Assembly: GCA_963675755.2 (NCBI GenBank)
Contig: CAXXMD010000002.1
Location: 2,016,001-2,080,000, forward strand
Reading direction: 5' to 3'
From: a bacterium
GTDB lineage: Bacteria > Zhuqueibacterota > Zhuqueibacteria > Residuimicrobiales > Krinioviventaceae
DNA: 64,000 bases
Below the pieces are notes generated by a model, which had not been told where the DNA came from, searched no databases, and was given only the letters and a program-made list of their open reading frames with translations. This document shows, one piece after another, positions 1 to 64,000 of this stretch (the first letter of the stretch is position 1; each line of letters begins with the position of its first letter). Both the position numbers and the translations under genes were made by a program.

Positions 1-517
1 CAAATGAACCGTCGGCAAGAACCATTTCCACTTCTTTCAGATTGTCAATTGTCAGTCCATATTTTCGGGTCAGATAACCCAGTCCACCGCCAAGTGTAAG
101 GCCCCCAACACCTGTAGTAGAAATAATCCCCGCAGGTACGGCCAATCCAAATGGATGGGTTGCATGGTCTACATCTCCCCATTTACATCCCCCTCCCACA
201 CGTACGGTTTGGTTCTTTTTATCAATATGAGTATAACTGATATGTGACAAATCAATAACCAATCCATGATCACAAATCCCCAATCCCGCCGCATTATGCC
301 CACCTCCACGAATGGATAACAAGAGATTGTTATTCCTGCCAAAGTTAACCGCAGTAATTACATCCGCAACATCCGCACAATACGCAATCATTGCAGGACG
401 TTTATGAATCATACCATTATAAACCTTGCAGGCATTTTCATATTCGGGATCCCCTTCAACAACCAATTCTCCTCTCAAGCTCTCTCTAAACTCGTTTATC
501 AAGATACTTTTAAGCAT
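1..517 (-). CDS. FAD-linked oxidoreductase (FAD-binding PCMH/BBE-like), 5' part; runs off the window start
   Basis: Not in the ORF track. Hand translation from ATG at 517 gives MLKSILINEFRESLRGELV...RPAMIAYCADVADV...SIRGGGHNAAGLGICDHGLVIDLS, containing the RGGGH flavin-attachment motif. SD AGGTGG lies upstream. Confidence 0.9.
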   Translation of the reverse strand, partial: MLKSILINEFRESLRGELVVEGDPEYENACKVYNGMIHKRPAMIAYCADVADVITAVNFGRNNNLLLSIRGGGHNAAGLGICDHGLVIDLSHISYTHIDKKNQTVRVGGGCKWGDVDHATHPFGLAVPAGIISTTGVGGLTLGGGLGYLTRKYGLTIDNLKEVEMVLADGSF

Positions 518-606
518 TGCTTTTCCACCTAATGCCGTAATTACAGAAAGATCTAACATAGTTACCTCCGTAATATTATATACAAGAAATAAACAGATCC
601 ATACTA

Positions 607-1518
607 TCATTTATTGATTTTAAATTGAAAAACATCAGGCCTGTTATAGTGGCCTGCCGCATCAAACATCCTTTTCGATACCGTTATCAAATCAAGATCA
701 ATTTCAGCATAGAGTATTTCTTCTTTTTCTCCAACCGGACCCGCAATGATTTCTCCTTGTGGATTGATGATACAGCTGTTTCCTGCATTAATCCAATCTC
801 TTCCTTCCGGATACAAGGATTTAAAATCATACCGGTCTGGAATATCATCTATTTGCAAAGCCATACAACAGCTAATAACAAACAAACCTCCTTCCCGTGC
901 TATATACTGCATGGCTAAAAGCCAATTATTACTCTTGTCCCATGTTGGTGCAGCTAAAATTTGAGTTCCTGCCTGGTACATTGACATTCTTGCCAACGGC
1001 ATAAAATTCTCCCAACAGATCAAACCACCCAGCCTGGCAAAAGATGTATCAAATGCATGTAAAGTTGAGCCATCTCCCTGGGCCCATATAAGCCGTTCTC
1101 CTCCCGTTGGCATCAATTTCCTATGTTTACCCATGATCTCTCCCTTGTCATCGATAAACAACATTGTATTATAAAGACTTGAATTACTGGATTCGCTGTT
1201 ACGCTCGTTTATCCCCATAACCACATATATACCGGCCTTTTTTGCAGCTTTACAGAGTTGTTCCGTGGAATTGTCCGGAATACTGACAGCATTATTTATC
1301 AATTCCTTGTACAATTCATTTAAAACAGCACCTTTGCTGTTTGGCACAAGCCAAACCCAATCCGGATAACCAGCAATAAATGCTTCGGGAAAAACGATCA
1401 GTTTGGCTCCCTGTTGACCTGCTTTTTCAATAATATCGCATGCTTTATTAACCGTTTCAGTCTTATTCAAAAAAACCGGGGACACTTGGGCGGCTGCCAC
1501 TAGAATCTTTTCGTTCAT
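607..1518 (-). CDS. Carbon-nitrogen hydrolase / nitrilase
   Basis: Catalytic triad motifs FPEAF, HRKLMPT and LICWEN. Start reassigned to ATG 1518 (SD AAAGGAG) from the ORF-track 1620. Confidence 0.92.
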   Translation of the reverse strand: MNEKILVAAAQVSPVFLNKTETVNKACDIIEKAGQQGAKLIVFPEAFIAGYPDWVWLVPNSKGAVLNELYKELINNAVSIPDNSTEQLCKAAKKAGIYVVMGINERNSESSNSSLYNTMLFIDDKGEIMGKHRKLMPTGGERLIWAQGDGSTLHAFDTSFARLGGLICWENFMPLARMSMYQAGTQILAAPTWDKSNNWLLAMQYIAREGGLFVISCCMALQIDDIPDRYDFKSLYPEGRDWINAGNSCIINPQGEIIAGPVGEKEEILYAEIDLDLITVSKRMFDAAGHYNRPDVFQFKINK

Positions 1519-1944
1519 AGAAACTCCTTTTGCAGAGTACAAGAAAACAATTACAATAAAGACAAATTGCAACCGATGCATTACAAACTCCTTATCATTC
1601 AGGTTAAAATGATGAATCATCTGTTTACAATTAAACTGTGCGGATATTTTTATTTTTTAAATTTAAATTATGCTGTTTTGAAGAAAAGAAGATTGAAAGG
1701 AATAAAACAACTTTTAGGAATCAACAAAATGCACTCAAACAGCATCAAACAAAGACCAAAAACATTCAATCCAAGAACTGAATTCAATTCAGGACAGGGT
1801 ATAGTTAACAGCGGCAAATAACAAATTATTCTCACACTATGGATATAATATTAAATAGTTGCAAAATAAGCAGAGTTTAAGATTGAATAATGGATTAACA
1901 AAATGGATTCTACAGGTGCAGTTATTATGGGTTGGAATTTTTGA

Positions 1945-1974
1945 CCCACCGGGAGATTTGCTCTCCCGGTAGGT
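1945..1974. terminator. GC-rich hairpin at the 3' end of the virion operon
   Basis: accgggaga-tttgc-tctcccggt, just past the stop at 1981. The U-tract is only on the + strand, so orientation is uncertain. Confidence 0.5.
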
Positions 1975-1980
1975 TTTATA

Positions 1981-2256
1981 TCAGTCCCCATCCACATTGG
2001 CCAGCGGCACTTTGAATTCACCGGCAACGGATTCGATTACGGATTTTACCGCGCTTACGGCGGCATCGTCCAGTTCTGTTCCTGAACGCTCGCTGAGCGG
2101 CTCCAACTCCGCATCCACAACAGGATAAAGCGTTGCAAGTGCAACAGCACCATGCTCGGGTTCACGCTCCATTAATGATTGCAGGAGCGGTTTTAACACC
2201 TGTTCCAATGCCAGTTTAATCACCGGTGCCAGCAAATTCAACAATTGTTCTTTCAT
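1981..2256 (-). CDS. Small helical phage-type protein (lysis-module position)
   Basis: 91 aa with strong SD AAAGGGGAG. Amphipathic N-terminus and a TELDDAAV motif. Last gene of the operon. Confidence 0.6.
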   Translation of the reverse strand: MKEQLLNLLAPVIKLALEQVLKPLLQSLMEREPEHGAVALATLYPVVDAELEPLSERSGTELDDAAVSAVKSVIESVAGEFKVPLANVDGD

Positions 2257-2318
2257 GTGTTCTCCCCTTTACGAGTTGATTAATCACTATGAGGATTCCC
2301 CCCTTGTGAGGTACACCA

Positions 2319-2540
2319 TCATTTTTTATGTACCGACTTTAATCTCGTCAGCATCTGTTTTTCTCTTACCAGCGCGTCACCCCCTTCTTTTAACCGGCCC
2401 CGCTTTTCCCCCAATCCAAAAGTCATCCACACAAAACCGGCTTTGCACAACCAGGGCGATATCGTTTGTCCCGCCCCCGGAATAAAATTCACCGCTCCCC
2501 CCAAGCCCAAAAGCAGCAATCCCGTCAACGTTTTTGGCAA
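2319..2540 (-). CDS. Putative holin-like small membrane protein
   Basis: 73 aa with two hydrophobic segments followed by a basic tail. TTG start with SD AAAGGAGG. Follows the tail genes. Confidence 0.5.
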   Translation of the reverse strand: MPKTLTGLLLLGLGGAVNFIPGAGQTISPWLCKAGFVWMTFGLGEKRGRLKEGGDALVREKQMLTRLKSVHKK

Positions 2541-2556
2541 ATCTCCTCCTTTCTTT

Positions 2557-2940
2557 TTATTGTTCTACAAATTTCAATTCTATATCCCGTTTGGCTTCAT
2601 CCAATCCCCCTGTATAATATTCAGGTATTTCACACGCCATTCTCACAGCAATATTTACAGATTCCCCCTTAACATTGCAATATTGCAACTGCATCAGCTC
2701 GTCGTTACCCGCAAGCTTTGCCAGTTTATCAAACGTTGATCGTCTTGCGGTCCGAATGGAACAAGTATAAACATCATATGCCTGCCCATATCGCAGAATG
2801 AATGGCCTGCGATTCTGCAGCCGTTTCAATGTAAACGGTTGAATGATTCTGACTTTTAGGGACCGTACTTCATCCGAATAAAAAGTTAATGTGACAGATT
2901 CCCCTCCACCGGGTACGGTTATATACAATGCTTCTGTCAT
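2557..2940 (-). CDS. Putative distal-tail/minor tail protein (paralog of 5936-6319)
   Basis: 127 aa; shares the TV..G..T..FY.DEVR pattern with 5936-6319. ATGA overlap with the upstream gene. Confidence 0.55.
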   Translation of the reverse strand: MTEALYITVPGGGESVTLTFYSDEVRSLKVRIIQPFTLKRLQNRRPFILRYGQAYDVYTCSIRTARRSTFDKLAKLAGNDELMQLQYCNVKGESVNIAVRMACEIPEYYTGGLDEAKRDIELKFVEQ

Positions 2941-5936
2941 ATTGATATCTCCTGCTCATGGGTAATATCATATCCCTTCAACAGCACTTCAATCCCATCA
3001 GTAAATGATATCTGTTTACCGGTAACCCGAATATATCGATCCAATTCAGGTTTTTCACTCTGTACATGCAGCACATCACCAATCTCGATGGGGATTCCCT
3101 GCAAGTTCAACCGACACTGAATCACCAGTACCCCAAAAGCCCACATTTCATATAATTCCGAGACCAGCAAAGCAACGGATTCCGATGCAAAATAACCCGG
3201 CAGATCAAGTTGAGCGCTTTGCAGCAAACCGGATTGCAATTGGCTGAAAGGAATATCCGTTGGGCCGGTATATATAGATCTGAAAAAATAGGTATTGTTA
3301 TCATAATCATATCCATAGCGCAATTGCCATGAATTCACCCGTTCCCTAGAACCCATTTCCGTCCCGGGTAATAAATTGGTATCCCCACTTGTATCTACGA
3401 CTGGTGCCTCACAACGACGATGCACAAATAACCGTTCAACACCCCAGTTATCATTATACAAGAATCCATTCAAATGCTGTGCAACACATTCCAATGCCTG
3501 CAAAACAGACATGTCCCGCTCTAACGATAAACTGATATGCAATCCATTATCCTCACACCAGAGATATTCACGATCAAAATTATAATTGGGGTCAGGCAGG
3601 TCCCTTTTTTTGATATAAACATCACTTCCACACGTCAAATCCTCACCAAAAGGATTATTAACAGATACCCGAATACATGGAGGATATGATGCCTGAACAT
3701 CGTTGCCAGAGGCAATAACAAACTCCAGTCCCCCAATTATTAAAATTTCTCCGGTTTGTATTTTCACAGGTGCCGTTACCGCAACATTTATCTCTGTATT
3801 GCCTGCATCAACATCCTCAGCCAACACTCCAATTCGCTTTTGTTCAAAAAAGGATGAAGCCGCAATTAAATGCTGAGGTGTCTCTGCATGTTCACGTAAC
3901 AATTGATAGATAACAGAAACCGGATTAACATCCACCCAGATTCTACCTGTTTTGAATGAAACCTTGTTCCCGCTTCGGGTGGTCCCGTTCCAGGCTGATG
4001 CCAGAATAACAAGCTGATCACCGCCCTGTACCGTATCAAAAGAAAAACCCAGTCTGTAAATCGTCAATCCATCACGTTCCATTATATATGCATATTCACC
4101 ATCCATGGCAATGGCATTGGCATTTCTCAGATAAAAGGGGCCATCCGCTCCACGTATGGTTTCAATCAACCTGGCATTGAATGGATCAGAAATATCAATT
4201 ACACTCAACGCATGATTGATGGAAGACACACTGAACAACCGGTCTCCCTCAATCGTAAACGCCATTCCCGAGCTGTACCAGGGGGAGCCGGCACTGCCAA
4301 ATTCTGTTGCGGTAAAAGGATTTTCAATATCACTGATATCGATCACTAATATTCTACCGTATCGTCCTTTAACAAAGGCATAGTTTCCGGATATTCTCAC
4401 AGAATAGCCGCCTTCGTCAATGGCGAGTGTGGTCACCAGCACCGGATTACCCGGTGCGTCAATATCAATGATCACAAGACGATTATCATGACTTGAAACT
4501 GTCAAAAGATAGTGGTCCGTAATATCAAAATCCCACAAACCCTGCATATAATTTGGTGATCCCATTCCTCCAAATCTTGATAAATATTGAATATTGAACG
4601 GATCATCGACATCGAACACACATACCGTATCTTGTCCCTGCACATATAAAAAATGGCCGTTCAATTTGCATTTCACCGCAAAAAAATCTTCCGGCACTCC
4701 TTCAGTCCCGGCGGTTTTGGTATCAATCAACACAGGATTATAAGGATCTGAAACATAAAAACACTTTAATTTGCCAATAAACGATCCACTGTTGATATCA
4801 ACGTATGCAACATACACATTATTGGATATTTTCTCTACTGCTGCATAAATACAGCTATCAGCAAATGAAATAGATGAACATTGTACAGGACTTGCAGGAT
4901 CACTCACATCCAGAATGACCAGTTTGCCTGTTTCCACAACCGGAGTGAAAACCCAATCCAGATCTTTAACCAGGTCCCATGCAAAACCCATATCATTATC
5001 CGGGCCGTTATACCTCCCGGTCATTCCATAATATCTGTCATAAACACGCCCATCCATTCCGGGCCCGGATAATGTATATTTTGTATTTGTGATAAAATCC
5101 AGCTGCCATTTACCTGGACGGCAGCCCGCTTGTGGGAAAATGGATTCACGCTCCAGATCGCATGATGCGTCATCATTCCAACGGATGCTAGAAGCGCCGG
5201 AATGCTCTCCACTCACGCACAATAATCGTGATGTTTCGTCCGAATCTACACCCACCAGTGCTCTGTCCAGCTTGCTTTTCCGCGAATCTACCAGAACCAT
5301 CCGAATAGCCCCGGCCAAAACTTCGGGCACTTTGAGTATCCGTCCCCGGAACAAAACCATGGGCTGCGCTGCACCCGCAAGATGCAGTCTGACCTGCACC
5401 TCTGTATTCTCTGGCATTTGCGAAAACAGATAGCCTCCCCGGGGCATATAAAAAGCCAGTGGCTCGGCAAGTGTGATCCTGTCCGTATGATTGTCGGCAG
5501 TATAACTCAATATTTCTACAATTTGCTGTTGCACCGAACCATAAAAATAATCTTCACCATACAGTACAATGCGTTCTCCCGATGCGTAGGTTACGCCTTC
5601 CTGATGCTGAATCAAAAGTTCGGAACTCCCGAATTCAGCAGCTTCCGCAACAATACTTTTGGCATGATGAAACGGGCTGGCTGGATTTATGGGTGACAGC
5701 GAGCCATCAGGATCAGCAATCTCTATCTCTACATCCCGCAAAACAGAACGTCCACCCCATTGCGGATCCATATCTCTGCTATTATCAAGAGGACTGATAT
5801 GGACGATACTGTTTTGTCCATCAATAACAATTCCCCTCTCTTCAGGGTCAACCAACAGGTCCAGATAATATTGCTGTCCTGCTGCATTTTCCAGTTCCTG
5901 CTGCCAGTCCAAAGGTAAGGTTTTATAATCCGGCAT
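2937..5936 (-). CDS. Large tail hub/receptor-binding protein with central LVIVD-repeat beta-propeller
   Basis: About 1000 aa. Repeats LVILDVSDPASP, VCVFDVDDPFN, LVIIDIDAPGNP, ILVIDISDIENP and LSVIDISDPFNA. N- and C-terminal regions look like a phage tail hub (LFRGRI; IEIGDVLHV). Start placed at ATG 5936 (TAATG overlap, SD GGAG). Confidence 0.7.
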   Translation of the reverse strand: MPDYKTLPLDWQQELENAAGQQYYLDLLVDPEERGIVIDGQNSIVHISPLDNSRDMDPQWGGRSVLRDVEIEIADPDGSLSPINPASPFHHAKSIVAEAAEFGSSELLIQHQEGVTYASGERIVLYGEDYFYGSVQQQIVEILSYTADNHTDRITLAEPLAFYMPRGGYLFSQMPENTEVQVRLHLAGAAQPMVLFRGRILKVPEVLAGAIRMVLVDSRKSKLDRALVGVDSDETSRLLCVSGEHSGASSIRWNDDASCDLERESIFPQAGCRPGKWQLDFITNTKYTLSGPGMDGRVYDRYYGMTGRYNGPDNDMGFAWDLVKDLDWVFTPVVETGKLVILDVSDPASPVQCSSISFADSCIYAAVEKISNNVYVAYVDINSGSFIGKLKCFYVSDPYNPVLIDTKTAGTEGVPEDFFAVKCKLNGHFLYVQGQDTVCVFDVDDPFNIQYLSRFGGMGSPNYMQGLWDFDITDHYLLTVSSHDNRLVIIDIDAPGNPVLVTTLAIDEGGYSVRISGNYAFVKGRYGRILVIDISDIENPFTATEFGSAGSPWYSSGMAFTIEGDRLFSVSSINHALSVIDISDPFNARLIETIRGADGPFYLRNANAIAMDGEYAYIMERDGLTIYRLGFSFDTVQGGDQLVILASAWNGTTRSGNKVSFKTGRIWVDVNPVSVIYQLLREHAETPQHLIAASSFFEQKRIGVLAEDVDAGNTEINVAVTAPVKIQTGEILIIGGLEFVIASGNDVQASYPPCIRVSVNNPFGEDLTCGSDVYIKKRDLPDPNYNFDREYLWCEDNGLHISLSLERDMSVLQALECVAQHLNGFLYNDNWGVERLFVHRRCEAPVVDTSGDTNLLPGTEMGSRERVNSWQLRYGYDYDNNTYFFRSIYTGPTDIPFSQLQSGLLQSAQLDLPGYFASESVALLVSELYEMWAFGVLVIQCRLNLQGIPIEIGDVLHVQSEKPELDRYIRVTGKQISFTDGIEVLLKGYDITHEQEISI

Positions 5937-6319
5937 TATTCGCACTCCAACAAGGTCAATACAGTTTCTGATTTTGCCGCGGATTGATGCCCAAACAAAA
6001 TCGTTTTTTCAAATTCAGGATACAGAATGCATTTCAGCTCAAGATCAGGATTTTTCCCAACAGCATAATGGACTGTCATCACATCCCTGATTGCCGTCAA
6101 TGTTTGGATACGCTCTGCCGAATCAGCATATATATCACAAATACGCATTTGAAGCGTATTCCATACGCCCCCTTCTGTCTCAATACCTGGGACCGTATTG
6201 CCATTTTCACGGACCTGTTGAAAGCGCAGAGGTTGTTTAATCACATCCCGTACCTCATCCCGATAAAATTGAATGGTATTTTCACCATACGCTACAGTGA
6301 CTGCCACATCCCTGCTCAT
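5936..6319 (-). CDS. Putative distal-tail (Dit/gpM-like) protein
   Basis: 127 aa at the position immediately before the hub gene. ATGA coupling at 6316-6319. Confidence 0.55.
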   Translation of the reverse strand: MSRDVAVTVAYGENTIQFYRDEVRDVIKQPLRFQQVRENGNTVPGIETEGGVWNTLQMRICDIYADSAERIQTLTAIRDVMTVHYAVGKNPDLELKCILYPEFEKTILFGHQSAAKSETVLTLLECE

Positions 6320-6489
6320 GCGAACGGTCCCGCTGGTGGTTCAAAATAGCGTTCACGATATTTTATTCGCTGATAAACCCTGTCATCAATCCAGCTTTCA
6401 CGGTCTCTGTTTTGTTTATGCTCCAGAGAAGAGGTAACACCAGGAACAATTCTGGAATCCAATCCCAATGGCTGCTTTATTACGTTCAT
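6316..6489 (-). CDS. 57-aa ORF in the tape-measure slot (unannotated)
   Basis: Hand translation MNVIKQPLGLDSRIVPGVTSSLEHKQNRDRESWIDDRVYQRIKYRERYFEPPAGPFA*. SD CAGGGGG; ATGA overlaps at both ends. Confidence 0.7.
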   Translation of the reverse strand: MNVIKQPLGLDSRIVPGVTSSLEHKQNRDRESWIDDRVYQRIKYRERYFEPPAGPFA

Positions 6490-7295
6490 ATTTCCCCCTG
6501 TTCAGCAATAAATTTTCCATATACAACACGTATATCTGCATTTACCAGTGGAGCAGTATCGAACGCCAGTGCCTGCCCGTTCAACTCTATTCCGTCAGTC
6601 ACATATCTGCCCCAAGTACCTCCCGGCGTTGTTATTACCAGAGCCGCAATCGCCGGATGCGGCCAGCTTTCCGGAATATCAATATCCGGATTCAACAATT
6701 CAACTGGTTGCGTGGATAATTGAAATACCGTGGATGTACCATCCCCCGTAAACCGGTCCGTTCGCAATTCCACTCCCGCGGGAATCCGAAACGGCATCCG
6801 GGTTGATGTAAAGGGAATATCCATAAAATTACATCCATCTACAACCAACGTCCCGGGACTCTCGAGTACAATTTCCGGAAAAACGAAACTGAACTTGTGC
6901 TGCAACGTCTCTGTTCGATATACAGCCTCTAATGCTCCGGCTAGTCGATTATTCATAGTCATGGGAAACAGGAAGGGACCACTGGCAGCCAGCTCCAATC
7001 CAAGCGCAGCATCGAGCAGCTCACCCGCGCAGCTTGACAACATCCGGATTGCACCCCGGTATGCGTAATCAAACCCCAGTGGATGCGGTTCTTCATCATC
7101 CACTCCAAACACCTGCCTGACCTCTGCGGCGGCATAGGGATCCGTTTTCACACGCTCAACACCCTGCAAGTACAAGGGAGCAACGGGTATTGCCGAATCT
7201 CCAAGAGCCGGATGAAATCGAAACAATACATCTTTGCCCTGTAAACATTGTTGCGGTCCTGGTGCTGGTAACCGTTCAGTTAATGACATAATCAT
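6486..7295 (-). CDS. Putative major tail tube protein with C-terminal decoration domain
   Basis: Position after the tail terminator, beta-rich sequence, and a C-terminal FTGDGTSTVFQLS motif typical of virion Ig-like domains. Confidence 0.55.
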   Translation of the reverse strand: MIMSLTERLPAPGPQQCLQGKDVLFRFHPALGDSAIPVAPLYLQGVERVKTDPYAAAEVRQVFGVDDEEPHPLGFDYAYRGAIRMLSSCAGELLDAALGLELAASGPFLFPMTMNNRLAGALEAVYRTETLQHKFSFVFPEIVLESPGTLVVDGCNFMDIPFTSTRMPFRIPAGVELRTDRFTGDGTSTVFQLSTQPVELLNPDIDIPESWPHPAIAALVITTPGGTWGRYVTDGIELNGQALAFDTAPLVNADIRVVYGKFIAEQGEI

Positions 7296-7789
7296 TCCCC
7301 CTGCCTGACATTCAACTCAATTCTGAATTTACTGTGGATCATATCCCGATTTGCATTATGTTCACACACAGGCCCCTCAGATCCTTTTATCTGGATCCCG
7401 TGTGTTGTCAATGTTTGTGCACTGTGTAATACACCTTTTAGCTCCACATTGAATGTCCGTGTATGCAAATCAAAAGGATTGGTAAAACAGGATAAAAGCT
7501 CGCTCAAAATCACCTGGTGCTCATCAATCCCCCCGCTTGCTGGATCATTCCACACGCCAATTGTCAACTCGAACAACAATAACGGTTCGCAGCCCAGATA
7601 ATTTTCTTGTCCGTTTAAAACCGGTGTATTTACATAAATAACCGGATGTTCTACATGGTCCTGTATATTTTTATGATTATAACCGGGTTCAATTCTACAT
7701 CCCCTCAATACAGCCGAATCCAGCGCAACTGCATTTAGCAGTGCCATAAAACACGATTGTATTTCTGTCAAAACTCTGTCTCTGTTCAT
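7292..7789 (-). CDS. Putative tail terminator/completion protein
   Basis: Synteny and an HPVIYV...FELTIGVW pattern. Start reassigned to ATG 7789 (SD CAGGAG). Confidence 0.5.
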   Translation of the reverse strand: MNRDRVLTEIQSCFMALLNAVALDSAVLRGCRIEPGYNHKNIQDHVEHPVIYVNTPVLNGQENYLGCEPLLLFELTIGVWNDPASGGIDEHQVILSELLSCFTNPFDLHTRTFNVELKGVLHSAQTLTTHGIQIKGSEGPVCEHNANRDMIHSKFRIELNVRQGE

Positions 7790-7793
7790 ATGC

Positions 7794-8258
7794 CTACTCC
7801 TGACCCTGTATTTGACGAAGAATTGCAAACTGGGCCACTTTTTCATCCGATGACAAAATCTCACTTTGCTTTAACCGATACCGGCAGCCATTGTACACAA
7901 AATAATCATTCAACAGGTCCAGTGTATTTAAATCCAGAAAAGTACCATCCTCTTCATTCACCGTTCCAATGATCATCATGTCCCGGGCAGTTACATTGCC
8001 CACAACCTGAAACTGTACAAAGGTTTTCACCATGGTATAGTTGAATACAAAGGCCTTTATGGACAATTCAGAAACGACAGTCCCTGTCCGCCCAACACCC
8101 TCGCAATCCGTATCAACAGGATGATTGCGATGCCATTCAGGCGAGTATACCCCGGTCTTTTCCGCACAGGGACAATTACTGCCGCCCCCATGTCGGACCA
8201 GCGTTAATCCGGTACCATAACGCAACACATCCTGACAAAATAATTGATGGTCAGTCAT
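7794..8258 (-). CDS. Putative head-closure/neck protein with CPC...CxGxG motif
   Basis: Synteny after the head-tail adaptor. Motifs NCPC, DCEGVG and DYFVYNGCRYRL. Start at ATG 8258 overlaps the upstream stop. Confidence 0.55.
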   Translation of the reverse strand: MTDHQLFCQDVLRYGTGLTLVRHGGGSNCPCAEKTGVYSPEWHRNHPVDTDCEGVGRTGTVVSELSIKAFVFNYTMVKTFVQFQVVGNVTARDMMIIGTVNEEDGTFLDLNTLDLLNDYFVYNGCRYRLKQSEILSSDEKVAQFAILRQIQGQE

Positions 8259-8655
8259 ATTTGCTTCCCCCAAACGATCCGCTCCACCACGGCCCATGTT
8301 CTGAACATCCCAGCAAATTCAGATATTGCTGCCATTCCTCCATCAGCGTTTGACAGATTTGTGCCTTTTCCTGTGCGGAAACCGGTTTGATCTCTACAGG
8401 ACCGCTTTTACTGCCTCTGACCGGAGCCGAACTGACAACCTTGTGCGCAACAAAAGCAACCTGTGCCGCTTTTGCCAGCACCAGCTCTGATGCAGTCAAT
8501 CCTGCCAAGTCCAATCCGTTTTTATCCAGAACCAATTCCAACCAGGCATCCCCAGCTGGAATAAATGCGGTACCCGCAAGTTCCTGATCCGACACTTCCA
8601 GCTCCGTCATTGTCCGTAACCTTGCTCTTACATCCGCTGCTGTAATATTTGCCAT
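8251..8655 (-). CDS. Head-tail connector/adaptor (gp6/gp15-like)
   Basis: 134 aa, helical, N-terminal ITAADVRARL and later SGPVEI motif, directly after the major capsid gene. Confidence 0.65.
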   Translation of the reverse strand: MANITAADVRARLRTMTELEVSDQELAGTAFIPAGDAWLELVLDKNGLDLAGLTASELVLAKAAQVAFVAHKVVSSAPVRGSKSGPVEIKPVSAQEKAQICQTLMEEWQQYLNLLGCSEHGPWWSGSFGGSKYD

Positions 8656-8669
8656 ATTTTCACCTGTTT

Positions 8670-8697
8670 AAAAACAGGGGCGATTGACCGCCCCTGT
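8670..8697 (-). terminator. Intrinsic terminator after the major capsid gene
   Basis: acaggggcg-attgac-cgcccctgt followed by a U5 tract on the minus strand. Confidence 0.7.
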
Positions 8698-8709
8698 AAA
8701 ATGAAAGAA

Positions 8710-9795
8710 CTAACTGTGCTCAACCTCAAGACATCCAATAGCCTGTGGATCGATCACATCAAATGCACTTCGTTTCGATACCACAGTCCTTACCTGCTGC
8801 TTGGCGATGATTCGCTCGGTTTCGGTCAGATTCATGCTGTCATTGGTCACATACCCAATTGCATGTGCGGTATCGACTCCCACCAGTTTGTCCGAAGGAA
8901 CAATGTCCCGGTCCCATTCCACACCCCGTGGCAGAATCATACCGGTTTGTCCCCATTGCGCAACCGGATTCTGCATATCAGACAATGCATCCCTGAAATC
9001 GATCATATTGCTCTTGCGGCCCACAAACGCGTTCAAAGCATAAGGCTGCGGCAATGTGGATGCAAAGGTAATGATATCCTTTTTTACAATACTTCCGCTG
9101 GTAGCCGTCTGGCAGGTCTGCTCAGCTTTTAAACCATTATTGTTACCATCGCCGTTCAGCAGCGCATTCACAAGCGCGTCCGACTCATCAAGACCAATCT
9201 GTTTCCCGATACGTTGCAATGCCACCGCGTAAATATTGATTGGCGTTGCATAGATCACTTCATAATCGAACAAAATATTGCGACCAAATTTCGCCAGCGA
9301 GATGCTCTGCTTGCCGGCTTTGATCTGGGTCTGTGGAAACTCTGCGCCCCTCGCCGTTTTTTTCAACTCTCGTGATGCCTGGCTGTCTTCAAGATACAAT
9401 TTGCGGAAATCCAGCCCTGTAATAACCGAAGTTACCGCGACGAACTCGGGTACAATCGATGCCGACAACGCCCCCGCGTAAACGCGATTTGAAATAAATT
9501 CCGGAAACAGTACGCTGGTATCCGCACTCTGGAAAAATTTTTCCACCCGGTCAGTATGCATGCCAAACGCTTTGATATCGTGCGCCTGCAATGCCATCTC
9601 AAATGCCGACAACGGCGGGTCTTCTCCTTTGCGAAGGTATGAGAGCCGCTTTAATTCCTTTTCATAGTTGGCAAGTCCCCAATACTCGCTTGGCTGCTCA
9701 CCCTTTTCTACGCGGTACTCTTCAAGCCATTCACCAAAGGATTTACCCCGCCGTGCGGCTTCATCGTACATCCCGATTTCCAGTTTAAATGCCAT
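8710..9795 (-). CDS. Major capsid protein (HK97 fold)
   Basis: About 361 aa with VEKFFQS..SVLFPEFI, RGAEFP, KFGR...FDYE and LLNGDGNNN patterns, in canonical head-gene order. Start placed at ATG 9795 (SD GGGGAG). Confidence 0.85.
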   Translation of the reverse strand: MAFKLEIGMYDEAARRGKSFGEWLEEYRVEKGEQPSEYWGLANYEKELKRLSYLRKGEDPPLSAFEMALQAHDIKAFGMHTDRVEKFFQSADTSVLFPEFISNRVYAGALSASIVPEFVAVTSVITGLDFRKLYLEDSQASRELKKTARGAEFPQTQIKAGKQSISLAKFGRNILFDYEVIYATPINIYAVALQRIGKQIGLDESDALVNALLNGDGNNNGLKAEQTCQTATSGSIVKKDIITFASTLPQPYALNAFVGRKSNMIDFRDALSDMQNPVAQWGQTGMILPRGVEWDRDIVPSDKLVGVDTAHAIGYVTNDSMNLTETERIIAKQQVRTVVSKRSAFDVIDPQAIGCLEVEHS

Positions 9796-9820
9796 GTAAA
9801 TTCTCCCCAATTTGATTTAA

Positions 9821-10270
9821 TTAAAACAAAACATCCACAGTTAACGTGTCCTGATGTTTGGCAACAATGGCTCCCCATCCGCCGGTACCGCCATCCGCCA
9901 TATACGTATAGTCATCTCCGGTAATCGCTACTGCGTCTTTCAAGCCAACAAGTCCTGAATATTTCAGGTTTTTAACCAGAACAGGTGTATGATGACCACC
10001 CACATCATCTGTGTAATGGAACATTCTCACACCCAGCAGATACCCAAATTCATTGTCTTTTTCGCAGGTAATGATCTCACCATCCGCAACATCGCCGCTT
10101 GCAGGACTCGTAACTTCGTAATTGTTCAACCAGGTCAGTTTTACCAGTCTGCCCTCTACATTTTCATTGTTTGCCATCAGAGCGGTAATCTCGTCCTTAA
10201 AGGTGCTGTCGGGCACACAGCTAAGCTCTAAAAAGTTTCCGGTGTCTCCCCCGCCTATTCCTCTCATCAT
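9821..10270 (-). CDS. Putative capsid decoration/cement protein
   Basis: 149 aa, beta-rich, between protease and capsid genes. SD GAGGAG. Confidence 0.55.
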   Translation of the reverse strand: MMRGIGGGDTGNFLELSCVPDSTFKDEITALMANNENVEGRLVKLTWLNNYEVTSPASGDVADGEIITCEKDNEFGYLLGVRMFHYTDDVGGHHTPVLVKNLKYSGLVGLKDAVAITGDDYTYMADGGTGGWGAIVAKHQDTLTVDVLF

Positions 10271-10288
10271 GTTCCTCCTTGTTTAAAA

Positions 10289-11461
10289 TTAGGATTGTAT
10301 GCTGACTGGTGCCCGAAAAGACCGACTATGCTTTTGGGCCAAATCAGTATCGTTTTGTTTAAACTCCCGCAAATCCTCTGTCAATATCTGTTGATGAGGA
10401 TGTTTTTCATCAAATGCTTTTCTGGAATCCGATACGAGTATCTTTAGCTCCTCCAGAGAAAGCAATTCCAGATTTTGTTTCTCTGCTTCAATACAATCGG
10501 GATTGTCTTTAATCTCCCCCGCAAGACAACCGAATTTAACCGCCTCATTGACCAGCAATTGTCTTTCAGGATCTTTCATTTGTGCACCCTTATCCGGTGT
10601 TCTTTCTGCATCTCTCTTTGCAGCGATTGATTTTCGTGTCCGTGCACCATACTGTGCTCCCAGAAACACATGCGAGCCTTCAAGCGCTTCGGCTTGCCGG
10701 TTTTCTGTGTTACGGTATTCCCACCACAAGATCTTGTCCCCATTACCCGACTTTACAGGTGCCAGTTCCGGAGCACGGAAACCAATACTCATGTCTGAAA
10801 TGATCCCCGAATCGATTTTACGGATTTTCTCAACATCATCCGCCAGCAGATAATAGCTGGCAACCAGCCAATACAAACCATTGTCCTTTTCCGAAATCTG
10901 TTTGTACTGTTCCTTCAGATCTGCACTGCAATGCGGTCCCGCAAGGTTCATCATTTCATCGATGCCAACCTTTTGCAATCGCGATTTGAAATAACGCCCT
11001 TCACCGGTTCCTTCCCAGTCATGCCCGGTCAACACCGCCTTGCCAATAATGGTTTTCTCAAAGGATTGTAATACATCCTTGCTGAACCGTTCCCCGTCCC
11101 GGTCTACAACATTGTGACACAGCCAGGCTTCGTAAACGCGAAAATCTTTGCGATCAAAGGATGACGCGTTTACCATCAGCTTGCACATTGCATCCCAATC
11201 CTCATCACCAATCTCTACCGATTTGGTATGCACACTGAATTGTTTTTGAATACCAGCCAGCCTGTCAAAAGATTTCACCCGGCTCAACCGGTCAAAACGC
11301 TGTTCACAATCCGCCCAGCTCCCATATGCTTTGGCAGGAAACCTCACTTCGGTCAGCCCTGTGTCGGGATGTTTACGACAGTCCAGCAATCCCGCCGGGA
11401 TCTGTTCCGTCTCATCCAAAACACCATAATAATACAACCTGCTTTTTCTTAGAAATTGCAT
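10289..11461 (-). CDS. Prohead protease (HK97/S78-like) fused to a C-terminal scaffold
   Basis: Motifs VDRDGERFS, GHDW, IDSGIISDMSIGF and EALEGSHVFLGAQ, plus a helical C-terminus. SD GAGGGG. Confidence 0.85.
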   Translation of the reverse strand: MQFLRKSRLYYYGVLDETEQIPAGLLDCRKHPDTGLTEVRFPAKAYGSWADCEQRFDRLSRVKSFDRLAGIQKQFSVHTKSVEIGDEDWDAMCKLMVNASSFDRKDFRVYEAWLCHNVVDRDGERFSKDVLQSFEKTIIGKAVLTGHDWEGTGEGRYFKSRLQKVGIDEMMNLAGPHCSADLKEQYKQISEKDNGLYWLVASYYLLADDVEKIRKIDSGIISDMSIGFRAPELAPVKSGNGDKILWWEYRNTENRQAEALEGSHVFLGAQYGARTRKSIAAKRDAERTPDKGAQMKDPERQLLVNEAVKFGCLAGEIKDNPDCIEAEKQNLELLSLEELKILVSDSRKAFDEKHPHQQILTEDLREFKQNDTDLAQKHSRSFRAPVSIQS

Positions 11462-11479
11462 ATCCCCTCTTTTTATTTA

Positions 11480-11743
11480 TTAAAAATTTGCTAAATCACT
11501 TTTCATGCTAAAACAATTTTCAATGAATTGGAGTGCATCGCCTTTATGCGCTTGACCGCCTACTGGCGGTATGCGGCGAGTCGCAGACTCGCTAAAATTC
11601 ACACTTTTTCTCACCTTTCCCTTGACGCCTTCTACACCCATCTCTTTGAATCGCTGTTTTCCATCATTACAATGGACTTTGCCAATTCTCTCCAATCGCC
11701 CGGATTTATGGTTTCTCGGATTAATTACTTTTTGATTTTGCAT
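11480..11743 (-). CDS. Hypothetical basic protein between portal and protease
   Basis: 87 aa ORF with SD AAGGGG that fills the gap in the operon. No recognisable motif. Confidence 0.45.
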   Translation of the reverse strand: MQNQKVINPRNHKSGRLERIGKVHCNDGKQRFKEMGVEGVKGKVRKSVNFSESATRRIPPVGGQAHKGDALQFIENCFSMKSDLANF

Positions 11744-11782
11744 AAAACATCCCCTTGATTTAATTGATTATCCACTGGACGG

Positions 11783-13144
11783 TTACGAATTCAACAGTAT
11801 CTGCCTTGCTTCTTTTACAGCACCATTTGCCTTACTGTCATTGGCAATCCGGTTCAATACCTCCTCTGCACGCGTCACCCCCTGTAACGTTTTCCCCGGA
11901 AAAAAGGGACCGCTTCGCACCAGATGTACAAACTCTTCATCATCAATCATCCCCATATCATACATCCGCTCAAAAGCGCACAGTTCTTTATCCAGCGCTT
12001 GCGCGTTCAAGAGTCTGGCACGGGCCTGCTCGGTCTTGTCCATTAAATTGACTTCTCGCCATTCCAGGTTCCATTGTGCCCCCGCCTCACCTTGTAATAC
12101 CAGAAACGTATTGATCACCCGTCTCAAAATCGGTTCAACCTTGGTCCGGTACGCGTTAATATTCGCCACAATCATATCATTCTGGTTATTGCTCATACGC
12201 TCGGTAGTGGTCCATTTGTACAAGCCAAACATAAATGGCGGCAGCCCGGTCTTGGTAATGATCTCTTCCTGCATTACATGTACCGGTACCTGTAGATTCA
12301 GCACAGGTTCCTGTCCCCCCAATACCTGTACATCAATCCCGGCGCCTTCCGGCACTGCCGCTGCAACATCCCGCACATGCCCCTGTTTGCGGTCCTGAAA
12401 AACACGGGTAATATCGCTTTGCAATCCTTCTGCTGCCTGTTTAACCCGATTAAAATCGCTGCCCCTTCCTCCGCTAACTTTGACCAGAAATGTAGGGTCC
12501 CCAACCCGCCATACCTGGTTCTCAATGGCCTGCTGTATGCGCAAAAAAATCTTGACCACAAAGGGCAGCGAGTAAAACAGACTGTACCCCTGCGGGTGCC
12601 CGTCACGCTGGTCAAAACACAGATAATAGATAAATTCCGGATCATCAAACGGCAGAATATTCAACTCGGAATCCGTCAACTGTCCCAGTTTCAACGTCCC
12701 GTCACGCTCCACAAAACGAAAACTATTGGCGCGCGCAATTTTCAATCGGTCCACACCATTATAATCCGTGTTCGGCACCAATTCTCCAAACCCCATCCCT
12801 TTGGCTAATGCGGAATCACAAATCTGGTCCACCCAGGTATTCAGTCCCCGGTTAAAATGATTAACCTTGACATCTCCCTTGAATGTATTCAGCAGTTTTT
12901 CGATACGTGGATTCGGTGAAGATAGCCGAAAATCCCCAATCAACCGAACCAGTTTGATCACCGCCACATCCAGTATTGGTACAGCTTCTCGCATTAGATC
13001 GTATAAATCCATATTGAATTGCAACGGTTGGTAACCCCTCAGCGCAGTCGCAAAAGGCCCCTCCCATGCGTCACGTGTTTGCGCCCGACTGATCCTGACC
13101 TGCTGTGTATCCCCACCAAACCATACTTTAAACAGATTTTTCAT
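11783..13144 (-). CDS. Phage portal protein
   Basis: 453 aa with LYDLMREAVPILDVAVIKLVRL, GMGFGELV, HPQGYSL and IITKTGLPPFMFG patterns. First gene of the head module; SD GAGGGGAG. Confidence 0.82.
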   Translation of the reverse strand: MKNLFKVWFGGDTQQVRISRAQTRDAWEGPFATALRGYQPLQFNMDLYDLMREAVPILDVAVIKLVRLIGDFRLSSPNPRIEKLLNTFKGDVKVNHFNRGLNTWVDQICDSALAKGMGFGELVPNTDYNGVDRLKIARANSFRFVERDGTLKLGQLTDSELNILPFDDPEFIYYLCFDQRDGHPQGYSLFYSLPFVVKIFLRIQQAIENQVWRVGDPTFLVKVSGGRGSDFNRVKQAAEGLQSDITRVFQDRKQGHVRDVAAAVPEGAGIDVQVLGGQEPVLNLQVPVHVMQEEIITKTGLPPFMFGLYKWTTTERMSNNQNDMIVANINAYRTKVEPILRRVINTFLVLQGEAGAQWNLEWREVNLMDKTEQARARLLNAQALDKELCAFERMYDMGMIDDEEFVHLVRSGPFFPGKTLQGVTRAEEVLNRIANDSKANGAVKEARQILLNS

Positions 13145-13248
13145 TTCATCTCCCCTCTGTAAATCACAACCAAAAGATAAACGAAAATCCTGAAAATCAA
13201 AGCAACATTGGGTAACTTACACAACGCAGAAACAAAAAAAAGCTCTTA

Positions 13249-13695
13249 TCCTACGGGCGGACCTATGTGTCTGCACCCATCTCTGCCCCTTCGTAAGGGC
13301 GGACCTGTGTGTCCGCCCCCATCTCTGCCCCTTCGTAAGGACGGACCTGTGTGTCTGCACCCATCTCTGCCACATCGTACGAGCGGACCTGCGTGTCCGC
13401 CCCCATCTCTGCCCCTTCGTAAGGACGGACCTGTGTGTCCGCCCCCAGCTCTGCCCCATCGTAAGGGCGGACCTGTGTGTCTGCCTCCATCTCTGCCCCT
13501 TCGTAAGGGCGGACCTGTGTGTCCGCTCCCATCTCTGCCCCATCGTAAGGGCGGACCTATGTGTCCGCCCCCAGCTCTGGCCATCGTAAGGACGGACCTG
13601 TGTGTCCGCTCCCATCTCTGCCCCTTCGTAAGGGCGGACCTGTGTGTCCGCCTCCATCTCTGCCCCTTCGTAAGGGCGGACCTGTGTGTCCGCCC
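13249..13695. repeat. Tandem array of a 42-bp REP-like hairpin unit (10 full units plus 1 partial)
   Basis: Consensus tcgtaagggcggacctgtgtgtccgcccccatctctgcccct. Units start at 13249, 13291, 13333, 13375, 13417, 13459, 13501, 13543 (41 bp), 13584, 13626 and 13668. Each contains the palindrome GGGCGGAC-N5-GTCCGCCC after GTAA. Confidence 0.95.
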
Positions 13696-13737
13696 TGGAA
13701 CCCTTTTTTCACATAACTGTAAATATCAAAAAAATCC

Positions 13738-13800
13738 TTGACAAATGTTCAAAAAATTACTATGTTCATTATAAATGAACATTCAAAAATATTGAACATT
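13738..13800 (+). promoter_or_regulatory. Sigma70 promoter overlapped by a nested palindromic operator (probable AbiEi autorepression site)
   Basis: TTGACA(13738)-N17-TATGTT(13761). Arms aatgttcaa/ttgaacatt (13744-52/13792-800) and atgttcatt/aatgaacat (13762-70/13774-82) share the centre 13772. Confidence 0.75.
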
Positions 13801-14787
13801 GTGCAAAAATTACAAAACATCATACAAAATCTAAACACTATCTTTGCCCATGGCATTGAACTCAGGCTGGTAGAAAACAATAATACCCCGCAATTGGATT
13901 TGATCATCAATCAAAAACCTATAAGATTTTCAATCGAATTCAAAACGACTATTAACCGCTCACTGATCACAATATTAAAACATCAAAAGCAGCAACACCA
14001 AACACCGTTTCTGCTCATAACCCCCTATGTCAATCCCGTACTGGCAAAAGAATTAAAACAACAGGAAATACAGTTTATGGATACTGCGGGCAATGCATAT
14101 ATTAACCAAACACCGCTCTATATTTATATACAGGGCAACAAATTGCCAAATTTACCCAACACTACCACAAAGCGGTTATTCAAACCTGCAGGCCTCAAAG
14201 TCCTCTTTGCCCTTTTGACCGTATCTGAACTAGTGAATAAACCTTATCGTGAAATAGCAAAAACTGCTAAAGTTTCTTTAGGCACATTAACCTGGGTAAT
14301 GAACGATCTTGTTGAATTGGGCTATCTCGTTGATTTGGGCAAAAAGGGTAAAAAACTGGTCAACATGCAAACACTAGTGGAAAAATGGTGTTCAGAATAC
14401 AATCATACCCTCAAACCCAGGCTCATAATTGATAGATTTAATGGTCCTGAAAACTGGTGGCAGCAGTTTAATCCGGTTCAACATAATGCACAATGGGGTG
14501 GCGAGGTAGCAGCAGCATTACTGACCCAGTATCTGAAACCTGTAAACACCTTGCTGTATCTTAACGACATGAATTACAGCAAGATCATACAACAGAATCA
14601 CTTACATCAGGATAAAAATGGGAATACGCTTTTCATCCAGTATCCCATTAACATCCAACCTGTTGATAAAACGGTTCACCCGTTATTAATCTATGCGGAT
14701 CTGTTGGATACAACCGATCCCAGAAGTATGGAAACCGCAAAGGTAATCTATGACCAGTACATCGTTCAACTTGTCGGGGAAAATTGA
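13801..14787 (+). CDS. abiEi: Type IV TA antitoxin, AbiEi family
   Basis: FMDTAGNAYI, HTH (PYREIAKTAKVSLGT), WGGEVAAALLTQYLKP and HPLLIYADLL..DPR motifs. The ORF-track TTG start at 13738 is the -35 box, so in-frame GTG 13801 is more likely. Confidence 0.85.
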   Translation: MQKLQNIIQNLNTIFAHGIELRLVENNNTPQLDLIINQKPIRFSIEFKTTINRSLITILKHQKQQHQTPFLLITPYVNPVLAKELKQQEIQFMDTAGNAYINQTPLYIYIQGNKLPNLPNTTTKRLFKPAGLKVLFALLTVSELVNKPYREIAKTAKVSLGTLTWVMNDLVELGYLVDLGKKGKKLVNMQTLVEKWCSEYNHTLKPRLIIDRFNGPENWWQQFNPVQHNAQWGGEVAAALLTQYLKPVNTLLYLNDMNYSKIIQQNHLHQDKNGNTLFIQYPINIQPVDKTVHPLLIYADLLDTTDPRSMETAKVIYDQYIVQLVGEN

Positions 14788-15595
14788 TCCCGAGATACTG
14801 ACTGTTATCCAACATATTAAATCAATCACAGAAAAAATAAACATACCGTTTTTCATTGTTGGAGCAATTGCAAGGGATTTTATCTTTAAATATTGGCAAA
14901 TTGAATCCCCAAGAATGACTATGGACATTGATATTGCCATCCGTATACCCAATTGGGACCGGTTTCACGAGTTAGAAAAAGCATTCCTGGAATCAGGTTT
15001 TTTTGAAAAGGATAGAGAATCCCAACGGTTTCTCTATGATAATTTTATTGTGGATATAATTCCCTTTGGTGACATTGCACAAAACCAGGTCATCAACTGG
15101 CCACCGGATTTTAATATTGCAATGTCAGTTGTAGGATTTGATCAGGCATGGGACTATTCAAGTATCGTCAGATTAAATAATGATCCTGAACTGGATGTTC
15201 GCATTCCCACACTTCCGGGAATGGCGTTAATGAAACTACTCTCCTGGCATACGGCATACCCTGAACGGAATAAAGATGCAAAGGATTTCTGGTTCATTAT
15301 GAATCATTATGAATTTGCAGGCATTGCGGACAGATTGTATAAAACTGAATTCTCTTTATTTGAAAAAGAAAATTACAATCTTCTGCATGCAGGATATGTT
15401 CTGCTGGGTAAAGATATTGCAGCTATATGTAACAAAGAAACAAAAGCGTTGGTCAAACAAATCCTGGCAGATGAAATCGACCAAAATTCAAGCAACAAAT
15501 TGATATTACAAATGCTTACACCTCAGGATCAATTTGAAAAAATATTCAAGGGGCTTGAAAAATTAAAATACGGGTTTATTAGCCAGATTGCTTAA
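14750..15595 (+). CDS. abiEii: AbiEii/AbiGii-family nucleotidyltransferase toxin
   Basis: IVGAIARD...RMTMDIDIAI nucleotidyltransferase motif, VDIIPFG and KLLSW...RNKDAKD. Overlaps the antitoxin 3' end. Confidence 0.85.
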   Translation: MTSTSFNLSGKIDPEILTVIQHIKSITEKINIPFFIVGAIARDFIFKYWQIESPRMTMDIDIAIRIPNWDRFHELEKAFLESGFFEKDRESQRFLYDNFIVDIIPFGDIAQNQVINWPPDFNIAMSVVGFDQAWDYSSIVRLNNDPELDVRIPTLPGMALMKLLSWHTAYPERNKDAKDFWFIMNHYEFAGIADRLYKTEFSLFEKENYNLLHAGYVLLGKDIAAICNKETKALVKQILADEIDQNSSNKLILQMLTPQDQFEKIFKGLEKLKYGFISQIA

Positions 15596-15702
15596 TATAT
15601 AAATATTACCCCCCTATTCTTAACCTGTAAAAAGTGATGTTTTACCTGCCAAATCTTACTTTCGCTGGTTCAAATCTCGAGTTTATCTCAAATCCCCATC
15701 AA

Positions 15703-16401
15703 TTACTCTTTAACCCCGCCAAAAACTTTTTTCAACTCTCCATAGGGTAAAGAAATATTAAAGTATATTTCATATTCTTTGCCATCTTGAGTTTTTGCGC
15801 GCATGACATCAAAATCATATACACCCTCATGAGACAACCATTGTTCCAAATGCTGCATTTGGAAATGCTCCAGAATAATATACTCTTCATCAGTAGATAT
15901 CACTAAAAATGCCGTTTTGGGCGATTTGCCATCACCAGATGCAATAATAGAATGGATCAATCCATCATAAATATTATAATGCAGATTTGAATTTTCATCA
16001 TCCCCAATTTTCCGATAGATATAACCGCAATACAAATGCGTGTTAATATCCACAAAATTCTTGGTAAATATCGAATCCGCTATCATCAGCGCTTCCGAAT
16101 ATTTTTCATCATCCATGAGTTCACGCATTCGGGCATGCCGCTTGCTGGTAGATCGGTCATACGGCGAATACAACTCGGATTTGGTAAAAGCCATTCTCAG
16201 ACTAAAAAAATCATCAAACTGATTTTCAATTAATTTTTGCAGCATCTCTTTAAAATCGTCCGGTTCAAAAGAATTGATATATTCAAAGAAATGGTAATTT
16301 GAATCCGGAACCTGCGTCGTATCAGACATTGTTGGAACCTGATCATTTTGCGCAAACAATCGTATCGCAATAAACAGCACAATAAAGATATACCTTTTCA
16401 C
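15703..16401 (-). CDS. Secreted TPR-like protein (DUF4919-like)
   Basis: Signal peptide from GTG 16401 and the motif SGDGKSPKTAFLVISTDEEY. Confidence 0.7.
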   Translation of the reverse strand: MKRYIFIVLFIAIRLFAQNDQVPTMSDTTQVPDSNYHFFEYINSFEPDDFKEMLQKLIENQFDDFFSLRMAFTKSELYSPYDRSTSKRHARMRELMDDEKYSEALMIADSIFTKNFVDINTHLYCGYIYRKIGDDENSNLHYNIYDGLIHSIIASGDGKSPKTAFLVISTDEEYIILEHFQMQHLEQWLSHEGVYDFDVMRAKTQDGKEYEIYFNISLPYGELKKVFGGVKE

Positions 16402-16563
16402 GATTCTTTCTTCTCCCGTTTTCCTGAATAAAATAACATCAAGCCCAAAATAACAAATAAAGCACCATAAATCAACCCTTAACACATATTTATGAATTTT
16501 ACTTGCATTTCTTTACCGCTTGTTTTATTATAAACTGTTGTTGGATTGAAACAGGATTTAATT

Positions 16564-18246
16564 ATGAAGAAAATGTATCTACTGTTATTACTGATCGCTG
16601 TCACCTCAAATGCAGCAGACAGGCTCGTCGGCAGAAATTTCTCCACACGTTCCGAAACTATAGCGCAAAATGGTATGGCCTGTACCAGTCAACCTCTTGC
16701 CACCCAGGCCGCAATCGATATTCTTAAAAAAGGCGGTAACGCAATCGATGCTGCCATTGCAGCCAACGCTGTCAATTCTGTGGTCGAACCTATGAACTGT
16801 GGTATTGGAGGCGATTTATTCGCTATTGTTTGGCATGAGGACTCGAAAAAACTATACGGACTCAATGCCAGCGGCAGGTCACCAAAATCGTTGACTCTCC
16901 AAGCTATGCAAGAAATGGGACTCACAAAAGTACCGGTCAAAGGCCCTTTACCCGTATCCACACCCGGCTGTGTCGATGGTTGGTTCGAGCTCCACAAAAA
17001 GTTCGGCAAACTGCCTATGGAAACCATCCTTGAACCTGCAATCTATTATGCGGAAAACGGATTTCCGGTTACTGAAATCATTGCCTATTATTGGCAGGGA
17101 GACGTCCCCGATTTCATCGACGTACCCGGCTTTGCCGAAACCTTTTTGATCGATGGTAAAGCCCCGCTAAAAGGACAAATATTCAAAAATCCGGCACTTG
17201 CCAATACCTTGCGCCAGATCCAAAAAGACGGACGAAACGCCTTTTACAATGGCAGTATTGCACAGGAAATAGAAACATTTATGAAAAAACATGGCGGTTA
17301 CCTCAAAGCCTCTGACCTGGCTGCACATACATCAACCTGGGTTGAACCGGATTCCACCAATTACCGCGGGTACGATGTCTGGGAACTGCCGCCTAACGGA
17401 CAGGGAATTGCCGTGCTGCAAATGTTAAACATCATGGAAGCATGGGATATCCAATCCATGGGATTCGGTAGTCCGGAATACCTGCATCTCTTGATCGAAG
17501 CCAAAAAGCTCGCATTTGAAGACCGCGCCCGGTTTTATGCGGACCCGGATTTCAATACGCTTCCCGTTGAACAATTGATCTCTAAACCCTATGCTCAAAA
17601 TCGTGGAAAACGAATCAATCCGGCAAAAGCTGCGCCATCTTATCCCCCTGGTCTGCCTGAAAAAGGAGATACCATCTATTTAACAGTTGCAGATAAAGAG
17701 GGCAATATGGTCAGTCTTATCCAGAGCTTGTATTGGGGATTCGGATCGGGTATGACGCCTCCCAAATTAGGGTTTCCTTTGCAAAATCGAGGTGAATTGT
17801 TTACTTTTGAAAATGGCCATCTTAACCAATACGCCCCGGAAAAACGACCATTTCACACCATTATTCCCGCGTTTGTCACCAAAGACGGAGAGCCCTACAT
17901 GAGTTTTGGAGTGATGGGTGGTCCCATGCAGCCGCAGGGACATGTGCAGATTCTGGTAAACATGATCGATTTCGGTATGTCGCTCCAGGAAGCGGGAGAC
18001 GCTCCACGTATCCGCCATACCGGTTCGTCACAACCTACCGGGTCTATCATGACCGATGGTGGCAAAATTAATTTTGAATCCGGATTCCCAATGGAAACGC
18101 TCAGGTCCTTGAAGGAAAAAGGACACAATCTGAATGTCAATGTGGGTGGATATGGGGGTTATCAGGCTATTCTGGTTGATCGTAAAAACCATGTCTACTT
18201 TGGTGCATCAGAATCCAGAAAAGATGGACAGGCGCAGGGCTACTAG
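16564..18246 (+). CDS. ggt: Gamma-glutamyltransferase family protein (Ntn hydrolase, YwrD-like)
   Basis: GGNAIDAAIA, GIGGDLF, nucleophile at GDTIYLTVAD, KRPFHTI and GVMGG..QPQGH; signal peptide. Confidence 0.92.
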   Translation: MKKMYLLLLLIAVTSNAADRLVGRNFSTRSETIAQNGMACTSQPLATQAAIDILKKGGNAIDAAIAANAVNSVVEPMNCGIGGDLFAIVWHEDSKKLYGLNASGRSPKSLTLQAMQEMGLTKVPVKGPLPVSTPGCVDGWFELHKKFGKLPMETILEPAIYYAENGFPVTEIIAYYWQGDVPDFIDVPGFAETFLIDGKAPLKGQIFKNPALANTLRQIQKDGRNAFYNGSIAQEIETFMKKHGGYLKASDLAAHTSTWVEPDSTNYRGYDVWELPPNGQGIAVLQMLNIMEAWDIQSMGFGSPEYLHLLIEAKKLAFEDRARFYADPDFNTLPVEQLISKPYAQNRGKRINPAKAAPSYPPGLPEKGDTIYLTVADKEGNMVSLIQSLYWGFGSGMTPPKLGFPLQNRGELFTFENGHLNQYAPEKRPFHTIIPAFVTKDGEPYMSFGVMGGPMQPQGHVQILVNMIDFGMSLQEAGDAPRIRHTGSSQPTGSIMTDGGKINFESGFPMETLRSLKEKGHNLNVNVGGYGGYQAILVDRKNHVYFGASESRKDGQAQGY

Positions 18247-18260
18247 ACTGTATAAAAACA

Positions 18261-18295
18261 AAAAGCAGGATGCATATTAGTTGCACCCTGCTTTT
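18261..18295. terminator. Bidirectional intrinsic terminator
   Basis: aaaagcagg.tgca...tgca.cctgctttt between convergent genes. Confidence 0.75.
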
Positions 18296-18319
18296 CTGAT
18301 TGGAACCATGATGTTTCTA

Positions 18320-21300
18320 TTATTTAAATACAACCGGAATGCGTTTGACAGGCACAACATCACTGCTAGTTTCAGTACATTCACCTGCCTTTTCTGCCTT
18401 GAGTAATGGCCGTTCAGCTAAATCAGATGTAATAAACACCTTTTCAATATCTATATTTTTACCCTGCACTTCCAGATCCAGCGTATTGATACCGGCTTCG
18501 AGCTTGACCTCACCCATGCTATACCATCTGAAATAACGATGATGACCTTCATTTTTTCGGGCCTTTATCCACAATTGGCAGTCCATATTAGATTGTGCGT
18601 CAATGGCAAATACCTGTCTGGAAGTATCCGTATTTACTGCCTCTTTTTCAACGGTCTGACCACCATATATATACAATTCCTCATTATTTCCCAATGTAAA
18701 TATCGGTTTACGCCAGGATGCAGGAACAAAGGGTCCATCCAATACGGTTTCACTCTTGCCCCATGCGTTCACTGCGGTAATAGTTATAAAAACCGGTTTT
18801 TCATTATCCAATCCCTCTATAATCGCCTGGTTTACTGTACCCAAAAGCAGGCGATTGCTCAATCGTGTACTTTCCGTACCCCATTTCAATTCGTAACCGG
18901 TTGCTTTTTCTGAAGGATTGAAATTCACAACCAGCATTCCATTCCAATTCTCAACAGTCGTAATCTCGGGTTTAGCCGGTATTTCTTTGTCAAATGCATT
19001 GGGGGACAACTCAGCCACCATCTCTTTTGACTGACCGCCATTCACCTTAACGGAATATCTTTTTTCTCCCCGCTTGTCCTGAATCTTGATCTTGATCAAA
19101 TGCTGTGCCTGGTCATATATCCAGCCTTGCTGAGTAGAGGTAAAATCACTCATTTCTACCTGAGGTACTGTTTTATCATTTACAGTAACAGAGCCGGGTT
19201 CGTCTCCAAACAATACAACTCCAAACTTTTGCTCAGGTTTTGTGATATTTAAAATCATATTCTCTTTATCACGTTTTGCAAGGATACTGACAGTTTTACC
19301 TTCTTCCCGCAAATCAAACCTGGTATCTTTACAATCGTAAAGCATGAAACACAATCGCAGCAATTCTTTTTCCGACTGATCAAATGCGCCGCCAATATCC
19401 ATGGTTTCGTTCAATGCCAAAGGAACAATTGAATTCGATTTAATAAAGACTGGAATCCGGTTCAAGGGACAGGTATAATTAATCTCTTGTTCTCCATCAA
19501 ACCGTTCATATGTCCAAAAATCCACCCACTCACCGTTGGGTAAATATATATTTCGTGGAAATCCGGGGTCTAACACAGGTGCAACCAGCATCTCTTCACC
19601 CAGCATATATTCATCATCAATATCTTTGGTTGCAGTATCCTGGGGATAATGCAGAAACAGGGTCCGCATCAATGGCAGTCCTTTTTCATTTGCCTGTATC
19701 AAATAGTGATACAAAAACGGAAGCAGATTATATCTCACCCTGGCATAAAACCGATAATTGTCCCAGCCATAAGGATCTTGCTCCCATGGAGCAGGTGCAC
19801 TGCCATGATCATGAAAAGAAGGCCCGAATGTGGAATACTGTACACCGCGAATGTAAACCTCGCGGTCATGCTCGTCATTACCACCCCTGTATCCCGCTAT
19901 ATCATGTCCAATCAGCGGTACTCCGCAGATAGAGATCGCTAACGATGCGTCAACAGTACCCTTGAGCTGCTGAAAATTCCGTCCGCGGTCTCCACCCCAG
20001 CAATAGCCCGCCTTTTGTAATCCCAGTCCGCCGCCCCGGATCCAGATAACGCCACCATTCGGTTTTATACTCTGTATCCAGTTATAAATCTCTTCGCCAA
20101 ACATAACCGCATGGAGATTGGTTATCCCCTTAACCGGACGATGCAGCATTTTCGGATCATAGTCCCGTGGAAACATTTCACTAAAATCAATTTTGATTCC
20201 ATCCAGGTTCTTGTGTTCCGGTACGGATCGGTCACCTTGACCTGTCAAATATTCCGCATACAGGTTTTCTTTCCACCAGTCCATAGCTTCAGGGTTTGTC
20301 ACATCCAGATAAACCGAGTTCATCCGTACCCCACCAATAGCAAAAGTACTGTCTGCCCGTCTTACAAAATATTCAGGTTTACCTTCTTTAATTACAGGAC
20401 TGTTGGGTGCTACTTGTCCTGTGGGTGACCAAAAAACGGTCTTAATCCCAATACCATGCCACTTGTCTACAAGATCGTTCATACTGGGTGTCATATCACG
20501 GTTAAACATGGTCCGAACACCTTCCCACAAAATGATACCCAGTGGAAACTTTTCCCGCATCAGCATATCAATGTCCGCGTTGGCATAGGCGGTATTACTC
20601 CACCCTGTCATTCTACGTCGGCTTAACCAGGTCCCCAGAGACCATCGGGGTATAACCGGTGTACGCCCGGTAATTGCAGTATTTTGCTCAATTACCTTCA
20701 ATGGATCAGGATTACAATACACAAACACATTCATTTCCGAGTCTGGTACCTCAACGCTGAAGCGATCATTAACCAGATCACCCATGTGGAACACAACCGG
20801 TAAACCGGTATTTACCAGTAAACCAAAACGCTTTGATGATAGAAAAAACGGAATGGACTTGTACGTACCGCCATCAATAGACATGTAAGCATCAGAAATT
20901 ATCATATCCACCCGATTACCACGCTGATCCAGTCCGTCAAATTTCTCTCCAAATCCATATACACTTTCAGTGGAATCCAACGCACTGCTAAAACCTATGG
21001 TTTGCAAACTGTCATCATCTACCCACTCTATTCCATCCAGAGTATTGAATATAATTTCACCATCCCGTTCAATTGCAATATCTAACGGCGATTTATCAAT
21101 AATCACTTTAATATCACCACTCAAAAGTACCAGGGTACTGTCAAAATCATTCCATTGAAATTTATTCAATTCCGCATAAACCGACTCTTGTTTTTCAATA
21201 CCAGCTTGAATATTTACAACATCTTTAAAAGGGAATGCAATACGAACACTCAATTCCTGTCCGGTTTTCTGATCTTGCCCGCTGATTTCAAAAATATTTC

Positions 21301-21469
21301 CGTGCGCTGTAAATTGTTCAACCAAAAATGGATTCTTTGTTTGTTCAACACTGTCTGCAGCCGTCGCTAAAGTAAAAAGAATTAAAGAGACAATAAAATT
21401 AATAAATATAACTCGGCGGTAACACAAAGGCATAAAATAACTCCTTGATGGATATTGAAATTTGTTCAT
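18320..21469 (-). CDS. GH31 glycoside hydrolase (alpha-xylosidase/glucosidase-like) with FN3-like C-terminal region
   Basis: YGFGEKF, YKSIPFFLSS, nucleophile GIKIDFSE, acid/base WGGD, GHDIAGY and YLPNGEWVDFWT. Confidence 0.9.
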   Translation of the reverse strand: MNKFQYPSRSYFMPLCYRRVIFINFIVSLILFTLATAADSVEQTKNPFLVEQFTAHGNIFEISGQDQKTGQELSVRIAFPFKDVVNIQAGIEKQESVYAELNKFQWNDFDSTLVLLSGDIKVIIDKSPLDIAIERDGEIIFNTLDGIEWVDDDSLQTIGFSSALDSTESVYGFGEKFDGLDQRGNRVDMIISDAYMSIDGGTYKSIPFFLSSKRFGLLVNTGLPVVFHMGDLVNDRFSVEVPDSEMNVFVYCNPDPLKVIEQNTAITGRTPVIPRWSLGTWLSRRRMTGWSNTAYANADIDMLMREKFPLGIILWEGVRTMFNRDMTPSMNDLVDKWHGIGIKTVFWSPTGQVAPNSPVIKEGKPEYFVRRADSTFAIGGVRMNSVYLDVTNPEAMDWWKENLYAEYLTGQGDRSVPEHKNLDGIKIDFSEMFPRDYDPKMLHRPVKGITNLHAVMFGEEIYNWIQSIKPNGGVIWIRGGGLGLQKAGYCWGGDRGRNFQQLKGTVDASLAISICGVPLIGHDIAGYRGGNDEHDREVYIRGVQYSTFGPSFHDHGSAPAPWEQDPYGWDNYRFYARVRYNLLPFLYHYLIQANEKGLPLMRTLFLHYPQDTATKDIDDEYMLGEEMLVAPVLDPGFPRNIYLPNGEWVDFWTYERFDGEQEINYTCPLNRIPVFIKSNSIVPLALNETMDIGGAFDQSEKELLRLCFMLYDCKDTRFDLREEGKTVSILAKRDKENMILNITKPEQKFGVVLFGDEPGSVTVNDKTVPQVEMSDFTSTQQGWIYDQAQHLIKIKIQDKRGEKRYSVKVNGGQSKEMVAELSPNAFDKEIPAKPEITTVENWNGMLVVNFNPSEKATGYELKWGTESTRLSNRLLLGTVNQAIIEGLDNEKPVFITITAVNAWGKSETVLDGPFVPASWRKPIFTLGNNEELYIYGGQTVEKEAVNTDTSRQVFAIDAQSNMDCQLWIKARKNEGHHRYFRWYSMGEVKLEAGINTLDLEVQGKNIDIEKVFITSDLAERPLLKAEKAGECTETSSDVVPVKRIPVVFK

Positions 21470-21619
21470 ATATTTATTTCTGACGAAAAAATAAAATAAC
21501 GAGGCAAAATACCACGCTTTTCAAAATAAACTCTTTCACAGCAATTTCCAAGGGAAAAACCAAAGTTTACAATCTAATACATTTATTTTAGTGATAATTT
21601 ATTTCTGACTGTAAATAAA

Positions 21620-22408
21620 TCAAACGCGGGTTGCGCGGGTAGCTATAAAGCAGTCAATATTTCCATACAAAGGATTTTCATCATCGTGGTGCGGATCTTC
21701 ATAAAACCCATCAATCACAAAACCGGCTTTGATCTGCTCACCAATCTGATCGGTTAACGTATGTCCGAATTCAAAAGCATGGCCATCCCTGGCATATAAC
21801 TCTTTTTGTTCCGGCGTCAGGGTTTCCAAATCAGAATAAGGGATTTTCTGCACCTTTGTCAAATCTATTTTCCACTCGGGTGCCGTTTCTGCAAAAAGAT
21901 ACAAAATGGGATTACAAAATCCTGCCATCAAAATCCCCTCTTTACGAATTACACGTGCACACTCTTTCCAGACCGGTTTTACATCGGCAACAAAACAGTT
22001 CGAGACAGGATGAAAGATAATATCAAACGATGCATCCGCAAATGCACTCAGGTCTGCCATATCTCCCATGATTGTGGTTATATCCAGGCTTTCACGTTCG
22101 GCTACCATTTGGTCTTGCTCGAGTTGTTTGGGAGAAAGATCATATACCGTCACTTTTGCTCCTGCTGCTGCAAAAACAGGCCCTTGCTGTCCACCTGCAC
22201 TCGCAAGGCAAAGCACATCCTTGCCCCGAATATCTCCAAACCATTTTCTTGGGACAGGTGTTTGCGGAGTCAACACAACCTCCCATTTGCCCTTGCGTGC
22301 ATCAGCAATTACCTGAGAAGATACCGGTTGGGTCCATCGATTTTCCAGCCTAACATAAGTGTCCCAGGTTTTCTGGTTATGTTTCAGATAAGAGGCATCA
22401 TTACTCAT
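21620..22408 (-). CDS. Class I SAM-dependent methyltransferase
   Basis: VLCLASAGGQQ motif I, GDMADLS and FDIIFHPVSNCF. Confidence 0.88.
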   Translation of the reverse strand: MSNDASYLKHNQKTWDTYVRLENRWTQPVSSQVIADARKGKWEVVLTPQTPVPRKWFGDIRGKDVLCLASAGGQQGPVFAAAGAKVTVYDLSPKQLEQDQMVAERESLDITTIMGDMADLSAFADASFDIIFHPVSNCFVADVKPVWKECARVIRKEGILMAGFCNPILYLFAETAPEWKIDLTKVQKIPYSDLETLTPEQKELYARDGHAFEFGHTLTDQIGEQIKAGFVIDGFYEDPHHDDENPLYGNIDCFIATRATRV

Positions 22409-22995
22409 TGTTCTTTATGCTCCCGCTGCAAGATCATTTCAATAAACTGAGGAAACGCCATGGAATATTTACCCATAAAAAACTCTCTTTTGGGAAAACG
22501 GATCAATTGAGATTTTCGTACAAATGCAGACTCTGCCTCTCGCCCCTGCCCTGTACCCTCCAGAGCAAAACTCCACCAATGCTGTTCCCCAACAGTAATA
22601 CCGCTCAATTCCAGTTGATACCCGGCATGTCCTTCAGCTTCCGGTACAATCAACAGTAATCTTCTTTTATGGATATCCAGCCATTTCTGAGAAGCTCCAA
22701 CCATCTGCTCATAATCCGTCCCGGCATCAAGCTTGAAACTCCATTTCGTCCATGCATCTACCATTCCCGAGGTATAAGGTCCCAAATCCTGTATACCTAA
22801 TTCCTTTTGCCGCTCTTTGATCTCTATAAATCCGTCACGCAGTTTAATGCTCATAGCCTCACTGACTGTGGTAAAATATCGATCAGTCCGCTCTTCTATC
22901 AACGGCATCTCTTGCGACATACCTGCAAACCATTCCGTAATCTCAAAGGGAATTCCTCCCTCCAAAAACCAACGTACTTCAATTGTAGAATACAT
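22405..22995 (-). CDS. CYTH/triphosphate-tunnel-fold-like protein
   Basis: EVRWF...RTDRYF...IKLRDG.IEIKER pattern. Start placed at ATG 22995; ATGA overlap with the methyltransferase. Confidence 0.55.
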   Translation of the reverse strand: MYSTIEVRWFLEGGIPFEITEWFAGMSQEMPLIEERTDRYFTTVSEAMSIKLRDGFIEIKERQKELGIQDLGPYTSGMVDAWTKWSFKLDAGTDYEQMVGASQKWLDIHKRRLLLIVPEAEGHAGYQLELSGITVGEQHWWSFALEGTGQGREAESAFVRKSQLIRFPKREFFMGKYSMAFPQFIEMILQREHKEQ

Positions 22996-23078
22996 AAACC
23001 CACCTGCTGGATTCACAAACATTTCACTATACATAAATATTTAAGAATTTGCAAATAAAAATTTAGTATTCAATACAT

Positions 23079-23113
23079 AAAAAAAAAGCCGAGCCATAAT
23101 CGGCCCGACTTTC
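23079..23113 (-). terminator. Probable intrinsic terminator after the DUF4956 gene
   Basis: Imperfect GC stem followed by a long U tract on the minus strand. Confidence 0.55.
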
Positions 23114-23146
23114 TCATCATGGGGGGTATGAAATATAAATAATATT

Positions 23147-23872
23147 CTAGTTATCAGTAAGATTTTCTCCATAAACCAGGCTAACCCGTTCAATGCCTTC
23201 CAAAGCACTCAGGTCCTGAACCAACTCCTGGTGTCCGACATTTTTCCGGAATCGGATATTAAACGTTAATTCTAAAAATTCTCCCAATCTCGCAGATCGA
23301 ATGTTCACCAAAGAATGCACTGTCAGGTATTTTTTAAACACATCCATATATACAGGCTGATCAGAGTGTTGTGGGATGGACCAGAAACGCAGTACCATCT
23401 CTTCCTGTACCGCGGCGCCATATTTGGTAAAATGCAATACCACAACAAATAACGCAACACTCACACATCCAATAATACCAATCACATGATTTCCTGATCC
23501 CGCTGCCATTCCCGCGGCAAGCGAGAAAAACACAAACGCGATATCTATGGAATCTTTAACCGCAGTTCTAAACCGGATTATCGACATGGCACCAACAAGA
23601 CCAAAAGCCCGCGCAAGATTATTACCAATAACCATAATCACAATCGTAGTTACCATGGTTATAATAATCAACGTATTTACAAATGTTACCGAATACGCGT
23701 ATCCTTTATATGTCAGCTTGTATACAAGTGTTATCAACAATCCCAGACACAATGATAAAGCAATGTTGAAAAACACATCAAAAATAGTTATTGTAGCACT
23801 GTCTGCCAACAGGCTGTTAAATACCAATTCCTGCACGATAGGTCCCTTTATTATTATTAAAATGTCCTTCAA
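23147..23872 (-). CDS. DUF4956 membrane protein
   Basis: IGNNLARAFGLVGAMSIIRFRTAVKD signature. Confidence 0.9.
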   Translation of the reverse strand: MKDILIIIKGPIVQELVFNSLLADSATITIFDVFFNIALSLCLGLLITLVYKLTYKGYAYSVTFVNTLIIITMVTTIVIMVIGNNLARAFGLVGAMSIIRFRTAVKDSIDIAFVFFSLAAGMAAGSGNHVIGIIGCVSVALFVVVLHFTKYGAAVQEEMVLRFWSIPQHSDQPVYMDVFKKYLTVHSLVNIRSARLGEFLELTFNIRFRKNVGHQELVQDLSALEGIERVSLVYGENLTDN

Positions 23873-24584
23873 TCCCCATCGAATATTTCGATATGGATTC
23901 AGGACGCACTTGAATCACTTGCACCAAACGCCTCATCCATTTGGGCATAAATTCATCAAACTTTAATTCCAAAATACAGCTATTGTCTGTAACCGGCATC
24001 AAACATTCGTTGGTAAATAGATCCGTTAAACGCGGAGCATAAAGTGTTCTCACATTATAATCAATGGTTAAACGAACACGTTCATTGTACATATCCATAT
24101 AAGCGTCACGGTCATACAGCACCAACAGCGAAGGTTCTAGATTCAAAGAAACCAGATTAAAAACAAATCGGTCAAGAGATATATCATTACCGTTCGTAAC
24201 TCTGTTTTTTTGTATAAAATCAAATGGCGAGTTTATTATATCATCCAGACTGCAAATTTTAAATTTTGAACGCTCTTTTACAACATTATTATTGTACCGT
24301 CGTTTAATTTCCAAGAATCCAATACTATCGTCCTGATATTCATTATAAGTGCGTATGCGCAATTTCTTTCTTACTTTTAAGCCATCTGCTTTTTCATAAT
24401 AAAAATCAAGTTGTGGAGTATCAAAATAAAGGCTGCGTACAAGATATCGGTTATCCGGAACATTAACCGCATGGGGATCCAGCTCAACATATGGCCTAAT
24501 AAACGCTTTCAGCGCATCAATACGGTCTTTGGGAACATAATATTTAATCTCAAATCTGGATATGTGGTTTACATTTCCTGCCAT
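23817..24584 (-). CDS. VTC-domain (polyphosphate polymerase-like) protein
   Basis: RFEIKY, VRSLYFDT, RKKLRIRTY, FLEIK, RLTID, ILELKF and SISKY. Confidence 0.9.
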   Translation of the reverse strand: MAGNVNHISRFEIKYYVPKDRIDALKAFIRPYVELDPHAVNVPDNRYLVRSLYFDTPQLDFYYEKADGLKVRKKLRIRTYNEYQDDSIGFLEIKRRYNNNVVKERSKFKICSLDDIINSPFDFIQKNRVTNGNDISLDRFVFNLVSLNLEPSLLVLYDRDAYMDMYNERVRLTIDYNVRTLYAPRLTDLFTNECLMPVTDNSCILELKFDEFMPKWMRRLVQVIQVRPESISKYSMGIEGHFNNNKGTYRAGIGI

Positions 24585-24608
24585 CTTATTTTCCTCAAAT
24601 CATGTTAA

Positions 24609-25694
24609 TCATTTTAAAAATGCCAGTTTTCTATATTTGTAATTATTCCAATGGCTTGTTATTTGTTTATACAATGATGATTCTCCATAATGGATCTTGG
24701 CATATCCTGTAGAACCATTGAATAATATTTTGTTTGTATTCGCCAGGTTGCAGTATATAATAAACATGGATTGACCATTTATAAAATAAGCCTGGTTGCC
24801 AATTCGAACAATTCTGCACTCCAGCTGTTCATAGTGCGAATGAGGCAAAATGATCTCAACTTTTTGTCCTGGTTTTAATTGATGCAAATATTCCTCAGTT
24901 ACCGGTATTTGTACTATCAGGGTATCAATCTTGTTGATCTGGCAAACTACACCCGCCTCATTGCAATCCCCAACAATACCGGAAATAGGCGTAACAAGTG
25001 CTTCTGCTTTTTTCTTGTTCAAAAGCAATCCAAATTGAGCTTCAAGTCCTGCCAATTCTTTTTTCACATAATCGATCTGTTCCTGTTTTTCTCCGGATTC
25101 GGCTGCTTTTAATCTGGCCTTTTGTAATGAAACATTGATCTTGTAGAGATTGTTTTCAGCTTCCGCAAGTTCCAGATCTTGCTGGCTGATCAGGTTTTTC
25201 TCCAATAGATCTTTTTTACGATCAAGTTGTGGTTGGTACGCTTCAAGTTGGGCCTGAGCATAAAGCAGAGCTTGCTTTGCTTCTTCTCTTACTTCTTTTT
25301 TCTCTCCGGTTGATAATAATTCCAATTCCGCCTGCACCGTTTCAATTTCTGTCTTCAGAGATTCAAAACGATAAGCATCCTCTTGTGAATGGATATTGGC
25401 AACAATCTTCCCGGCATCAAGATATCTGCCAACAGCGACATCAGGCTCAACCTCAAACCGGATCAAATCAGGACGACTGAAATGATAACAGTCGAATCGC
25501 TCCAGGGTGTTCTTGTCATTCCGCTTAAATTCCACATAGACCTTTTCAGGATCGTCAACATGAACAGACCATTCAGCCTGACTTATAAATCGACAGGGAA
25601 ATTTGACGGTATGACGAGTTGTAATAAATCCTGATAAAATAAAAAGAATAATTACAACTATAGACAACATGATGATGGTATATTTTTTTCTCAA
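24609..25694 (-). CDS. HlyD-like periplasmic adaptor protein
   Basis: N-terminal TM, long coiled coil, TPISGIV lipoyl-like half motif and a beta-barrel C-terminus. Confidence 0.75.
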   Translation of the reverse strand: MRKKYTIIMLSIVVIILFILSGFITTRHTVKFPCRFISQAEWSVHVDDPEKVYVEFKRNDKNTLERFDCYHFSRPDLIRFEVEPDVAVGRYLDAGKIVANIHSQEDAYRFESLKTEIETVQAELELLSTGEKKEVREEAKQALLYAQAQLEAYQPQLDRKKDLLEKNLISQQDLELAEAENNLYKINVSLQKARLKAAESGEKQEQIDYVKKELAGLEAQFGLLLNKKKAEALVTPISGIVGDCNEAGVVCQINKIDTLIVQIPVTEEYLHQLKPGQKVEIILPHSHYEQLECRIVRIGNQAYFINGQSMFIIYCNLANTNKILFNGSTGYAKIHYGESSLYKQITSHWNNYKYRKLAFLK

Positions 25695-25776
25695 GTGAAC
25701 ACCGCTTATTATTTGAGTATATCTGTCTTATTTTCCCATTAGACAATAATGAATGCGGTTTCATTCCTACCCCTAT

Positions 25777-25810
25777 AAAAAAAAAGGCCGGTTTAATGAA
25801 TACCGGCCCG
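25777..25810 (-). terminator. Intrinsic terminator
   Basis: ggccggt...accggcc with a U9 tract on the minus strand. Confidence 0.7.
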
Positions 25811-25816
25811 TTTTTT

Positions 25817-28800
25817 TTATTTGATCAAAATCATCTTTTTCATATCTATAAAATCACCCGCCTTGATCTTGAAATAATACAATCCGCTGGAATGATTCAC
25901 ACCATTCCAATTGATCTGATGGGTGCCTGCGTTTCGATTTTCTGAAATCAACCGATCTACCAACTGACCATTACTGTTGTATACCGATAATTCCACAAAA
26001 GCAGATTTTGGTAAATCAAAACTAATATGAGTAGTCGGATTAAATGGATTCGGATAATTCTGGTATAAATTAAACCGGGTTGGCAACGCGCCCGTATCTT
26101 CAATACCTGTAGGATGATCTACAACAATCAGCTTTTCTTTAATCATCGTATCACTTCCACCAGGTCCGGCTACTGTCAACGAAACAGTAAATGAATCCGC
26201 TGTTGTATATTCGTGCAGTGGATTCTGGTCGTCACTGCTACTGCCATCACCAAAATCCCATAACCACTCGGTTATAACACCGCTGGAACTGTCAGAAAAC
26301 TGTACAGTAAATGGATAAGCACCAGCAGTAGAATCAACTGCAAACGCAGCAATGGGAGCAGGTTCTATTACAATAATATAATTTGTTTTAACGCATGTAT
26401 CTGATCCACCCGGCCCGGATACAGATAAAGAGACTGAAAAAGTATCAGCAACTGTATAGGTATGTTCCGGATTTTGCTCATCACTGGTTTCTCCATCACC
26501 AAAATCCCATGACCATTCAGTTATCGTTCCGGTAGAACTGTCAGCAAACTGTACGGTCAATGGTGCAATACCTCCGGTTGTATCAGCCGCAAAAACAGCT
26601 ACCGGTTGCGCTTCATTAACAACAATATAATTTTCCTTTACTAATGTATTTAAACCGTCCGGTCCTTCTACCGTTAATGATACAGAAAAAGAATCTGCTG
26701 TTTCATAAACATGCAGAGGATTCTGTTCAGTACTTGAATTGCCATCACCAAAATCCCATAACCATTCAGAAATATAACCGGTAGACAGATCCTGAAATTC
26801 TACCTGCAAAGGTGAAATCCCGTTTGTGGGCTCTGCTATAAAATTAGCTATCGGTTCAACACTCATGAACGAGGTGTTTTGGTAATTGCAGCCCAATTTA
26901 GGCCAGGGACTGTCAGCCAAGCCATAGCTCTCGGTCTGTAAACAATAAAAGTTACCATCGTTGGATCCAATATACAATTTACCATTCATATCCAATGAAG
27001 GTGAAGAAACAATCTCTCCGCTAGTAGCATATTTCCAATTCAGTGTCCCATCAGGATGAATAGCGTATACATTCTTGTCAGATGAGCCCACATAAATCAT
27101 ACCATCATATCCAACAGTAGGAGAAGATTCAATCGCAGCACCGGTTTCATACTGCCATTTTAATGTACCATCATTATTCAAAGCATACAAATTCTGGTCT
27201 AATGAGCCCACATAAATTGTACTGTCCGCACCAATCGATGGAGATGAGGTAACATTATCACCGGTTTGATATTTCCATTTCACAGTTCCATCAGAATTTA
27301 ATGCATACAAATTGCCATCATTTGATCCAAAATAAATTGTGCCATCATAATCAATCGCTGCTGAAGATCTCACATACTTGCCGGTATCATATTTCCATTT
27401 CACTGAGCCATCCGGATTAACTGCATACAAAATACCATCGTTCGATCCAAAATAAATTGTTCCATCTTGAGCGATTGAAGGAGTTGTATAAATTCGTCCA
27501 CCTGCCGGGACCGTCCACTTTCGTGACCCATCAGGATTTAACGCAAATAAATAACGACCTTCACTGGTAATATAAATTGTACTGTCTTTACCAATAGAAG
27601 CTGAACCTCTTAAATTTCCGGACAGATATGCATTCCAAACTTCTTGTCCATTATTATCGATTTTGTACAAACGGCCTGAACCTGCCGGTATATACAATTC
27701 ATTGTCAGGGCCAATAGTATTTGACGCTAAAACATACCCAAATTCATCGGTTTGCCAGTTCAACTCACCATCAGAGTCGAATGAATAACTATTTCCAATT
27801 GTAGATCCAATATAAACCTTACCATCATAATCTAAAGATGCCGAAGCTGAAATTTCACTAAAAGTATAAAATGTCCAGCTTATTGGGCCATAATAAGCAT
27901 TCATAACATCAGCAGATACTAAATTTTCCTGATTACGAACAGTGACTGCAAATTTATAATTTCCAAAATCATTACTATCAAATGATACTGTGGTAATACT
28001 TGAGGTTGAATCAGCAATAGTGACAGCACTATTTTCCGGTTTTTCAAGAACTCTCCAACTAAAACTCAATTCACTACCATTGGGGTCAAAAGATTGACTC
28101 GCATCAAGTCTTAAACTATTACCACTCGAAACATACTTTTGTATTTCATCAAAACCAACTTGAGGACTGTCAGTATTATAACTATTACTTGTACAGCTTG
28201 CATTTTTATGGCTTTTCGGCCAGGGGCTGTCCGCTAACCCATAACTCTCGGTTTGGAACGCATACAGTTCTGACTTTTGATTGGGATAGGTACCCGTAAC
28301 ACTATTAGCAATTAACAACCCTGTGTTTGTTATAGTGCTAATATTCATCATTCCATTAGATTTATATTTCCATTTTTCAGTTCCGTCAAAATTTATTGCA
28401 TATATGTACCAATCTGTCGAACCAATATAAATAGTACTGTCTGCTCCAATAATGAGGGGACGTGCGGAGCCACCATGAGTTTGATATTTCCAGATTTCAT
28501 TTCCGTCACGATCTAATGAATAAACATATTGATCTCGAGCATACAAATATAATCTTCCGGCAGGTCCAATTACTACAGACGCACCGGTAGTGTTCATTTC
28601 ATCAATATGCCATTTAATAGAACCATCTGGATTAACTGCAAAAATCCCATTAGTATTAGTAGCAACATAAATCGTACCGTCTGAATCTATAGTTGGTGTT
28701 GAAATATATTCTGCATCAAGTTCAATTCTCCATTTCAACTCTCCACCTGGCGATAATGCATACAAAATACTTTCCAGTGTACTAAAATAAATGGTACCAT

Positions 28801-29296
28801 CTGGCCCTATAGAAGGTGAATCCTCTATAAAACCAACTGCAGTATACTGCCATTTCAAGGTACCATCTGGATTAATTGCATACATGATCCCGTTACCTTC
28901 ACCTATATAAATGGTTCCGTCATCTGCTAACGCAGGTGTATGCATAAAAGCATTTTCACACAAAAATTTCCATTTTTCGGTACCATCAGGATTCAATGCA
29001 TAAAGATATGAATCCTGGTTACCTATATAAATAGTACCATCAGGCGCAACACAAGGTGCATCGCTAAATTCTTCTAATCCCGGGGTAAACTCCCATAACA
29101 AGTTACCGTCAAAATCAATAGCATATGCGGTTCCAATCTGAGAAGCCCAATAGAGTATATTTTCGCTACCTATAGCTACATCCCGATAAGTTGTTCCTCC
29201 AAAATCCTTTTTCCAAACAAGCTCTCCATCACTTTGCGCAAAACCAGCTGCTGTCATTATCATAATCATGAATACCGTTATCAGACGTACCTTCAT
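25817..29296 (-). CDS. Secreted PQQ/BamB-type beta-propeller protein with three PKD domains and a T9SS/FlgD-like C-terminal sorting domain
   Basis: Repeats SSPxIxxDGTIYxGSxDxxLYALNPDGTxKW, three WxWDFGDG..S..QNP PKD units and NYPNPFNPTT at the C-terminus. Confidence 0.9.
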   Translation of the reverse strand: MKVRLITVFMIMIMTAAGFAQSDGELVWKKDFGGTTYRDVAIGSENILYWASQIGTAYAIDFDGNLLWEFTPGLEEFSDAPCVAPDGTIYIGNQDSYLYALNPDGTEKWKFLCENAFMHTPALADDGTIYIGEGNGIMYAINPDGTLKWQYTAVGFIEDSPSIGPDGTIYFSTLESILYALSPGGELKWRIELDAEYISTPTIDSDGTIYVATNTNGIFAVNPDGSIKWHIDEMNTTGASVVIGPAGRLYLYARDQYVYSLDRDGNEIWKYQTHGGSARPLIIGADSTIYIGSTDWYIYAINFDGTEKWKYKSNGMMNISTITNTGLLIANSVTGTYPNQKSELYAFQTESYGLADSPWPKSHKNASCTSNSYNTDSPQVGFDEIQKYVSSGNSLRLDASQSFDPNGSELSFSWRVLEKPENSAVTIADSTSSITTVSFDSNDFGNYKFAVTVRNQENLVSADVMNAYYGPISWTFYTFSEISASASLDYDGKVYIGSTIGNSYSFDSDGELNWQTDEFGYVLASNTIGPDNELYIPAGSGRLYKIDNNGQEVWNAYLSGNLRGSASIGKDSTIYITSEGRYLFALNPDGSRKWTVPAGGRIYTTPSIAQDGTIYFGSNDGILYAVNPDGSVKWKYDTGKYVRSSAAIDYDGTIYFGSNDGNLYALNSDGTVKWKYQTGDNVTSSPSIGADSTIYVGSLDQNLYALNNDGTLKWQYETGAAIESSPTVGYDGMIYVGSSDKNVYAIHPDGTLNWKYATSGEIVSSPSLDMNGKLYIGSNDGNFYCLQTESYGLADSPWPKLGCNYQNTSFMSVEPIANFIAEPTNGISPLQVEFQDLSTGYISEWLWDFGDGNSSTEQNPLHVYETADSFSVSLTVEGPDGLNTLVKENYIVVNEAQPVAVFAADTTGGIAPLTVQFADSSTGTITEWSWDFGDGETSDEQNPEHTYTVADTFSVSLSVSGPGGSDTCVKTNYIIVIEPAPIAAFAVDSTAGAYPFTVQFSDSSSGVITEWLWDFGDGSSSDDQNPLHEYTTADSFTVSLTVAGPGGSDTMIKEKLIVVDHPTGIEDTGALPTRFNLYQNYPNPFNPTTHISFDLPKSAFVELSVYNSNGQLVDRLISENRNAGTHQINWNGVNHSSGLYYFKIKAGDFIDMKKMILIK

Positions 29297-29567
29297 CGTT
29301 CCTCCTGTTTTTGGGTTAAAATTTGGAAAGCATTCTCCACCAATGCCACCCCGTTCTGTTTAACAGGCTACAATTCCAAAAGTTAAAAAATTCAATATAA
29401 TGCACTAGCACAAGATATTTTTTAACAATAACTTGCAACCAAATTAAACAATAGTACTAGAATCATACTTGTTACAAAACAATCTTGGTTTGAAACACGA
29501 GTATTACCCCTTGAATCGTCCCACCTCTAAAAGTAATAATATTTTTTCAAATAAAAAAACTTTTTCC

Positions 29568-29607
29568 AAAAAAAAAGCCCCGATCATCAATTATGATAAT
29601 CGGGGCT
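29568..29607 (-). terminator. Intrinsic terminator after csp
   Basis: agccccgat...atcggggct with a U tract on the minus strand. Confidence 0.75.
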
Positions 29608-29625
29608 CAAAGTCAATCTGGCACT

Positions 29626-29826
29626 CTATAGCTTTGAAACCTTGATTGCTTGCAAACCTTTACGGCCCTGTTCAACCTCGAACTGGACCTGCACACCTTC
29701 TTCTAATGTTTTATACCCATCCCCGTCGATTGCTTTATAGTGCACAAACACATCATCACCGGATTCTCTGGTTATGAATCCATAACCTTTTGCTCCATCA
29801 AACCATTTTACAGTTCCTGTTTCCAT
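29626..29826 (-). CDS. cspA: Cold-shock protein
   Basis: [24 protein letters not shown] motifs; 66 aa. Confidence 0.95.
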
Positions 29827-30311
29827 ACAAATCACCCTTTATTATTACAATTAAAGTACTACAGTATTACAACTTGCCGGATAAAAAAAAATCATCTTGA
29901 TTGCTGTGACAGGATACATCAGCATTCTTGACGATTATCTTAAACAGTTATTACTATATGAATTATCCTTGCTTCCGGGATTAATAGATGTAATCGAGTA
30001 CCATGTGTTAATATTTCAAGGTAAACATTACCCTGATACAATGCAACAAAAAAAAACATAAACTTTTACAATTTAACACAAAATTAACCCATATCGCCTT
30101 ATTTTGCCCCATTCAACCAAAAATCACACAACCAATCGTTTGTTTTAAAATCAATATATTTTACATATTACACGTCAGGATTGTTAAAAGCCTATATTTT
30201 TCAAAATAAACCAATTCCATCCTGTAATTTCACTCAATCGATATGCAATTAATAAAAAAGCCCCAGACAGATAGTAATGCCCGGGGCCCTGAATTAGTAA
30301 TGATGCCACAA

Positions 30312-31628
30312 TTAGTACTGTACTCTACCGGTAGCCTGTTCCCAATCAAAATAAGCGGCAAGGTAATCATACACTGCGGAATAATATCCCAACTGTGCCT
30401 GATCAAACATCAACCTTGCGTCTTTTAATTCCAACTGGGTAGACAATCCCGATTCTGTTGTAGTTTCTGTAATATGAAAGGCTTTCTCTGCTGTTTCCCA
30501 GGTAGCCTTTGCAGAAGCGATACGTTGATTTGCTTCCTTTAAACGTAAATACACATTCGATACTTCATTGGTAATATCTTCACGGGTTTTATCCATTTGC
30601 AGTCTTGTTTTTTCCAGCTCAACCTGTGCTTTTTGTACTTCTGCAAGCCGGTAACCACCCGTAAAAATGGGCAGCGATAAATTTAAACCGGCAAATAACA
30701 ACTTGTTCTCTTCATCGAATTTATAATAATTGGATTGAGAAGTATATGCATAAGCAACTTGACCAGTCAAAGTTGGTAAAAACGCTCCTTTTTTAGCACC
30801 CACATTTGTGGTGCGCAGCTTTTCTTCCCATTTCAGAGCATTCATATCCGGTCTTTTATCAAAAACCACAGACAATTCCTGCATTTCCGGAATTGGAGGA
30901 ACCGTTTCCAGGTTTCCCGTCAACTCAATTTCAGATTTAACATCAATTCCCGCAAAATTCTTGAGCGTATTCATTACAATCTTTTGATTTCGTCTGGCTT
31001 GCTCACTTTGCGGCACGGCACTGCGCCAGCGGGTTTCAGCTTGCAACAAGTCCAGCTCAGAGATTTGTCCATTGTCAAAACGCAGCTTCATAGTATTATA
31101 ATTCTCTAAAGCATTTGCCTCGGCTGCCTCACTTACTATTTTTACCTTTTCCAATAATAAACACTGGTAAAACAACTGTTTTGCTCCGGTAATAATAGCC
31201 TGATTACTGGCTTTGTAAATGTATTCTGTCAATTCTTCATACTGCCTGGCAGCCTTGATTGCACTGCCAACAGAAGGACTAAACAGAGTCTGCTGTAATG
31301 CCAGGGTAGCACTGTATTCATTATCGCGTTTAATCGGTGCCTTAATCACTCCACCGGCTCCCGGCATTAGAGAACCTGCGTCAAAATACATATAATAATC
31401 AGTTAAATTTCGAACATATCCGGCTTCGGCAGCTACTATTGGAAGCGCTTGAGAAATTGCTTCTTTTTTTTGAACGTCTGCCAGCTCCCGGTCTTTATCT
31501 GCCAATTTCAAATCTTTACTGTGCTCTTTAACAACTTCCAGATAGGCGTCAAGATCAAGCGTCTCTGCCAACAGTAACTGAAATCCGCACAATACCAGTA
31601 AAGTCATATATATGAAAATATTTTTCAT
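30312..31628 (-). CDS. tolC: TolC-family outer membrane efflux protein
   Basis: Signal peptide, two OEP repeats (LQQTLF; LSLPIFTG) and position downstream of the RND gene. Confidence 0.9.
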   Translation of the reverse strand: MKNIFIYMTLLVLCGFQLLLAETLDLDAYLEVVKEHSKDLKLADKDRELADVQKKEAISQALPIVAAEAGYVRNLTDYYMYFDAGSLMPGAGGVIKAPIKRDNEYSATLALQQTLFSPSVGSAIKAARQYEELTEYIYKASNQAIITGAKQLFYQCLLLEKVKIVSEAAEANALENYNTMKLRFDNGQISELDLLQAETRWRSAVPQSEQARRNQKIVMNTLKNFAGIDVKSEIELTGNLETVPPIPEMQELSVVFDKRPDMNALKWEEKLRTTNVGAKKGAFLPTLTGQVAYAYTSQSNYYKFDEENKLLFAGLNLSLPIFTGGYRLAEVQKAQVELEKTRLQMDKTREDITNEVSNVYLRLKEANQRIASAKATWETAEKAFHITETTTESGLSTQLELKDARLMFDQAQLGYYSAVYDYLAAYFDWEQATGRVQY

Positions 31629-31668
31629 TAAAATTATCTCCTTTGGTCCATTTCAACGAGCGAATACT

Positions 31669-34600
31669 TTACGCCTGCTTTTTCACCTTTTGTTTACTAG
31701 TCAAATAATAAAGTGTGGGTATTACAATCAAGGCCAACACTGTTGAAATCAGCAGACCACCAATACTAACAACACCCATAGGTTGACGAAATTCTCGTCC
31801 CGATGCCCCCATACCCAAAGCCATGGGCAGCATACCCAGAATAATAGCAATAGAAGACATGAGAATCGGTTTCAATTTTGTAGGACAAGCTTCTACCAAT
31901 GCGTCATGCACATTGTATCCTTTTTGACGGACCAACAGGTTTGTATAGTCCAGTAACAAAATTGCATTATTCACTACAATACCCAAAAGCATAATAATTG
32001 CCATCATTGAAATAATGTTCATGGAAATTCCTGTAATGTACAAACCTCCAAAAACACCAATCATCGCTAAAGGAACGGTACCCAATATCAATAAAGGCTG
32101 AGTTAAACTTTCCAAAATTGCCGCAAGCAGCATATATGTCAAAACTATAGCCAATACAAAGGTAAAAAGCATACTTTGTATAGTACTTTTCATTTCTTCT
32201 GCCATACCCGCCCATTCAACTTTATAACCAGTTGGCAATTCAAGGTCTGCAAGACGGCTATCTATCTCATTTGTTACATCACCCATAGGAACACCAGGTG
32301 CTGTCGATGCACCAAAATCTATCATTTTGAATTTATCTTTATGCAGAATTCGGGTAAATCCCTGGGTATATTTAATATCTGCAAGTTGCGAAATCTTGAA
32401 TGTTCCAGCAGGAGCAACAACTGAAATACTCTCTACCTCTTCAGGGGTATCAACAGACTCGTCAGATAAACTTACACGAATATCATACTCTTCACCCTGA
32501 TCACGGTATTTGGTGGTCACCAGACCTTCCAACGAACCGCGCAAAGTCATTGCCAAATCATAAATTGTCAATCCCGCATTCGAAAGCTTTTCACGGTCAG
32601 GTACAATCGTAATCTCTGGTTTACCAGGACGTGAACTGGTATTCAGGTTTATCAATCCGGGAACATCATGAATGCGTTCAACAATTTCTCTACGGTATTT
32701 TTCCAGTTCCTGAACATCCTGTCCCATTAAAGTAAAGTTAACAGGGGCTGTACCCATACCCATTGAAGAAGTAGCCTCAATTCTTAAACGAACATTAGGA
32801 AGATCAGACAACTTTTTAATTAATTCAGCCGCCATATGCTCAGTAGAAACATCACGCATTGCAACATTCACCAATTTTACATTAACCAATGCCATATTGG
32901 TACCTGTATCCATATCATTGATCTTACCCAATGTAGTTACAATGGTTTTAACTTCCGGATATTCTTCAATCCGGTTTTGCATTTCTTTTAATACCTGGGC
33001 AGTTTCATTCAAATTGTAACCAGTTGGCAGCTCAACTTCCATCTTGATATCGCCTTCATCCAGCTTGGGCATAAAGTCAAATCCAATCTGAGAAGCCATA
33101 AAAAAACTGCCAACAAACATGAATATACTAACCAAAATCACCATAAAGCTTCGCATTTTGTTCTTGATGATCCAGCTCAACAATCGTTTATACCAATCTT
33201 CCCATGCGGTAAACATGGCATTCATTTTTTTACCAATGGGATGTTTTTTTGTATCATGCTCTGGGATAATTAAAGAAGCCAGCATAGGTGTCAAAGTAAA
33301 TGACATTAACAATGAAAACAGTGTAGCATAAACTACTGTCAAAGCAAACTCTTTAAACATCATGCCCACAATACTACCCATATTTGCAATGGGTAAAAAT
33401 ACTGCTATATTGGTCATGGTAGATGCAATTACCGCAACCACAACCTCAGCCGTTCCTTTGGCAGATGCTTCACGACGACTATTCCCCATACTTTTATGCC
33501 GAAAAATATTTTCAAGCACAACAACAGAGTTCGAAACAAGCACACCCACCGCAGTCGAAAGTCCCATCAGGGTCATAAGGTTCAGGGTGAATCCTGAAAG
33601 TTGTAAAAGCATAAATGTGGATATAATAGACATGGGCATTGATAAAGCAACAATAATTGTTGAACGTAAATCGCTCAAAAAGAACAGCAATACAAGTCCG
33701 GTTAAAATCACACCCATAAAAATATTAGAAAGAGTATCTTTAACAGAACCTTCAATCAAAATAGAACTGTCTTTAATAATTGATAACTCACAACCCTCAG
33801 GCAATAGTTCCTGTAATTCCGGCATTCTTTCCTTAACAGCCGTTGCAATTCGTACGGCGTTACCATCTTTGGCCTTAACCAGTCCCAAAACCACAACATT
33901 ATCATTAGTAAGTTTATTAACATTATCTACAAATGTAGAACGTACCCGTACCTCTTCGGTAGCATCACGCACCTGGGCAAGTTCAGAAAGAGGTTTCATT
34001 CCAAAACCGGTTGGTACTTTTAATTGTTTCAGATCTTCAACAGTATCAAATTCACCTTCCAGACGAACCGAGTATTCCTGAGAACGCTGTTTAAAATTAC
34101 CACCAGGCATATCCATATTTTGCATCGAAAGCATTCCAGCCAGTTGACTGATGGATATTTTCTGCTGTAATATCGTACGGTTGTCAAACTCGACCTGAAT
34201 TTCACGTTCACCGCCACCGGTTACAGATACTTCACCAACACCCTGTATCTGAGAAAAACGGTCTGTCAGTGTTTTATCGGCCAGCTCATATAATTCTGTC
34301 ATTTCTATATTACCGGATAAAACAATATTCATGATCGGTTCAGAATTGATATCAAATTTCTGAATAATCGGCCTTTCAGCGTCACCCGGCATATCATTCA
34401 ATATTGCATCAACCTTGTCTTTCACTTCCTGATTGGCAATATCAACATCCTTGCTGAGTTCAAATCGAATAATTACAAATGATGCAGATTCCATGGAATA
34501 GGATTGTATATAATCTATTCCGCTTACTGTTGAAATTGCATCTTCAATTCTTTTGGTTATTTGCAGCTCCGTTTCCTGCGGACCCGCACCAGGATAAACC

Positions 34601-34746
34601 GTCTGAACCGTGATCATGGGAAACGTCATGTCAGGTGTAAGATCCAGGTTTAATCCAAAATATGATATAGCCCCAAACATCAGCAATGCCAGTAAAAGCA
34701 TCGATATCATAATAGGGCGTTTTATGGATATATCAGATAAAAACAT
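31669..34746 (-). CDS. RND efflux permease (AcrB/AcrD/AcrF family)
   Basis: SIKRPI, YPGAGP..E, VVVLENI, GIVVNNAILLLD and PILMSS motifs; 1025 aa. Confidence 0.95.
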   Translation of the reverse strand: MFLSDISIKRPIMISMLLLALLMFGAISYFGLNLDLTPDMTFPMITVQTVYPGAGPQETELQITKRIEDAISTVSGIDYIQSYSMESASFVIIRFELSKDVDIANQEVKDKVDAILNDMPGDAERPIIQKFDINSEPIMNIVLSGNIEMTELYELADKTLTDRFSQIQGVGEVSVTGGGEREIQVEFDNRTILQQKISISQLAGMLSMQNMDMPGGNFKQRSQEYSVRLEGEFDTVEDLKQLKVPTGFGMKPLSELAQVRDATEEVRVRSTFVDNVNKLTNDNVVVLGLVKAKDGNAVRIATAVKERMPELQELLPEGCELSIIKDSSILIEGSVKDTLSNIFMGVILTGLVLLFFLSDLRSTIIVALSMPMSIISTFMLLQLSGFTLNLMTLMGLSTAVGVLVSNSVVVLENIFRHKSMGNSRREASAKGTAEVVVAVIASTMTNIAVFLPIANMGSIVGMMFKEFALTVVYATLFSLLMSFTLTPMLASLIIPEHDTKKHPIGKKMNAMFTAWEDWYKRLLSWIIKNKMRSFMVILVSIFMFVGSFFMASQIGFDFMPKLDEGDIKMEVELPTGYNLNETAQVLKEMQNRIEEYPEVKTIVTTLGKINDMDTGTNMALVNVKLVNVAMRDVSTEHMAAELIKKLSDLPNVRLRIEATSSMGMGTAPVNFTLMGQDVQELEKYRREIVERIHDVPGLINLNTSSRPGKPEITIVPDREKLSNAGLTIYDLAMTLRGSLEGLVTTKYRDQGEEYDIRVSLSDESVDTPEEVESISVVAPAGTFKISQLADIKYTQGFTRILHKDKFKMIDFGASTAPGVPMGDVTNEIDSRLADLELPTGYKVEWAGMAEEMKSTIQSMLFTFVLAIVLTYMLLAAILESLTQPLLILGTVPLAMIGVFGGLYITGISMNIISMMAIIMLLGIVVNNAILLLDYTNLLVRQKGYNVHDALVEACPTKLKPILMSSIAIILGMLPMALGMGASGREFRQPMGVVSIGGLLISTVLALIVIPTLYYLTSKQKVKKQA

Positions 34747-34818
34747 AAATTTAAATCCTTATTCGTTAATCGATTTTAATATTCCACAATACTAAATAAT
34801 TCTATTCAAATATATTTA

Positions 34819-35856
34819 TCAGGAATCAGCAATAACCCTGATTTTTTCACCATTTTTCAATAACATTTGCCCACCAATAATCAACTGGTCACCAACAGAT
34901 AAACCATCAACAACTTCAATATCCAGTCCCTGGGTTCTTCCTGTTTTTATCTCACGTTTTTGTGCTTTTCCACCCTGGTTCACAAAAACATATCTCGAAT
35001 TATCTTCCACAATCACATTTTTTCTTTCAACAATAATGGTTTCATCACCTTCACCACTATAAATAGTAATTTCCGAGTTGATTCCGCTTTTAAAACGATT
35101 TCCGGAATTGTTCAGTTCTACCCAAACACCAAATGCCTGCATAGACGAATTCAACGACAAATCAACCTGGCTCACCTTTCCTTCAATTGCCAAACCCTGC
35201 CATTTTGCAGTTACTGTATCACCAACTTTAATCACTGCAGCCTGACTTTCAGAAGCCCACAGTTTGCCTTTCAACTTTTGTGTCTGACTTACTGTAAACA
35301 GATCATCACCAGGATTCACATTATCAGATTCCTGTACATTGATCTGTGAAATCGTTCCACTGATGGGGGCCTTAACCATTACGGATTGTTTTACCGCATT
35401 CCAGTTTGCTTCTGCAACTTTGAATTGGGTTTTCGTATTATCATAGTCCTGCAAAGAAATACCACCGCTGTTATACAGATTGGTCATACGATCCAGAGTT
35501 GTTTTTGCCAACTCGTAGGCAGACTTTGTTTGATTATATTGCGCGGATGGATTGTCTGTAGGAAAGCTAATGACAACCGCATCTTTTTTAACATAGTCAC
35601 CAACTTTGTAATGAATCTTGTCAACCTTGTCCGCAACCATTGCACTTGCGTTCGATTCGTGAATACCACTCAAAGTTGTATGAAAAGTATTTTCAATACT
35701 GAATTTGCTTTTTTCTATTTTCTGAACGGATACAGGTACACCTTCTTCTTTATAAATCTGCTCAAGACTTTTTGATCGAGATTCACTTTTAGTACAAGAG
35801 CTGATCATAAGAACAGTACTTATTGCCAATAATAATATAACGCTTCGGTTACGCAT
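34819..35856 (-). CDS. RND membrane-fusion lipoprotein
   Basis: Lipobox ISSC, VGDYVKK, KAPISGTI and GLSVGDQLI. Confidence 0.92.
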   Translation of the reverse strand: MRNRSVILLLAISTVLMISSCTKSESRSKSLEQIYKEEGVPVSVQKIEKSKFSIENTFHTTLSGIHESNASAMVADKVDKIHYKVGDYVKKDAVVISFPTDNPSAQYNQTKSAYELAKTTLDRMTNLYNSGGISLQDYDNTKTQFKVAEANWNAVKQSVMVKAPISGTISQINVQESDNVNPGDDLFTVSQTQKLKGKLWASESQAAVIKVGDTVTAKWQGLAIEGKVSQVDLSLNSSMQAFGVWVELNNSGNRFKSGINSEITIYSGEGDETIIVERKNVIVEDNSRYVFVNQGGKAQKREIKTGRTQGLDIEVVDGLSVGDQLIIGGQMLLKNGEKIRVIADS

Positions 35857-35887
35857 TCATGCCTCCATGATTTCAGTTATTTATAAT

Positions 35888-35909
35888 ATACATTCATATA
35901 TGTATGTAT
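35888..35909. promoter_or_regulatory. Probable TetR/AcrR operator upstream of the efflux genes
   Basis: atacattcata|tatgtatgtat, a palindrome with one mismatch. Resembles the TACATACA half-site of AcrR operators. Confidence 0.6.
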
Positions 35910-35950
35910 TGTATGTAAAAAATTTTTCCCTTTTTATACTCATTATTCAT

Positions 35951-36574
35951 CTACATTGGGTTATCATCCTTATTTTTTAATCCATGAATAAATAGGTCAA
36001 ATAATTCTTTAGGATTTTCAATATCAACCAAATTCCTTCTTCTCTTAATATAAATATCAGCAAAGCCGGCTATAGTGGCGCTCATTAAAGTACTGAAATA
36101 ACTTGGATTGACGGGACGAATCTCTCCCTGGTTTATCCCCTCCTGCACAATTGCAGAAAACATATTAAAAAATTTCATTCCGCGCTCTTGAAAATATTCT
36201 TCAATTTCCGGCATTTCATGTATCGTTCGTTTATCCATAAATTCAAGATTTTGGTTTTCAAGAAATTCTTTATCCTCTTTTAGCTTTTGTAAAAAAACAC
36301 AAAATATTTTTTCTAATTTTTGTAAAGGTGTTATATCCTCTACCAATACATTATCAAAAATTTCAAAAAACGGATCAAGCCGTTCTTTGAATAGAGCAAT
36401 CAATAATTCTTTTTTATTCCCAAAGTGCCAATAGATTGCACCTCTTGTTAATCCAACATGTTCTGCAACATCAGACAAACGGAAAGCGTTGAATCCTTTT
36501 TCACTGATCACATGCAATGCAGATTTAAGTAATAATTTCCGTGTTTGTTCGGCTTCTTCTTTAGTACGTCGCAT
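35951..36574 (-). CDS. TetR/AcrR-family regulator
   Basis: MRRTKEEAEQTR...GLTRGAIYWHFGNK. Start placed at ATG 36574. Confidence 0.93.
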   Translation of the reverse strand: MRRTKEEAEQTRKLLLKSALHVISEKGFNAFRLSDVAEHVGLTRGAIYWHFGNKKELLIALFKERLDPFFEIFDNVLVEDITPLQKLEKIFCVFLQKLKEDKEFLENQNLEFMDKRTIHEMPEIEEYFQERGMKFFNMFSAIVQEGINQGEIRPVNPSYFSTLMSATIAGFADIYIKRRRNLVDIENPKELFDLFIHGLKNKDDNPM

Positions 36575-36597
36575 TTCTTCCCTTATATTTAAAAAAT

Positions 36598-36618
36598 TAC
36601 ATACATACTTGTACGTAT
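36598..36618. promoter_or_regulatory. Second TetR operator-like site (autoregulation)
   Basis: tacatacatac-tt-gtacgtat just upstream of the regulator start. Confidence 0.5.
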
Positions 36619-36670
36619 TTATTCGGAAAAGTTCCAAAAATATTTAGTTTTTTTTCTTATTTTTTGTAAT

Positions 36671-37882
36671 TTATTTTGTGTCCCAGTAATTAATCGAGGG
36701 ATCCAGAGAATAAAGTGACATAATCTCTGAACTCAGGTCGGTACGGTTTATTCCGTTCACTTTGAACAATATTTCGAAACATTCAGTATTGCCATCGTTT
36801 GTTTGAAATTGTTCCTGGACCGTTTTTAACAGTTGAGGATTGGTTAAATACTTTACGCTTTGTATTACACCAATATCATGAAATGAAAGAAACAGCATTA
36901 CTGTATTTCGGTTGGGACCCGAAAACTTGGCTACAATGCTATAGTCATCATGCATTGACTCTGACTTGCCGATTTGATGATATTCTGTGGCTTCTTTTCC
37001 GGTTTTATCAATGAGCGATACGATATTCTCTTCTGTATCAATCGTAAAATGTGAATTTAAGAAAAAATTATTAAAAAAACCACAAGTCTTGAATAATCCA
37101 ATAAAAATTACATTATAATGCTGTAGATATTGCATATTAAACCGGGACATGAGACAAATCTCAAAATCTTGATCACTCTCAAGCAAAACAGGCATTAATG
37201 CTTTAAGATAAAAAGGAGTACCATAAGCAAGATAACTAAAATCAATTTCCTGATAATGAATACTGCTGTTACCATTTTCAGATATATAGTGCTGAAAATC
37301 ATTGCTGTTATTCACACTATAATCTCTTATTACCGCCGACTGTTTCGTTTTCTCATCTGTTTGTTGAAAGAAATAATAATCACCAAGCACTATCATTACA
37401 GGTTTTTCGTCATGTGCTATATCTTTCCAGATGGATGAATTGGAAACTTTAGACTGCCCTTGCTGCCAAATCATATATATCCATAAAAAAGCTATAAATA
37501 CCAGGCACACCAAAGCTCCAATTGCAAGGGTTTTCCAAATATTACTTTGTTGGTGTACTGAATACTTTTTTTCAATATATTCAATTTTATAACGCCCTTT
37601 GGGTATACGAAAAACAACCTTGTCTTCCCTGCCTTCAGTCAAATAATAATGTTCAAGCTTTTTACGCAGCAAATGGATCTTTACTCTGACAAATGACAAG
37701 TCCTGATTTGTAGTTCCAGATGTGTCCCGTTGAAAAAGATCATAAGCAATTTGTGATTCCTTGGGTATTTCTCCTTCACGTGTTGCATTATACAAATAGA
37801 TCAGTAATTGCCGGTCATTTTCCGATTTAAACTCGTTACTGTTTAAAATTTTCTCAAGATGTGAATCATAAACCGTATTCAT
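36671..37882 (-). CDS. Membrane-anchored winged-helix (ToxR/CadC-like) one-component regulator
   Basis: N-terminal VRVKIHLLRKKLEHYYLTEG...IPKGRY, one TM helix and a large periplasmic domain. Confidence 0.7.
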   Translation of the reverse strand: MNTVYDSHLEKILNSNEFKSENDRQLLIYLYNATREGEIPKESQIAYDLFQRDTSGTTNQDLSFVRVKIHLLRKKLEHYYLTEGREDKVVFRIPKGRYKIEYIEKKYSVHQQSNIWKTLAIGALVCLVFIAFLWIYMIWQQGQSKVSNSSIWKDIAHDEKPVMIVLGDYYFFQQTDEKTKQSAVIRDYSVNNSNDFQHYISENGNSSIHYQEIDFSYLAYGTPFYLKALMPVLLESDQDFEICLMSRFNMQYLQHYNVIFIGLFKTCGFFNNFFLNSHFTIDTEENIVSLIDKTGKEATEYHQIGKSESMHDDYSIVAKFSGPNRNTVMLFLSFHDIGVIQSVKYLTNPQLLKTVQEQFQTNDGNTECFEILFKVNGINRTDLSSEIMSLYSLDPSINYWDTK

Positions 37883-38000
37883 ATAACTGCCTGAAATTAA
37901 GTTTTTTACCGTTAATAACCGTTATTTACTGTACTTTGACAAATATTCTTTTATTTTAATAAAAAAGCTAACAATAATATCAATAGGATCAAAAAGAAAA

Positions 38001-39569
38001 ATGAAAAACATTATGCAATCTGGTAAAGCAATTACAGTTTTAACTGTATTGCGGGTAATTGTAGGTTGGCATTTCTTATATGAAGGAATTGCCAAACTCG
38101 TAAATCCAAACTGGTCAGCAGCAGCATACTTGATGGAATCCAAATGGCTTTTTTCCGGCTTTTTTCATTGGATCATCGCCAACCCAACAATTCTGAATAT
38201 TGTTGATTTCCTCAATATCTGGGGACTCATTTTTATTGGTCTCGGATTATTTGTGGGCTTGTTCACACGCACTGCAAGTTATGCGGGCATCTTACTGTTA
38301 ATGCTCTATTATGTTGCAAATCCCCCGTTTGTTCACTCTAGCGCTCCGTCAGAAGGTCATTATTTTATCGTTAACAAAAACCTCATCGAAGCTGCAATCC
38401 TTCTTCTATTTGCATTGATGAACAAAGAATCCCTTTGGGGCATTGACAGGCTTTTATCACTCTATACGCAAAAACGCAAAAACAAAACCTTCCCGGAAGC
38501 AGACAATCATGACCTGAAAGAATTTGTTGATAATCCCAGAAGAGAGCTATTGAAGAATCTGGTTACTCTCCCGGTGATGGGTGCTGCATTTTTCGGTGTA
38601 GCTAAAAAGCATGGTTGGATAAGCTTTGAAGAAAAAAATCTAAAAGCTGCAGATGCACAAACCAGTGCTTCGGTTCTATTCACCAGCGGTATGGATATTA
38701 AAGAACTTAAAGCTCAAGTCCCTCATGGAAATATCAAAGACAACCAAATCAGTCGTATTATCGTTGGTGGAAACCTGGTTAGCGGATTTGCCCATTCACG
38801 TGATCTTATATATGTATCTTCAATTTTGAAAAAATATTTCACAGATGAAAAAGTAATAGAAACCCTGTGGCTCTGCGAAGCTTGCGGTATCAATACCGCC
38901 CTGCTCAGAACCGACGAAAACACCATTAGGATTCTTGATAAATATTGGAAACGAGGCGGAAAAATCCAGTGGCTGGCACAAACATATCCCAAAGAAAATG
39001 ATTTTACAAACGTACAAATGGCAATTGACCATGGTGCCATGGGAGCTTTCTGCCAGGGAGCAATTGCAGACACATTTATAAGAGATAATAAACTGGACGT
39101 ATTGGAAAAAACAATTTCATTTATCAAAAGTAAAGGTATCATTGCCGGAACTGCCGCACACTCGCTCCAGGTACCAATTGTTTGTGAAAAATCGGGATTG
39201 GATCTGGATTTCTATATGAAAACCCTGCACCATGATAAATATTGGTCAGCTCATCCCAAAGACATGCGCATCGAATTCAACCAGTTACAACCCAATAACG
39301 ATGACCACAATCGCTATCACGACAATATCTGGTGCATCAATCCTGAAGAAACAGTAGAGTTTTTCAAAAACGTAACTACACCCATGATCGCTTACAAAGT
39401 TTTAGCAGCTGGCGCTATCAATCCCCAGGATGGATTACAATACGTGTTTAGTGGTGGTGCTGACTTTGCCTGTATTGGCATGTTTGATTTTCAGGTTGTT
39501 GAAAACGCAAATATCACAAATGATATTCTAAGCCAAAACCTCTCTCGCGAACGCAAATGGTATGCATAA
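38001..39569 (+). CDS. DoxX/DoxD membrane domain fused to an aldo-keto-reductase-like domain
   Basis: LRVIVGWHFLYEGIAK and VNKNLIE (DoxX); ISRIIVGGN and IAYKVLAAG (AKR-like barrel). Confidence 0.75.
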   Translation: MKNIMQSGKAITVLTVLRVIVGWHFLYEGIAKLVNPNWSAAAYLMESKWLFSGFFHWIIANPTILNIVDFLNIWGLIFIGLGLFVGLFTRTASYAGILLLMLYYVANPPFVHSSAPSEGHYFIVNKNLIEAAILLLFALMNKESLWGIDRLLSLYTQKRKNKTFPEADNHDLKEFVDNPRRELLKNLVTLPVMGAAFFGVAKKHGWISFEEKNLKAADAQTSASVLFTSGMDIKELKAQVPHGNIKDNQISRIIVGGNLVSGFAHSRDLIYVSSILKKYFTDEKVIETLWLCEACGINTALLRTDENTIRILDKYWKRGGKIQWLAQTYPKENDFTNVQMAIDHGAMGAFCQGAIADTFIRDNKLDVLEKTISFIKSKGIIAGTAAHSLQVPIVCEKSGLDLDFYMKTLHHDKYWSAHPKDMRIEFNQLQPNNDDHNRYHDNIWCINPEETVEFFKNVTTPMIAYKVLAAGAINPQDGLQYVFSGGADFACIGMFDFQVVENANITNDILSQNLSRERKWYA

Positions 39570-39597
39570 AATTTATTCTTCATTCATTTCTTCACTC

Positions 39598-39627
39598 AGG
39601 TCCCGGGGTTCACCTGGGGCCTTTTTT
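39598..39627 (+). terminator. Intrinsic terminator
   Basis: aggtcccgggg-ttca-cctggggcct followed by tttt. Confidence 0.65.
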
Positions 39628-39763
39628 ACATTAATATCTTGAAAAATTGGAACTTACAAATCACTCTCTCTAATTAATATTAAAGCAATCAATCATTATT
39701 TTTCTTGAAAGTTTGCTAAAATAGTTTATATTAATATCGTCAAATAATGTTTTGGATGCTTGA

Positions 39764-40573
39764 ATGGACCAGAAAAACACTTTATTGTTACTAACTATAT
39801 TTTTCTCTTTACTGTTATTCTCCTGTGCTGCAGAAACCCCATTACCTGAAAAGGGCCTTTGCGCGCATCGTGGAGCGAATAATACACATCCTGAAAACAC
39901 TTTACCCGCGTTCAAAGAAGCAATTCAACTTGGCGCGCAAATGATTGAGTTTGACGTCCGTCAAACCCAGGACAAACATCTCGTTATCATGCATGATGAA
40001 ACATTAGACAGAACAACCAACGGTACCGGAGCTGTTACAGAAAAAAACTTTGACTATATCCGGTCTCTTGATGCAGGCAGTTGGAAATCAGATAAATTTA
40101 CAGGCACTAAAGTTCCTACCTTTCAGGAAACACTCGATATGATGCCGCGTAATATATGGCTCAATATTCATATCAAAGGAGATCCACAAATCGGTGCAGA
40201 GATAGCCAATATAGTAGTTAAAGAAAAACGTCTGCACCAGTCAGTACTGGCCTGCTCATACGACATGGCTCAGACCGCGTTAAAAGTTAATGACAACATA
40301 CTCATTTGTAATATGGACAGGCAAGATTCTTCCTTGCAATACACCAAAGAAACAATTCAAAACAACTGTGAATTCTTGCAATTGAAAACACGGGCTGATT
40401 CTGTGCTAGATCAAATTATCCCACAATTGCATGCAAACAATGTTAAAATCAATTACTTTAGCTGTAATTCCCCCGTCAAAATGAAATTATTATTCAATGC
40501 AGGAGTGGATTTTATATTAACAGACAAACTGGCAGAATTAATGTCTGAATATAAGCATTCAGCTCAACATTGA
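39764..40573 (+). CDS. Glycerophosphodiester phosphodiesterase (lipoprotein)
   Basis: AHRG, PENTLPAF, EFDV and MHDETLDRTT; lipobox FSC. Confidence 0.92.
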   Translation: MDQKNTLLLLTIFFSLLLFSCAAETPLPEKGLCAHRGANNTHPENTLPAFKEAIQLGAQMIEFDVRQTQDKHLVIMHDETLDRTTNGTGAVTEKNFDYIRSLDAGSWKSDKFTGTKVPTFQETLDMMPRNIWLNIHIKGDPQIGAEIANIVVKEKRLHQSVLACSYDMAQTALKVNDNILICNMDRQDSSLQYTKETIQNNCEFLQLKTRADSVLDQIIPQLHANNVKINYFSCNSPVKMKLLFNAGVDFILTDKLAELMSEYKHSAQH

Positions 40574-40722
40574 TGGTATCTACTCTTTGAGTGAATACCG
40601 AAAAATCCGCAACATAATATTTTTTGCCTCATGATTGCCCACAAGCGGCACATGGATTGCAAAATATAAAATTATGAAATATTTGTTATGATTTGTATAT
40701 TAATATGAACTGAGGTTAAATT

Positions 40723-41091
40723 ATGTCCGTCTATTGTAAATACGATACTGAAGAAAATATTCTTCATATTAAAACAGACAAGACATTATCCAAAGAAGCA
40801 TTGAGCGAATATCGCACAGTGCTGAAAACTTTGCAGCTGAAACCCGGCGTAAAATGCCTGGCAGACTTTACAGAAGCCTGTTACTATACAAGAATAGAAG
40901 ACATGCTTTTAATAGTTGGTGCTGCTGAAGAAACAGGTAATCTTTTGCCAAACTCACAAATCGCTCTATGTACGAATAATGACCTGGCTTTTAGAATGGC
41001 TTTAATTTACGAAGCTGTCAGTAACCGAACCCAGGCGTGGGTAAAAATTTTCCAGAATCCCAACGAAGCGATTTTGTGGTTTAAAAACTAA
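40723..41091 (+). CDS. SpoIIAA/STAS-SEC14-like small protein
   Basis: IALCTNNDLAFRMALIYE...IFQNPNEAILW. Confidence 0.65.
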   Translation: MSVYCKYDTEENILHIKTDKTLSKEALSEYRTVLKTLQLKPGVKCLADFTEACYYTRIEDMLLIVGAAEETGNLLPNSQIALCTNNDLAFRMALIYEAVSNRTQAWVKIFQNPNEAILWFKN

Positions 41092-41138
41092 AAAAGTGAA
41101 TAGCAAAATCCAGGTAGTAAAACTATTGGGGTGCAGTA

Positions 41139-41513
41139 TTGCCTATATCGTTTGAATTTGATGAAGAGAATAATTTTCTCTATGAATTCGGAACAGGCCC
41201 ATTATGTGTTGATGACTTTATTCAACATCGGCAAACTATTTCCAAACTTGCTTTAAAATCCGGTTTAAAATGTTTTTGTGATTACAGTGGTGCTGAAATC
41301 GATATGCACTTTAACGATATGCAGCAAATATCATTATCTGTTATTAGGTCAACAGAACTTGTTCAAATCAACAATGTCAAGATCGCAATTTATATTGACA
41401 ATGATCTTGGATACGGTCTGGCACGCATCTGTGAAGCCATGACCACAGATGAAAAACATCAAGTTCGGGTATTCAGATCTATGGAAAACGCAAAAACATG
41501 GTTAGACATTTAA
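41139..41513 (+). CDS. SpoIIAA/STAS-SEC14-like small protein (tandem paralog)
   Basis: KIAIYIDNDLGYGLARICE...VFRSMENAKTWL. Confidence 0.65.
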   Translation: MPISFEFDEENNFLYEFGTGPLCVDDFIQHRQTISKLALKSGLKCFCDYSGAEIDMHFNDMQQISLSVIRSTELVQINNVKIAIYIDNDLGYGLARICEAMTTDEKHQVRVFRSMENAKTWLDI

Positions 41514-41587
41514 AATTTACACTCAACGTATTCCTGCTAAATTCATAAAAATCTGCTTCGAAAAACGCTTGTATTCCTGACACAATA

Positions 41588-42109
41588 GTGTATATTATAG
41601 TATCCACACTCCAGGAGTTGCTTTTGAAATCTAGAATTTTATATGATTCCGTATTTGGCAATACTGAGGAAATTGCAAAAGCTATGTACAATGCAATTAA
41701 TGCAAATATTGATACAGAGATATCAAGAGTGAATGACACACATCCTCAGGATTTGTTAAATTATGATTTGCTCATTGTCGGCTCTCCAACACGGGCGTTC
41801 AGCCCCACACCGTCTACATCAAAACTCTTGAAACAAATCAAAGCTAGAGGATTAAAAGACACTTTTATTGCAGCCTTTGATACACGTATGGAAATCGACA
41901 AAATTAATTCTAAATTCCTTAAAGTAATGGAAAAATTATTTGGATACGCGGCCAAACCCATAGCCGACCTGTTGATAAAAAAAGGAGGCAAACTTGTTGC
42001 GCCACCGGAAGGCTTTATTGTAGATGGCGAACAAGGGCCGTTAAAAGCAGGTGAACTAGAGCGTGCCGCCAATTGGGCCAAAACTTTATTAACTCAAATA
42101 GAAGATTAA
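41588..42109 (+). CDS. Flavodoxin-family protein
   Basis: YDSVFGNTEEIA, LIVGSPT, AFDTR and GELERAANWA. True start is probably the TTG near 41624. Confidence 0.88.
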   Translation: MYIIVSTLQELLLKSRILYDSVFGNTEEIAKAMYNAINANIDTEISRVNDTHPQDLLNYDLLIVGSPTRAFSPTPSTSKLLKQIKARGLKDTFIAAFDTRMEIDKINSKFLKVMEKLFGYAAKPIADLLIKKGGKLVAPPEGFIVDGEQGPLKAGELERAANWAKTLLTQIED

Positions 42110-42110
42110 T

Positions 42111-42416
42111 ATGAAATACTCTGAAATCCAAATCGACAATCCTATCGATCTAAAAAGCATCAACAAATTCATCAAAGATCTGGGAAACTGTACAACACCG
42201 CAACTTTTGATTGATATCGGCGATCATCATTTTGAATCCATCGAAGCCATTCAAGAGCTAAAAACCAGACTCTTGAACAAAGCAGCCATATTGGATCGTT
42301 TTGAAAAAATCGCTATTATTCATCCTCCCGGCTTTCCAAATGAAAGTGAAGATGAAGACATTTACCAATATTTTAGTGATCAAAAAGAAGCGGTCAAGTG
42401 GTTAAATAAAAAATAA
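42111..42416 (+). CDS. SpoIIAA-like small protein
   Basis: FEKIAII...YFSDQKEAVKWL. Confidence 0.55.
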   Translation: MKYSEIQIDNPIDLKSINKFIKDLGNCTTPQLLIDIGDHHFESIEAIQELKTRLLNKAAILDRFEKIAIIHPPGFPNESEDEDIYQYFSDQKEAVKWLNKK

Positions 42417-42434
42417 ACTATCAAGGGGGATTCA

Positions 42435-42848
42435 ATGAAATCCATACTGTGGGGTATTATATGGATTTGTATCTTTTTATTCTTTGCATGCAGCAGAGAT
42501 TTTTCTCCGCTGACAACCGAATATGAGGAAAAAACTTTATCAGCAGAAATATTTGTTGCATATGATGAACCACCCTCCCCAATCGGTGGACTTTCAGCCA
42601 TACAAAAAGCATTGATTTATCCACAATCCGCTATTGATGCCAAACTTGAAGGCAGGGTAGTCGTTAACTGCTTGATTGACACGATGGGTTTAGTAAAAAA
42701 AACCTCAATGTTGGTTTCATTATCAAACGATTGCGATAATGCGGCCATCAACGCGATTAAAAGCATTCACTGGCTCCCGGCAAAATGTAAAAATAAACCT
42801 GTTAATGTATGGATAGGTATTCCCGTCGTATTTAGATTACCTGAATAA
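42435..42848 (+). CDS. TonB C-terminal-domain lipoprotein
   Basis: Lipobox FAC, YPQSA..LEGRVVV, CDNAAINAI and IPVVFRL. Confidence 0.85.
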   Translation: MKSILWGIIWICIFLFFACSRDFSPLTTEYEEKTLSAEIFVAYDEPPSPIGGLSAIQKALIYPQSAIDAKLEGRVVVNCLIDTMGLVKKTSMLVSLSNDCDNAAINAIKSIHWLPAKCKNKPVNVWIGIPVVFRLPE

Positions 42849-42876
42849 AAAAAAGGAGACCCTCGGGTCTCCTTTT
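42847..42876. terminator. Bidirectional intrinsic terminator
   Basis: aaaaggagaccc-tc-gggtctcctttt. Confidence 0.85.
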
Positions 42877-42902
42877 CCATTTCATGCTTGTTTGTTCCCT
42901 TT

Positions 42903-43367
42903 TTATTTCGCCGCACCTTCCAATGCGCTCAACTTTTCCAATGGGCTTTTGAAAGAATCACCACTTCCCGCAGCCGGAGCTGCCAGTTCGAGCGATTCCA
43001 AGCGCTCAAGTGGACTACCGCTCAAAGGTTCGCCGAATTCCGTACCGCTCATTTCACTATAATCATCCTCATCAGACAGCAATACATCACCAACCTGTAT
43101 GTATTGCCCGTTAAAGGATTCCACCTCTTTGGCTGCAATACCATTTTGCAGTGCTTTAACAACCTCTAAACGGCCAATACGCTGATAATCAAAACCAACC
43201 ATTCGGTATACATCGTACTGCATACCGCGATCACCCAGATCCATATTGGTATTGATCAGCACATAATTGTTGATGATCTTGACAACCTGGCCAATCTCCA
43301 TGGCAGCTTGCAGACCGGCTGTCAGAATCAAAAGAAACACCAGAATATTTATAAATTTATTCATCAT
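42903..43367 (-). CDS. Secreted hypothetical protein (small beta-barrel, FlgT-C-like)
   Basis: Signal peptide, IGRLEVVKA and IQVGDVL, plus a repeated SPLE(R/K)L tail. Confidence 0.55.
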   Translation of the reverse strand: MMNKFINILVFLLILTAGLQAAMEIGQVVKIINNYVLINTNMDLGDRGMQYDVYRMVGFDYQRIGRLEVVKALQNGIAAKEVESFNGQYIQVGDVLLSDEDDYSEMSGTEFGEPLSGSPLERLESLELAAPAAGSGDSFKSPLEKLSALEGAAK

Positions 43368-43382
43368 AACCTCTACAATTTA

Positions 43383-44609
43383 TTAAAAACTGTAAATCAA
43401 AGAAACACGTTTAAACAAGTTACCGCTTGTTGAATAATCCTTTCCACTGATAATAAAAGGACCATTGTGTAAAAAGTCTGCACCTGAATTGGTGTCAAGC
43501 GCAACATCAATTTTCAGATTGCGCAGGCGGAAATAGAGACCCAAATTAGCCACATAATTGTTAAAGTATTCATTGTACTCGTCAAGCTCATCAGCGCTAA
43601 CTGCAGATTTCATGGTCATCTTTTCAATTAATTTGTACATTGACATACGGAAACCCAGCCAATGGTACAATTCAGCTTCCATACCAATATTTACAAACGG
43701 TAAAATAGTGGTTCCGCTTTCCGGTTGAACACCGGCAGTTCCCGTAATGAGCGTTACGTCTGTAGTAGATGATGAACGCATCATACCGGTTGCACAGGTT
43801 ACCAATACTTTTTCCCGGGGAACAATATCAAAACCCGCGCCAACGGTTAAACTGTTTTGTTTCTGAGTCAAAGATGCAATACCACCGGTAAATGAATTCT
43901 GTTTAACGGCATTGTCATACCCCATACCGCTGTTGGTGTAATTGAAAAAAGGTACAAGTACAACTTTATCTGTCATAGAATACAAATAACGGGCTGTAAA
44001 GCTGATTGTGCGATGACCACTGGGCTCGCGATAAATTGCAGTATCACGAGATGTGTCTTCATACTGAAAATCTCTGCCTGTGTATGAAAAAGAAGCATCA
44101 AGCTGGTTGCGGGAATCCGCTTTGTAACTCACACCCGCTTCAATTGAAGTACTGGACAAGTGACCGTTTTGACTAACATCGTTTACAGGATCAGAATATT
44201 CGCCCTTGTTCGTATAAGAAGCCAGATGAACACCGTAATTAAATACACCGGCACGATATCCAACCAGAATATCCATCTTTTGAGTTGCAACATAACCGGC
44301 AAGTTGAGGATCGGTATACGCGATTGTACGAGTATCATCTGTCAGGTACAATCCCAGGCTGATCTGTGAGGTAATTGGCAAATTTACACCACCACCGGCA
44401 AGAGGATTACCAGTATAGGATTCCATAAAAACATTATTGTCATAGTTAACCAGGGTTGAAGGGAACAGCCAAATATTATAACTGTCAATCACATAATAAT
44501 TGGCAAGATATCCCAGTGACTGTACACGTGTACCACTGGCAGACAAAGGTGCGGCTGCTGTTAACAGCAAACATAGAACGAGGAGCACAATTTTCAAGGT
44601 TTTCATCAA
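43383..44609 (-). CDS. Outer-membrane beta-barrel protein
   Basis: Signal peptide, alternating amphipathic strands and C-terminal VSLIYSF. Confidence 0.7.
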   Translation of the reverse strand: MMKTLKIVLLVLCLLLTAAAPLSASGTRVQSLGYLANYYVIDSYNIWLFPSTLVNYDNNVFMESYTGNPLAGGGVNLPITSQISLGLYLTDDTRTIAYTDPQLAGYVATQKMDILVGYRAGVFNYGVHLASYTNKGEYSDPVNDVSQNGHLSSTSIEAGVSYKADSRNQLDASFSYTGRDFQYEDTSRDTAIYREPSGHRTISFTARYLYSMTDKVVLVPFFNYTNSGMGYDNAVKQNSFTGGIASLTQKQNSLTVGAGFDIVPREKVLVTCATGMMRSSSTTDVTLITGTAGVQPESGTTILPFVNIGMEAELYHWLGFRMSMYKLIEKMTMKSAVSADELDEYNEYFNNYVANLGLYFRLRNLKIDVALDTNSGADFLHNGPFIISGKDYSTSGNLFKRVSLIYSF

Positions 44610-44842
44610 AGCCTCCTGTAAACATTTTCCAATGAAAATGATTTAATTTGGGGGTAATCTTCTTACCCGTCACTATAAAGGAATGTCTGAAGATAACTTA
44701 TTATTCCTATAAAATCAAGAAAAAATTACTTAACAGCATAAAAAACTTGACGTTAGCCAAAAACTACGTGTCATAAAATTTCCAGCTTGAATTCATCATA
44801 ATAAAATACTATTTTAAGAATCCCAAAAAAAAGGAATCAAAT

Positions 44843-45814
44843 ATGCTGAAATCAATCCGGTTGTATTCGCTTTTACTTTTATTTCTTGCAATTGCATGTG
44901 CAAAACCAACACAAAACGCTACGCCGCAACGTCCCGAAATAATCAAACTCGGTACAATTGATTGTGATCTGGTAGAAACTACCCCCATTGTATTCAATGA
45001 AAAAGTTTGGCGTTTTGAATATGTTAGAATCAAATATGCGCACAATACTACCGGAGATTCGTATTTTCGTTTCATCAATCACGAAACCGGTCAAGCGACT
45101 GCCCCCTTTGCAAAAGGATACCATTTAGGTAGTGCGTTTGTTGAAAAAGATTCTGTATATGTCAGTTGTGTAGACATTTGGGATGGTGAGATTATTCAAC
45201 TATTTGTATCGGCAGATCTTGAGCACTGGACCACTCGAACCGCATTAAATCTGCCGGGATATGGAATTTTCAACACATCCATGTGTAAAGCAGATGATCG
45301 GTATGTTCTCATGTATGAGATTGGTAAACCCAAATCAGAAGCCGGCGTTCGCTTTACCGCAAACTTTGCTGAATCTCAAGACCTCCTGAATTGGAAAACC
45401 TTACCTGCGGAATGCAATTACGCTAAAGATCGCTATACCGCACCGCATGCACTGCGCTACCTTGATGGATATTTTTATGATTTCTATCTAGAAGCCCATG
45501 AAGGTTATGAAATGCGGATAGTACGCTCAAAAGATCTTGTCACCTGGCAACCCAGTCCATTCAATCCGGTTCTCAAAGCATCGGATAAAGACAAACAGAT
45601 TGCGAACCCAAAGCTGACAGATGATGAACGAGAACGGATCCTGAATGCAGAAAACATCAACAATTCTGACATCGACTTTTGTGAATTCCAGGGAAAACTG
45701 GTAATCAATTACTCGTGGGGTAACCAGCGAGGCAAAGAATTCCTTGCAGAAGCAGAGTACAAAGGGACGTTAAAACAATTTCTAACAGGATGGTTTCCAA
45801 TGACAGACCAATAA
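44843..45814 (+). CDS. Lipoprotein with five-bladed beta-propeller glycosidase-like fold
   Basis: Lipobox IAC; repeats SADLEHW, SQDLLNW and SKDLVTW; NNSDID. Confidence 0.6.
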   Translation: MLKSIRLYSLLLLFLAIACAKPTQNATPQRPEIIKLGTIDCDLVETTPIVFNEKVWRFEYVRIKYAHNTTGDSYFRFINHETGQATAPFAKGYHLGSAFVEKDSVYVSCVDIWDGEIIQLFVSADLEHWTTRTALNLPGYGIFNTSMCKADDRYVLMYEIGKPKSEAGVRFTANFAESQDLLNWKTLPAECNYAKDRYTAPHALRYLDGYFYDFYLEAHEGYEMRIVRSKDLVTWQPSPFNPVLKASDKDKQIANPKLTDDERERILNAENINNSDIDFCEFQGKLVINYSWGNQRGKEFLAEAEYKGTLKQFLTGWFPMTDQ

Positions 45815-45911
45815 AAAAAGCTATTTTTAGAAAAATTTATTTTTAAAAAGCTATTTTTTACTAAAAATCTGGTAAAAAAATAATATTTATTTAAAATAAT
45901 AAAACTTTTTG

Positions 45912-45940
45912 TTGCATTTCAATAATAAATAATGTAAATT
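45912..45940 (+). promoter_or_regulatory. Probable sigma70 promoter of csp, implying a long AT-rich 5' UTR
   Basis: TTGCAT-N17-TAAATT, about 190 bp upstream of the csp ATG. Confidence 0.45.
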
Positions 45941-46126
45941 TGTAAACTAAATAACTGTACGCCGTTTTTATGCTAGTTAGAAAAATTTGTTTACAAAAAA
46001 TTTTATAAAAAGTTCAAAAAAAAGATTATCGCTGCGAAGAGCGTAATGCTGTTCAATGCGATTTTTTTTTGTCGATACAGCAAAAAAAAGTGTACAAAGT
46101 TTTATTTTATCATGAAGGAAAGTACA

Positions 46127-46327
46127 ATGGAAAAAGGTACTGTAAAATGGTTTAACGGTTCAAAGGGTTATGGCTTTATCACTAAAGAAGACGGCCAAGA
46201 TGTGTTTGTTCATTTTAACGCCATCAATGGTGATGGATACAGAACATTGGATGAAGGCGATCAGGTAGAATTTGAGACCGAACAAGGCCAAAAAGGTTTG
46301 CAAGCAGCGAATGTAACTAAATTATAA
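46127..46327 (+). CDS. cspA: Cold-shock protein
   Basis: [23 protein letters not shown]; SD AAGGA; 66 aa. Confidence 0.95.
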
Positions 46328-46345
46328 TTCTATATACTTGTAAGC

Positions 46346-46385
46346 AAAAGCCCTGTTAATTTATTACCAGGGCTTTCTTTTTTTA
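46346..46385. terminator. Bidirectional intrinsic terminator
   Basis: aaaagccctg...cagggctttc with T runs. Confidence 0.75.
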
Positions 46386-46404
46386 TAGCAGTTACAATTG
46401 ACTG

Positions 46405-48117
46405 TCACCATCCCGCAATCTTGAATTTCACAATTTCTTTTGGTGTCAACTTTTTACTCCCCCTTGCTTTCTGTATTGATTCCACATATGCTTTATCTAC
46501 ACCATGAATCTTAAAATCTATCAACTCGGATATCGTAACACCAGTCAATCCTGTTGAATGAATGTCTCTAATATAATCAGGATCAATGCCATGTATTTTC
46601 ATTTCTATTAGCTTTGACTTTGTCATATTTTTATACCCATATTCTCCAAGCACGGTAATCAGTTCCGGATCAAATCCCTGTATCTTGAAATCAACAACAT
46701 CCGATAAAGTTACATTTTTCAATCCTGCATTCTGAAGTTCTCTAACATAGTCCGGAGATACTCCATGAATTTTCATTTCTATAATTCTCGAATACTTAAT
46801 ATCTGCAAAACCCAGTTTTACAAAAGCTTTAACATATGAAGGCTCTACACCATGAATTTTAAATTCCTCCAACTGTTCAAGTGTTAAATCTTCAAGCCCT
46901 GTCTTGTGCATTTCCACAATATAGTCCGGTTTTACTCCATGGATTGTCAGATCTACAACGGTAGATGCGGGTATATCTGTATAACCCAGTTCAGCAAGTG
47001 CTTTTAACAATTCAGGTTCCACACCATGGATTTTGAATTCAACGAGTTTCGATATGGGTAGTGCTTCAAAGCCCATCTGCTGCATCTCGCGAATGTACTG
47101 CGGACGAATGCCCTGAATTTTCAATTGCACAATTTCAGAGTTTTTAATATGATCATACCCCAAAGCCGTAATTTCTTTAACAAATCTGGGCTCTACTCCA
47201 TGTATTTTAAATTCAGTCAATTGATCAAGAGTAAAATTTTTTAATCCCGCATTGTGCATCTCTTTAATATAATCCGGCGAAACACCCTGTATTGTCAAAT
47301 CAACAACTTTGGAAGGAGAAATATCATGATAGCCCAATTCATCCAATGTTTTTACCAACTCGGGTTTTACACCATGTATTTTAAATTCAACCAGCTTTGA
47401 TATTGACAGTTGATGAAAACCGGCAATATCCATTTCCTGTATATAATCTGCACTGACACCATGAATCTTGAACGCAACCAGATCTTCAGCATCCACATTT
47501 TTATATCCCATATTCGCAAGAGATTGAATAAATTCCAAACTCACCCCATGAATCCGAAAACTGATCAAATCATCTGCACTCAAATCCCGATATCCATACT
47601 GATGGAGCGATTTAATAAAGTCTATACTAATACTAAATATTGCAAAAGAAACCAGGTCTTTGCTGCTGATTCTATTATATCCGAGTTTTTTTAAATCATG
47701 AACATATTTTTTATCAATATTACCAAGGCACAAATGCATCAACTGTGTGTCTGACACATCACCGGAAAGGCTCTTTTGTAAAAAGGATTTAAATTCAGCA
47801 TTCGGAATAAATTCAAACAATCCAAAGCCTTTGTCTTTACTTGTTCTGCCATCCAATATCAATTTGCCGGCATCACTTTGCAGATAAAACGGACCCTCAC
47901 TATTCGTATTTAAATTTTGAAAATCTTTAAAGCTGAACAATCCGTTGGTTTCCCACTCTTTCATACCAGACCAGGATCGCTCATTAAACATCAGTTTCAA
48001 TTTCAAACTATCATCATTGAATTTTGCTACCCAATCACCATGAATTGAACCGGCAAACAATTCTGTTGAAATAAACAACAAAAATAATCCCATTTGTATC
48101 ATTATATGTTTTTTCAT
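46405..48117 (-). CDS. Secreted protein with about 15 helical 29-aa repeats
   Basis: Repeat GY.DI....LV.FKIHGV.P.YI.EM. Signal peptide from ATG 48117. Confidence 0.8.
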   Translation of the reverse strand: MKKHIMIQMGLFLLFISTELFAGSIHGDWVAKFNDDSLKLKLMFNERSWSGMKEWETNGLFSFKDFQNLNTNSEGPFYLQSDAGKLILDGRTSKDKGFGLFEFIPNAEFKSFLQKSLSGDVSDTQLMHLCLGNIDKKYVHDLKKLGYNRISSKDLVSFAIFSISIDFIKSLHQYGYRDLSADDLISFRIHGVSLEFIQSLANMGYKNVDAEDLVAFKIHGVSADYIQEMDIAGFHQLSISKLVEFKIHGVKPELVKTLDELGYHDISPSKVVDLTIQGVSPDYIKEMHNAGLKNFTLDQLTEFKIHGVEPRFVKEITALGYDHIKNSEIVQLKIQGIRPQYIREMQQMGFEALPISKLVEFKIHGVEPELLKALAELGYTDIPASTVVDLTIHGVKPDYIVEMHKTGLEDLTLEQLEEFKIHGVEPSYVKAFVKLGFADIKYSRIIEMKIHGVSPDYVRELQNAGLKNVTLSDVVDFKIQGFDPELITVLGEYGYKNMTKSKLIEMKIHGIDPDYIRDIHSTGLTGVTISELIDFKIHGVDKAYVESIQKARGSKKLTPKEIVKFKIAGW

Positions 48118-48196
48118 AACATTCTCATCAATTATAAAATTACTGGTTTCCTGCAGGCCGAGTTTCAATAATATAAACCAGTGTTCCTTCCAAAAG

Positions 48197-48994
48197 TTAC
48201 AACAAGGTCAGAATGCTTTTCTCAATTTTATCCCGTACGTTCTGATCAAGATCACGATTAGCAAGAAGCTGCTCAAACGAGTATATCGATTCTTTTTCAT
48301 GCAAAGATACCATAATATCCGCCAGCATCAACAATACCTGTGGGTTCTTTTGAACATTTATGGCATGCACCAATCCTTCCCTCACCATAGGGTAATCACT
48401 GAACCGTGCCAACGACTGTGCTGCCATTAACCTCACATCAATGTTGGTATCATTATTCAAGGTCATAAGCAACGCATGCACAATAGCTACGCCCAAAGTA
48501 TCCAGATCACTTACTCTGCTTACACCTTGCAGCCGCTGCATCGCAGATGGATGCTGGATCAACGTCAGAGTCACGAGCTGTTTCATATCTCGCATTTCGG
48601 TTTGCATGGTGTTTAAACGGTGCTCATAATTTGTCTGGGGCGTAAACCGCCCTCCCAAAAACCAACCTGACATCAAAAGTACAAGACTATATACCGCAAC
48701 TGCAAACACTTTGGGAGAAAAATCAAAAAAAGCTTTTAATCCCATAAATCCATTCATAAATCTCTCGCTCTTGTGTTCCTGCATTGCGAGCATATCATAA
48801 AAGCGTGTATCCATTCTCTCACTGGGTTCAGGTACGTTGAGCTTTTCCAGATTTTCATTCACAGATACGAGAGATTCAAGCTCTTGCATATCGTAACCGG
48901 CTTTAATCAAAGCAGCCTCTAGCCGTTGTTGTTCATCAGAACCAGGACGGCTGTCCAGATATGCTATTACCAATAATTCTATATTTTTATCCAT
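48197..48994 (-). CDS. Anti-sigma factor with HEAT repeats
   Basis: N-terminal LVIAYLD, PEPS..MDTRFY.ML, one TM and LNNDTNIDVRLMAAQSL. Confidence 0.8.
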   Translation of the reverse strand: MDKNIELLVIAYLDSRPGSDEQQRLEAALIKAGYDMQELESLVSVNENLEKLNVPEPSERMDTRFYDMLAMQEHKSERFMNGFMGLKAFFDFSPKVFAVAVYSLVLLMSGWFLGGRFTPQTNYEHRLNTMQTEMRDMKQLVTLTLIQHPSAMQRLQGVSRVSDLDTLGVAIVHALLMTLNNDTNIDVRLMAAQSLARFSDYPMVREGLVHAINVQKNPQVLLMLADIMVSLHEKESIYSFEQLLANRDLDQNVRDKIEKSILTLL

Positions 48995-49538
48995 GATTTA
49001 TATCTTCCATTTGTAAATAAATATCTTTTAATTCATTCAACGCCCGGAACACCTTGATCTTGACGTTTCCTTCCGAGCAATTTAGAATCTTGCCTATCTC
49101 TTTATATTTCAATCCCTGATATTTACTTAATATTAATATTTCCCGTTTATCTTTGCCTAGCTTGTTCAGTGCTTTATCAAGCATTTGTAGATTTTCTTTT
49201 TGAATATAATGTGCATCATGATCAAAATCATCCTCCAGCCCGGCTTCCAGCATTTCAGGCATTTCCTTATACCGGTTGTTTTTGCGGGTGTGATCAACAA
49301 AAACATTGTGGGCTATCTGATACATCCATGCTGTAAAAGACCCATACCCTGAAAACTTTTGCCTGTATTTCAGTATACGCATAAATACATTCTGAACAAG
49401 GTCTTCGCTGCTTTGATGGTCCCGCGTTAGACGAAAAAAATACGCAAACAAATTCTGTTTATAACGTTCAAACAGAATTGCCAGCTTTTCTGTCTCTCCG
49501 GATTTTACCCAAAGCATGATCTCGATATCGGAATACAG
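48987..49538 (-). CDS. ECF sigma-70 factor
   Basis: LFERY, SEDLVQNVF, FTAWMYQIAHN and GLKYKEIG..VKIKVFRA. Proposed CTG start at 49538; the first ATG is 49517. Confidence 0.92.
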   Translation of the reverse strand: MYSDIEIMLWVKSGETEKLAILFERYKQNLFAYFFRLTRDHQSSEDLVQNVFMRILKYRQKFSGYGSFTAWMYQIAHNVFVDHTRKNNRYKEMPEMLEAGLEDDFDHDAHYIQKENLQMLDKALNKLGKDKREILILSKYQGLKYKEIGKILNCSEGNVKIKVFRALNELKDIYLQMEDINHG

Positions 49539-49580
49539 TCCTGACCTCCAATTATAATAATATCAAATATTGATATTTTT

Positions 49581-49610
49581 ATAAACTGTTCTTTATTGAA
49601 AAGGTTACAC
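49581..49610 (-). promoter_or_regulatory. Candidate ECF-type autoregulatory promoter
   Basis: Minus strand GTGTAACC-ttttcaataaagaa-CAGTTT: an AAC-containing -35 element and a GT-containing -10 element. Confidence 0.5.
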
Positions 49611-49747
49611 AAAACTCTTATAATTCTTACTGACTACAAATATTTTTCATTTCTATAATACCAAAATTTTTTCTATATTTACACACTTTTTTGTGGGTCA
49701 AATCAATTTATATTAAAACAATATTCAAGCGAATACCGGGAGTACGA

Positions 49748-50287
49748 ATGCGTAAATCCAAAACAGTATTATTTATCATCTATATATTATTTTTATCATC
49801 CACAGCTTTTTCACAATATTATAATAACAGCGAAAAAGGAAATCTGGGGCTGGGTGTACAGCTCAGTTATCCTTTCTACGGAGTCAGCGCGCAGTTGAAT
49901 TTTATTGATAGAATAGGTATCCAGGGGATTTTTGGATTAAATTCAGACATTAAATCTTACAGCGGTAAATTATCCTATAATGTAATACACAATTATAATT
50001 ACAATTTCTACGTCTATGGTGTTTATGGACGCTACGAATATACAGATTGGGCTATTACCGGATTTTTTTTATTGGAAGAGATTACGGAAAAAGAGAATGG
50101 ATACGGCTTTGGATTTGGAGTTGATACCAATTATCTAAGCAACAAGGCCCTCGTCCCGGTATGGGCCAATTTTGAAGTGGGTTATGGTTATGTGGATTTC
50201 CAATACCTGAATTTTGACACTCCGGCCATTACAATAGGAGTAGGGCTGCATTACTATTTTGATTTCAGCAATTCTTCAAATTTCTAA
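49748..50287 (+). CDS. Small outer-membrane beta-barrel protein
   Basis: Signal peptide, GLGVQL and IGVGLHYYF. Confidence 0.65.
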   Translation: MRKSKTVLFIIYILFLSSTAFSQYYNNSEKGNLGLGVQLSYPFYGVSAQLNFIDRIGIQGIFGLNSDIKSYSGKLSYNVIHNYNYNFYVYGVYGRYEYTDWAITGFFLLEEITEKENGYGFGFGVDTNYLSNKALVPVWANFEVGYGYVDFQYLNFDTPAITIGVGLHYYFDFSNSSNF

Positions 50288-50356
50288 CTATCTCTCTTTA
50301 CTTTACTCTTGATTTACTGCATTTCATAGAGTATAATATATAAACGGGAGGTTTTG

Positions 50357-52054
50357 ATGAAAATAACCAGGCAACTCATACTTTTAATATTTTTCCTGAT
50401 CTCAAATACATTTGCTGTTGGCGGCAGAACTCCTGTCTATGCTGAAAAAGGGATGGTGGTTACCAGTTCTCAACCCGCTTCTCTGGCAGGCCTCAATATT
50501 CTTAAAAATGGTGGAAATGCCATAGATGCTGCAGTTGCAACCGCGTTTGCCATGTCAGTCACCTGGCCCCCCGCAGGGAATATCGCCGGGGGTGGCTTTA
50601 TGGTTATACATTTCCCCGATGGCAAAGTAACAACGATAGACTTTCGGGAAAAAGCCCCTCTCGCCTCTACTGAAAACATGTATCTCGATAAAAATGGCAA
50701 GATTAAAAATAACAGCAATCATGACGGATTACTTGCAGTGGGTGTACCCGGCACAGTAGCCGGCCTTTGGTTGGCACACCAAAAATATGGCAGTACATCC
50801 TGGAGTGATCTTTTATCGCCCGCAATTGATCTTGCGGAAAACGGATTTCCCATGCCTCGTTCTGTTTATAATGATGTAACAGGATATCTTGCCCCCTATC
50901 TCAATCAATGGCAATCAACCAAAGCCATCTTTTATAAAGACGACAATTCTCCGGTTAATCCCGGAGAAAACTGGCAGCAGCCGGATCTGGCCGCTACGCT
51001 CAAACGCATCCAGGAAAAAGGACACGATGGCTTTTACAAAGGAGAAACCGCGCAAAAACTGGCAGCATTCATGCGTGAAAATGGGGGTATCATCACCGAA
51101 CAGGACCTTTTATCTTATCAGGCTGTCGAACGGAAACCGATCCACGGCACCTACAGGGAATACGATATTTATTCAATGCCCCCGCCAAGTTCCGGCGGTG
51201 TTGCTATTGTTGAAATGTTAAACATGCTCGAGTCATACAACCTGGTTGAAATGGGGCACAATTCAGCGCAATATCTCCATTTATTAACCGAAGTTATGCG
51301 ACGTACCTTTGCAGACCGCGCCCAATATTTGGGTGATTCGGATTTTAATCCCAATATTTCCCTTGAAATGCTTTTATCAAAAGAACATGCCGGTGAATTA
51401 AGAAAAACAATAGATCTCAACACTGCATCAAAAAGCGATTCTGCTCTGTTCAATCAGGCTTATGAAAGTGATCAAACCACCCACTTTGTTGTCATTGATA
51501 AACAGGGTACTGCTGTTTCACTAACCTATACACTTGAACAAAGCTATGGTTCAAAAATCGTTGCTGATGGATTGGGCTTTCTGCTCAATAATGAGATGGG
51601 TGATTTTAATCCGGTACCTGGCATAACAAACACAAAAGGACAAATCGGTACTCCTCCAAACCGAATTGCACCGGAAAAGCGTATGCTTTCCAGTATGTCT
51701 CCCACCATAGTTGCCAGAAACGGCAAACCGGTGCTGTTAATCGGTAGTCCCGGTGGACGGACCATCATCAATACGGTTCTTCAGGTAATTTTAAACACAT
51801 TGGATCATAAAATGAATGTTGCACAAGCCATTGAAGCCGGACGAATGCACCATCAATGGCTGCCTGATGTAACCCGGTTTGAAAAATTTGGTATCTCACC
51901 AGACACCAAATCCCTGTATGAAAACATGGGTCATCAATGCCAGTGGATTAGTTCACAGGGCTGTGCTATGGGCATAATGCTGGATCCCGAAACCGGAACC
52001 ATCTCCGGTGCGGCTGACTCACGTAGCCCCGAGGGCTGGGCAGCGGGTTATTAA
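50357..52054 (+). CDS. ggt: Gamma-glutamyltranspeptidase (canonical clade)
   Basis: IDFREKAP, nucleophile QTTHF, LNNEMGDF, RMLSSMSPT and GSPGG. Confidence 0.95.
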   Translation: MKITRQLILLIFFLISNTFAVGGRTPVYAEKGMVVTSSQPASLAGLNILKNGGNAIDAAVATAFAMSVTWPPAGNIAGGGFMVIHFPDGKVTTIDFREKAPLASTENMYLDKNGKIKNNSNHDGLLAVGVPGTVAGLWLAHQKYGSTSWSDLLSPAIDLAENGFPMPRSVYNDVTGYLAPYLNQWQSTKAIFYKDDNSPVNPGENWQQPDLAATLKRIQEKGHDGFYKGETAQKLAAFMRENGGIITEQDLLSYQAVERKPIHGTYREYDIYSMPPPSSGGVAIVEMLNMLESYNLVEMGHNSAQYLHLLTEVMRRTFADRAQYLGDSDFNPNISLEMLLSKEHAGELRKTIDLNTASKSDSALFNQAYESDQTTHFVVIDKQGTAVSLTYTLEQSYGSKIVADGLGFLLNNEMGDFNPVPGITNTKGQIGTPPNRIAPEKRMLSSMSPTIVARNGKPVLLIGSPGGRTIINTVLQVILNTLDHKMNVAQAIEAGRMHHQWLPDVTRFEKFGISPDTKSLYENMGHQCQWISSQGCAMGIMLDPETGTISGAADSRSPEGWAAGY

Positions 52055-52109
52055 CAAGCTAACTTGATTTCAATTCAAAAAAACAATTACACAGTTTTTT
52101 AAATAGTAA

Positions 52110-52958
52110 ATGATTGGGAAACATGTGAATATATGCAAAATGGGTATCGACCTGGGTGGGACAAAACTTTTGTGTTTTGCCAATAATGGCAAACATGATT
52201 TTCAAGAAAAATTCACAACAGGAAGATCCACAACAATAGAACAGATAAATACTTTTATTTCAGAATTTATCACAAAACACAAGATTAATCCTGAAATAAT
52301 TGGCATTGCAATTCCAGGTTTAATTGAAAACAACTCACTCATCATCGAATCAGATGTCTTACCAGATCTCAATAATTATAAAAGCAGCGATTTCCTTCCG
52401 GAATTTCGTATACCCAAAATTTTGATCAATGATGTAGATGCTTCCGCTATTTATGCTAAAATACAATATCCAGACAAGGAATTTATCCTTTCTGTAATGG
52501 CGGGGACAGGCATTGGTCTGGGTATTCACATCAATAACAAGCTTTACAAAGGTAGAAATGGGTTTGCAGGTGAGTTGGGGTACATGCCACTCCCCACATT
52601 GAATGGAACAAAAAATCTCGACCAACTTGCCTCGGGATCTTTTATACTTGAATCCTGTACTGGTGATGCAGCAACCCTATCACGTGCCTTAGAGTCAAAT
52701 GATTCGAATGCTGTACAAATAATTGACAGAGCAGCTACTCATCTGGGTATTGCCCTTGCCGGTATAGTAAACATCTTGAATCCTGATTTGCTGGCAATTG
52801 GGGGAGGTACATGTAGATTCCTGAATTATTTTGAGATTTGCAAGAACACGGTAATTAACAACACGAATCCTTTTCTTTTAAAAGATCTTGATATTGTATT
52901 AATTGAAACAAATTTCAATGTGGCTAAAGGTGCTTTACATTTTGCTCAATCACAATAA
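52110..52958 (+). CDS. ROK-family sugar kinase
   Basis: GIDLGGTK, INDVDA, GTGIG and AGELG. No N-terminal HTH. Confidence 0.88.
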   Translation: MIGKHVNICKMGIDLGGTKLLCFANNGKHDFQEKFTTGRSTTIEQINTFISEFITKHKINPEIIGIAIPGLIENNSLIIESDVLPDLNNYKSSDFLPEFRIPKILINDVDASAIYAKIQYPDKEFILSVMAGTGIGLGIHINNKLYKGRNGFAGELGYMPLPTLNGTKNLDQLASGSFILESCTGDAATLSRALESNDSNAVQIIDRAATHLGIALAGIVNILNPDLLAIGGGTCRFLNYFEICKNTVINNTNPFLLKDLDIVLIETNFNVAKGALHFAQSQ

Positions 52959-53040
52959 AGTATTTGAAAATAATCTAAATTCTATTTTAATTGTATAACG
53001 GATAGTTTTTTATTACTGTAAAACAAAAAGGACTAATCCT

Positions 53041-54207
53041 ATGAAACCAATTCCATTAACCCCAATAGAATATATTTTTACCGGCGCTGGTTCTCAGCCC
53101 ATTACCTTTGCGTTCTATTACAAAGAGCAGCTGAATCCGGAACGGCTCATGGCCCATTTAAAAGAAACGCTGGAACAGTTTCCCATTCTATCCAGCAGAC
53201 TCGTTAAAATCTCAGAACAGGAATACGGTTTTAAACAAGACCCAGATGCTCTTACATTCACAATTCGTGATTCAGGACCTGATTTTGATGAAACATCAAG
53301 TGTTCTGAACTATATTGAACCGATCCAAACCATTGAGGATGCTCCTCTCTCACGCATCACATTAACACAAACAGAAAAAGGTTCTGTTCTAGCAGCTAGT
53401 ATCTCTCACGCCCTGGTAGATGGATTCAGCTTTTTCCATTTTTTATCAACCTGGGCCAGAAATACCCGCCAGGATCGTTCACTGCCACCTTCTCTTGACC
53501 GTAATACATTTAACCATCACCTGCATTCCAATCCCTTTGCAAAAATTACAGCTAAAAACATTCTTGAACAGAGTGGTCTATTTTTCGGTGAAAAACGAAA
53601 CGATACCGATCCATTGTCCGTTCAGGAAGAAAGAGAATTTATTTCCATAGAAACTATCCGAACACATTTGCTCAAATTCAAAAAAACCAATCCAGATGTT
53701 TCATTAACCGAAAATGACATCATAACCGCAATGTTGTGGCAAAAATATGTGCCCCAATGGTGTGATACAACTATACCTGAAACGTTTATAACCTGCCCTG
53801 TCGATTTACGCCGGGTTGTTAAACCACTTTCCAGAAATTACCTGGGCTGCGCCATAGCGTTTGCCACTGCGTCTATGAAACTTGAGGATTTAAAAAATAA
53901 ATCCATTGGCGAAATTGCAGTAATTGTCAAAAATGCTGTCAAAAGTATCAACACAGATACTGCTATAACAGCCATGCAAACGTTGGATATGTTTAGAAAA
54001 GAAAACGGCCCACAGGCTTTTGAACATTTGCATCTCTGTCACCCCGGAAACGGTATGATTGTCACAAATCTAACCAGAATGCCGGTTCAGGATATCAACT
54101 TTACAGGTTCAGGACCCAAAGGTTATCTCACTTTTACCGATGTTTCCGGAGGTGCTGCAATACTTGCATCTGAAGATGGTGTTGAAGTTTTGGTATCAAT
54201 GCCCTAA
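53041..54207 (+). CDS. CoA-dependent acyltransferase (BAHD/transferase-like)
   Basis: HxxxD motif SHALVDG, L..FPILSSRL, PVDLRR, NYLGC and a DINF(T)G tail. Confidence 0.8.
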   Translation: MKPIPLTPIEYIFTGAGSQPITFAFYYKEQLNPERLMAHLKETLEQFPILSSRLVKISEQEYGFKQDPDALTFTIRDSGPDFDETSSVLNYIEPIQTIEDAPLSRITLTQTEKGSVLAASISHALVDGFSFFHFLSTWARNTRQDRSLPPSLDRNTFNHHLHSNPFAKITAKNILEQSGLFFGEKRNDTDPLSVQEEREFISIETIRTHLLKFKKTNPDVSLTENDIITAMLWQKYVPQWCDTTIPETFITCPVDLRRVVKPLSRNYLGCAIAFATASMKLEDLKNKSIGEIAVIVKNAVKSINTDTAITAMQTLDMFRKENGPQAFEHLHLCHPGNGMIVTNLTRMPVQDINFTGSGPKGYLTFTDVSGGAAILASEDGVEVLVSMP

Positions 54208-54266
54208 AACAGTAATTAATTATTTCAACTTTTGCTAATAATTAACCAAAATGAATCGAGGCAGCG

Positions 54267-55199
54267 ATGAACAAGTACTTGAAATATGTTTTCATACTCT
54301 CTTTAATTTTCACCTACACAAGCTGTCAAAAACAACAAACCTTAAATCCAGAACCTTCACCAATCAGCATTTCACTTGCCAGACCCAACTTTATTACGGT
54401 TTTAAACAGCAATCATCCCGGTAACAGGATCGGTTACCGGCTACACGAACACGAACCCATAACATATGGAGAGATCCCCTCAACGTTACAGGAAGCCAAT
54501 ATAGACACCCTGCAAATCAATGCTATTCTGAAAAAACTGGAAAAAGATACTACCTGCTTTATCTACAAACTGGAAGTAGAGCGAGACGTACATTGGGCAA
54601 AACAAACCTGGACATACTATTTAAAACCTGTTAATGATGGTATAGAATTATTCTGGCTGATCCAAACATATGATAAAGGATTACCCGAATATCATGGTGT
54701 ACAGCAATGTTTCCGTTTAGGCGGCCCCTCAAACAAAGAATGGAGAAGAGAAATTGCAAACACCCCTGCCTTTAGTGAATATGAATTATGGCAATCAGAC
54801 TCTACAAAATCTCTCACCTATGTAATCAGACATAATGAATGCCAGCAATTACCTGCTTTATCTCACACTGTGGGAGCCAGAACACCACTGGGTATCAGCA
54901 TAGATAACCTGCGTACAAATAATAATCCCATGGAATACGTTGGCCCTTATAAAGCAGAAATGCTTGCCCCAATTGACAATGGATTGATCTTTCGCAGCGA
55001 TACAACCAACACCTGGGTCTGTGGAATTTATTGGCAAAACACATCACACGTAACCAATCATCACCCGGCAGATTGTCTGCATGCCATTGTCAATATCGGT
55101 AATATTCCACCCTCGTCTAAAAGGCTCTTAAAAGGTAAAATATTTTGGTTTAAAGGAGATAGAACAACACTGATCAATATTTCAAACAATTTGTATTAA
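54267..55199 (+). CDS. Hypothetical lipoprotein
   Basis: Lipobox TSC; conserved-looking QQCFR and HHPADCLH motifs. Confidence 0.65.
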   Translation: MNKYLKYVFILSLIFTYTSCQKQQTLNPEPSPISISLARPNFITVLNSNHPGNRIGYRLHEHEPITYGEIPSTLQEANIDTLQINAILKKLEKDTTCFIYKLEVERDVHWAKQTWTYYLKPVNDGIELFWLIQTYDKGLPEYHGVQQCFRLGGPSNKEWRREIANTPAFSEYELWQSDSTKSLTYVIRHNECQQLPALSHTVGARTPLGISIDNLRTNNNPMEYVGPYKAEMLAPIDNGLIFRSDTTNTWVCGIYWQNTSHVTNHHPADCLHAIVNIGNIPPSSKRLLKGKIFWFKGDRTTLINISNNLY

Positions 55200-55327
55200 T
55201 CGGATTGAATCATGCCTGAAAAAACATGCAAATCCAAATTTTAATGTTTTTTCTTTGCTTTTATTCAACAAAAACAGTATACTAGATAACATTTGTAAAT
55301 GTAGTAGGCAGGGCCAAGTCGAAAAAA

Positions 55328-56890
55328 ATGGACAGAAAATACCCGTATATCATTTTTCTTATACTTGTCTGTTTTCTCTCTTGCAGTAACAGCTCAGTAG
55401 ATCCATGGAAAAGAGCACCTGAAATCCTCAAGAACATCAAAGCACCAGATTTTAGCAGTGTAGACTTTAACATAATAGATTATGGTGCAAGAGGAGATCA
55501 GAATTACGACTGCACAGAATCCATAAAACAGGCAATAATTGCATGTCATAAAGCCGGAGGTGGCAAAGTCATTGTTCCTGCCGGTATTTATATGACGGGC
55601 CCCATTCATTTAATGAGCAATGTCAATCTGCATCTTGAAGAAAATGCAGTCCTTAAATTCTATGTAGACCCCGAAAAATATCTCCCACTGGTACTCAGTC
55701 GCTGGGAAGGTGTAGAATTAATGAATTATTCTCCCCTTGTCTATGCATATGGTCAGGAAAATATTGCCATTTCAGGAAAAGGAACGCTGGATGGACAGGC
55801 AGGTAAAGGACGTTGGTGGGATTGGAGAAAAAATCCTACATGGGGCTGGCAGGAAGGCAAAGTTTCTCAGAGTGAAAACAGGAACATCCTGTTTGAAATG
55901 GCGGAAAATAAAGTTCCGGTCAAAGATCGAGTATTTCCAGATGGTTCACTACTCTCACCACCGTTCATTCAACTATACAATTGCAAAAGCATATTGATAG
56001 ATGGAATCACAATAGTCAATTCTCCCATGTGGCACTTGCACACAGTATTATCTCAAAACATTACAATACAGAACCTCAATATCAGCAGTTTTGGCCCCAA
56101 TAGCGATGGTTGTGTTGTGGAATCAAGTAAAAATGTACTCATACAAAACTGCAAAATTAGAACTCAAAACGATTGCATTTCATTAAAATCTGGCCGAAAC
56201 GAAGATGGTCGAAGAATTAATATACCAACAGAAAATATTGTTATAGACAACTGTAATCTGCAAAGCGGTATTGGTGCATTTACTATTGGCAGTGAAATGT
56301 CTGGCGGCATACAAAATGCGTTTATTGAAAATTGTCGAATGACCAGCCCCTATATGGAATTTGGAATCCGGCTAAAAAGCAATTCATTAAGAGGTGGATT
56401 TGTCCGTAATGTTCATTTTAAAAACATAGAAATCAATCAGGTTTCAAATGCTGTCATATACTTGAGTATGTATTATAATGAAGGAGATGCCGGCAATTAC
56501 AACCCAACAATAGAAAACTTTACATTTGAAAATATTAATAGCTATAAAAGCCGTTATGGATTAATATTGATGGGATACACAGATTCAGAAATATCCAACA
56601 TTCAATTCAAAAACTGTACTTTTCAGGATGTAGAGAATGGCAATTGTATTATTAATGTAAAAAATATAACCGCTATCAATACAACTACGAGTGGAGAAAA
56701 ACTGCCAGACATTGAAGAATTGAAAATGCCAAAACAAGTTACCAATACATTAAAAAAAGAAATGGGTAACGGTATCATCGAACGGTTAATGGTTCATACA
56801 CATAGTACAGGCGTTCAATATGAATTTAGGATACTTGCAAATGGTTCACGCAGATATGTTCTGATCAATCAGGACGGCAGGTTATTATAA
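55328..56890 (+). CDS. GH28 polygalacturonase-like lipoprotein with PepSY-like C-terminus
   Basis: TGPIHL.SNVNLHL, PNSDG, LKSGR, IGSEMSGG and RLKS. Catalytic motifs are altered (see findings). Confidence 0.88.
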   Translation: MDRKYPYIIFLILVCFLSCSNSSVDPWKRAPEILKNIKAPDFSSVDFNIIDYGARGDQNYDCTESIKQAIIACHKAGGGKVIVPAGIYMTGPIHLMSNVNLHLEENAVLKFYVDPEKYLPLVLSRWEGVELMNYSPLVYAYGQENIAISGKGTLDGQAGKGRWWDWRKNPTWGWQEGKVSQSENRNILFEMAENKVPVKDRVFPDGSLLSPPFIQLYNCKSILIDGITIVNSPMWHLHTVLSQNITIQNLNISSFGPNSDGCVVESSKNVLIQNCKIRTQNDCISLKSGRNEDGRRINIPTENIVIDNCNLQSGIGAFTIGSEMSGGIQNAFIENCRMTSPYMEFGIRLKSNSLRGGFVRNVHFKNIEINQVSNAVIYLSMYYNEGDAGNYNPTIENFTFENINSYKSRYGLILMGYTDSEISNIQFKNCTFQDVENGNCIINVKNITAINTTTSGEKLPDIEELKMPKQVTNTLKKEMGNGIIERLMVHTHSTGVQYEFRILANGSRRYVLINQDGRLL

Positions 56891-56932
56891 TCCAGTTTAA
56901 TCTCCCATCAAACAACTTATTCAGGGGCACCC

Positions 56933-58477
56933 ATGAAGCGCAGACAATTCTTAAAATCCATTTCTGCTGTCAGTATGGCAAGTCTTGCCGGATTTAATTG
57001 TACAAAAACGTCAAAATCAAACCGCCCTAATATTGTTCTCATATATGCAGATGACCTGGGTTACGGAGATCTGAGTTGTTACGGAGCCACCCGGGTAAAT
57101 ACACCCAACATTGACAGCCTGGCAAAAAACGGGATCAAATTTACGCAGGCCTATGCCACAGCTGCCACTTGCACACCGTCACGTTATTCCCTGCTAACCG
57201 GTCAGTATGCCTGGCGGAAAAAAGGTACGGGCATTGCTCCTGGCGATGCTTCTCTGCTTATTCCAACAAATATCACTACATTGCCATCAATGCTTGGCAA
57301 TGCCGGTTATACATGCGGAGTAGTGGGTAAATGGCATTTGGGATTAGGTGAGAAAAAACCAAACTGGAACACTGAAATAAAACCGGGGCCGCTTGAAATT
57401 GGATTTGATTATTCTTTTTTAATTCCCGCAACAGGAGATCGTGTTCCCTGCGTTTATGTTGAAAACCATAATGTAGTGGGACTCGATCCGTCAGATCCCA
57501 TAACAGTCAGTTTTGAAAAAAATGTTGGCAACTCTCCTACTGGCGTTTCTCATCCGGAAATGTTAAAATTTAAAGGCGATCCTCAACACAGCAACACAAT
57601 TGTCAATGGTGTAAGCAGAATCGGATTCATGACCGGTGGTAAATCCGCCCATTGGGTTGACGAAGATATGGCAGTTGTAATTAGCAGTAAAGCAGTCAAC
57701 TTTATTGAACAAAATCAAAACAGTCCCTTTTTCCTCTACTTTTCCCTGCACGATATTCACGTACCGCGCGTTCCGAATCCCCGCTTTGTCGGCAAAACCG
57801 AAATGGGGCCTCGCGGAGATGCCATTGTTCAGGCGGACTGGTGTGTGGGAGAAATTCTAAACGTTTTGAAAAAACAGGGATTGTCAGAAAATACGATAGT
57901 TATATTCAGCTCCGATAACGGTCCGGTTTTGAACGATGGTTACGATGACCATGCGGAAGAACTCAAGGGTGACCACAAGGTAGCGGGTCCACTACGCGGC
58001 GGAAAATACAGCAGTTTTGAAGGCGGTACCCGCATTCCGCTTTTACTTCAATGGCCCTCAAAAGTAAAACCAGCAATCAGCAATGCTCTGGTCAGTCAGG
58101 TTGATTTCCTTGCCTCTTTTGCAGCATTAACAAAACAAACACTCTCTGACAAAGACGCACCTGACAGCATAGACAATCTGGCAGCCCTGCTTGGCAAAGA
58201 CCCGGTTGGACGCAGCCACATTGTTGAACAATCCGCTGAAAACTTTATCAACCTGCGAAAAGGGAAATGGAAATTTATCCAACCCGGAAGAGGCCCCAAG
58301 CTCAATGTTGTTAAAAACATTGAAACCGGAAGAGATACCAATCCGCAGCTTTATGATATATCCACGGATGTGGGTGAAAAATTAAACGTTGCAGATAAAT
58401 ACCCGCAAATCCTGCAAGAAATGGAAACCCTGCTGCAAAAAATACGTGAAACCGGAGACAGGTCTTTACGTAGTTAA
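56933..58477 (+). CDS. Arylsulfatase (Cys-type FGly sulfatase), Tat-exported
   Basis: MKRRQFLK, PNIVLIYADDLG, CTPSR, GKWHLG and SSDNG. Confidence 0.95.
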   Translation: MKRRQFLKSISAVSMASLAGFNCTKTSKSNRPNIVLIYADDLGYGDLSCYGATRVNTPNIDSLAKNGIKFTQAYATAATCTPSRYSLLTGQYAWRKKGTGIAPGDASLLIPTNITTLPSMLGNAGYTCGVVGKWHLGLGEKKPNWNTEIKPGPLEIGFDYSFLIPATGDRVPCVYVENHNVVGLDPSDPITVSFEKNVGNSPTGVSHPEMLKFKGDPQHSNTIVNGVSRIGFMTGGKSAHWVDEDMAVVISSKAVNFIEQNQNSPFFLYFSLHDIHVPRVPNPRFVGKTEMGPRGDAIVQADWCVGEILNVLKKQGLSENTIVIFSSDNGPVLNDGYDDHAEELKGDHKVAGPLRGGKYSSFEGGTRIPLLLQWPSKVKPAISNALVSQVDFLASFAALTKQTLSDKDAPDSIDNLAALLGKDPVGRSHIVEQSAENFINLRKGKWKFIQPGRGPKLNVVKNIETGRDTNPQLYDISTDVGEKLNVADKYPQILQEMETLLQKIRETGDRSLRS

Positions 58478-58538
58478 CATTGAAAACAGCGAAAACAATC
58501 TTTTCGCATCATTCAATCATTGACTACAAGGGGCTATA

Positions 58539-59141
58539 ATGAAACGTACAGAGCTTTATCATCCACGGGTGTTTGACTCTCTCTGGGCGGAAAAATATTA
58601 CAAAAATAATTTTAAAAATATCCAGCGAGCGGGTAAAGATATTGTAAAAATTCTCAAACAGTATGGATTCAAAAGCGGTAAAATCCTTGACGCGGGTTGC
58701 GGTTTTGGAGCCATAGATATAGAAATAGCAAAAGCCTTTCCTAAAGCAGAAATTGTAGCAGTAGACCTTTCCGAACCGCTGCTCGAGATTGCCAGACGGG
58801 ATGCCGAAAAAAATAAAACATCTGACAGAATTACCTTTCAACCGGGCGATGTACATAACCTGAGCTTTGATACTGCATCCTTTGACCTGGTAATCAATAC
58901 TTTTTTGCTGCATATAGTTGAACACCCCATCGACATGCTGAACGAATTGGACCGAGTGACAAAGCCAAACGGTCATATTATCGTTCTCGACCTCTGCAGA
59001 AACTGGCTGGCATGGATCATTAAAGAGCTTCGCAAATCCTTAACACTGACCGAAGCCTGTGAAATCATCAAAAAATCGAATATACGTCAGGGAAAAACCT
59101 CACGGGGCGCCTATTGGTGGGCCTGGGAATCAGACAGTTGA
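58539..59141 (+). CDS. Class I SAM-dependent methyltransferase
   Basis: ILDAGCGFG, GDVHNLSF and SFDLV. Confidence 0.9.
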   Translation: MKRTELYHPRVFDSLWAEKYYKNNFKNIQRAGKDIVKILKQYGFKSGKILDAGCGFGAIDIEIAKAFPKAEIVAVDLSEPLLEIARRDAEKNKTSDRITFQPGDVHNLSFDTASFDLVINTFLLHIVEHPIDMLNELDRVTKPNGHIIVLDLCRNWLAWIIKELRKSLTLTEACEIIKKSNIRQGKTSRGAYWWAWESDS

Positions 59142-59550
59142 AATCCTACTAGTTTTTACCAACTAATGGGGGATTGAATCATGTTGTTATTTAATCATGT
59201 GATAATTGCTACACTTTGTGGTCCGGACTTGAGATTTTTTTGCATAGCAGTGGCTATACCTGTTCTACCGGTTGTTGTTTTCGCCATAGGACAATAGTCA
59301 TGGGCACCATTTACGACTTTTTAACTGTGCTTATTACCTCTATTATTCAAAGCCAATCACATTCAAACGCCTGATTCAAGATTCCGGGGATCAGATCATA
59401 ACCTGCTCCCCTTTTATTTCAAGTTCGAACAACGCATTTTCAAACCCGTCCATTTGTCACTCCAAAAAACCGCTTGCGCTTTGAATCAACAAACATTACC
59501 TTGAGTCTTGCCTTAAAAATTTTCTAAAAAACATAAAAAATGGAGACCTC

Positions 59551-60741
59551 ATGAAAAAACTCTTGCTACTGATTATACTGCTTCCGATGTTTATTTTTGC
59601 ACAACACAATATCACCATTGACGGAGATTTCAGCGACTGGCAGGATGTGTCCGTGGCTGTTACCGATCCTGCTGATGATGTTCATCATACAGACGGTTAC
59701 CCGGCTGGTACTGCACCCGGTTACCGTGCATATAGCGATGTCGATATACTGGAAGTTAAATTCACCAACGATGCTGAAAACCTGTTTGGCTACATGAGTG
59801 CAACCGGTATTATCGGAAACACATCATCCGATACACTGGGGCACACTAAAAAAGGCCGTTATTACTTTATCTTTACAATTGATGTAGATGAAAATGAAGA
59901 TACCGGTTACCGTCTCAATGAAGGTGGGTATTACCCGGATAGTGATGGTTACGATGTAAATATGGAAGTTGAATTCTATAACGGTGGGTTCAACACCGGC
60001 CACTATATCAATCACGAATTCTTGTCAGACAATGCAGTTGAAACCCAGGGCATGCAGGATCTTGAAGACGGCATTATTCGTCTTGCTCCCGGTGTATACG
60101 ACTATTATTCACAATGGGTTACCTTTGACGACTCTTCTTATGTAGTGGTTGCTGACAAGGGCCCCGTTTACCAGGGGATCATCACCATTGCTGTATCAGA
60201 AGACGGTCATCAAGCAGAAATGAAAGCACCCATGTGGGGATTCTTGAAAACTCCGGAAGGCACTCCCATTATCGATTTGGGATACACCCTTAAAGTCTCT
60301 GCATCGCTCGAAGGCAGCGGAGAGCTGTCCGAAGAATCTATCAACGCAGGCTACACGGCCGGCAGTCATTCGGAATGGGGATCAGATACGGCAGAACCCT
60401 TCCTCTATACTGTCATGGATCCCGCAACATCAGTTGCAGACAATTCTGAAAATGCAGTACCGCAAACAACAGTATTGCATCCCAACTATCCCAATCCATT
60501 CAATCCACAGACTACAATAGAATATGAATTGACAGAAAACGCGTATACAAACCTGTCCGTTTATAACATACTCGGCAAAGAAATCAAATCACTGGTTTCC
60601 GAAAATCAAACCCCGGGTGTCTATCGAATTTCATGGGATGGTAAAGATAATTCAGGCAATAACGTAGGATCAGGATTTTATTTCATCCAGCTCCAAACAG
60701 GAAACACCCTCCTCAGCCAAAAAGCTGTTCTGATTAGATAA
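59551..60741 (+). CDS. Secreted acidic protein with FlgD/T9SS-type C-terminal domain
   Basis: ITIDGDFSDW N-terminus and NYPNPFNP...WDGKD...SG.YF C-terminus. Confidence 0.8.
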   Translation: MKKLLLLIILLPMFIFAQHNITIDGDFSDWQDVSVAVTDPADDVHHTDGYPAGTAPGYRAYSDVDILEVKFTNDAENLFGYMSATGIIGNTSSDTLGHTKKGRYYFIFTIDVDENEDTGYRLNEGGYYPDSDGYDVNMEVEFYNGGFNTGHYINHEFLSDNAVETQGMQDLEDGIIRLAPGVYDYYSQWVTFDDSSYVVVADKGPVYQGIITIAVSEDGHQAEMKAPMWGFLKTPEGTPIIDLGYTLKVSASLEGSGELSEESINAGYTAGSHSEWGSDTAEPFLYTVMDPATSVADNSENAVPQTTVLHPNYPNPFNPQTTIEYELTENAYTNLSVYNILGKEIKSLVSENQTPGVYRISWDGKDNSGNNVGSGFYFIQLQTGNTLLSQKAVLIR

Positions 60742-60754
60742 TTCAAAAAACAAC

Positions 60755-60805
60755 ACACCGGTGCCTTAATATCCATCATAAATGGATATATCAAAGGCCC
60801 GGTGT
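60755..60805. repeat. Dispersed palindromic element, copy A
   Basis: acaccggtgcct...aggcccggtgt with an inner atatcc/ggatat stem; related to 62599-62651. Confidence 0.65.
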
Positions 60806-61015
60806 ATTTTTATGAATACCTATTCTTACTATTTCCAACAACTCCCATCTGCCATTTTCCGTCACACTCATTTGATTGTACCAGACATTCGTCCCGATTA
60901 ATCAAATCAATTCCATTGGCTCAAAATATTTCACTGGATTCTAATCAATATTATTATATTTTATAAACAAGGTTGGGAGTTTAAATAAATACATTATTGA
61001 ATCAAGGAGAGCAAA

Positions 61016-62443
61016 ATGGATTATAATGTATCACGTCGTAGTTTTATGAAAAGTGTTTCTGCTGTAACCGCTGCAGCCTCTGCCCCGTTAATTCTACCAA
61101 AATCAGTATTTGGTGCCAATGACCGCATTACTGTAGCGGTACTGGGTGTTAGAGGACGTGGGAAAAGTCATATTGAAGGCTTTATGGAGCAGGATAATGT
61201 AGAAGTTGTCACATTGTGTGATCCTGATAAAAATGTGCTGGCTGAACGCGCAAAAACATTTCAGGAAACCTATGGTAAAAAAGTAAAACAGGTTCAGGAT
61301 TTGCGCAAAGTTATGGATGACAAAAAAGTCGATGTTGTATCAATTGCAACACCAAACCATTGGCATTCATTAGCTACTATCTGGGCTTGCCAGGCAGGTA
61401 AAGATGTATACGTCGAAAAACCCATGAGCCATAATATTTTTGAAGGCGGACAAGCAGTAGCAGCCGCCCGCAAATACGACCGTATTGTGCAGCATGGTAC
61501 CCAGAGCCGTTCAAGCCAGAGTTGGGGTAAAATCATTGCCGCAATCCAGTCCGAAAAATTTGGTAAATTGCTCGTATCAAAAGGATATTGCTGTAAACCC
61601 AGATGGAGTATTGGTTTTAAACCCTTTAAACAGCCACCCGCACATCTGGATTTTGATTTATGGGCTGGCCCTGCTCTGGATGATCGCTATCACGAAAACC
61701 TCGTACATTATAACTGGCACTGGTTCTGGCATACCGGTAATGGAGATACCGGCAACCAGGGTGTTCACCAGATGGATATTGCTCGTTGGGCTATCAAAGG
61801 CGCAACATGGCCTACAAAAGTATGGGCAATGGGCGGTCGTTTTGGCTATGACGATCAGGGAGAAACACCCAATACCCAGCTCGCCATGATGCAGTTTGGT
61901 GATGTGTTAATGTTGTTTGAAACACGGGGACTTGTTGGTGGTGAATCCAAAATGCCGCGCAAAGTGACAAATGAATTCTATACCACAGAAGGCATGTTTG
62001 ATGATAAACGCTTTTATCCCAAAGACGGTGGTACCCCCATTGAACTGGATGATTTTGAATCCGCAGTTAAACCGGGTAATAATTTTGAGAACTTAATTAA
62101 TGCTGTACGCAGTCACAATGTTAAAGAATTGAATGCAGATGTGCTTGAAGGTCATTATTCTTCGGCATTATGTCATTTACCAAACATTTCTCAACGCTTG
62201 GGTGAACAGGTACCATTCAAAACCCCCAAACAGGTATTGGAAAATGAAGTGGCCTATGACGCATGGCAAATGGTAGAAAAGAACCTGGCATGGGGACTGG
62301 ATTTGGATCTGCACAACATGACGTATCAGAATGGGCTTGAATTGGCTTTTGATCCGGAAACGGAAAAATTCACCAATGAAAATGCCAATGCAATGTTGAC
62401 ACGTACTTACCGCGCACCTTATATAGTGCCTGAAACCGTTTAA
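61016..62443 (+). CDS. Gfo/Idh/MocA oxidoreductase, Tat-exported
   Basis: SRRSFMK, GVRGRG, ATPNHWH, VYVEKP and GVHQMD. Confidence 0.93.
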   Translation: MDYNVSRRSFMKSVSAVTAAASAPLILPKSVFGANDRITVAVLGVRGRGKSHIEGFMEQDNVEVVTLCDPDKNVLAERAKTFQETYGKKVKQVQDLRKVMDDKKVDVVSIATPNHWHSLATIWACQAGKDVYVEKPMSHNIFEGGQAVAAARKYDRIVQHGTQSRSSQSWGKIIAAIQSEKFGKLLVSKGYCCKPRWSIGFKPFKQPPAHLDFDLWAGPALDDRYHENLVHYNWHWFWHTGNGDTGNQGVHQMDIARWAIKGATWPTKVWAMGGRFGYDDQGETPNTQLAMMQFGDVLMLFETRGLVGGESKMPRKVTNEFYTTEGMFDDKRFYPKDGGTPIELDDFESAVKPGNNFENLINAVRSHNVKELNADVLEGHYSSALCHLPNISQRLGEQVPFKTPKQVLENEVAYDAWQMVEKNLAWGLDLDLHNMTYQNGLELAFDPETEKFTNENANAMLTRTYRAPYIVPETV

Positions 62444-62445
62444 AT

Positions 62446-62478
62446 AAAAATCCCCCCAGCTTAACCACTGGGGGGATT
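62446..62478. terminator. Terminator-like hairpin
   Basis: aatccccccag...ctggggggatt. Confidence 0.65.
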
Positions 62479-62598
62479 GATCATTTCTCATCTAAAGTTT
62501 TACTGCGTCCAATCCACCAGCAAGTCAATGGATTTTCTCTCGCCAGGCTGAGCTTTATCAATACATTTCAAATCTTTACTTTTCAATAATAAAATATT

Positions 62599-62651
62599 CA
62601 CCGGTGCCTGAGTGTCCCGAACTTGCTTCGGGATGTATCGAAGGCCCGGTG
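62599..62651. repeat. Dispersed palindromic element, copy B
   Basis: caccggtgcctgag...tcgaaggcccggtg with an inner tcccgaa/ttcggga stem. Confidence 0.65.
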
Positions 62652-62739
62652 CTTCTCGTCGCCCTACTCAAGCCAATAACTTTACTGTCTTTCATCTTTT
62701 TATGCTACTGACAACTAATAACTGATTACTGATAACTTT

Positions 62740-64000
62740 TTACTTTCCATGAAACAACAATTCAGCAGGGATCTCACTCTTTTCAATTCCCGGCCCTTTC
62801 CAGGTCAATTTCAAAGTCTGCCCGCCAGCCATCTGAAAATATTTACATTCTAACTTGTGCTTGCCCTTTTTCAAAGCAATAGATACAGACATTTCACGAG
62901 TCCAATGTCCCCCGTCATTATTGATCACCAACTTTTCATCAATATACAGCACACTGCCGTCATTAGATTCAAGGTAAAAAACATACTGCCCGTCCTGCGG
63001 AACATCCACATATCCATTGAAAATAAACGCGTAATCATAATCACGACGACGTTTGTCAATATTGAATCCGTCCAGAGTTCCTGAAGAAACAAACGGCAGC
63101 TTTTCGATCTGATCACATTTCGTCGCACTGCCCTCAAAATACTGGTAGAATATTCCCGGACCCGGCTGGGCACCCAGTTGTAATGCCTGCTGATACACAT
63201 CAACACCTACGTATGCAGAGACGATACGGCTGGGCGGTTTCCCATCCGAAAAAGCCTGCATGAGCAAAATAGTCGAACCTGACACAGTGAACGGTTCTTT
63301 ATACAACACACCTCTAGTCAGTGCAGGCAGACTTTCATCCAGCGTATAACGGATAATCGCCCCGTTTTCACAATCCAGTTCAACAGTACCATCTTTATCT
63401 TTTTTAATCACCGGGTCAGCGGTTGCCTCGGAATAGATCCAGTCAAGGCTCAACCGGGTGATCTGGGTGGTTTCCAATCCATTGCTGTTACGACGGATAC
63501 CGGCACAATGGCCCAACAGTACACAATCCTCTAAAAATTCAATGGCGGTATAACAGTACCATCCGTAAGGATCATTCTCAATCGTTTTGATCTTTTTCCA
63601 GGTTTTTCCCTCATCTGATGACAATGCCAGATTATAGGGTGTTCGCTTGCCGCTTTCCAGTGCGTCTTTATAATTATTGTTCCATAACAGCAGCAGATCG
63701 CCAGTGGAAGGTATACGCTCAATAGATGCGGGAGATAACGGGGATTTTATATTACCCGGTTCAAGATCGGACCATGTCTCTCCCCGGTCATTCGACCAGG
63801 TAAAATATTGTTCACCGGCATCGGTTCGACAAAACATCAAGAGTCTGCCGGATTTCAACTCGATAATCCCTGGTTCCTGGGTAACAACTTTATTGGGATT
63901 CGCGGCTTCGCTGCTTTTATGAAATGTGACACCATTATCATCCGAGTAATAACTCATAATACGGGCAATTGGACTGTTATAGTTTTCATCAACATGCAGA
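62740..64000 (-). CDS. Sialidase-like (BNR/Asp-box) protein with FN3-associated and PA14 domains; 5' end beyond the window
   Basis: Asp boxes SDDNGVTF, SNDRGETW and SSDEGKTW; IRYTLD; PA14 motif SNDGS...NDGGH. Confidence 0.88.
   Translation of the reverse strand, partial: LHVDENYNSPIARIMSYYSDDNGVTFHKSSEAANPNKVVTQEPGIIELKSGRLLMFCRTDAGEQYFTWSNDRGETWSDLEPGNIKSPLSPASIERIPSTGDLLLLWNNNYKDALESGKRTPYNLALSSDEGKTWKKIKTIENDPYGWYCYTAIEFLEDCVLLGHCAGIRRNSNGLETTQITRLSLDWIYSEATADPVIKKDKDGTVELDCENGAIIRYTLDESLPALTRGVLYKEPFTVSGSTILLMQAFSDGKPPSRIVSAYVGVDVYQQALQLGAQPGPGIFYQYFEGSATKCDQIEKLPFVSSGTLDGFNIDKRRRDYDYAFIFNGYVDVPQDGQYVFYLESNDGSVLYIDEKLVINNDGGHWTREMSVSIALKKGKHKLECKYFQMAGGQTLKLTWKGPGIEKSEIPAELLFHGK

Follow-up and report, generated by a model that had tools for sequence, protein, structure and literature searches.

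RcGTA, the type system of the Rhodogtaviriformidae in Alphaproteobacteria, has its terminase within the structural cluster, possesses a tape measure and is controlled by the cellular regulators CtrA, quorum sensing and GafA. PBSX of Bacillus is a single contiguous locus of myovirus type, with a complete contractile tail, and serves chiefly as a killer particle. Capsid-forming PICI satellites have an integrase, att sites and packaging genes of their own; they are mobile and borrow the tails of helper phages. Gene transfer agents (GTAs) of the RcGTA type are inherited vertically, diverge together with their hosts and evolve more slowly than their phage homologues, according to the ICTV viriform proposal (PMC9662315), and PBSX is described as a GTA-like element that packages 13.4 kb (PMC12946183). 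Here, we describe a structural cluster found in a stretch of 64,000 nucleotides (the window) of the bacterial genome G000, and a second locus in the same genome. This phage-derived two-locus set, kept intact while an uncultured bacterial lineage diverged, looks like a new, independently evolved GTA-like particle.

The structural cluster encodes a portal, an HK97-type capsid protein, connector-sized proteins, a tail-tube protein and tail-tip proteins (Table 1). The co-oriented, translationally coupled ORFs with Shine-Dalgarno motifs described in an earlier note on this DNA were recovered at the same positions: ATGA overlaps join g8/g9 (7292), g9/g10 (6486), g10/g11 (6316) and g12/g13 (2937), the g11/g12 junction is TAATG, and GGAG/GGGG-type motifs precede most starts. 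Of these ORFs, g2 is doubtful, and the listed starts of g8, of the capsid gene and perhaps of g7 lie too far upstream. In G001, which belongs to another species of the same genus (g1), all genes except g2 are intact; g2 contains a stop and a 116-118-nt insertion there and has no match in G017 of the sister genus g5. The capsid gene probably starts at the ATG at 9795 (361 aa) and g8 probably at the ATG at 7789 (165 aa); alignments of g8 to its relatives, which are 159-163 aa long, start near residue 21-26. Because of the TAATG, the ATG at 5936 is the most likely start of g12 (999 aa).

The flanks also agree with the previous description, with a nitrilase gene on one side and a repeat array followed by AbiEi/AbiEii on the other. 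A hairpin at 1948-1970 comes after g15, and the homology of this cluster end with G001 begins at 1948. The array is no part of the particle system; its core occurs 19 times in the G000 genome, just two copies are present at the same place in G001, and short-read assemblies break at it. Pfam and PHROGs scans of the window ORFs (24 + 34) revealed no terminase, integrase, repressor, replication or lysin family, no tRNA was found in the window, and repeat searches found no att-type direct repeat flanking the cluster, which bears out the absences reported before. A likeness to a structural cluster of Clostridia, suggested in the note, gained no support; the relatives found were confined to this bacterial family and to a few viral or metagenome contigs.

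Table 1. Features of the structural cluster, its surroundings, the second locus and the related prophage. Coordinates without prefix refer to the window; dN/dS values are for G000/G001.
Feature	Location	Strand	Assignment and matches	Conservation
CN_hydrolase gene	607-1620		cluster boundary; E 1.4e-54	
Structural cluster	1981-13144	minus	15 co-oriented ORFs, portal to g15	
g15, 91 aa	1981-2256	minus	acidic protein, last gene of the operon	98% identity in G001, 67% in G017
g14, 73 aa	2319-2540	minus	small basic protein, hydrophobic N-terminus	97% identity in G001, 64% in G017
g13, 127 aa	2557-2940	minus	tail-tip protein	dN/dS 0.365
g12	2937-5936	minus	large tail-tip protein; PF08309 E 2.5e-13	
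g11, 127 aa	5936-6319	minus	tail-tip protein right after tape measure	
g10, 57 aa	6316-6489	minus	tape measure remnant ("mini tape measure")	
g9, 269 aa	6486-7295	minus	tail tube protein with C-terminal Ig-like domain	
g8	7292-7864	minus	connector/tail-terminator position	dN/dS 0.186
g7, 167 aa (or 154 aa from ATG at 8258)	7794-8297	minus	connector position	dN/dS 0.156
g6, 134 aa	8251-8655	minus	head-tail connector position	dN/dS 0.125
HK97-fold major capsid protein	8710-9810	minus	phrog_3922 E 1.8e-53, PF05065 E 1.6e-12, TIGR01554 E 1.1e-9	dN/dS 0.017
g4, 149 aa	9821-10270	minus	head-module protein	95% identity in G001, 59-63% in sister genus; dN/dS 0.09
g3, 390 aa	10289-11461	minus	prohead protease/scaffold position; phrog_16951 (unknown function) E 6.2e-9	
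g2, 87-aa ORF	11480-11743	minus	doubtful gene	55.6% identity in G001; dN/dS 0.63
Portal protein, 453 aa	11783-13144	minus	phrog_30703 E 1.6e-66	98% identity in G001; dN/dS 0.028
Conserved element	13186-13224	minus	~60 nt upstream of portal ATG	
42-nt hairpin repeats (REP-like)	13255-13695		10.5 tandem copies	
AbiEi	13738-14787		cluster boundary, beyond portal	
AbiEii	14750-15595		cluster boundary, beyond portal	
Packaging/lysis/repressor locus	G000:C2:1880428-1885398		~133 kb from structural cluster	
TerL	second locus		phrog_2 E 1.3e-30; tblastn E 1e-71 to annotated terminase	dN/dS 0.068
TerS	second locus		TerS-like HTH, phrog_645 E 6.9e-11	dN/dS 0.041
Lysozyme	second locus		Phage_lysozyme E 2.8e-17	
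YqaJ	second locus		lambda-exonuclease-type nuclease, E 2.3e-33	dN/dS 0.057
CI-like repressor	second locus		Peptidase_S24 E 7.7e-22; self-cleaving S24 domain, GDSM and Ala-Gly sites	dN/dS 0.009
Complete temperate prophage	G001:C1, ~2842000-2892700		~50 kb	

Among the head genes, g3 is kept in all relatives, and a language-model search gave a lead, to be taken as a lead only, to Peptidase_S78 clusters (score 0.90-0.91). No family match was found for g4 in Pfam and PHROGs or for g6, the order of which is kept in all relatives, true phages included. The element CTGTGTAAnTTACCCAAnnTTGCTT, which includes the near-palindrome TGnGTAAnTTACnCA, is likely the promoter or operator of the structural operon. 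It forms an invariant block in an alignment of four genomes (A2), is also located upstream of the portal gene in two metagenome contigs and occurs only once in the G000 genome. Four phage-type relatives lack it; the element was seen only in versions without TerL.

The idea of a short tail, put forward in the note, received unexpected support from the tape-measure gene, which is cut to a remnant. The g10 protein and its orthologues (57-90 aa) have a C-terminal motif, W..VD..I.PRIKF.ER...EPF, in common with the final 26-30 residues of the 951-aa protein at the tape-measure position of the G001 prophage, with E values of 5e-6, 6e-5 and 0.005 that derive from a very small search space. The prophage gene next after this 951-aa protein is 25% identical to g11 (E 3e-14), and g13 shows 27% matches to two prophage genes lying after the g12 homologue. 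In the AlphaFold model of g9 (pLDDT 71.9), residues ~1-175 align moderately (VIA Z 7.2-9.2) to the tube proteins of AFP, PVC, phiCD508, P74-26 and SPP1 and to lambda gpV, and residues 176-262 align to Ig-like domains. The g12 protein comprises an N-terminal domain, a central 7/8-bladed LVIVD β-propeller and an unmodelled C-terminal third. Its model matches β-propellers in Foldseek, its N-terminal domain gives a lead, and only that, to phage baseplate-hub clusters (score 0.87), and just 4-5 full-length relatives exist among 5.8 billion proteins. We know of no precedent for a tail built with a 57-aa tape measure and without chaperone genes, and the tail of the particle may therefore not form at all.

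The second locus was located by using the TerL of the related prophage as query. It contains an S24 CI-like repressor gene, which is divergent from an operon encoding YqaJ, a 115-aa protein, TerS, TerL, a 73-aa protein and a lysozyme. The stand-alone terminase and endolysin genes that the note had proposed to search for are thus present elsewhere in the genome, beside a CI-like repressor. The TerL is 57.6% identical to the prophage TerL over the full 499-aa query and is the sole strong TerL in G000, which likewise holds only one portal and one HK97 capsid. Since no other locus in this genome is homologous to ORFs of related phages, G000 has neither a resident helper nor a second copy. The G000 genome lacks an integrase, replication genes, a minor head protein, tail chaperones and most of the tape measure, and no integrase, att repeat, replication or excision gene was found at either locus.

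It is hardly credible that the two loci belong to a viable temperate phage, with the split being an assembly artefact or being undone by rearrangement on induction. All genomes are metagenome-assembled, and G014, also of genus g5, shows an assembly conflict at a repeat inside the cluster, which would be consistent with an artefact. However, TerL and portal are separated both in G000, on a contig of 2.45 Mb, and in G001, whose 6.5-Mb chromosome is a single contig, by ~133 kb and ~98 kb of collinear host genes, respectively. In G000, G001 and G014, the genes after TerL are the 73-aa gene and lysozyme rather than the portal, and no joint between the two parts was present in contigs from public runs. 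The phage genes missing from G000 argue against a viable phage as well.

Between G000 and G001, both loci occupy the same chromosomal places with collinear flanks on both sides, and the DNA is 89-90% identical within the cluster and 87-89% identical beyond it. Purifying selection acts on all structural genes but g2, as dN/dS is 0.017-0.365 for the other 14 of the 15 genes (0.13-0.22 for tail genes, g13 excepted) compared with 0.023 for the host RpoB. The dS values of 0.10-0.69 are host-like (RpoB 0.353), with g10 as an outlier (1.5 over 51 codons). In the sister genus, G017 contains 14 of the 15 genes in the same order without a TerL adjoining the portal, and G014 contains the 7-gene packaging module, also with gene order kept (52-73% identity). 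Two metagenome contigs (L080, L081) share the structural order, again with no TerL upstream. In an RpoB tree covering 14 of the family's 19 genomes, genera g1 and g5 are sisters (support 100/99). The domesticated portals form one clade (98/99), as do the domesticated capsids (90/97); the portal topology agrees with RpoB, and the capsid tree is congruent, with G014 unresolved. Branch lengths are 0.003-0.2 for the domesticated versions vs 0.16-1.3 for phage relatives, one very-long-branch outlier set aside. The fixed locus, congruent trees, low dN/dS and stand-alone TerS/TerL and lysozyme favour the view of the note that this is a host-maintained particle rather than a viable prophage.

Several observations count against a GTA-like reading. 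The sample consists of five metagenome-assembled genomes and two metagenome contigs. No copy of the cluster turned up in G005 (sister of G014; 96% complete) and no TerL module in G017 (95% complete, 180 contigs), and the flanking genes differ among G017, G014 and genus g1. As flanks are not conserved beyond the genus, vertical descent there rests on distribution, tree congruence and the shared derived layout, not on synteny. The G+C content is 46.2% in the structural cluster and 47.9% in the packaging locus against 39.5% in the genome, and windows of 11 kb reach the G+C content of the structural cluster in only 0.09% of cases; GC3 stands out less (0.45 and 0.53 at the two loci vs 0.364, sd 0.077).

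True phages of this lineage, namely the G001 prophage and the IMG/VR contigs L076 and L079, have homologous TerS, TerL, portal, g3, g4, capsid, g6-g9 and g11-g13 in the same order (22-62% identity). Unlike the cluster, they have contiguous TerS-TerL-portal genes, a minor head protein and long branches. The prophage additionally encodes an integrase, Erf, Gam, SSB, a primosomal protein, a methylase and HNH, and has two genes in the tail-chaperone position, the tape measure of 951 aa and a distal gene of 753 aa. In G000 the site of insertion is empty, and the prophage is thus strain-specific. A recent deletion derivative, which would have contradicted the note, is not what the relatives indicate, as they are only 43-59% identical in portal, capsid and TerL and lie on separate long branches. 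Since the capsid is 59% identical to that of the ~50-kb prophage, it may be full-size, and the classical criterion of a head too small for its own genes may thus not apply.

A helper-dependent, still mobile satellite or satellite pair of the capsid-forming PICI type is quite improbable. Such an origin could account for a structural cluster without terminase and a packaging locus without structural genes, as well as for the variable flanks. In addition, G004 has three full-length and three truncated related portals, none adjoining a TerL of this type, two of these copies are near-identical, and one copy lies beside transposases. Yet G000 and G001 each have a single copy, at a fixed, collinear place and with dS values like those of the host, the trees track the host tree, G000 contains no helper of this lineage, and mobility genes are missing from both loci.

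Possible but rather unlikely is an old defective prophage, pieces of which were selected for something besides gene transfer, such as a head-bearing killer particle, a lysis/DNA-release device or interference with same-lineage phages by capturing terminase, capsid or tail parts. The evidence for selection and vertical descent fits this equally well, related temperate phages infect the host group (the G001 prophage and the IMG/VR contigs), and defence/toxin-antitoxin genes immediately precede the portal (AbiE in G000 and G001; MNT and SatD in G014). Moreover, with the tape measure nearly gone, the tail may be non-functional for delivery. In contrast, constraint is among the strongest in TerS, TerL, portal and capsid (dN/dS 0.017-0.068), which points to DNA-filled heads and not to a tail-only or protein-only device. 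PADLOC models match none of 22 proteins, save generic HTH matches on TerS, and the make-up corresponds to no known defence system.

On balance, we consider it likelier than not that the split two-locus set is a domesticated, non-autonomous, GTA-like DNA-packaging particle with a very short tail, probably SOS-induced and independent of known GTA families. The best reading is that the cluster represents the head-and-tail half of a domesticated siphophage (a GTA-like "viriform"), inherited vertically by the host lineage, with the second locus as its partner half. The host-maintained status is well supported, while the GTA label is one that we infer. Four sequence-testable GTA criteria were taken from the ICTV viriform proposal (PMC9662315); the system shows three of them, and the packaging criterion in part. 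Upon DNA damage or another signal, the repressor would be cleaved in some cells and the packaging/lysis operon turned on, as would be the portal operon through its own conserved upstream element. Proheads would be built from portal, g3/g4 and the HK97-type capsid protein and filled by TerS/TerL with DNA, which would have to be mostly host DNA because the loci lie 98-133 kb apart and no replication/excision function is present. A very short tail would then be joined, consisting of the tube g9 measured by g10 and the tip proteins g11-g13, with the β-propeller protein g12 as likely receptor binder, and the lysozyme would set the particles free. The identities of the genes, their layout in two loci and its conservation, the purifying selection, the divergence along with the host and the lost autonomy genes are observed in the sequences; of the scheme itself, we infer how the particle is induced and formed, what DNA it holds, how long its tail is and that it transfers DNA.

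Compared with known systems, the cluster resembles capsid-forming PICIs in having head and connector genes outside any complete phage genome, but none of their integrase, att or mobility features was found at the two loci. PBSX is a defective prophage under repressor control that is induced by the SOS response, packages host DNA and lyses the cell, and the present system would behave similarly; a CI/S24 repressor by late genes is likewise present. Different from PBSX, it is split over two loci, its tube is of siphovirus type and its tape measure is vestigial. RcGTA-type systems differ in that no sequence kinship is detectable beyond shared phage folds and in that the present host belongs to a different phylum-level lineage, the FCB group. 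Furthermore, the terminase here is outside the head-tail cluster, beside the lysozyme and CI-like S24 repressor, and the tape measure is cut down to 57-90 aa. Nonetheless, the present system shares with the RcGTA type a siphophage-derived head-tail cluster of similar size, further genes (e.g., for lysis) at other loci and the lack of integrase/replication genes, and also vertical inheritance, host co-divergence and slower evolution than phage homologues, as described in the viriform proposal (PMC9662315).

The structural cluster at window positions 1981-13144 is made up of 15 co-oriented ORFs on the minus strand, designated g1 (portal) to g15. The earlier note had described 15 co-oriented ORFs; these are indeed present, but g2 is a doubtful gene and some start sites needed correction. 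The real starts of g8 and of the capsid gene lie downstream of the longest-ORF starts, and g12 begins with the ATG at 5936. The overlaps quoted there (ATGA at 7292, 6486, 6316 and 2937; TAATG at 5934-5938) were all recovered, as were the boundaries, a CN_hydrolase (nitrilase) gene on one side and a repeat array followed by AbiEi/AbiEii on the other. Comparison of 58 window ORFs with Pfam and of 24 with PHROGs agrees with the reported lack of a terminase, integrase, repressor, replication gene or lysin; no att-like repeat flanks the cluster, as had also been claimed, and the window contains no tRNA. Portal and HK97 capsid are each encoded once in the genome of the window (G000).

All six TerL-less versions of the cluster share a 24-nt element with a near-palindrome, located about 60 nt before the ATG of the portal gene; the element is missing in four phage-type relatives. 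It occurs once in the G000 genome, where no second site was found at up to 4 mismatches. No SOS-box-like regulon was detected in this genome, and two loose palindrome matches both fall within coding regions.

The array upstream of the portal is built from a 42-nt unit with a hairpin, GGCGGACCTGTGTGTCCGCC, of which G001, another species of the same genus, has just two copies at that place. Dispersed copies are mostly found on contig C2. The unit is REP-like, and short-read assemblies break at it; an assignment of the array to CRISPR or att was rejected in favour of a dispersed hairpin repeat. Toxin-antitoxin or defence genes are found directly upstream of the portal, namely AbiEi/AbiEii in G000 and G001, and a different pair in G014, a genome of the sister genus. 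The window also contains two gamma-glutamyltranspeptidase paralogues, and the first of these, together with a DUF4919 gene, is missing from the corresponding place in G001.

Features of the structural cluster, the packaging module and related loci
Feature	Location	Strand	Match or remark
CN_hydrolase gene	flank on one side of cluster		
Major capsid protein, HK97-type	window 8710-9810	-	phrog_3922, E 1.8e-53; PF05065; TIGR01554
Portal	window 11783-13144	-	phrog_30703, E 1.6e-66
42-nt tandem array, 10.5 copies	window 13255-13695, other flank		upstream of portal
AbiEi/AbiEii	window 13738-15595		follows array
Gamma-glutamyltranspeptidase, first	window 16546-18246		
Gamma-glutamyltranspeptidase, second	window 50354-52054		
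Dispersed 42-nt unit copies	G000:C2 1764295, 1766328, 1771132, 1845614, 2154576, 2154834, 2177008; C3:973733		
G014 portal upstream genes	L013 14340-15480		MNT-type nucleotidyltransferase; SatD
1098-aa T9SS cargo protein (host)	L022:99-3395; G000:C2:1874098-1877394		PF03495 (binary toxin B / PA-type calcium-binding domain), E 2e-12; Laminin_G_3; flanks packaging module
T9SS-secreted LVIVD beta-propeller protein (host)	L022:3830-6304; G000:C2:1877829-1880303		adjoins packaging module
CI-like repressor	packaging module	opposite to rest of module	HTH_3; Peptidase_S24, E 7.7e-22; GDSM active site; Ala-Gly sites
CI/YqaJ intergenic region	L022 10531-10713; also L027, L028		divergent promoter region
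YqaJ / lambda-exonuclease nuclease	packaging module, gene 1	operon strand	E 2.3e-33
115-aa protein	packaging module, after YqaJ		
Small-terminase-like HTH protein (TerS)	packaging module, after 115-aa gene		
TerL	G000:C2:1881260-1882732, after TerS		full-length
73-aa basic protein	packaging module, after TerL		
Phage_lysozyme	packaging module, last, after 73-aa gene		E 2.8e-17
Weak terminase-family match	G000:C3:597566-597856		phrog_2, E 1e-6
G001 prophage	G001:C1 ~2842000-2892700 (L031, L018, L032)		integrase, Erf, Gam, SSB, primosomal protein, methylase, HNH
G001 prophage, late genes			TerL directly before portal, minor head protein, 951-aa tape measure
G001 prophage, distal genes			g11-g13 homologues, 753-aa distal gene
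G001 prophage insertion-site flanks in G000	G000:C2:718874-732353		
Inverted repeat copies	L081 12088-12377 and 17687-17972; also G014 contigs C4, C78		

The earlier note had suggested that stand-alone TerL and endolysin genes be sought in the rest of the genome, and both are present in G000, together in one compact module. The query was the TerL that adjoins the portal of a complete prophage in G001, and the G000 protein, the only strong TerL in this genome, is 57.6% identical to it. The module is flanked by T9SS cargo genes and a purple acid phosphatase gene. No match to Pfam PF03237 (terminase) or PF10145 (tape measure) was obtained in the G000 genome; these are weak blanks, as Pfam also missed the real TerL. 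A weak terminase-family match on contig C3 sits in a 650-aa open frame with one in-frame TAG. The divergent promoter region between the repressor and YqaJ genes is conserved between the genera. TTGAC occurs there together with a TAnnTTTG box of the Bacteroidota -7 type, and GTTAA/TTAAC half-sites in this region could be repressor operators.

Both loci occupy the same chromosomal places in G001, which is a single 6.5-Mb contig, and they are separated by about 133 kb in G000 and 98 kb in G001. The structural cluster lies in a stretch of about 50 kb that is collinear between the two species, and DNA identity is 87-90% both within the cluster and beyond it. The packaging module also has the same flanks in both species; the search for the cluster at the same locus in a relative was positive for both loci. 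In the sister genus (genus g5, a label separate from the gene names), G017 contains 14 of the 15 structural genes in conserved order and lacks a TerL upstream of the portal, and G014 contains the seven-gene packaging module, also in conserved order and with 52-73% identity. The structural gene order is repeated in two metagenome contigs (L080 and L081). Flanks differ among G017, G014 and the window's genus (genus g1). A three-locus reading, based on a solitary portal beside curli genes in G014, was withdrawn, since one metagenome contig matches both G014 pieces with 100% identity and connects portal-g2 straight to g3-g12 at a repeat. Inverted repeat copies of about 230-290 nt (80-82% identical) flank g3-g9 in the G014-type population, and the G014 assembly and the independent, otherwise 100% identical contig have conflicting joins at this repeat. 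Contigs from four public runs contained the cluster in two studies and no joints of interest, and no RNA data were found among seven public runs.

The earlier note had named dN/dS as a check. Comparison of G000 with G001 by NG86 revealed purifying selection on every gene except g2, for which dN/dS was 0.63: portal 0.028, capsid 0.017, TerL 0.068, TerS 0.041, repressor 0.009, YqaJ 0.057 and the remaining genes 0.09-0.37. The dS values were 0.10-0.69, with g10 as an outlier (1.5 over 51 codons); the RpoB reference had a dS of 0.353 and a dN/dS of 0.023. Because dS is so high between these species, neutral decay should have broken the approximately 16 kb many times over. Between G014 and G017, dN/dS was 0.04-0.28. 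The G+C content of both loci is 46-48% vs 39.5% for the genome, and their GC3 values are 0.45 and 0.53 vs 0.364 (sd 0.077).

Among 61 related genomes the portal was found in five, all of which belong to the family of the window (G000 and 4 of the 18 other members), and in none of 42 genomes from ten other families. Of the 19 family genomes, five, one of them G000, had capsid matches and four had TerL matches, of which that in G002 is distant and partial. The system is present in four of the five genomes of the clade formed by both genera and, in this form, in none of the 14 other family genomes; portal, capsid and TerL were all unfound in G005, a sister-genus genome, and a search of G017 did not find the TerL module. 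The RpoB tree covers 14 of the 19 members of the family, five being left out for a partial, broken or unfound rpoB; in this tree genus g5 is the sister of genus g1 with support of 100/99. Domesticated portals (98/99) and capsids (90/97) are each monophyletic. The comparison with the species tree proposed in the earlier note gave a portal topology equal to that of RpoB and a compatible capsid tree in which G014 is unresolved; this co-divergence rests on 4-5 taxa from a small set of genomes that are all metagenome-assembled. Domesticated branches measure 0.003-0.2 vs 0.16-1.3 for phage relatives, one very-long-branch outlier aside.

The model of g9 (pLDDT 71.9) has a tail-tube domain followed by an Ig-like C-terminal domain. 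Its tube domain matches the tubes of AFP, PVC, phiCD508, P74-26, SPP1 and lambda with VIA Z values of 7.2-9.2, which are moderate, and nearly every top structural match to residues 1-175 is a tube-family or related tail protein; the sole match in a word-based protein search was the G001 orthologue. In g10 and its orthologues (G001, G017, L080, L081; 57-90 aa), a C-terminal motif W..VD..I.PRIKF.ER...EPF is found, and a helical, Glu/Leu-rich protein of 951 aa in the tape-measure position of the related prophage ends in the same motif. On the basis of this common motif, g10 appears to be a tape-measure remnant after loss of about 880 residues. With roughly 1.5 Å of tail for each tape-measure residue as a rule, any tail that is built is predicted to have only a few tube rings. 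The two tail-chaperone-position genes before the tape measure are missing from the domesticated cluster. Language-model searches gave a weak lead from g3 to S78 prohead proteases and a lead, but only a lead, from the N-terminal domain of g12 to phage baseplate hubs. The centre of g12 is a confident 7/8-bladed LVIVD beta-propeller, for which the fold search returned generic beta-propellers only; it resembles host T9SS surface proteins with 23-33% identity. The host propeller protein beside the packaging module shares about 24% identity over 283-348 aa with the central propeller of the g12 family. Domains may have been exchanged between host surface proteins and g12 (window 2937-5936), a likely receptor binder.

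The G001 prophage that provided the TerL query is a complete temperate element of about 50 kb, a second and distantly related copy whose portal is 43% and whose capsid is 59% identical. In G000 the flanks of its insertion site are separated by about 13 kb, and no homologue of its phage ORFs occurs in this interval. TerS, TerL and portal are contiguous in two IMG/VR phage contigs (L076 and L079). Gene content and order point to derivation of the window element from such a phage: autonomy genes were lost, the terminase was separated from the portal, the lysozyme moved behind TerL and the tape measure was almost wholly deleted. The losses include the integrase and replication genes as well as the tail chaperones and the minor head protein, and the upstream element is a gain. 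Both genera share this derived state, so these events predate their split. The best matches among GenBank phages are 30% for the capsid and 35% for TerL, and the element therefore appears unrelated in sequence to named phages. The outgroup genome G004 contains three full and three truncated (243-aa ORF) portals with 45-51% identity (L015, L016, L017, L019-L021), and two of its head modules, from portal to tube, are near-identical duplicates. All of these portals lack a neighbouring TerL of this type, and beside one copy are transposases and a TerL fragment from a different family; they could be satellites or decaying copies.

Several element classes were considered. A viable temperate prophage would form one contiguous unit with integrase/att, a replication or recombination module, terminase next to portal, and a complete set of tail genes; the element does not have this form, in contrast to the complete prophage of G001. 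A satellite of the PICI or cf-PICI type would carry integrase and att, move between sites and depend on a resident or infecting helper; there is no integrase/att, the locus is fixed in two species, and no helper of this lineage resides in G000, in which no further locus homologous to ORFs of related phages was found. Dependence on an infecting helper phage is possible. A tailocin would be a tail-only particle, but this element encodes capsid, portal and terminase, and all three are under strong constraint; the earlier exclusion of tailocins and cf-PICIs was upheld. A search of PADLOC-DB 2.0 matched 0 of 22 proteins, apart from weak HTH matches of TerS. The element probably works like a GTA or a PBSX-type domesticated particle. 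More tentatively, and with somewhat less than even chances, it is an independently domesticated GTA of a new viriform family, split into a repressor-packaging-lysis locus and a head-tail locus. It would then be triggered through the self-cleaving CI-type repressor, and the loss of about 880 tape-measure residues would have left only a stub of the tail.

Few independently domesticated GTAs are known, and questions persist about how they arose and how widely they occur. If the GTA reading is true, GTAs would for the first time extend beyond Pseudomonadota, Spirochaetota, Desulfobacterota and Archaea, to an uncultured FCB-group (KSB1-like) lineage, and the element would serve as a natural experiment on the control of tail length by the tape measure. 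With the domesticated form in the lineage and a complete related prophage in a sister species, the steps of domestication are directly readable, and the genes provide concrete target sequences for particle-DNA and metatranscriptome data from these habitats. A literature search listed no paper linking GTAs with KSB1 or this bacterial group.

In the definition of GTAs as viriforms, six features are listed: phage-derived particle proteins, an endogenised genome that often occupies several loci, mostly vertical inheritance, own genes that cannot all be packaged, packaging of mostly random host DNA, and delivery to other cells (PMC9662315). Here the particle proteins derive from tailed phages (portal, HK97 capsid, TerL, TerS, tube fold, lysozyme), endogenisation is complete (two loci; integrase, att and replication genes absent), and shared loci, host-like dS and trees of 4-5 taxa agree with vertical inheritance and co-diversification. 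The distance of 98-133 kb should exclude packaging of both loci in one particle, and the head may have phage-sized capacity, given the 59% identity between its capsid protein and the one encoded by the approximately 50-kb prophage. The architecture is distinctive: terminase and lysozyme are grouped with a CI-type repressor, apart from the head-tail operon, and only a vestige of the tape measure is left.
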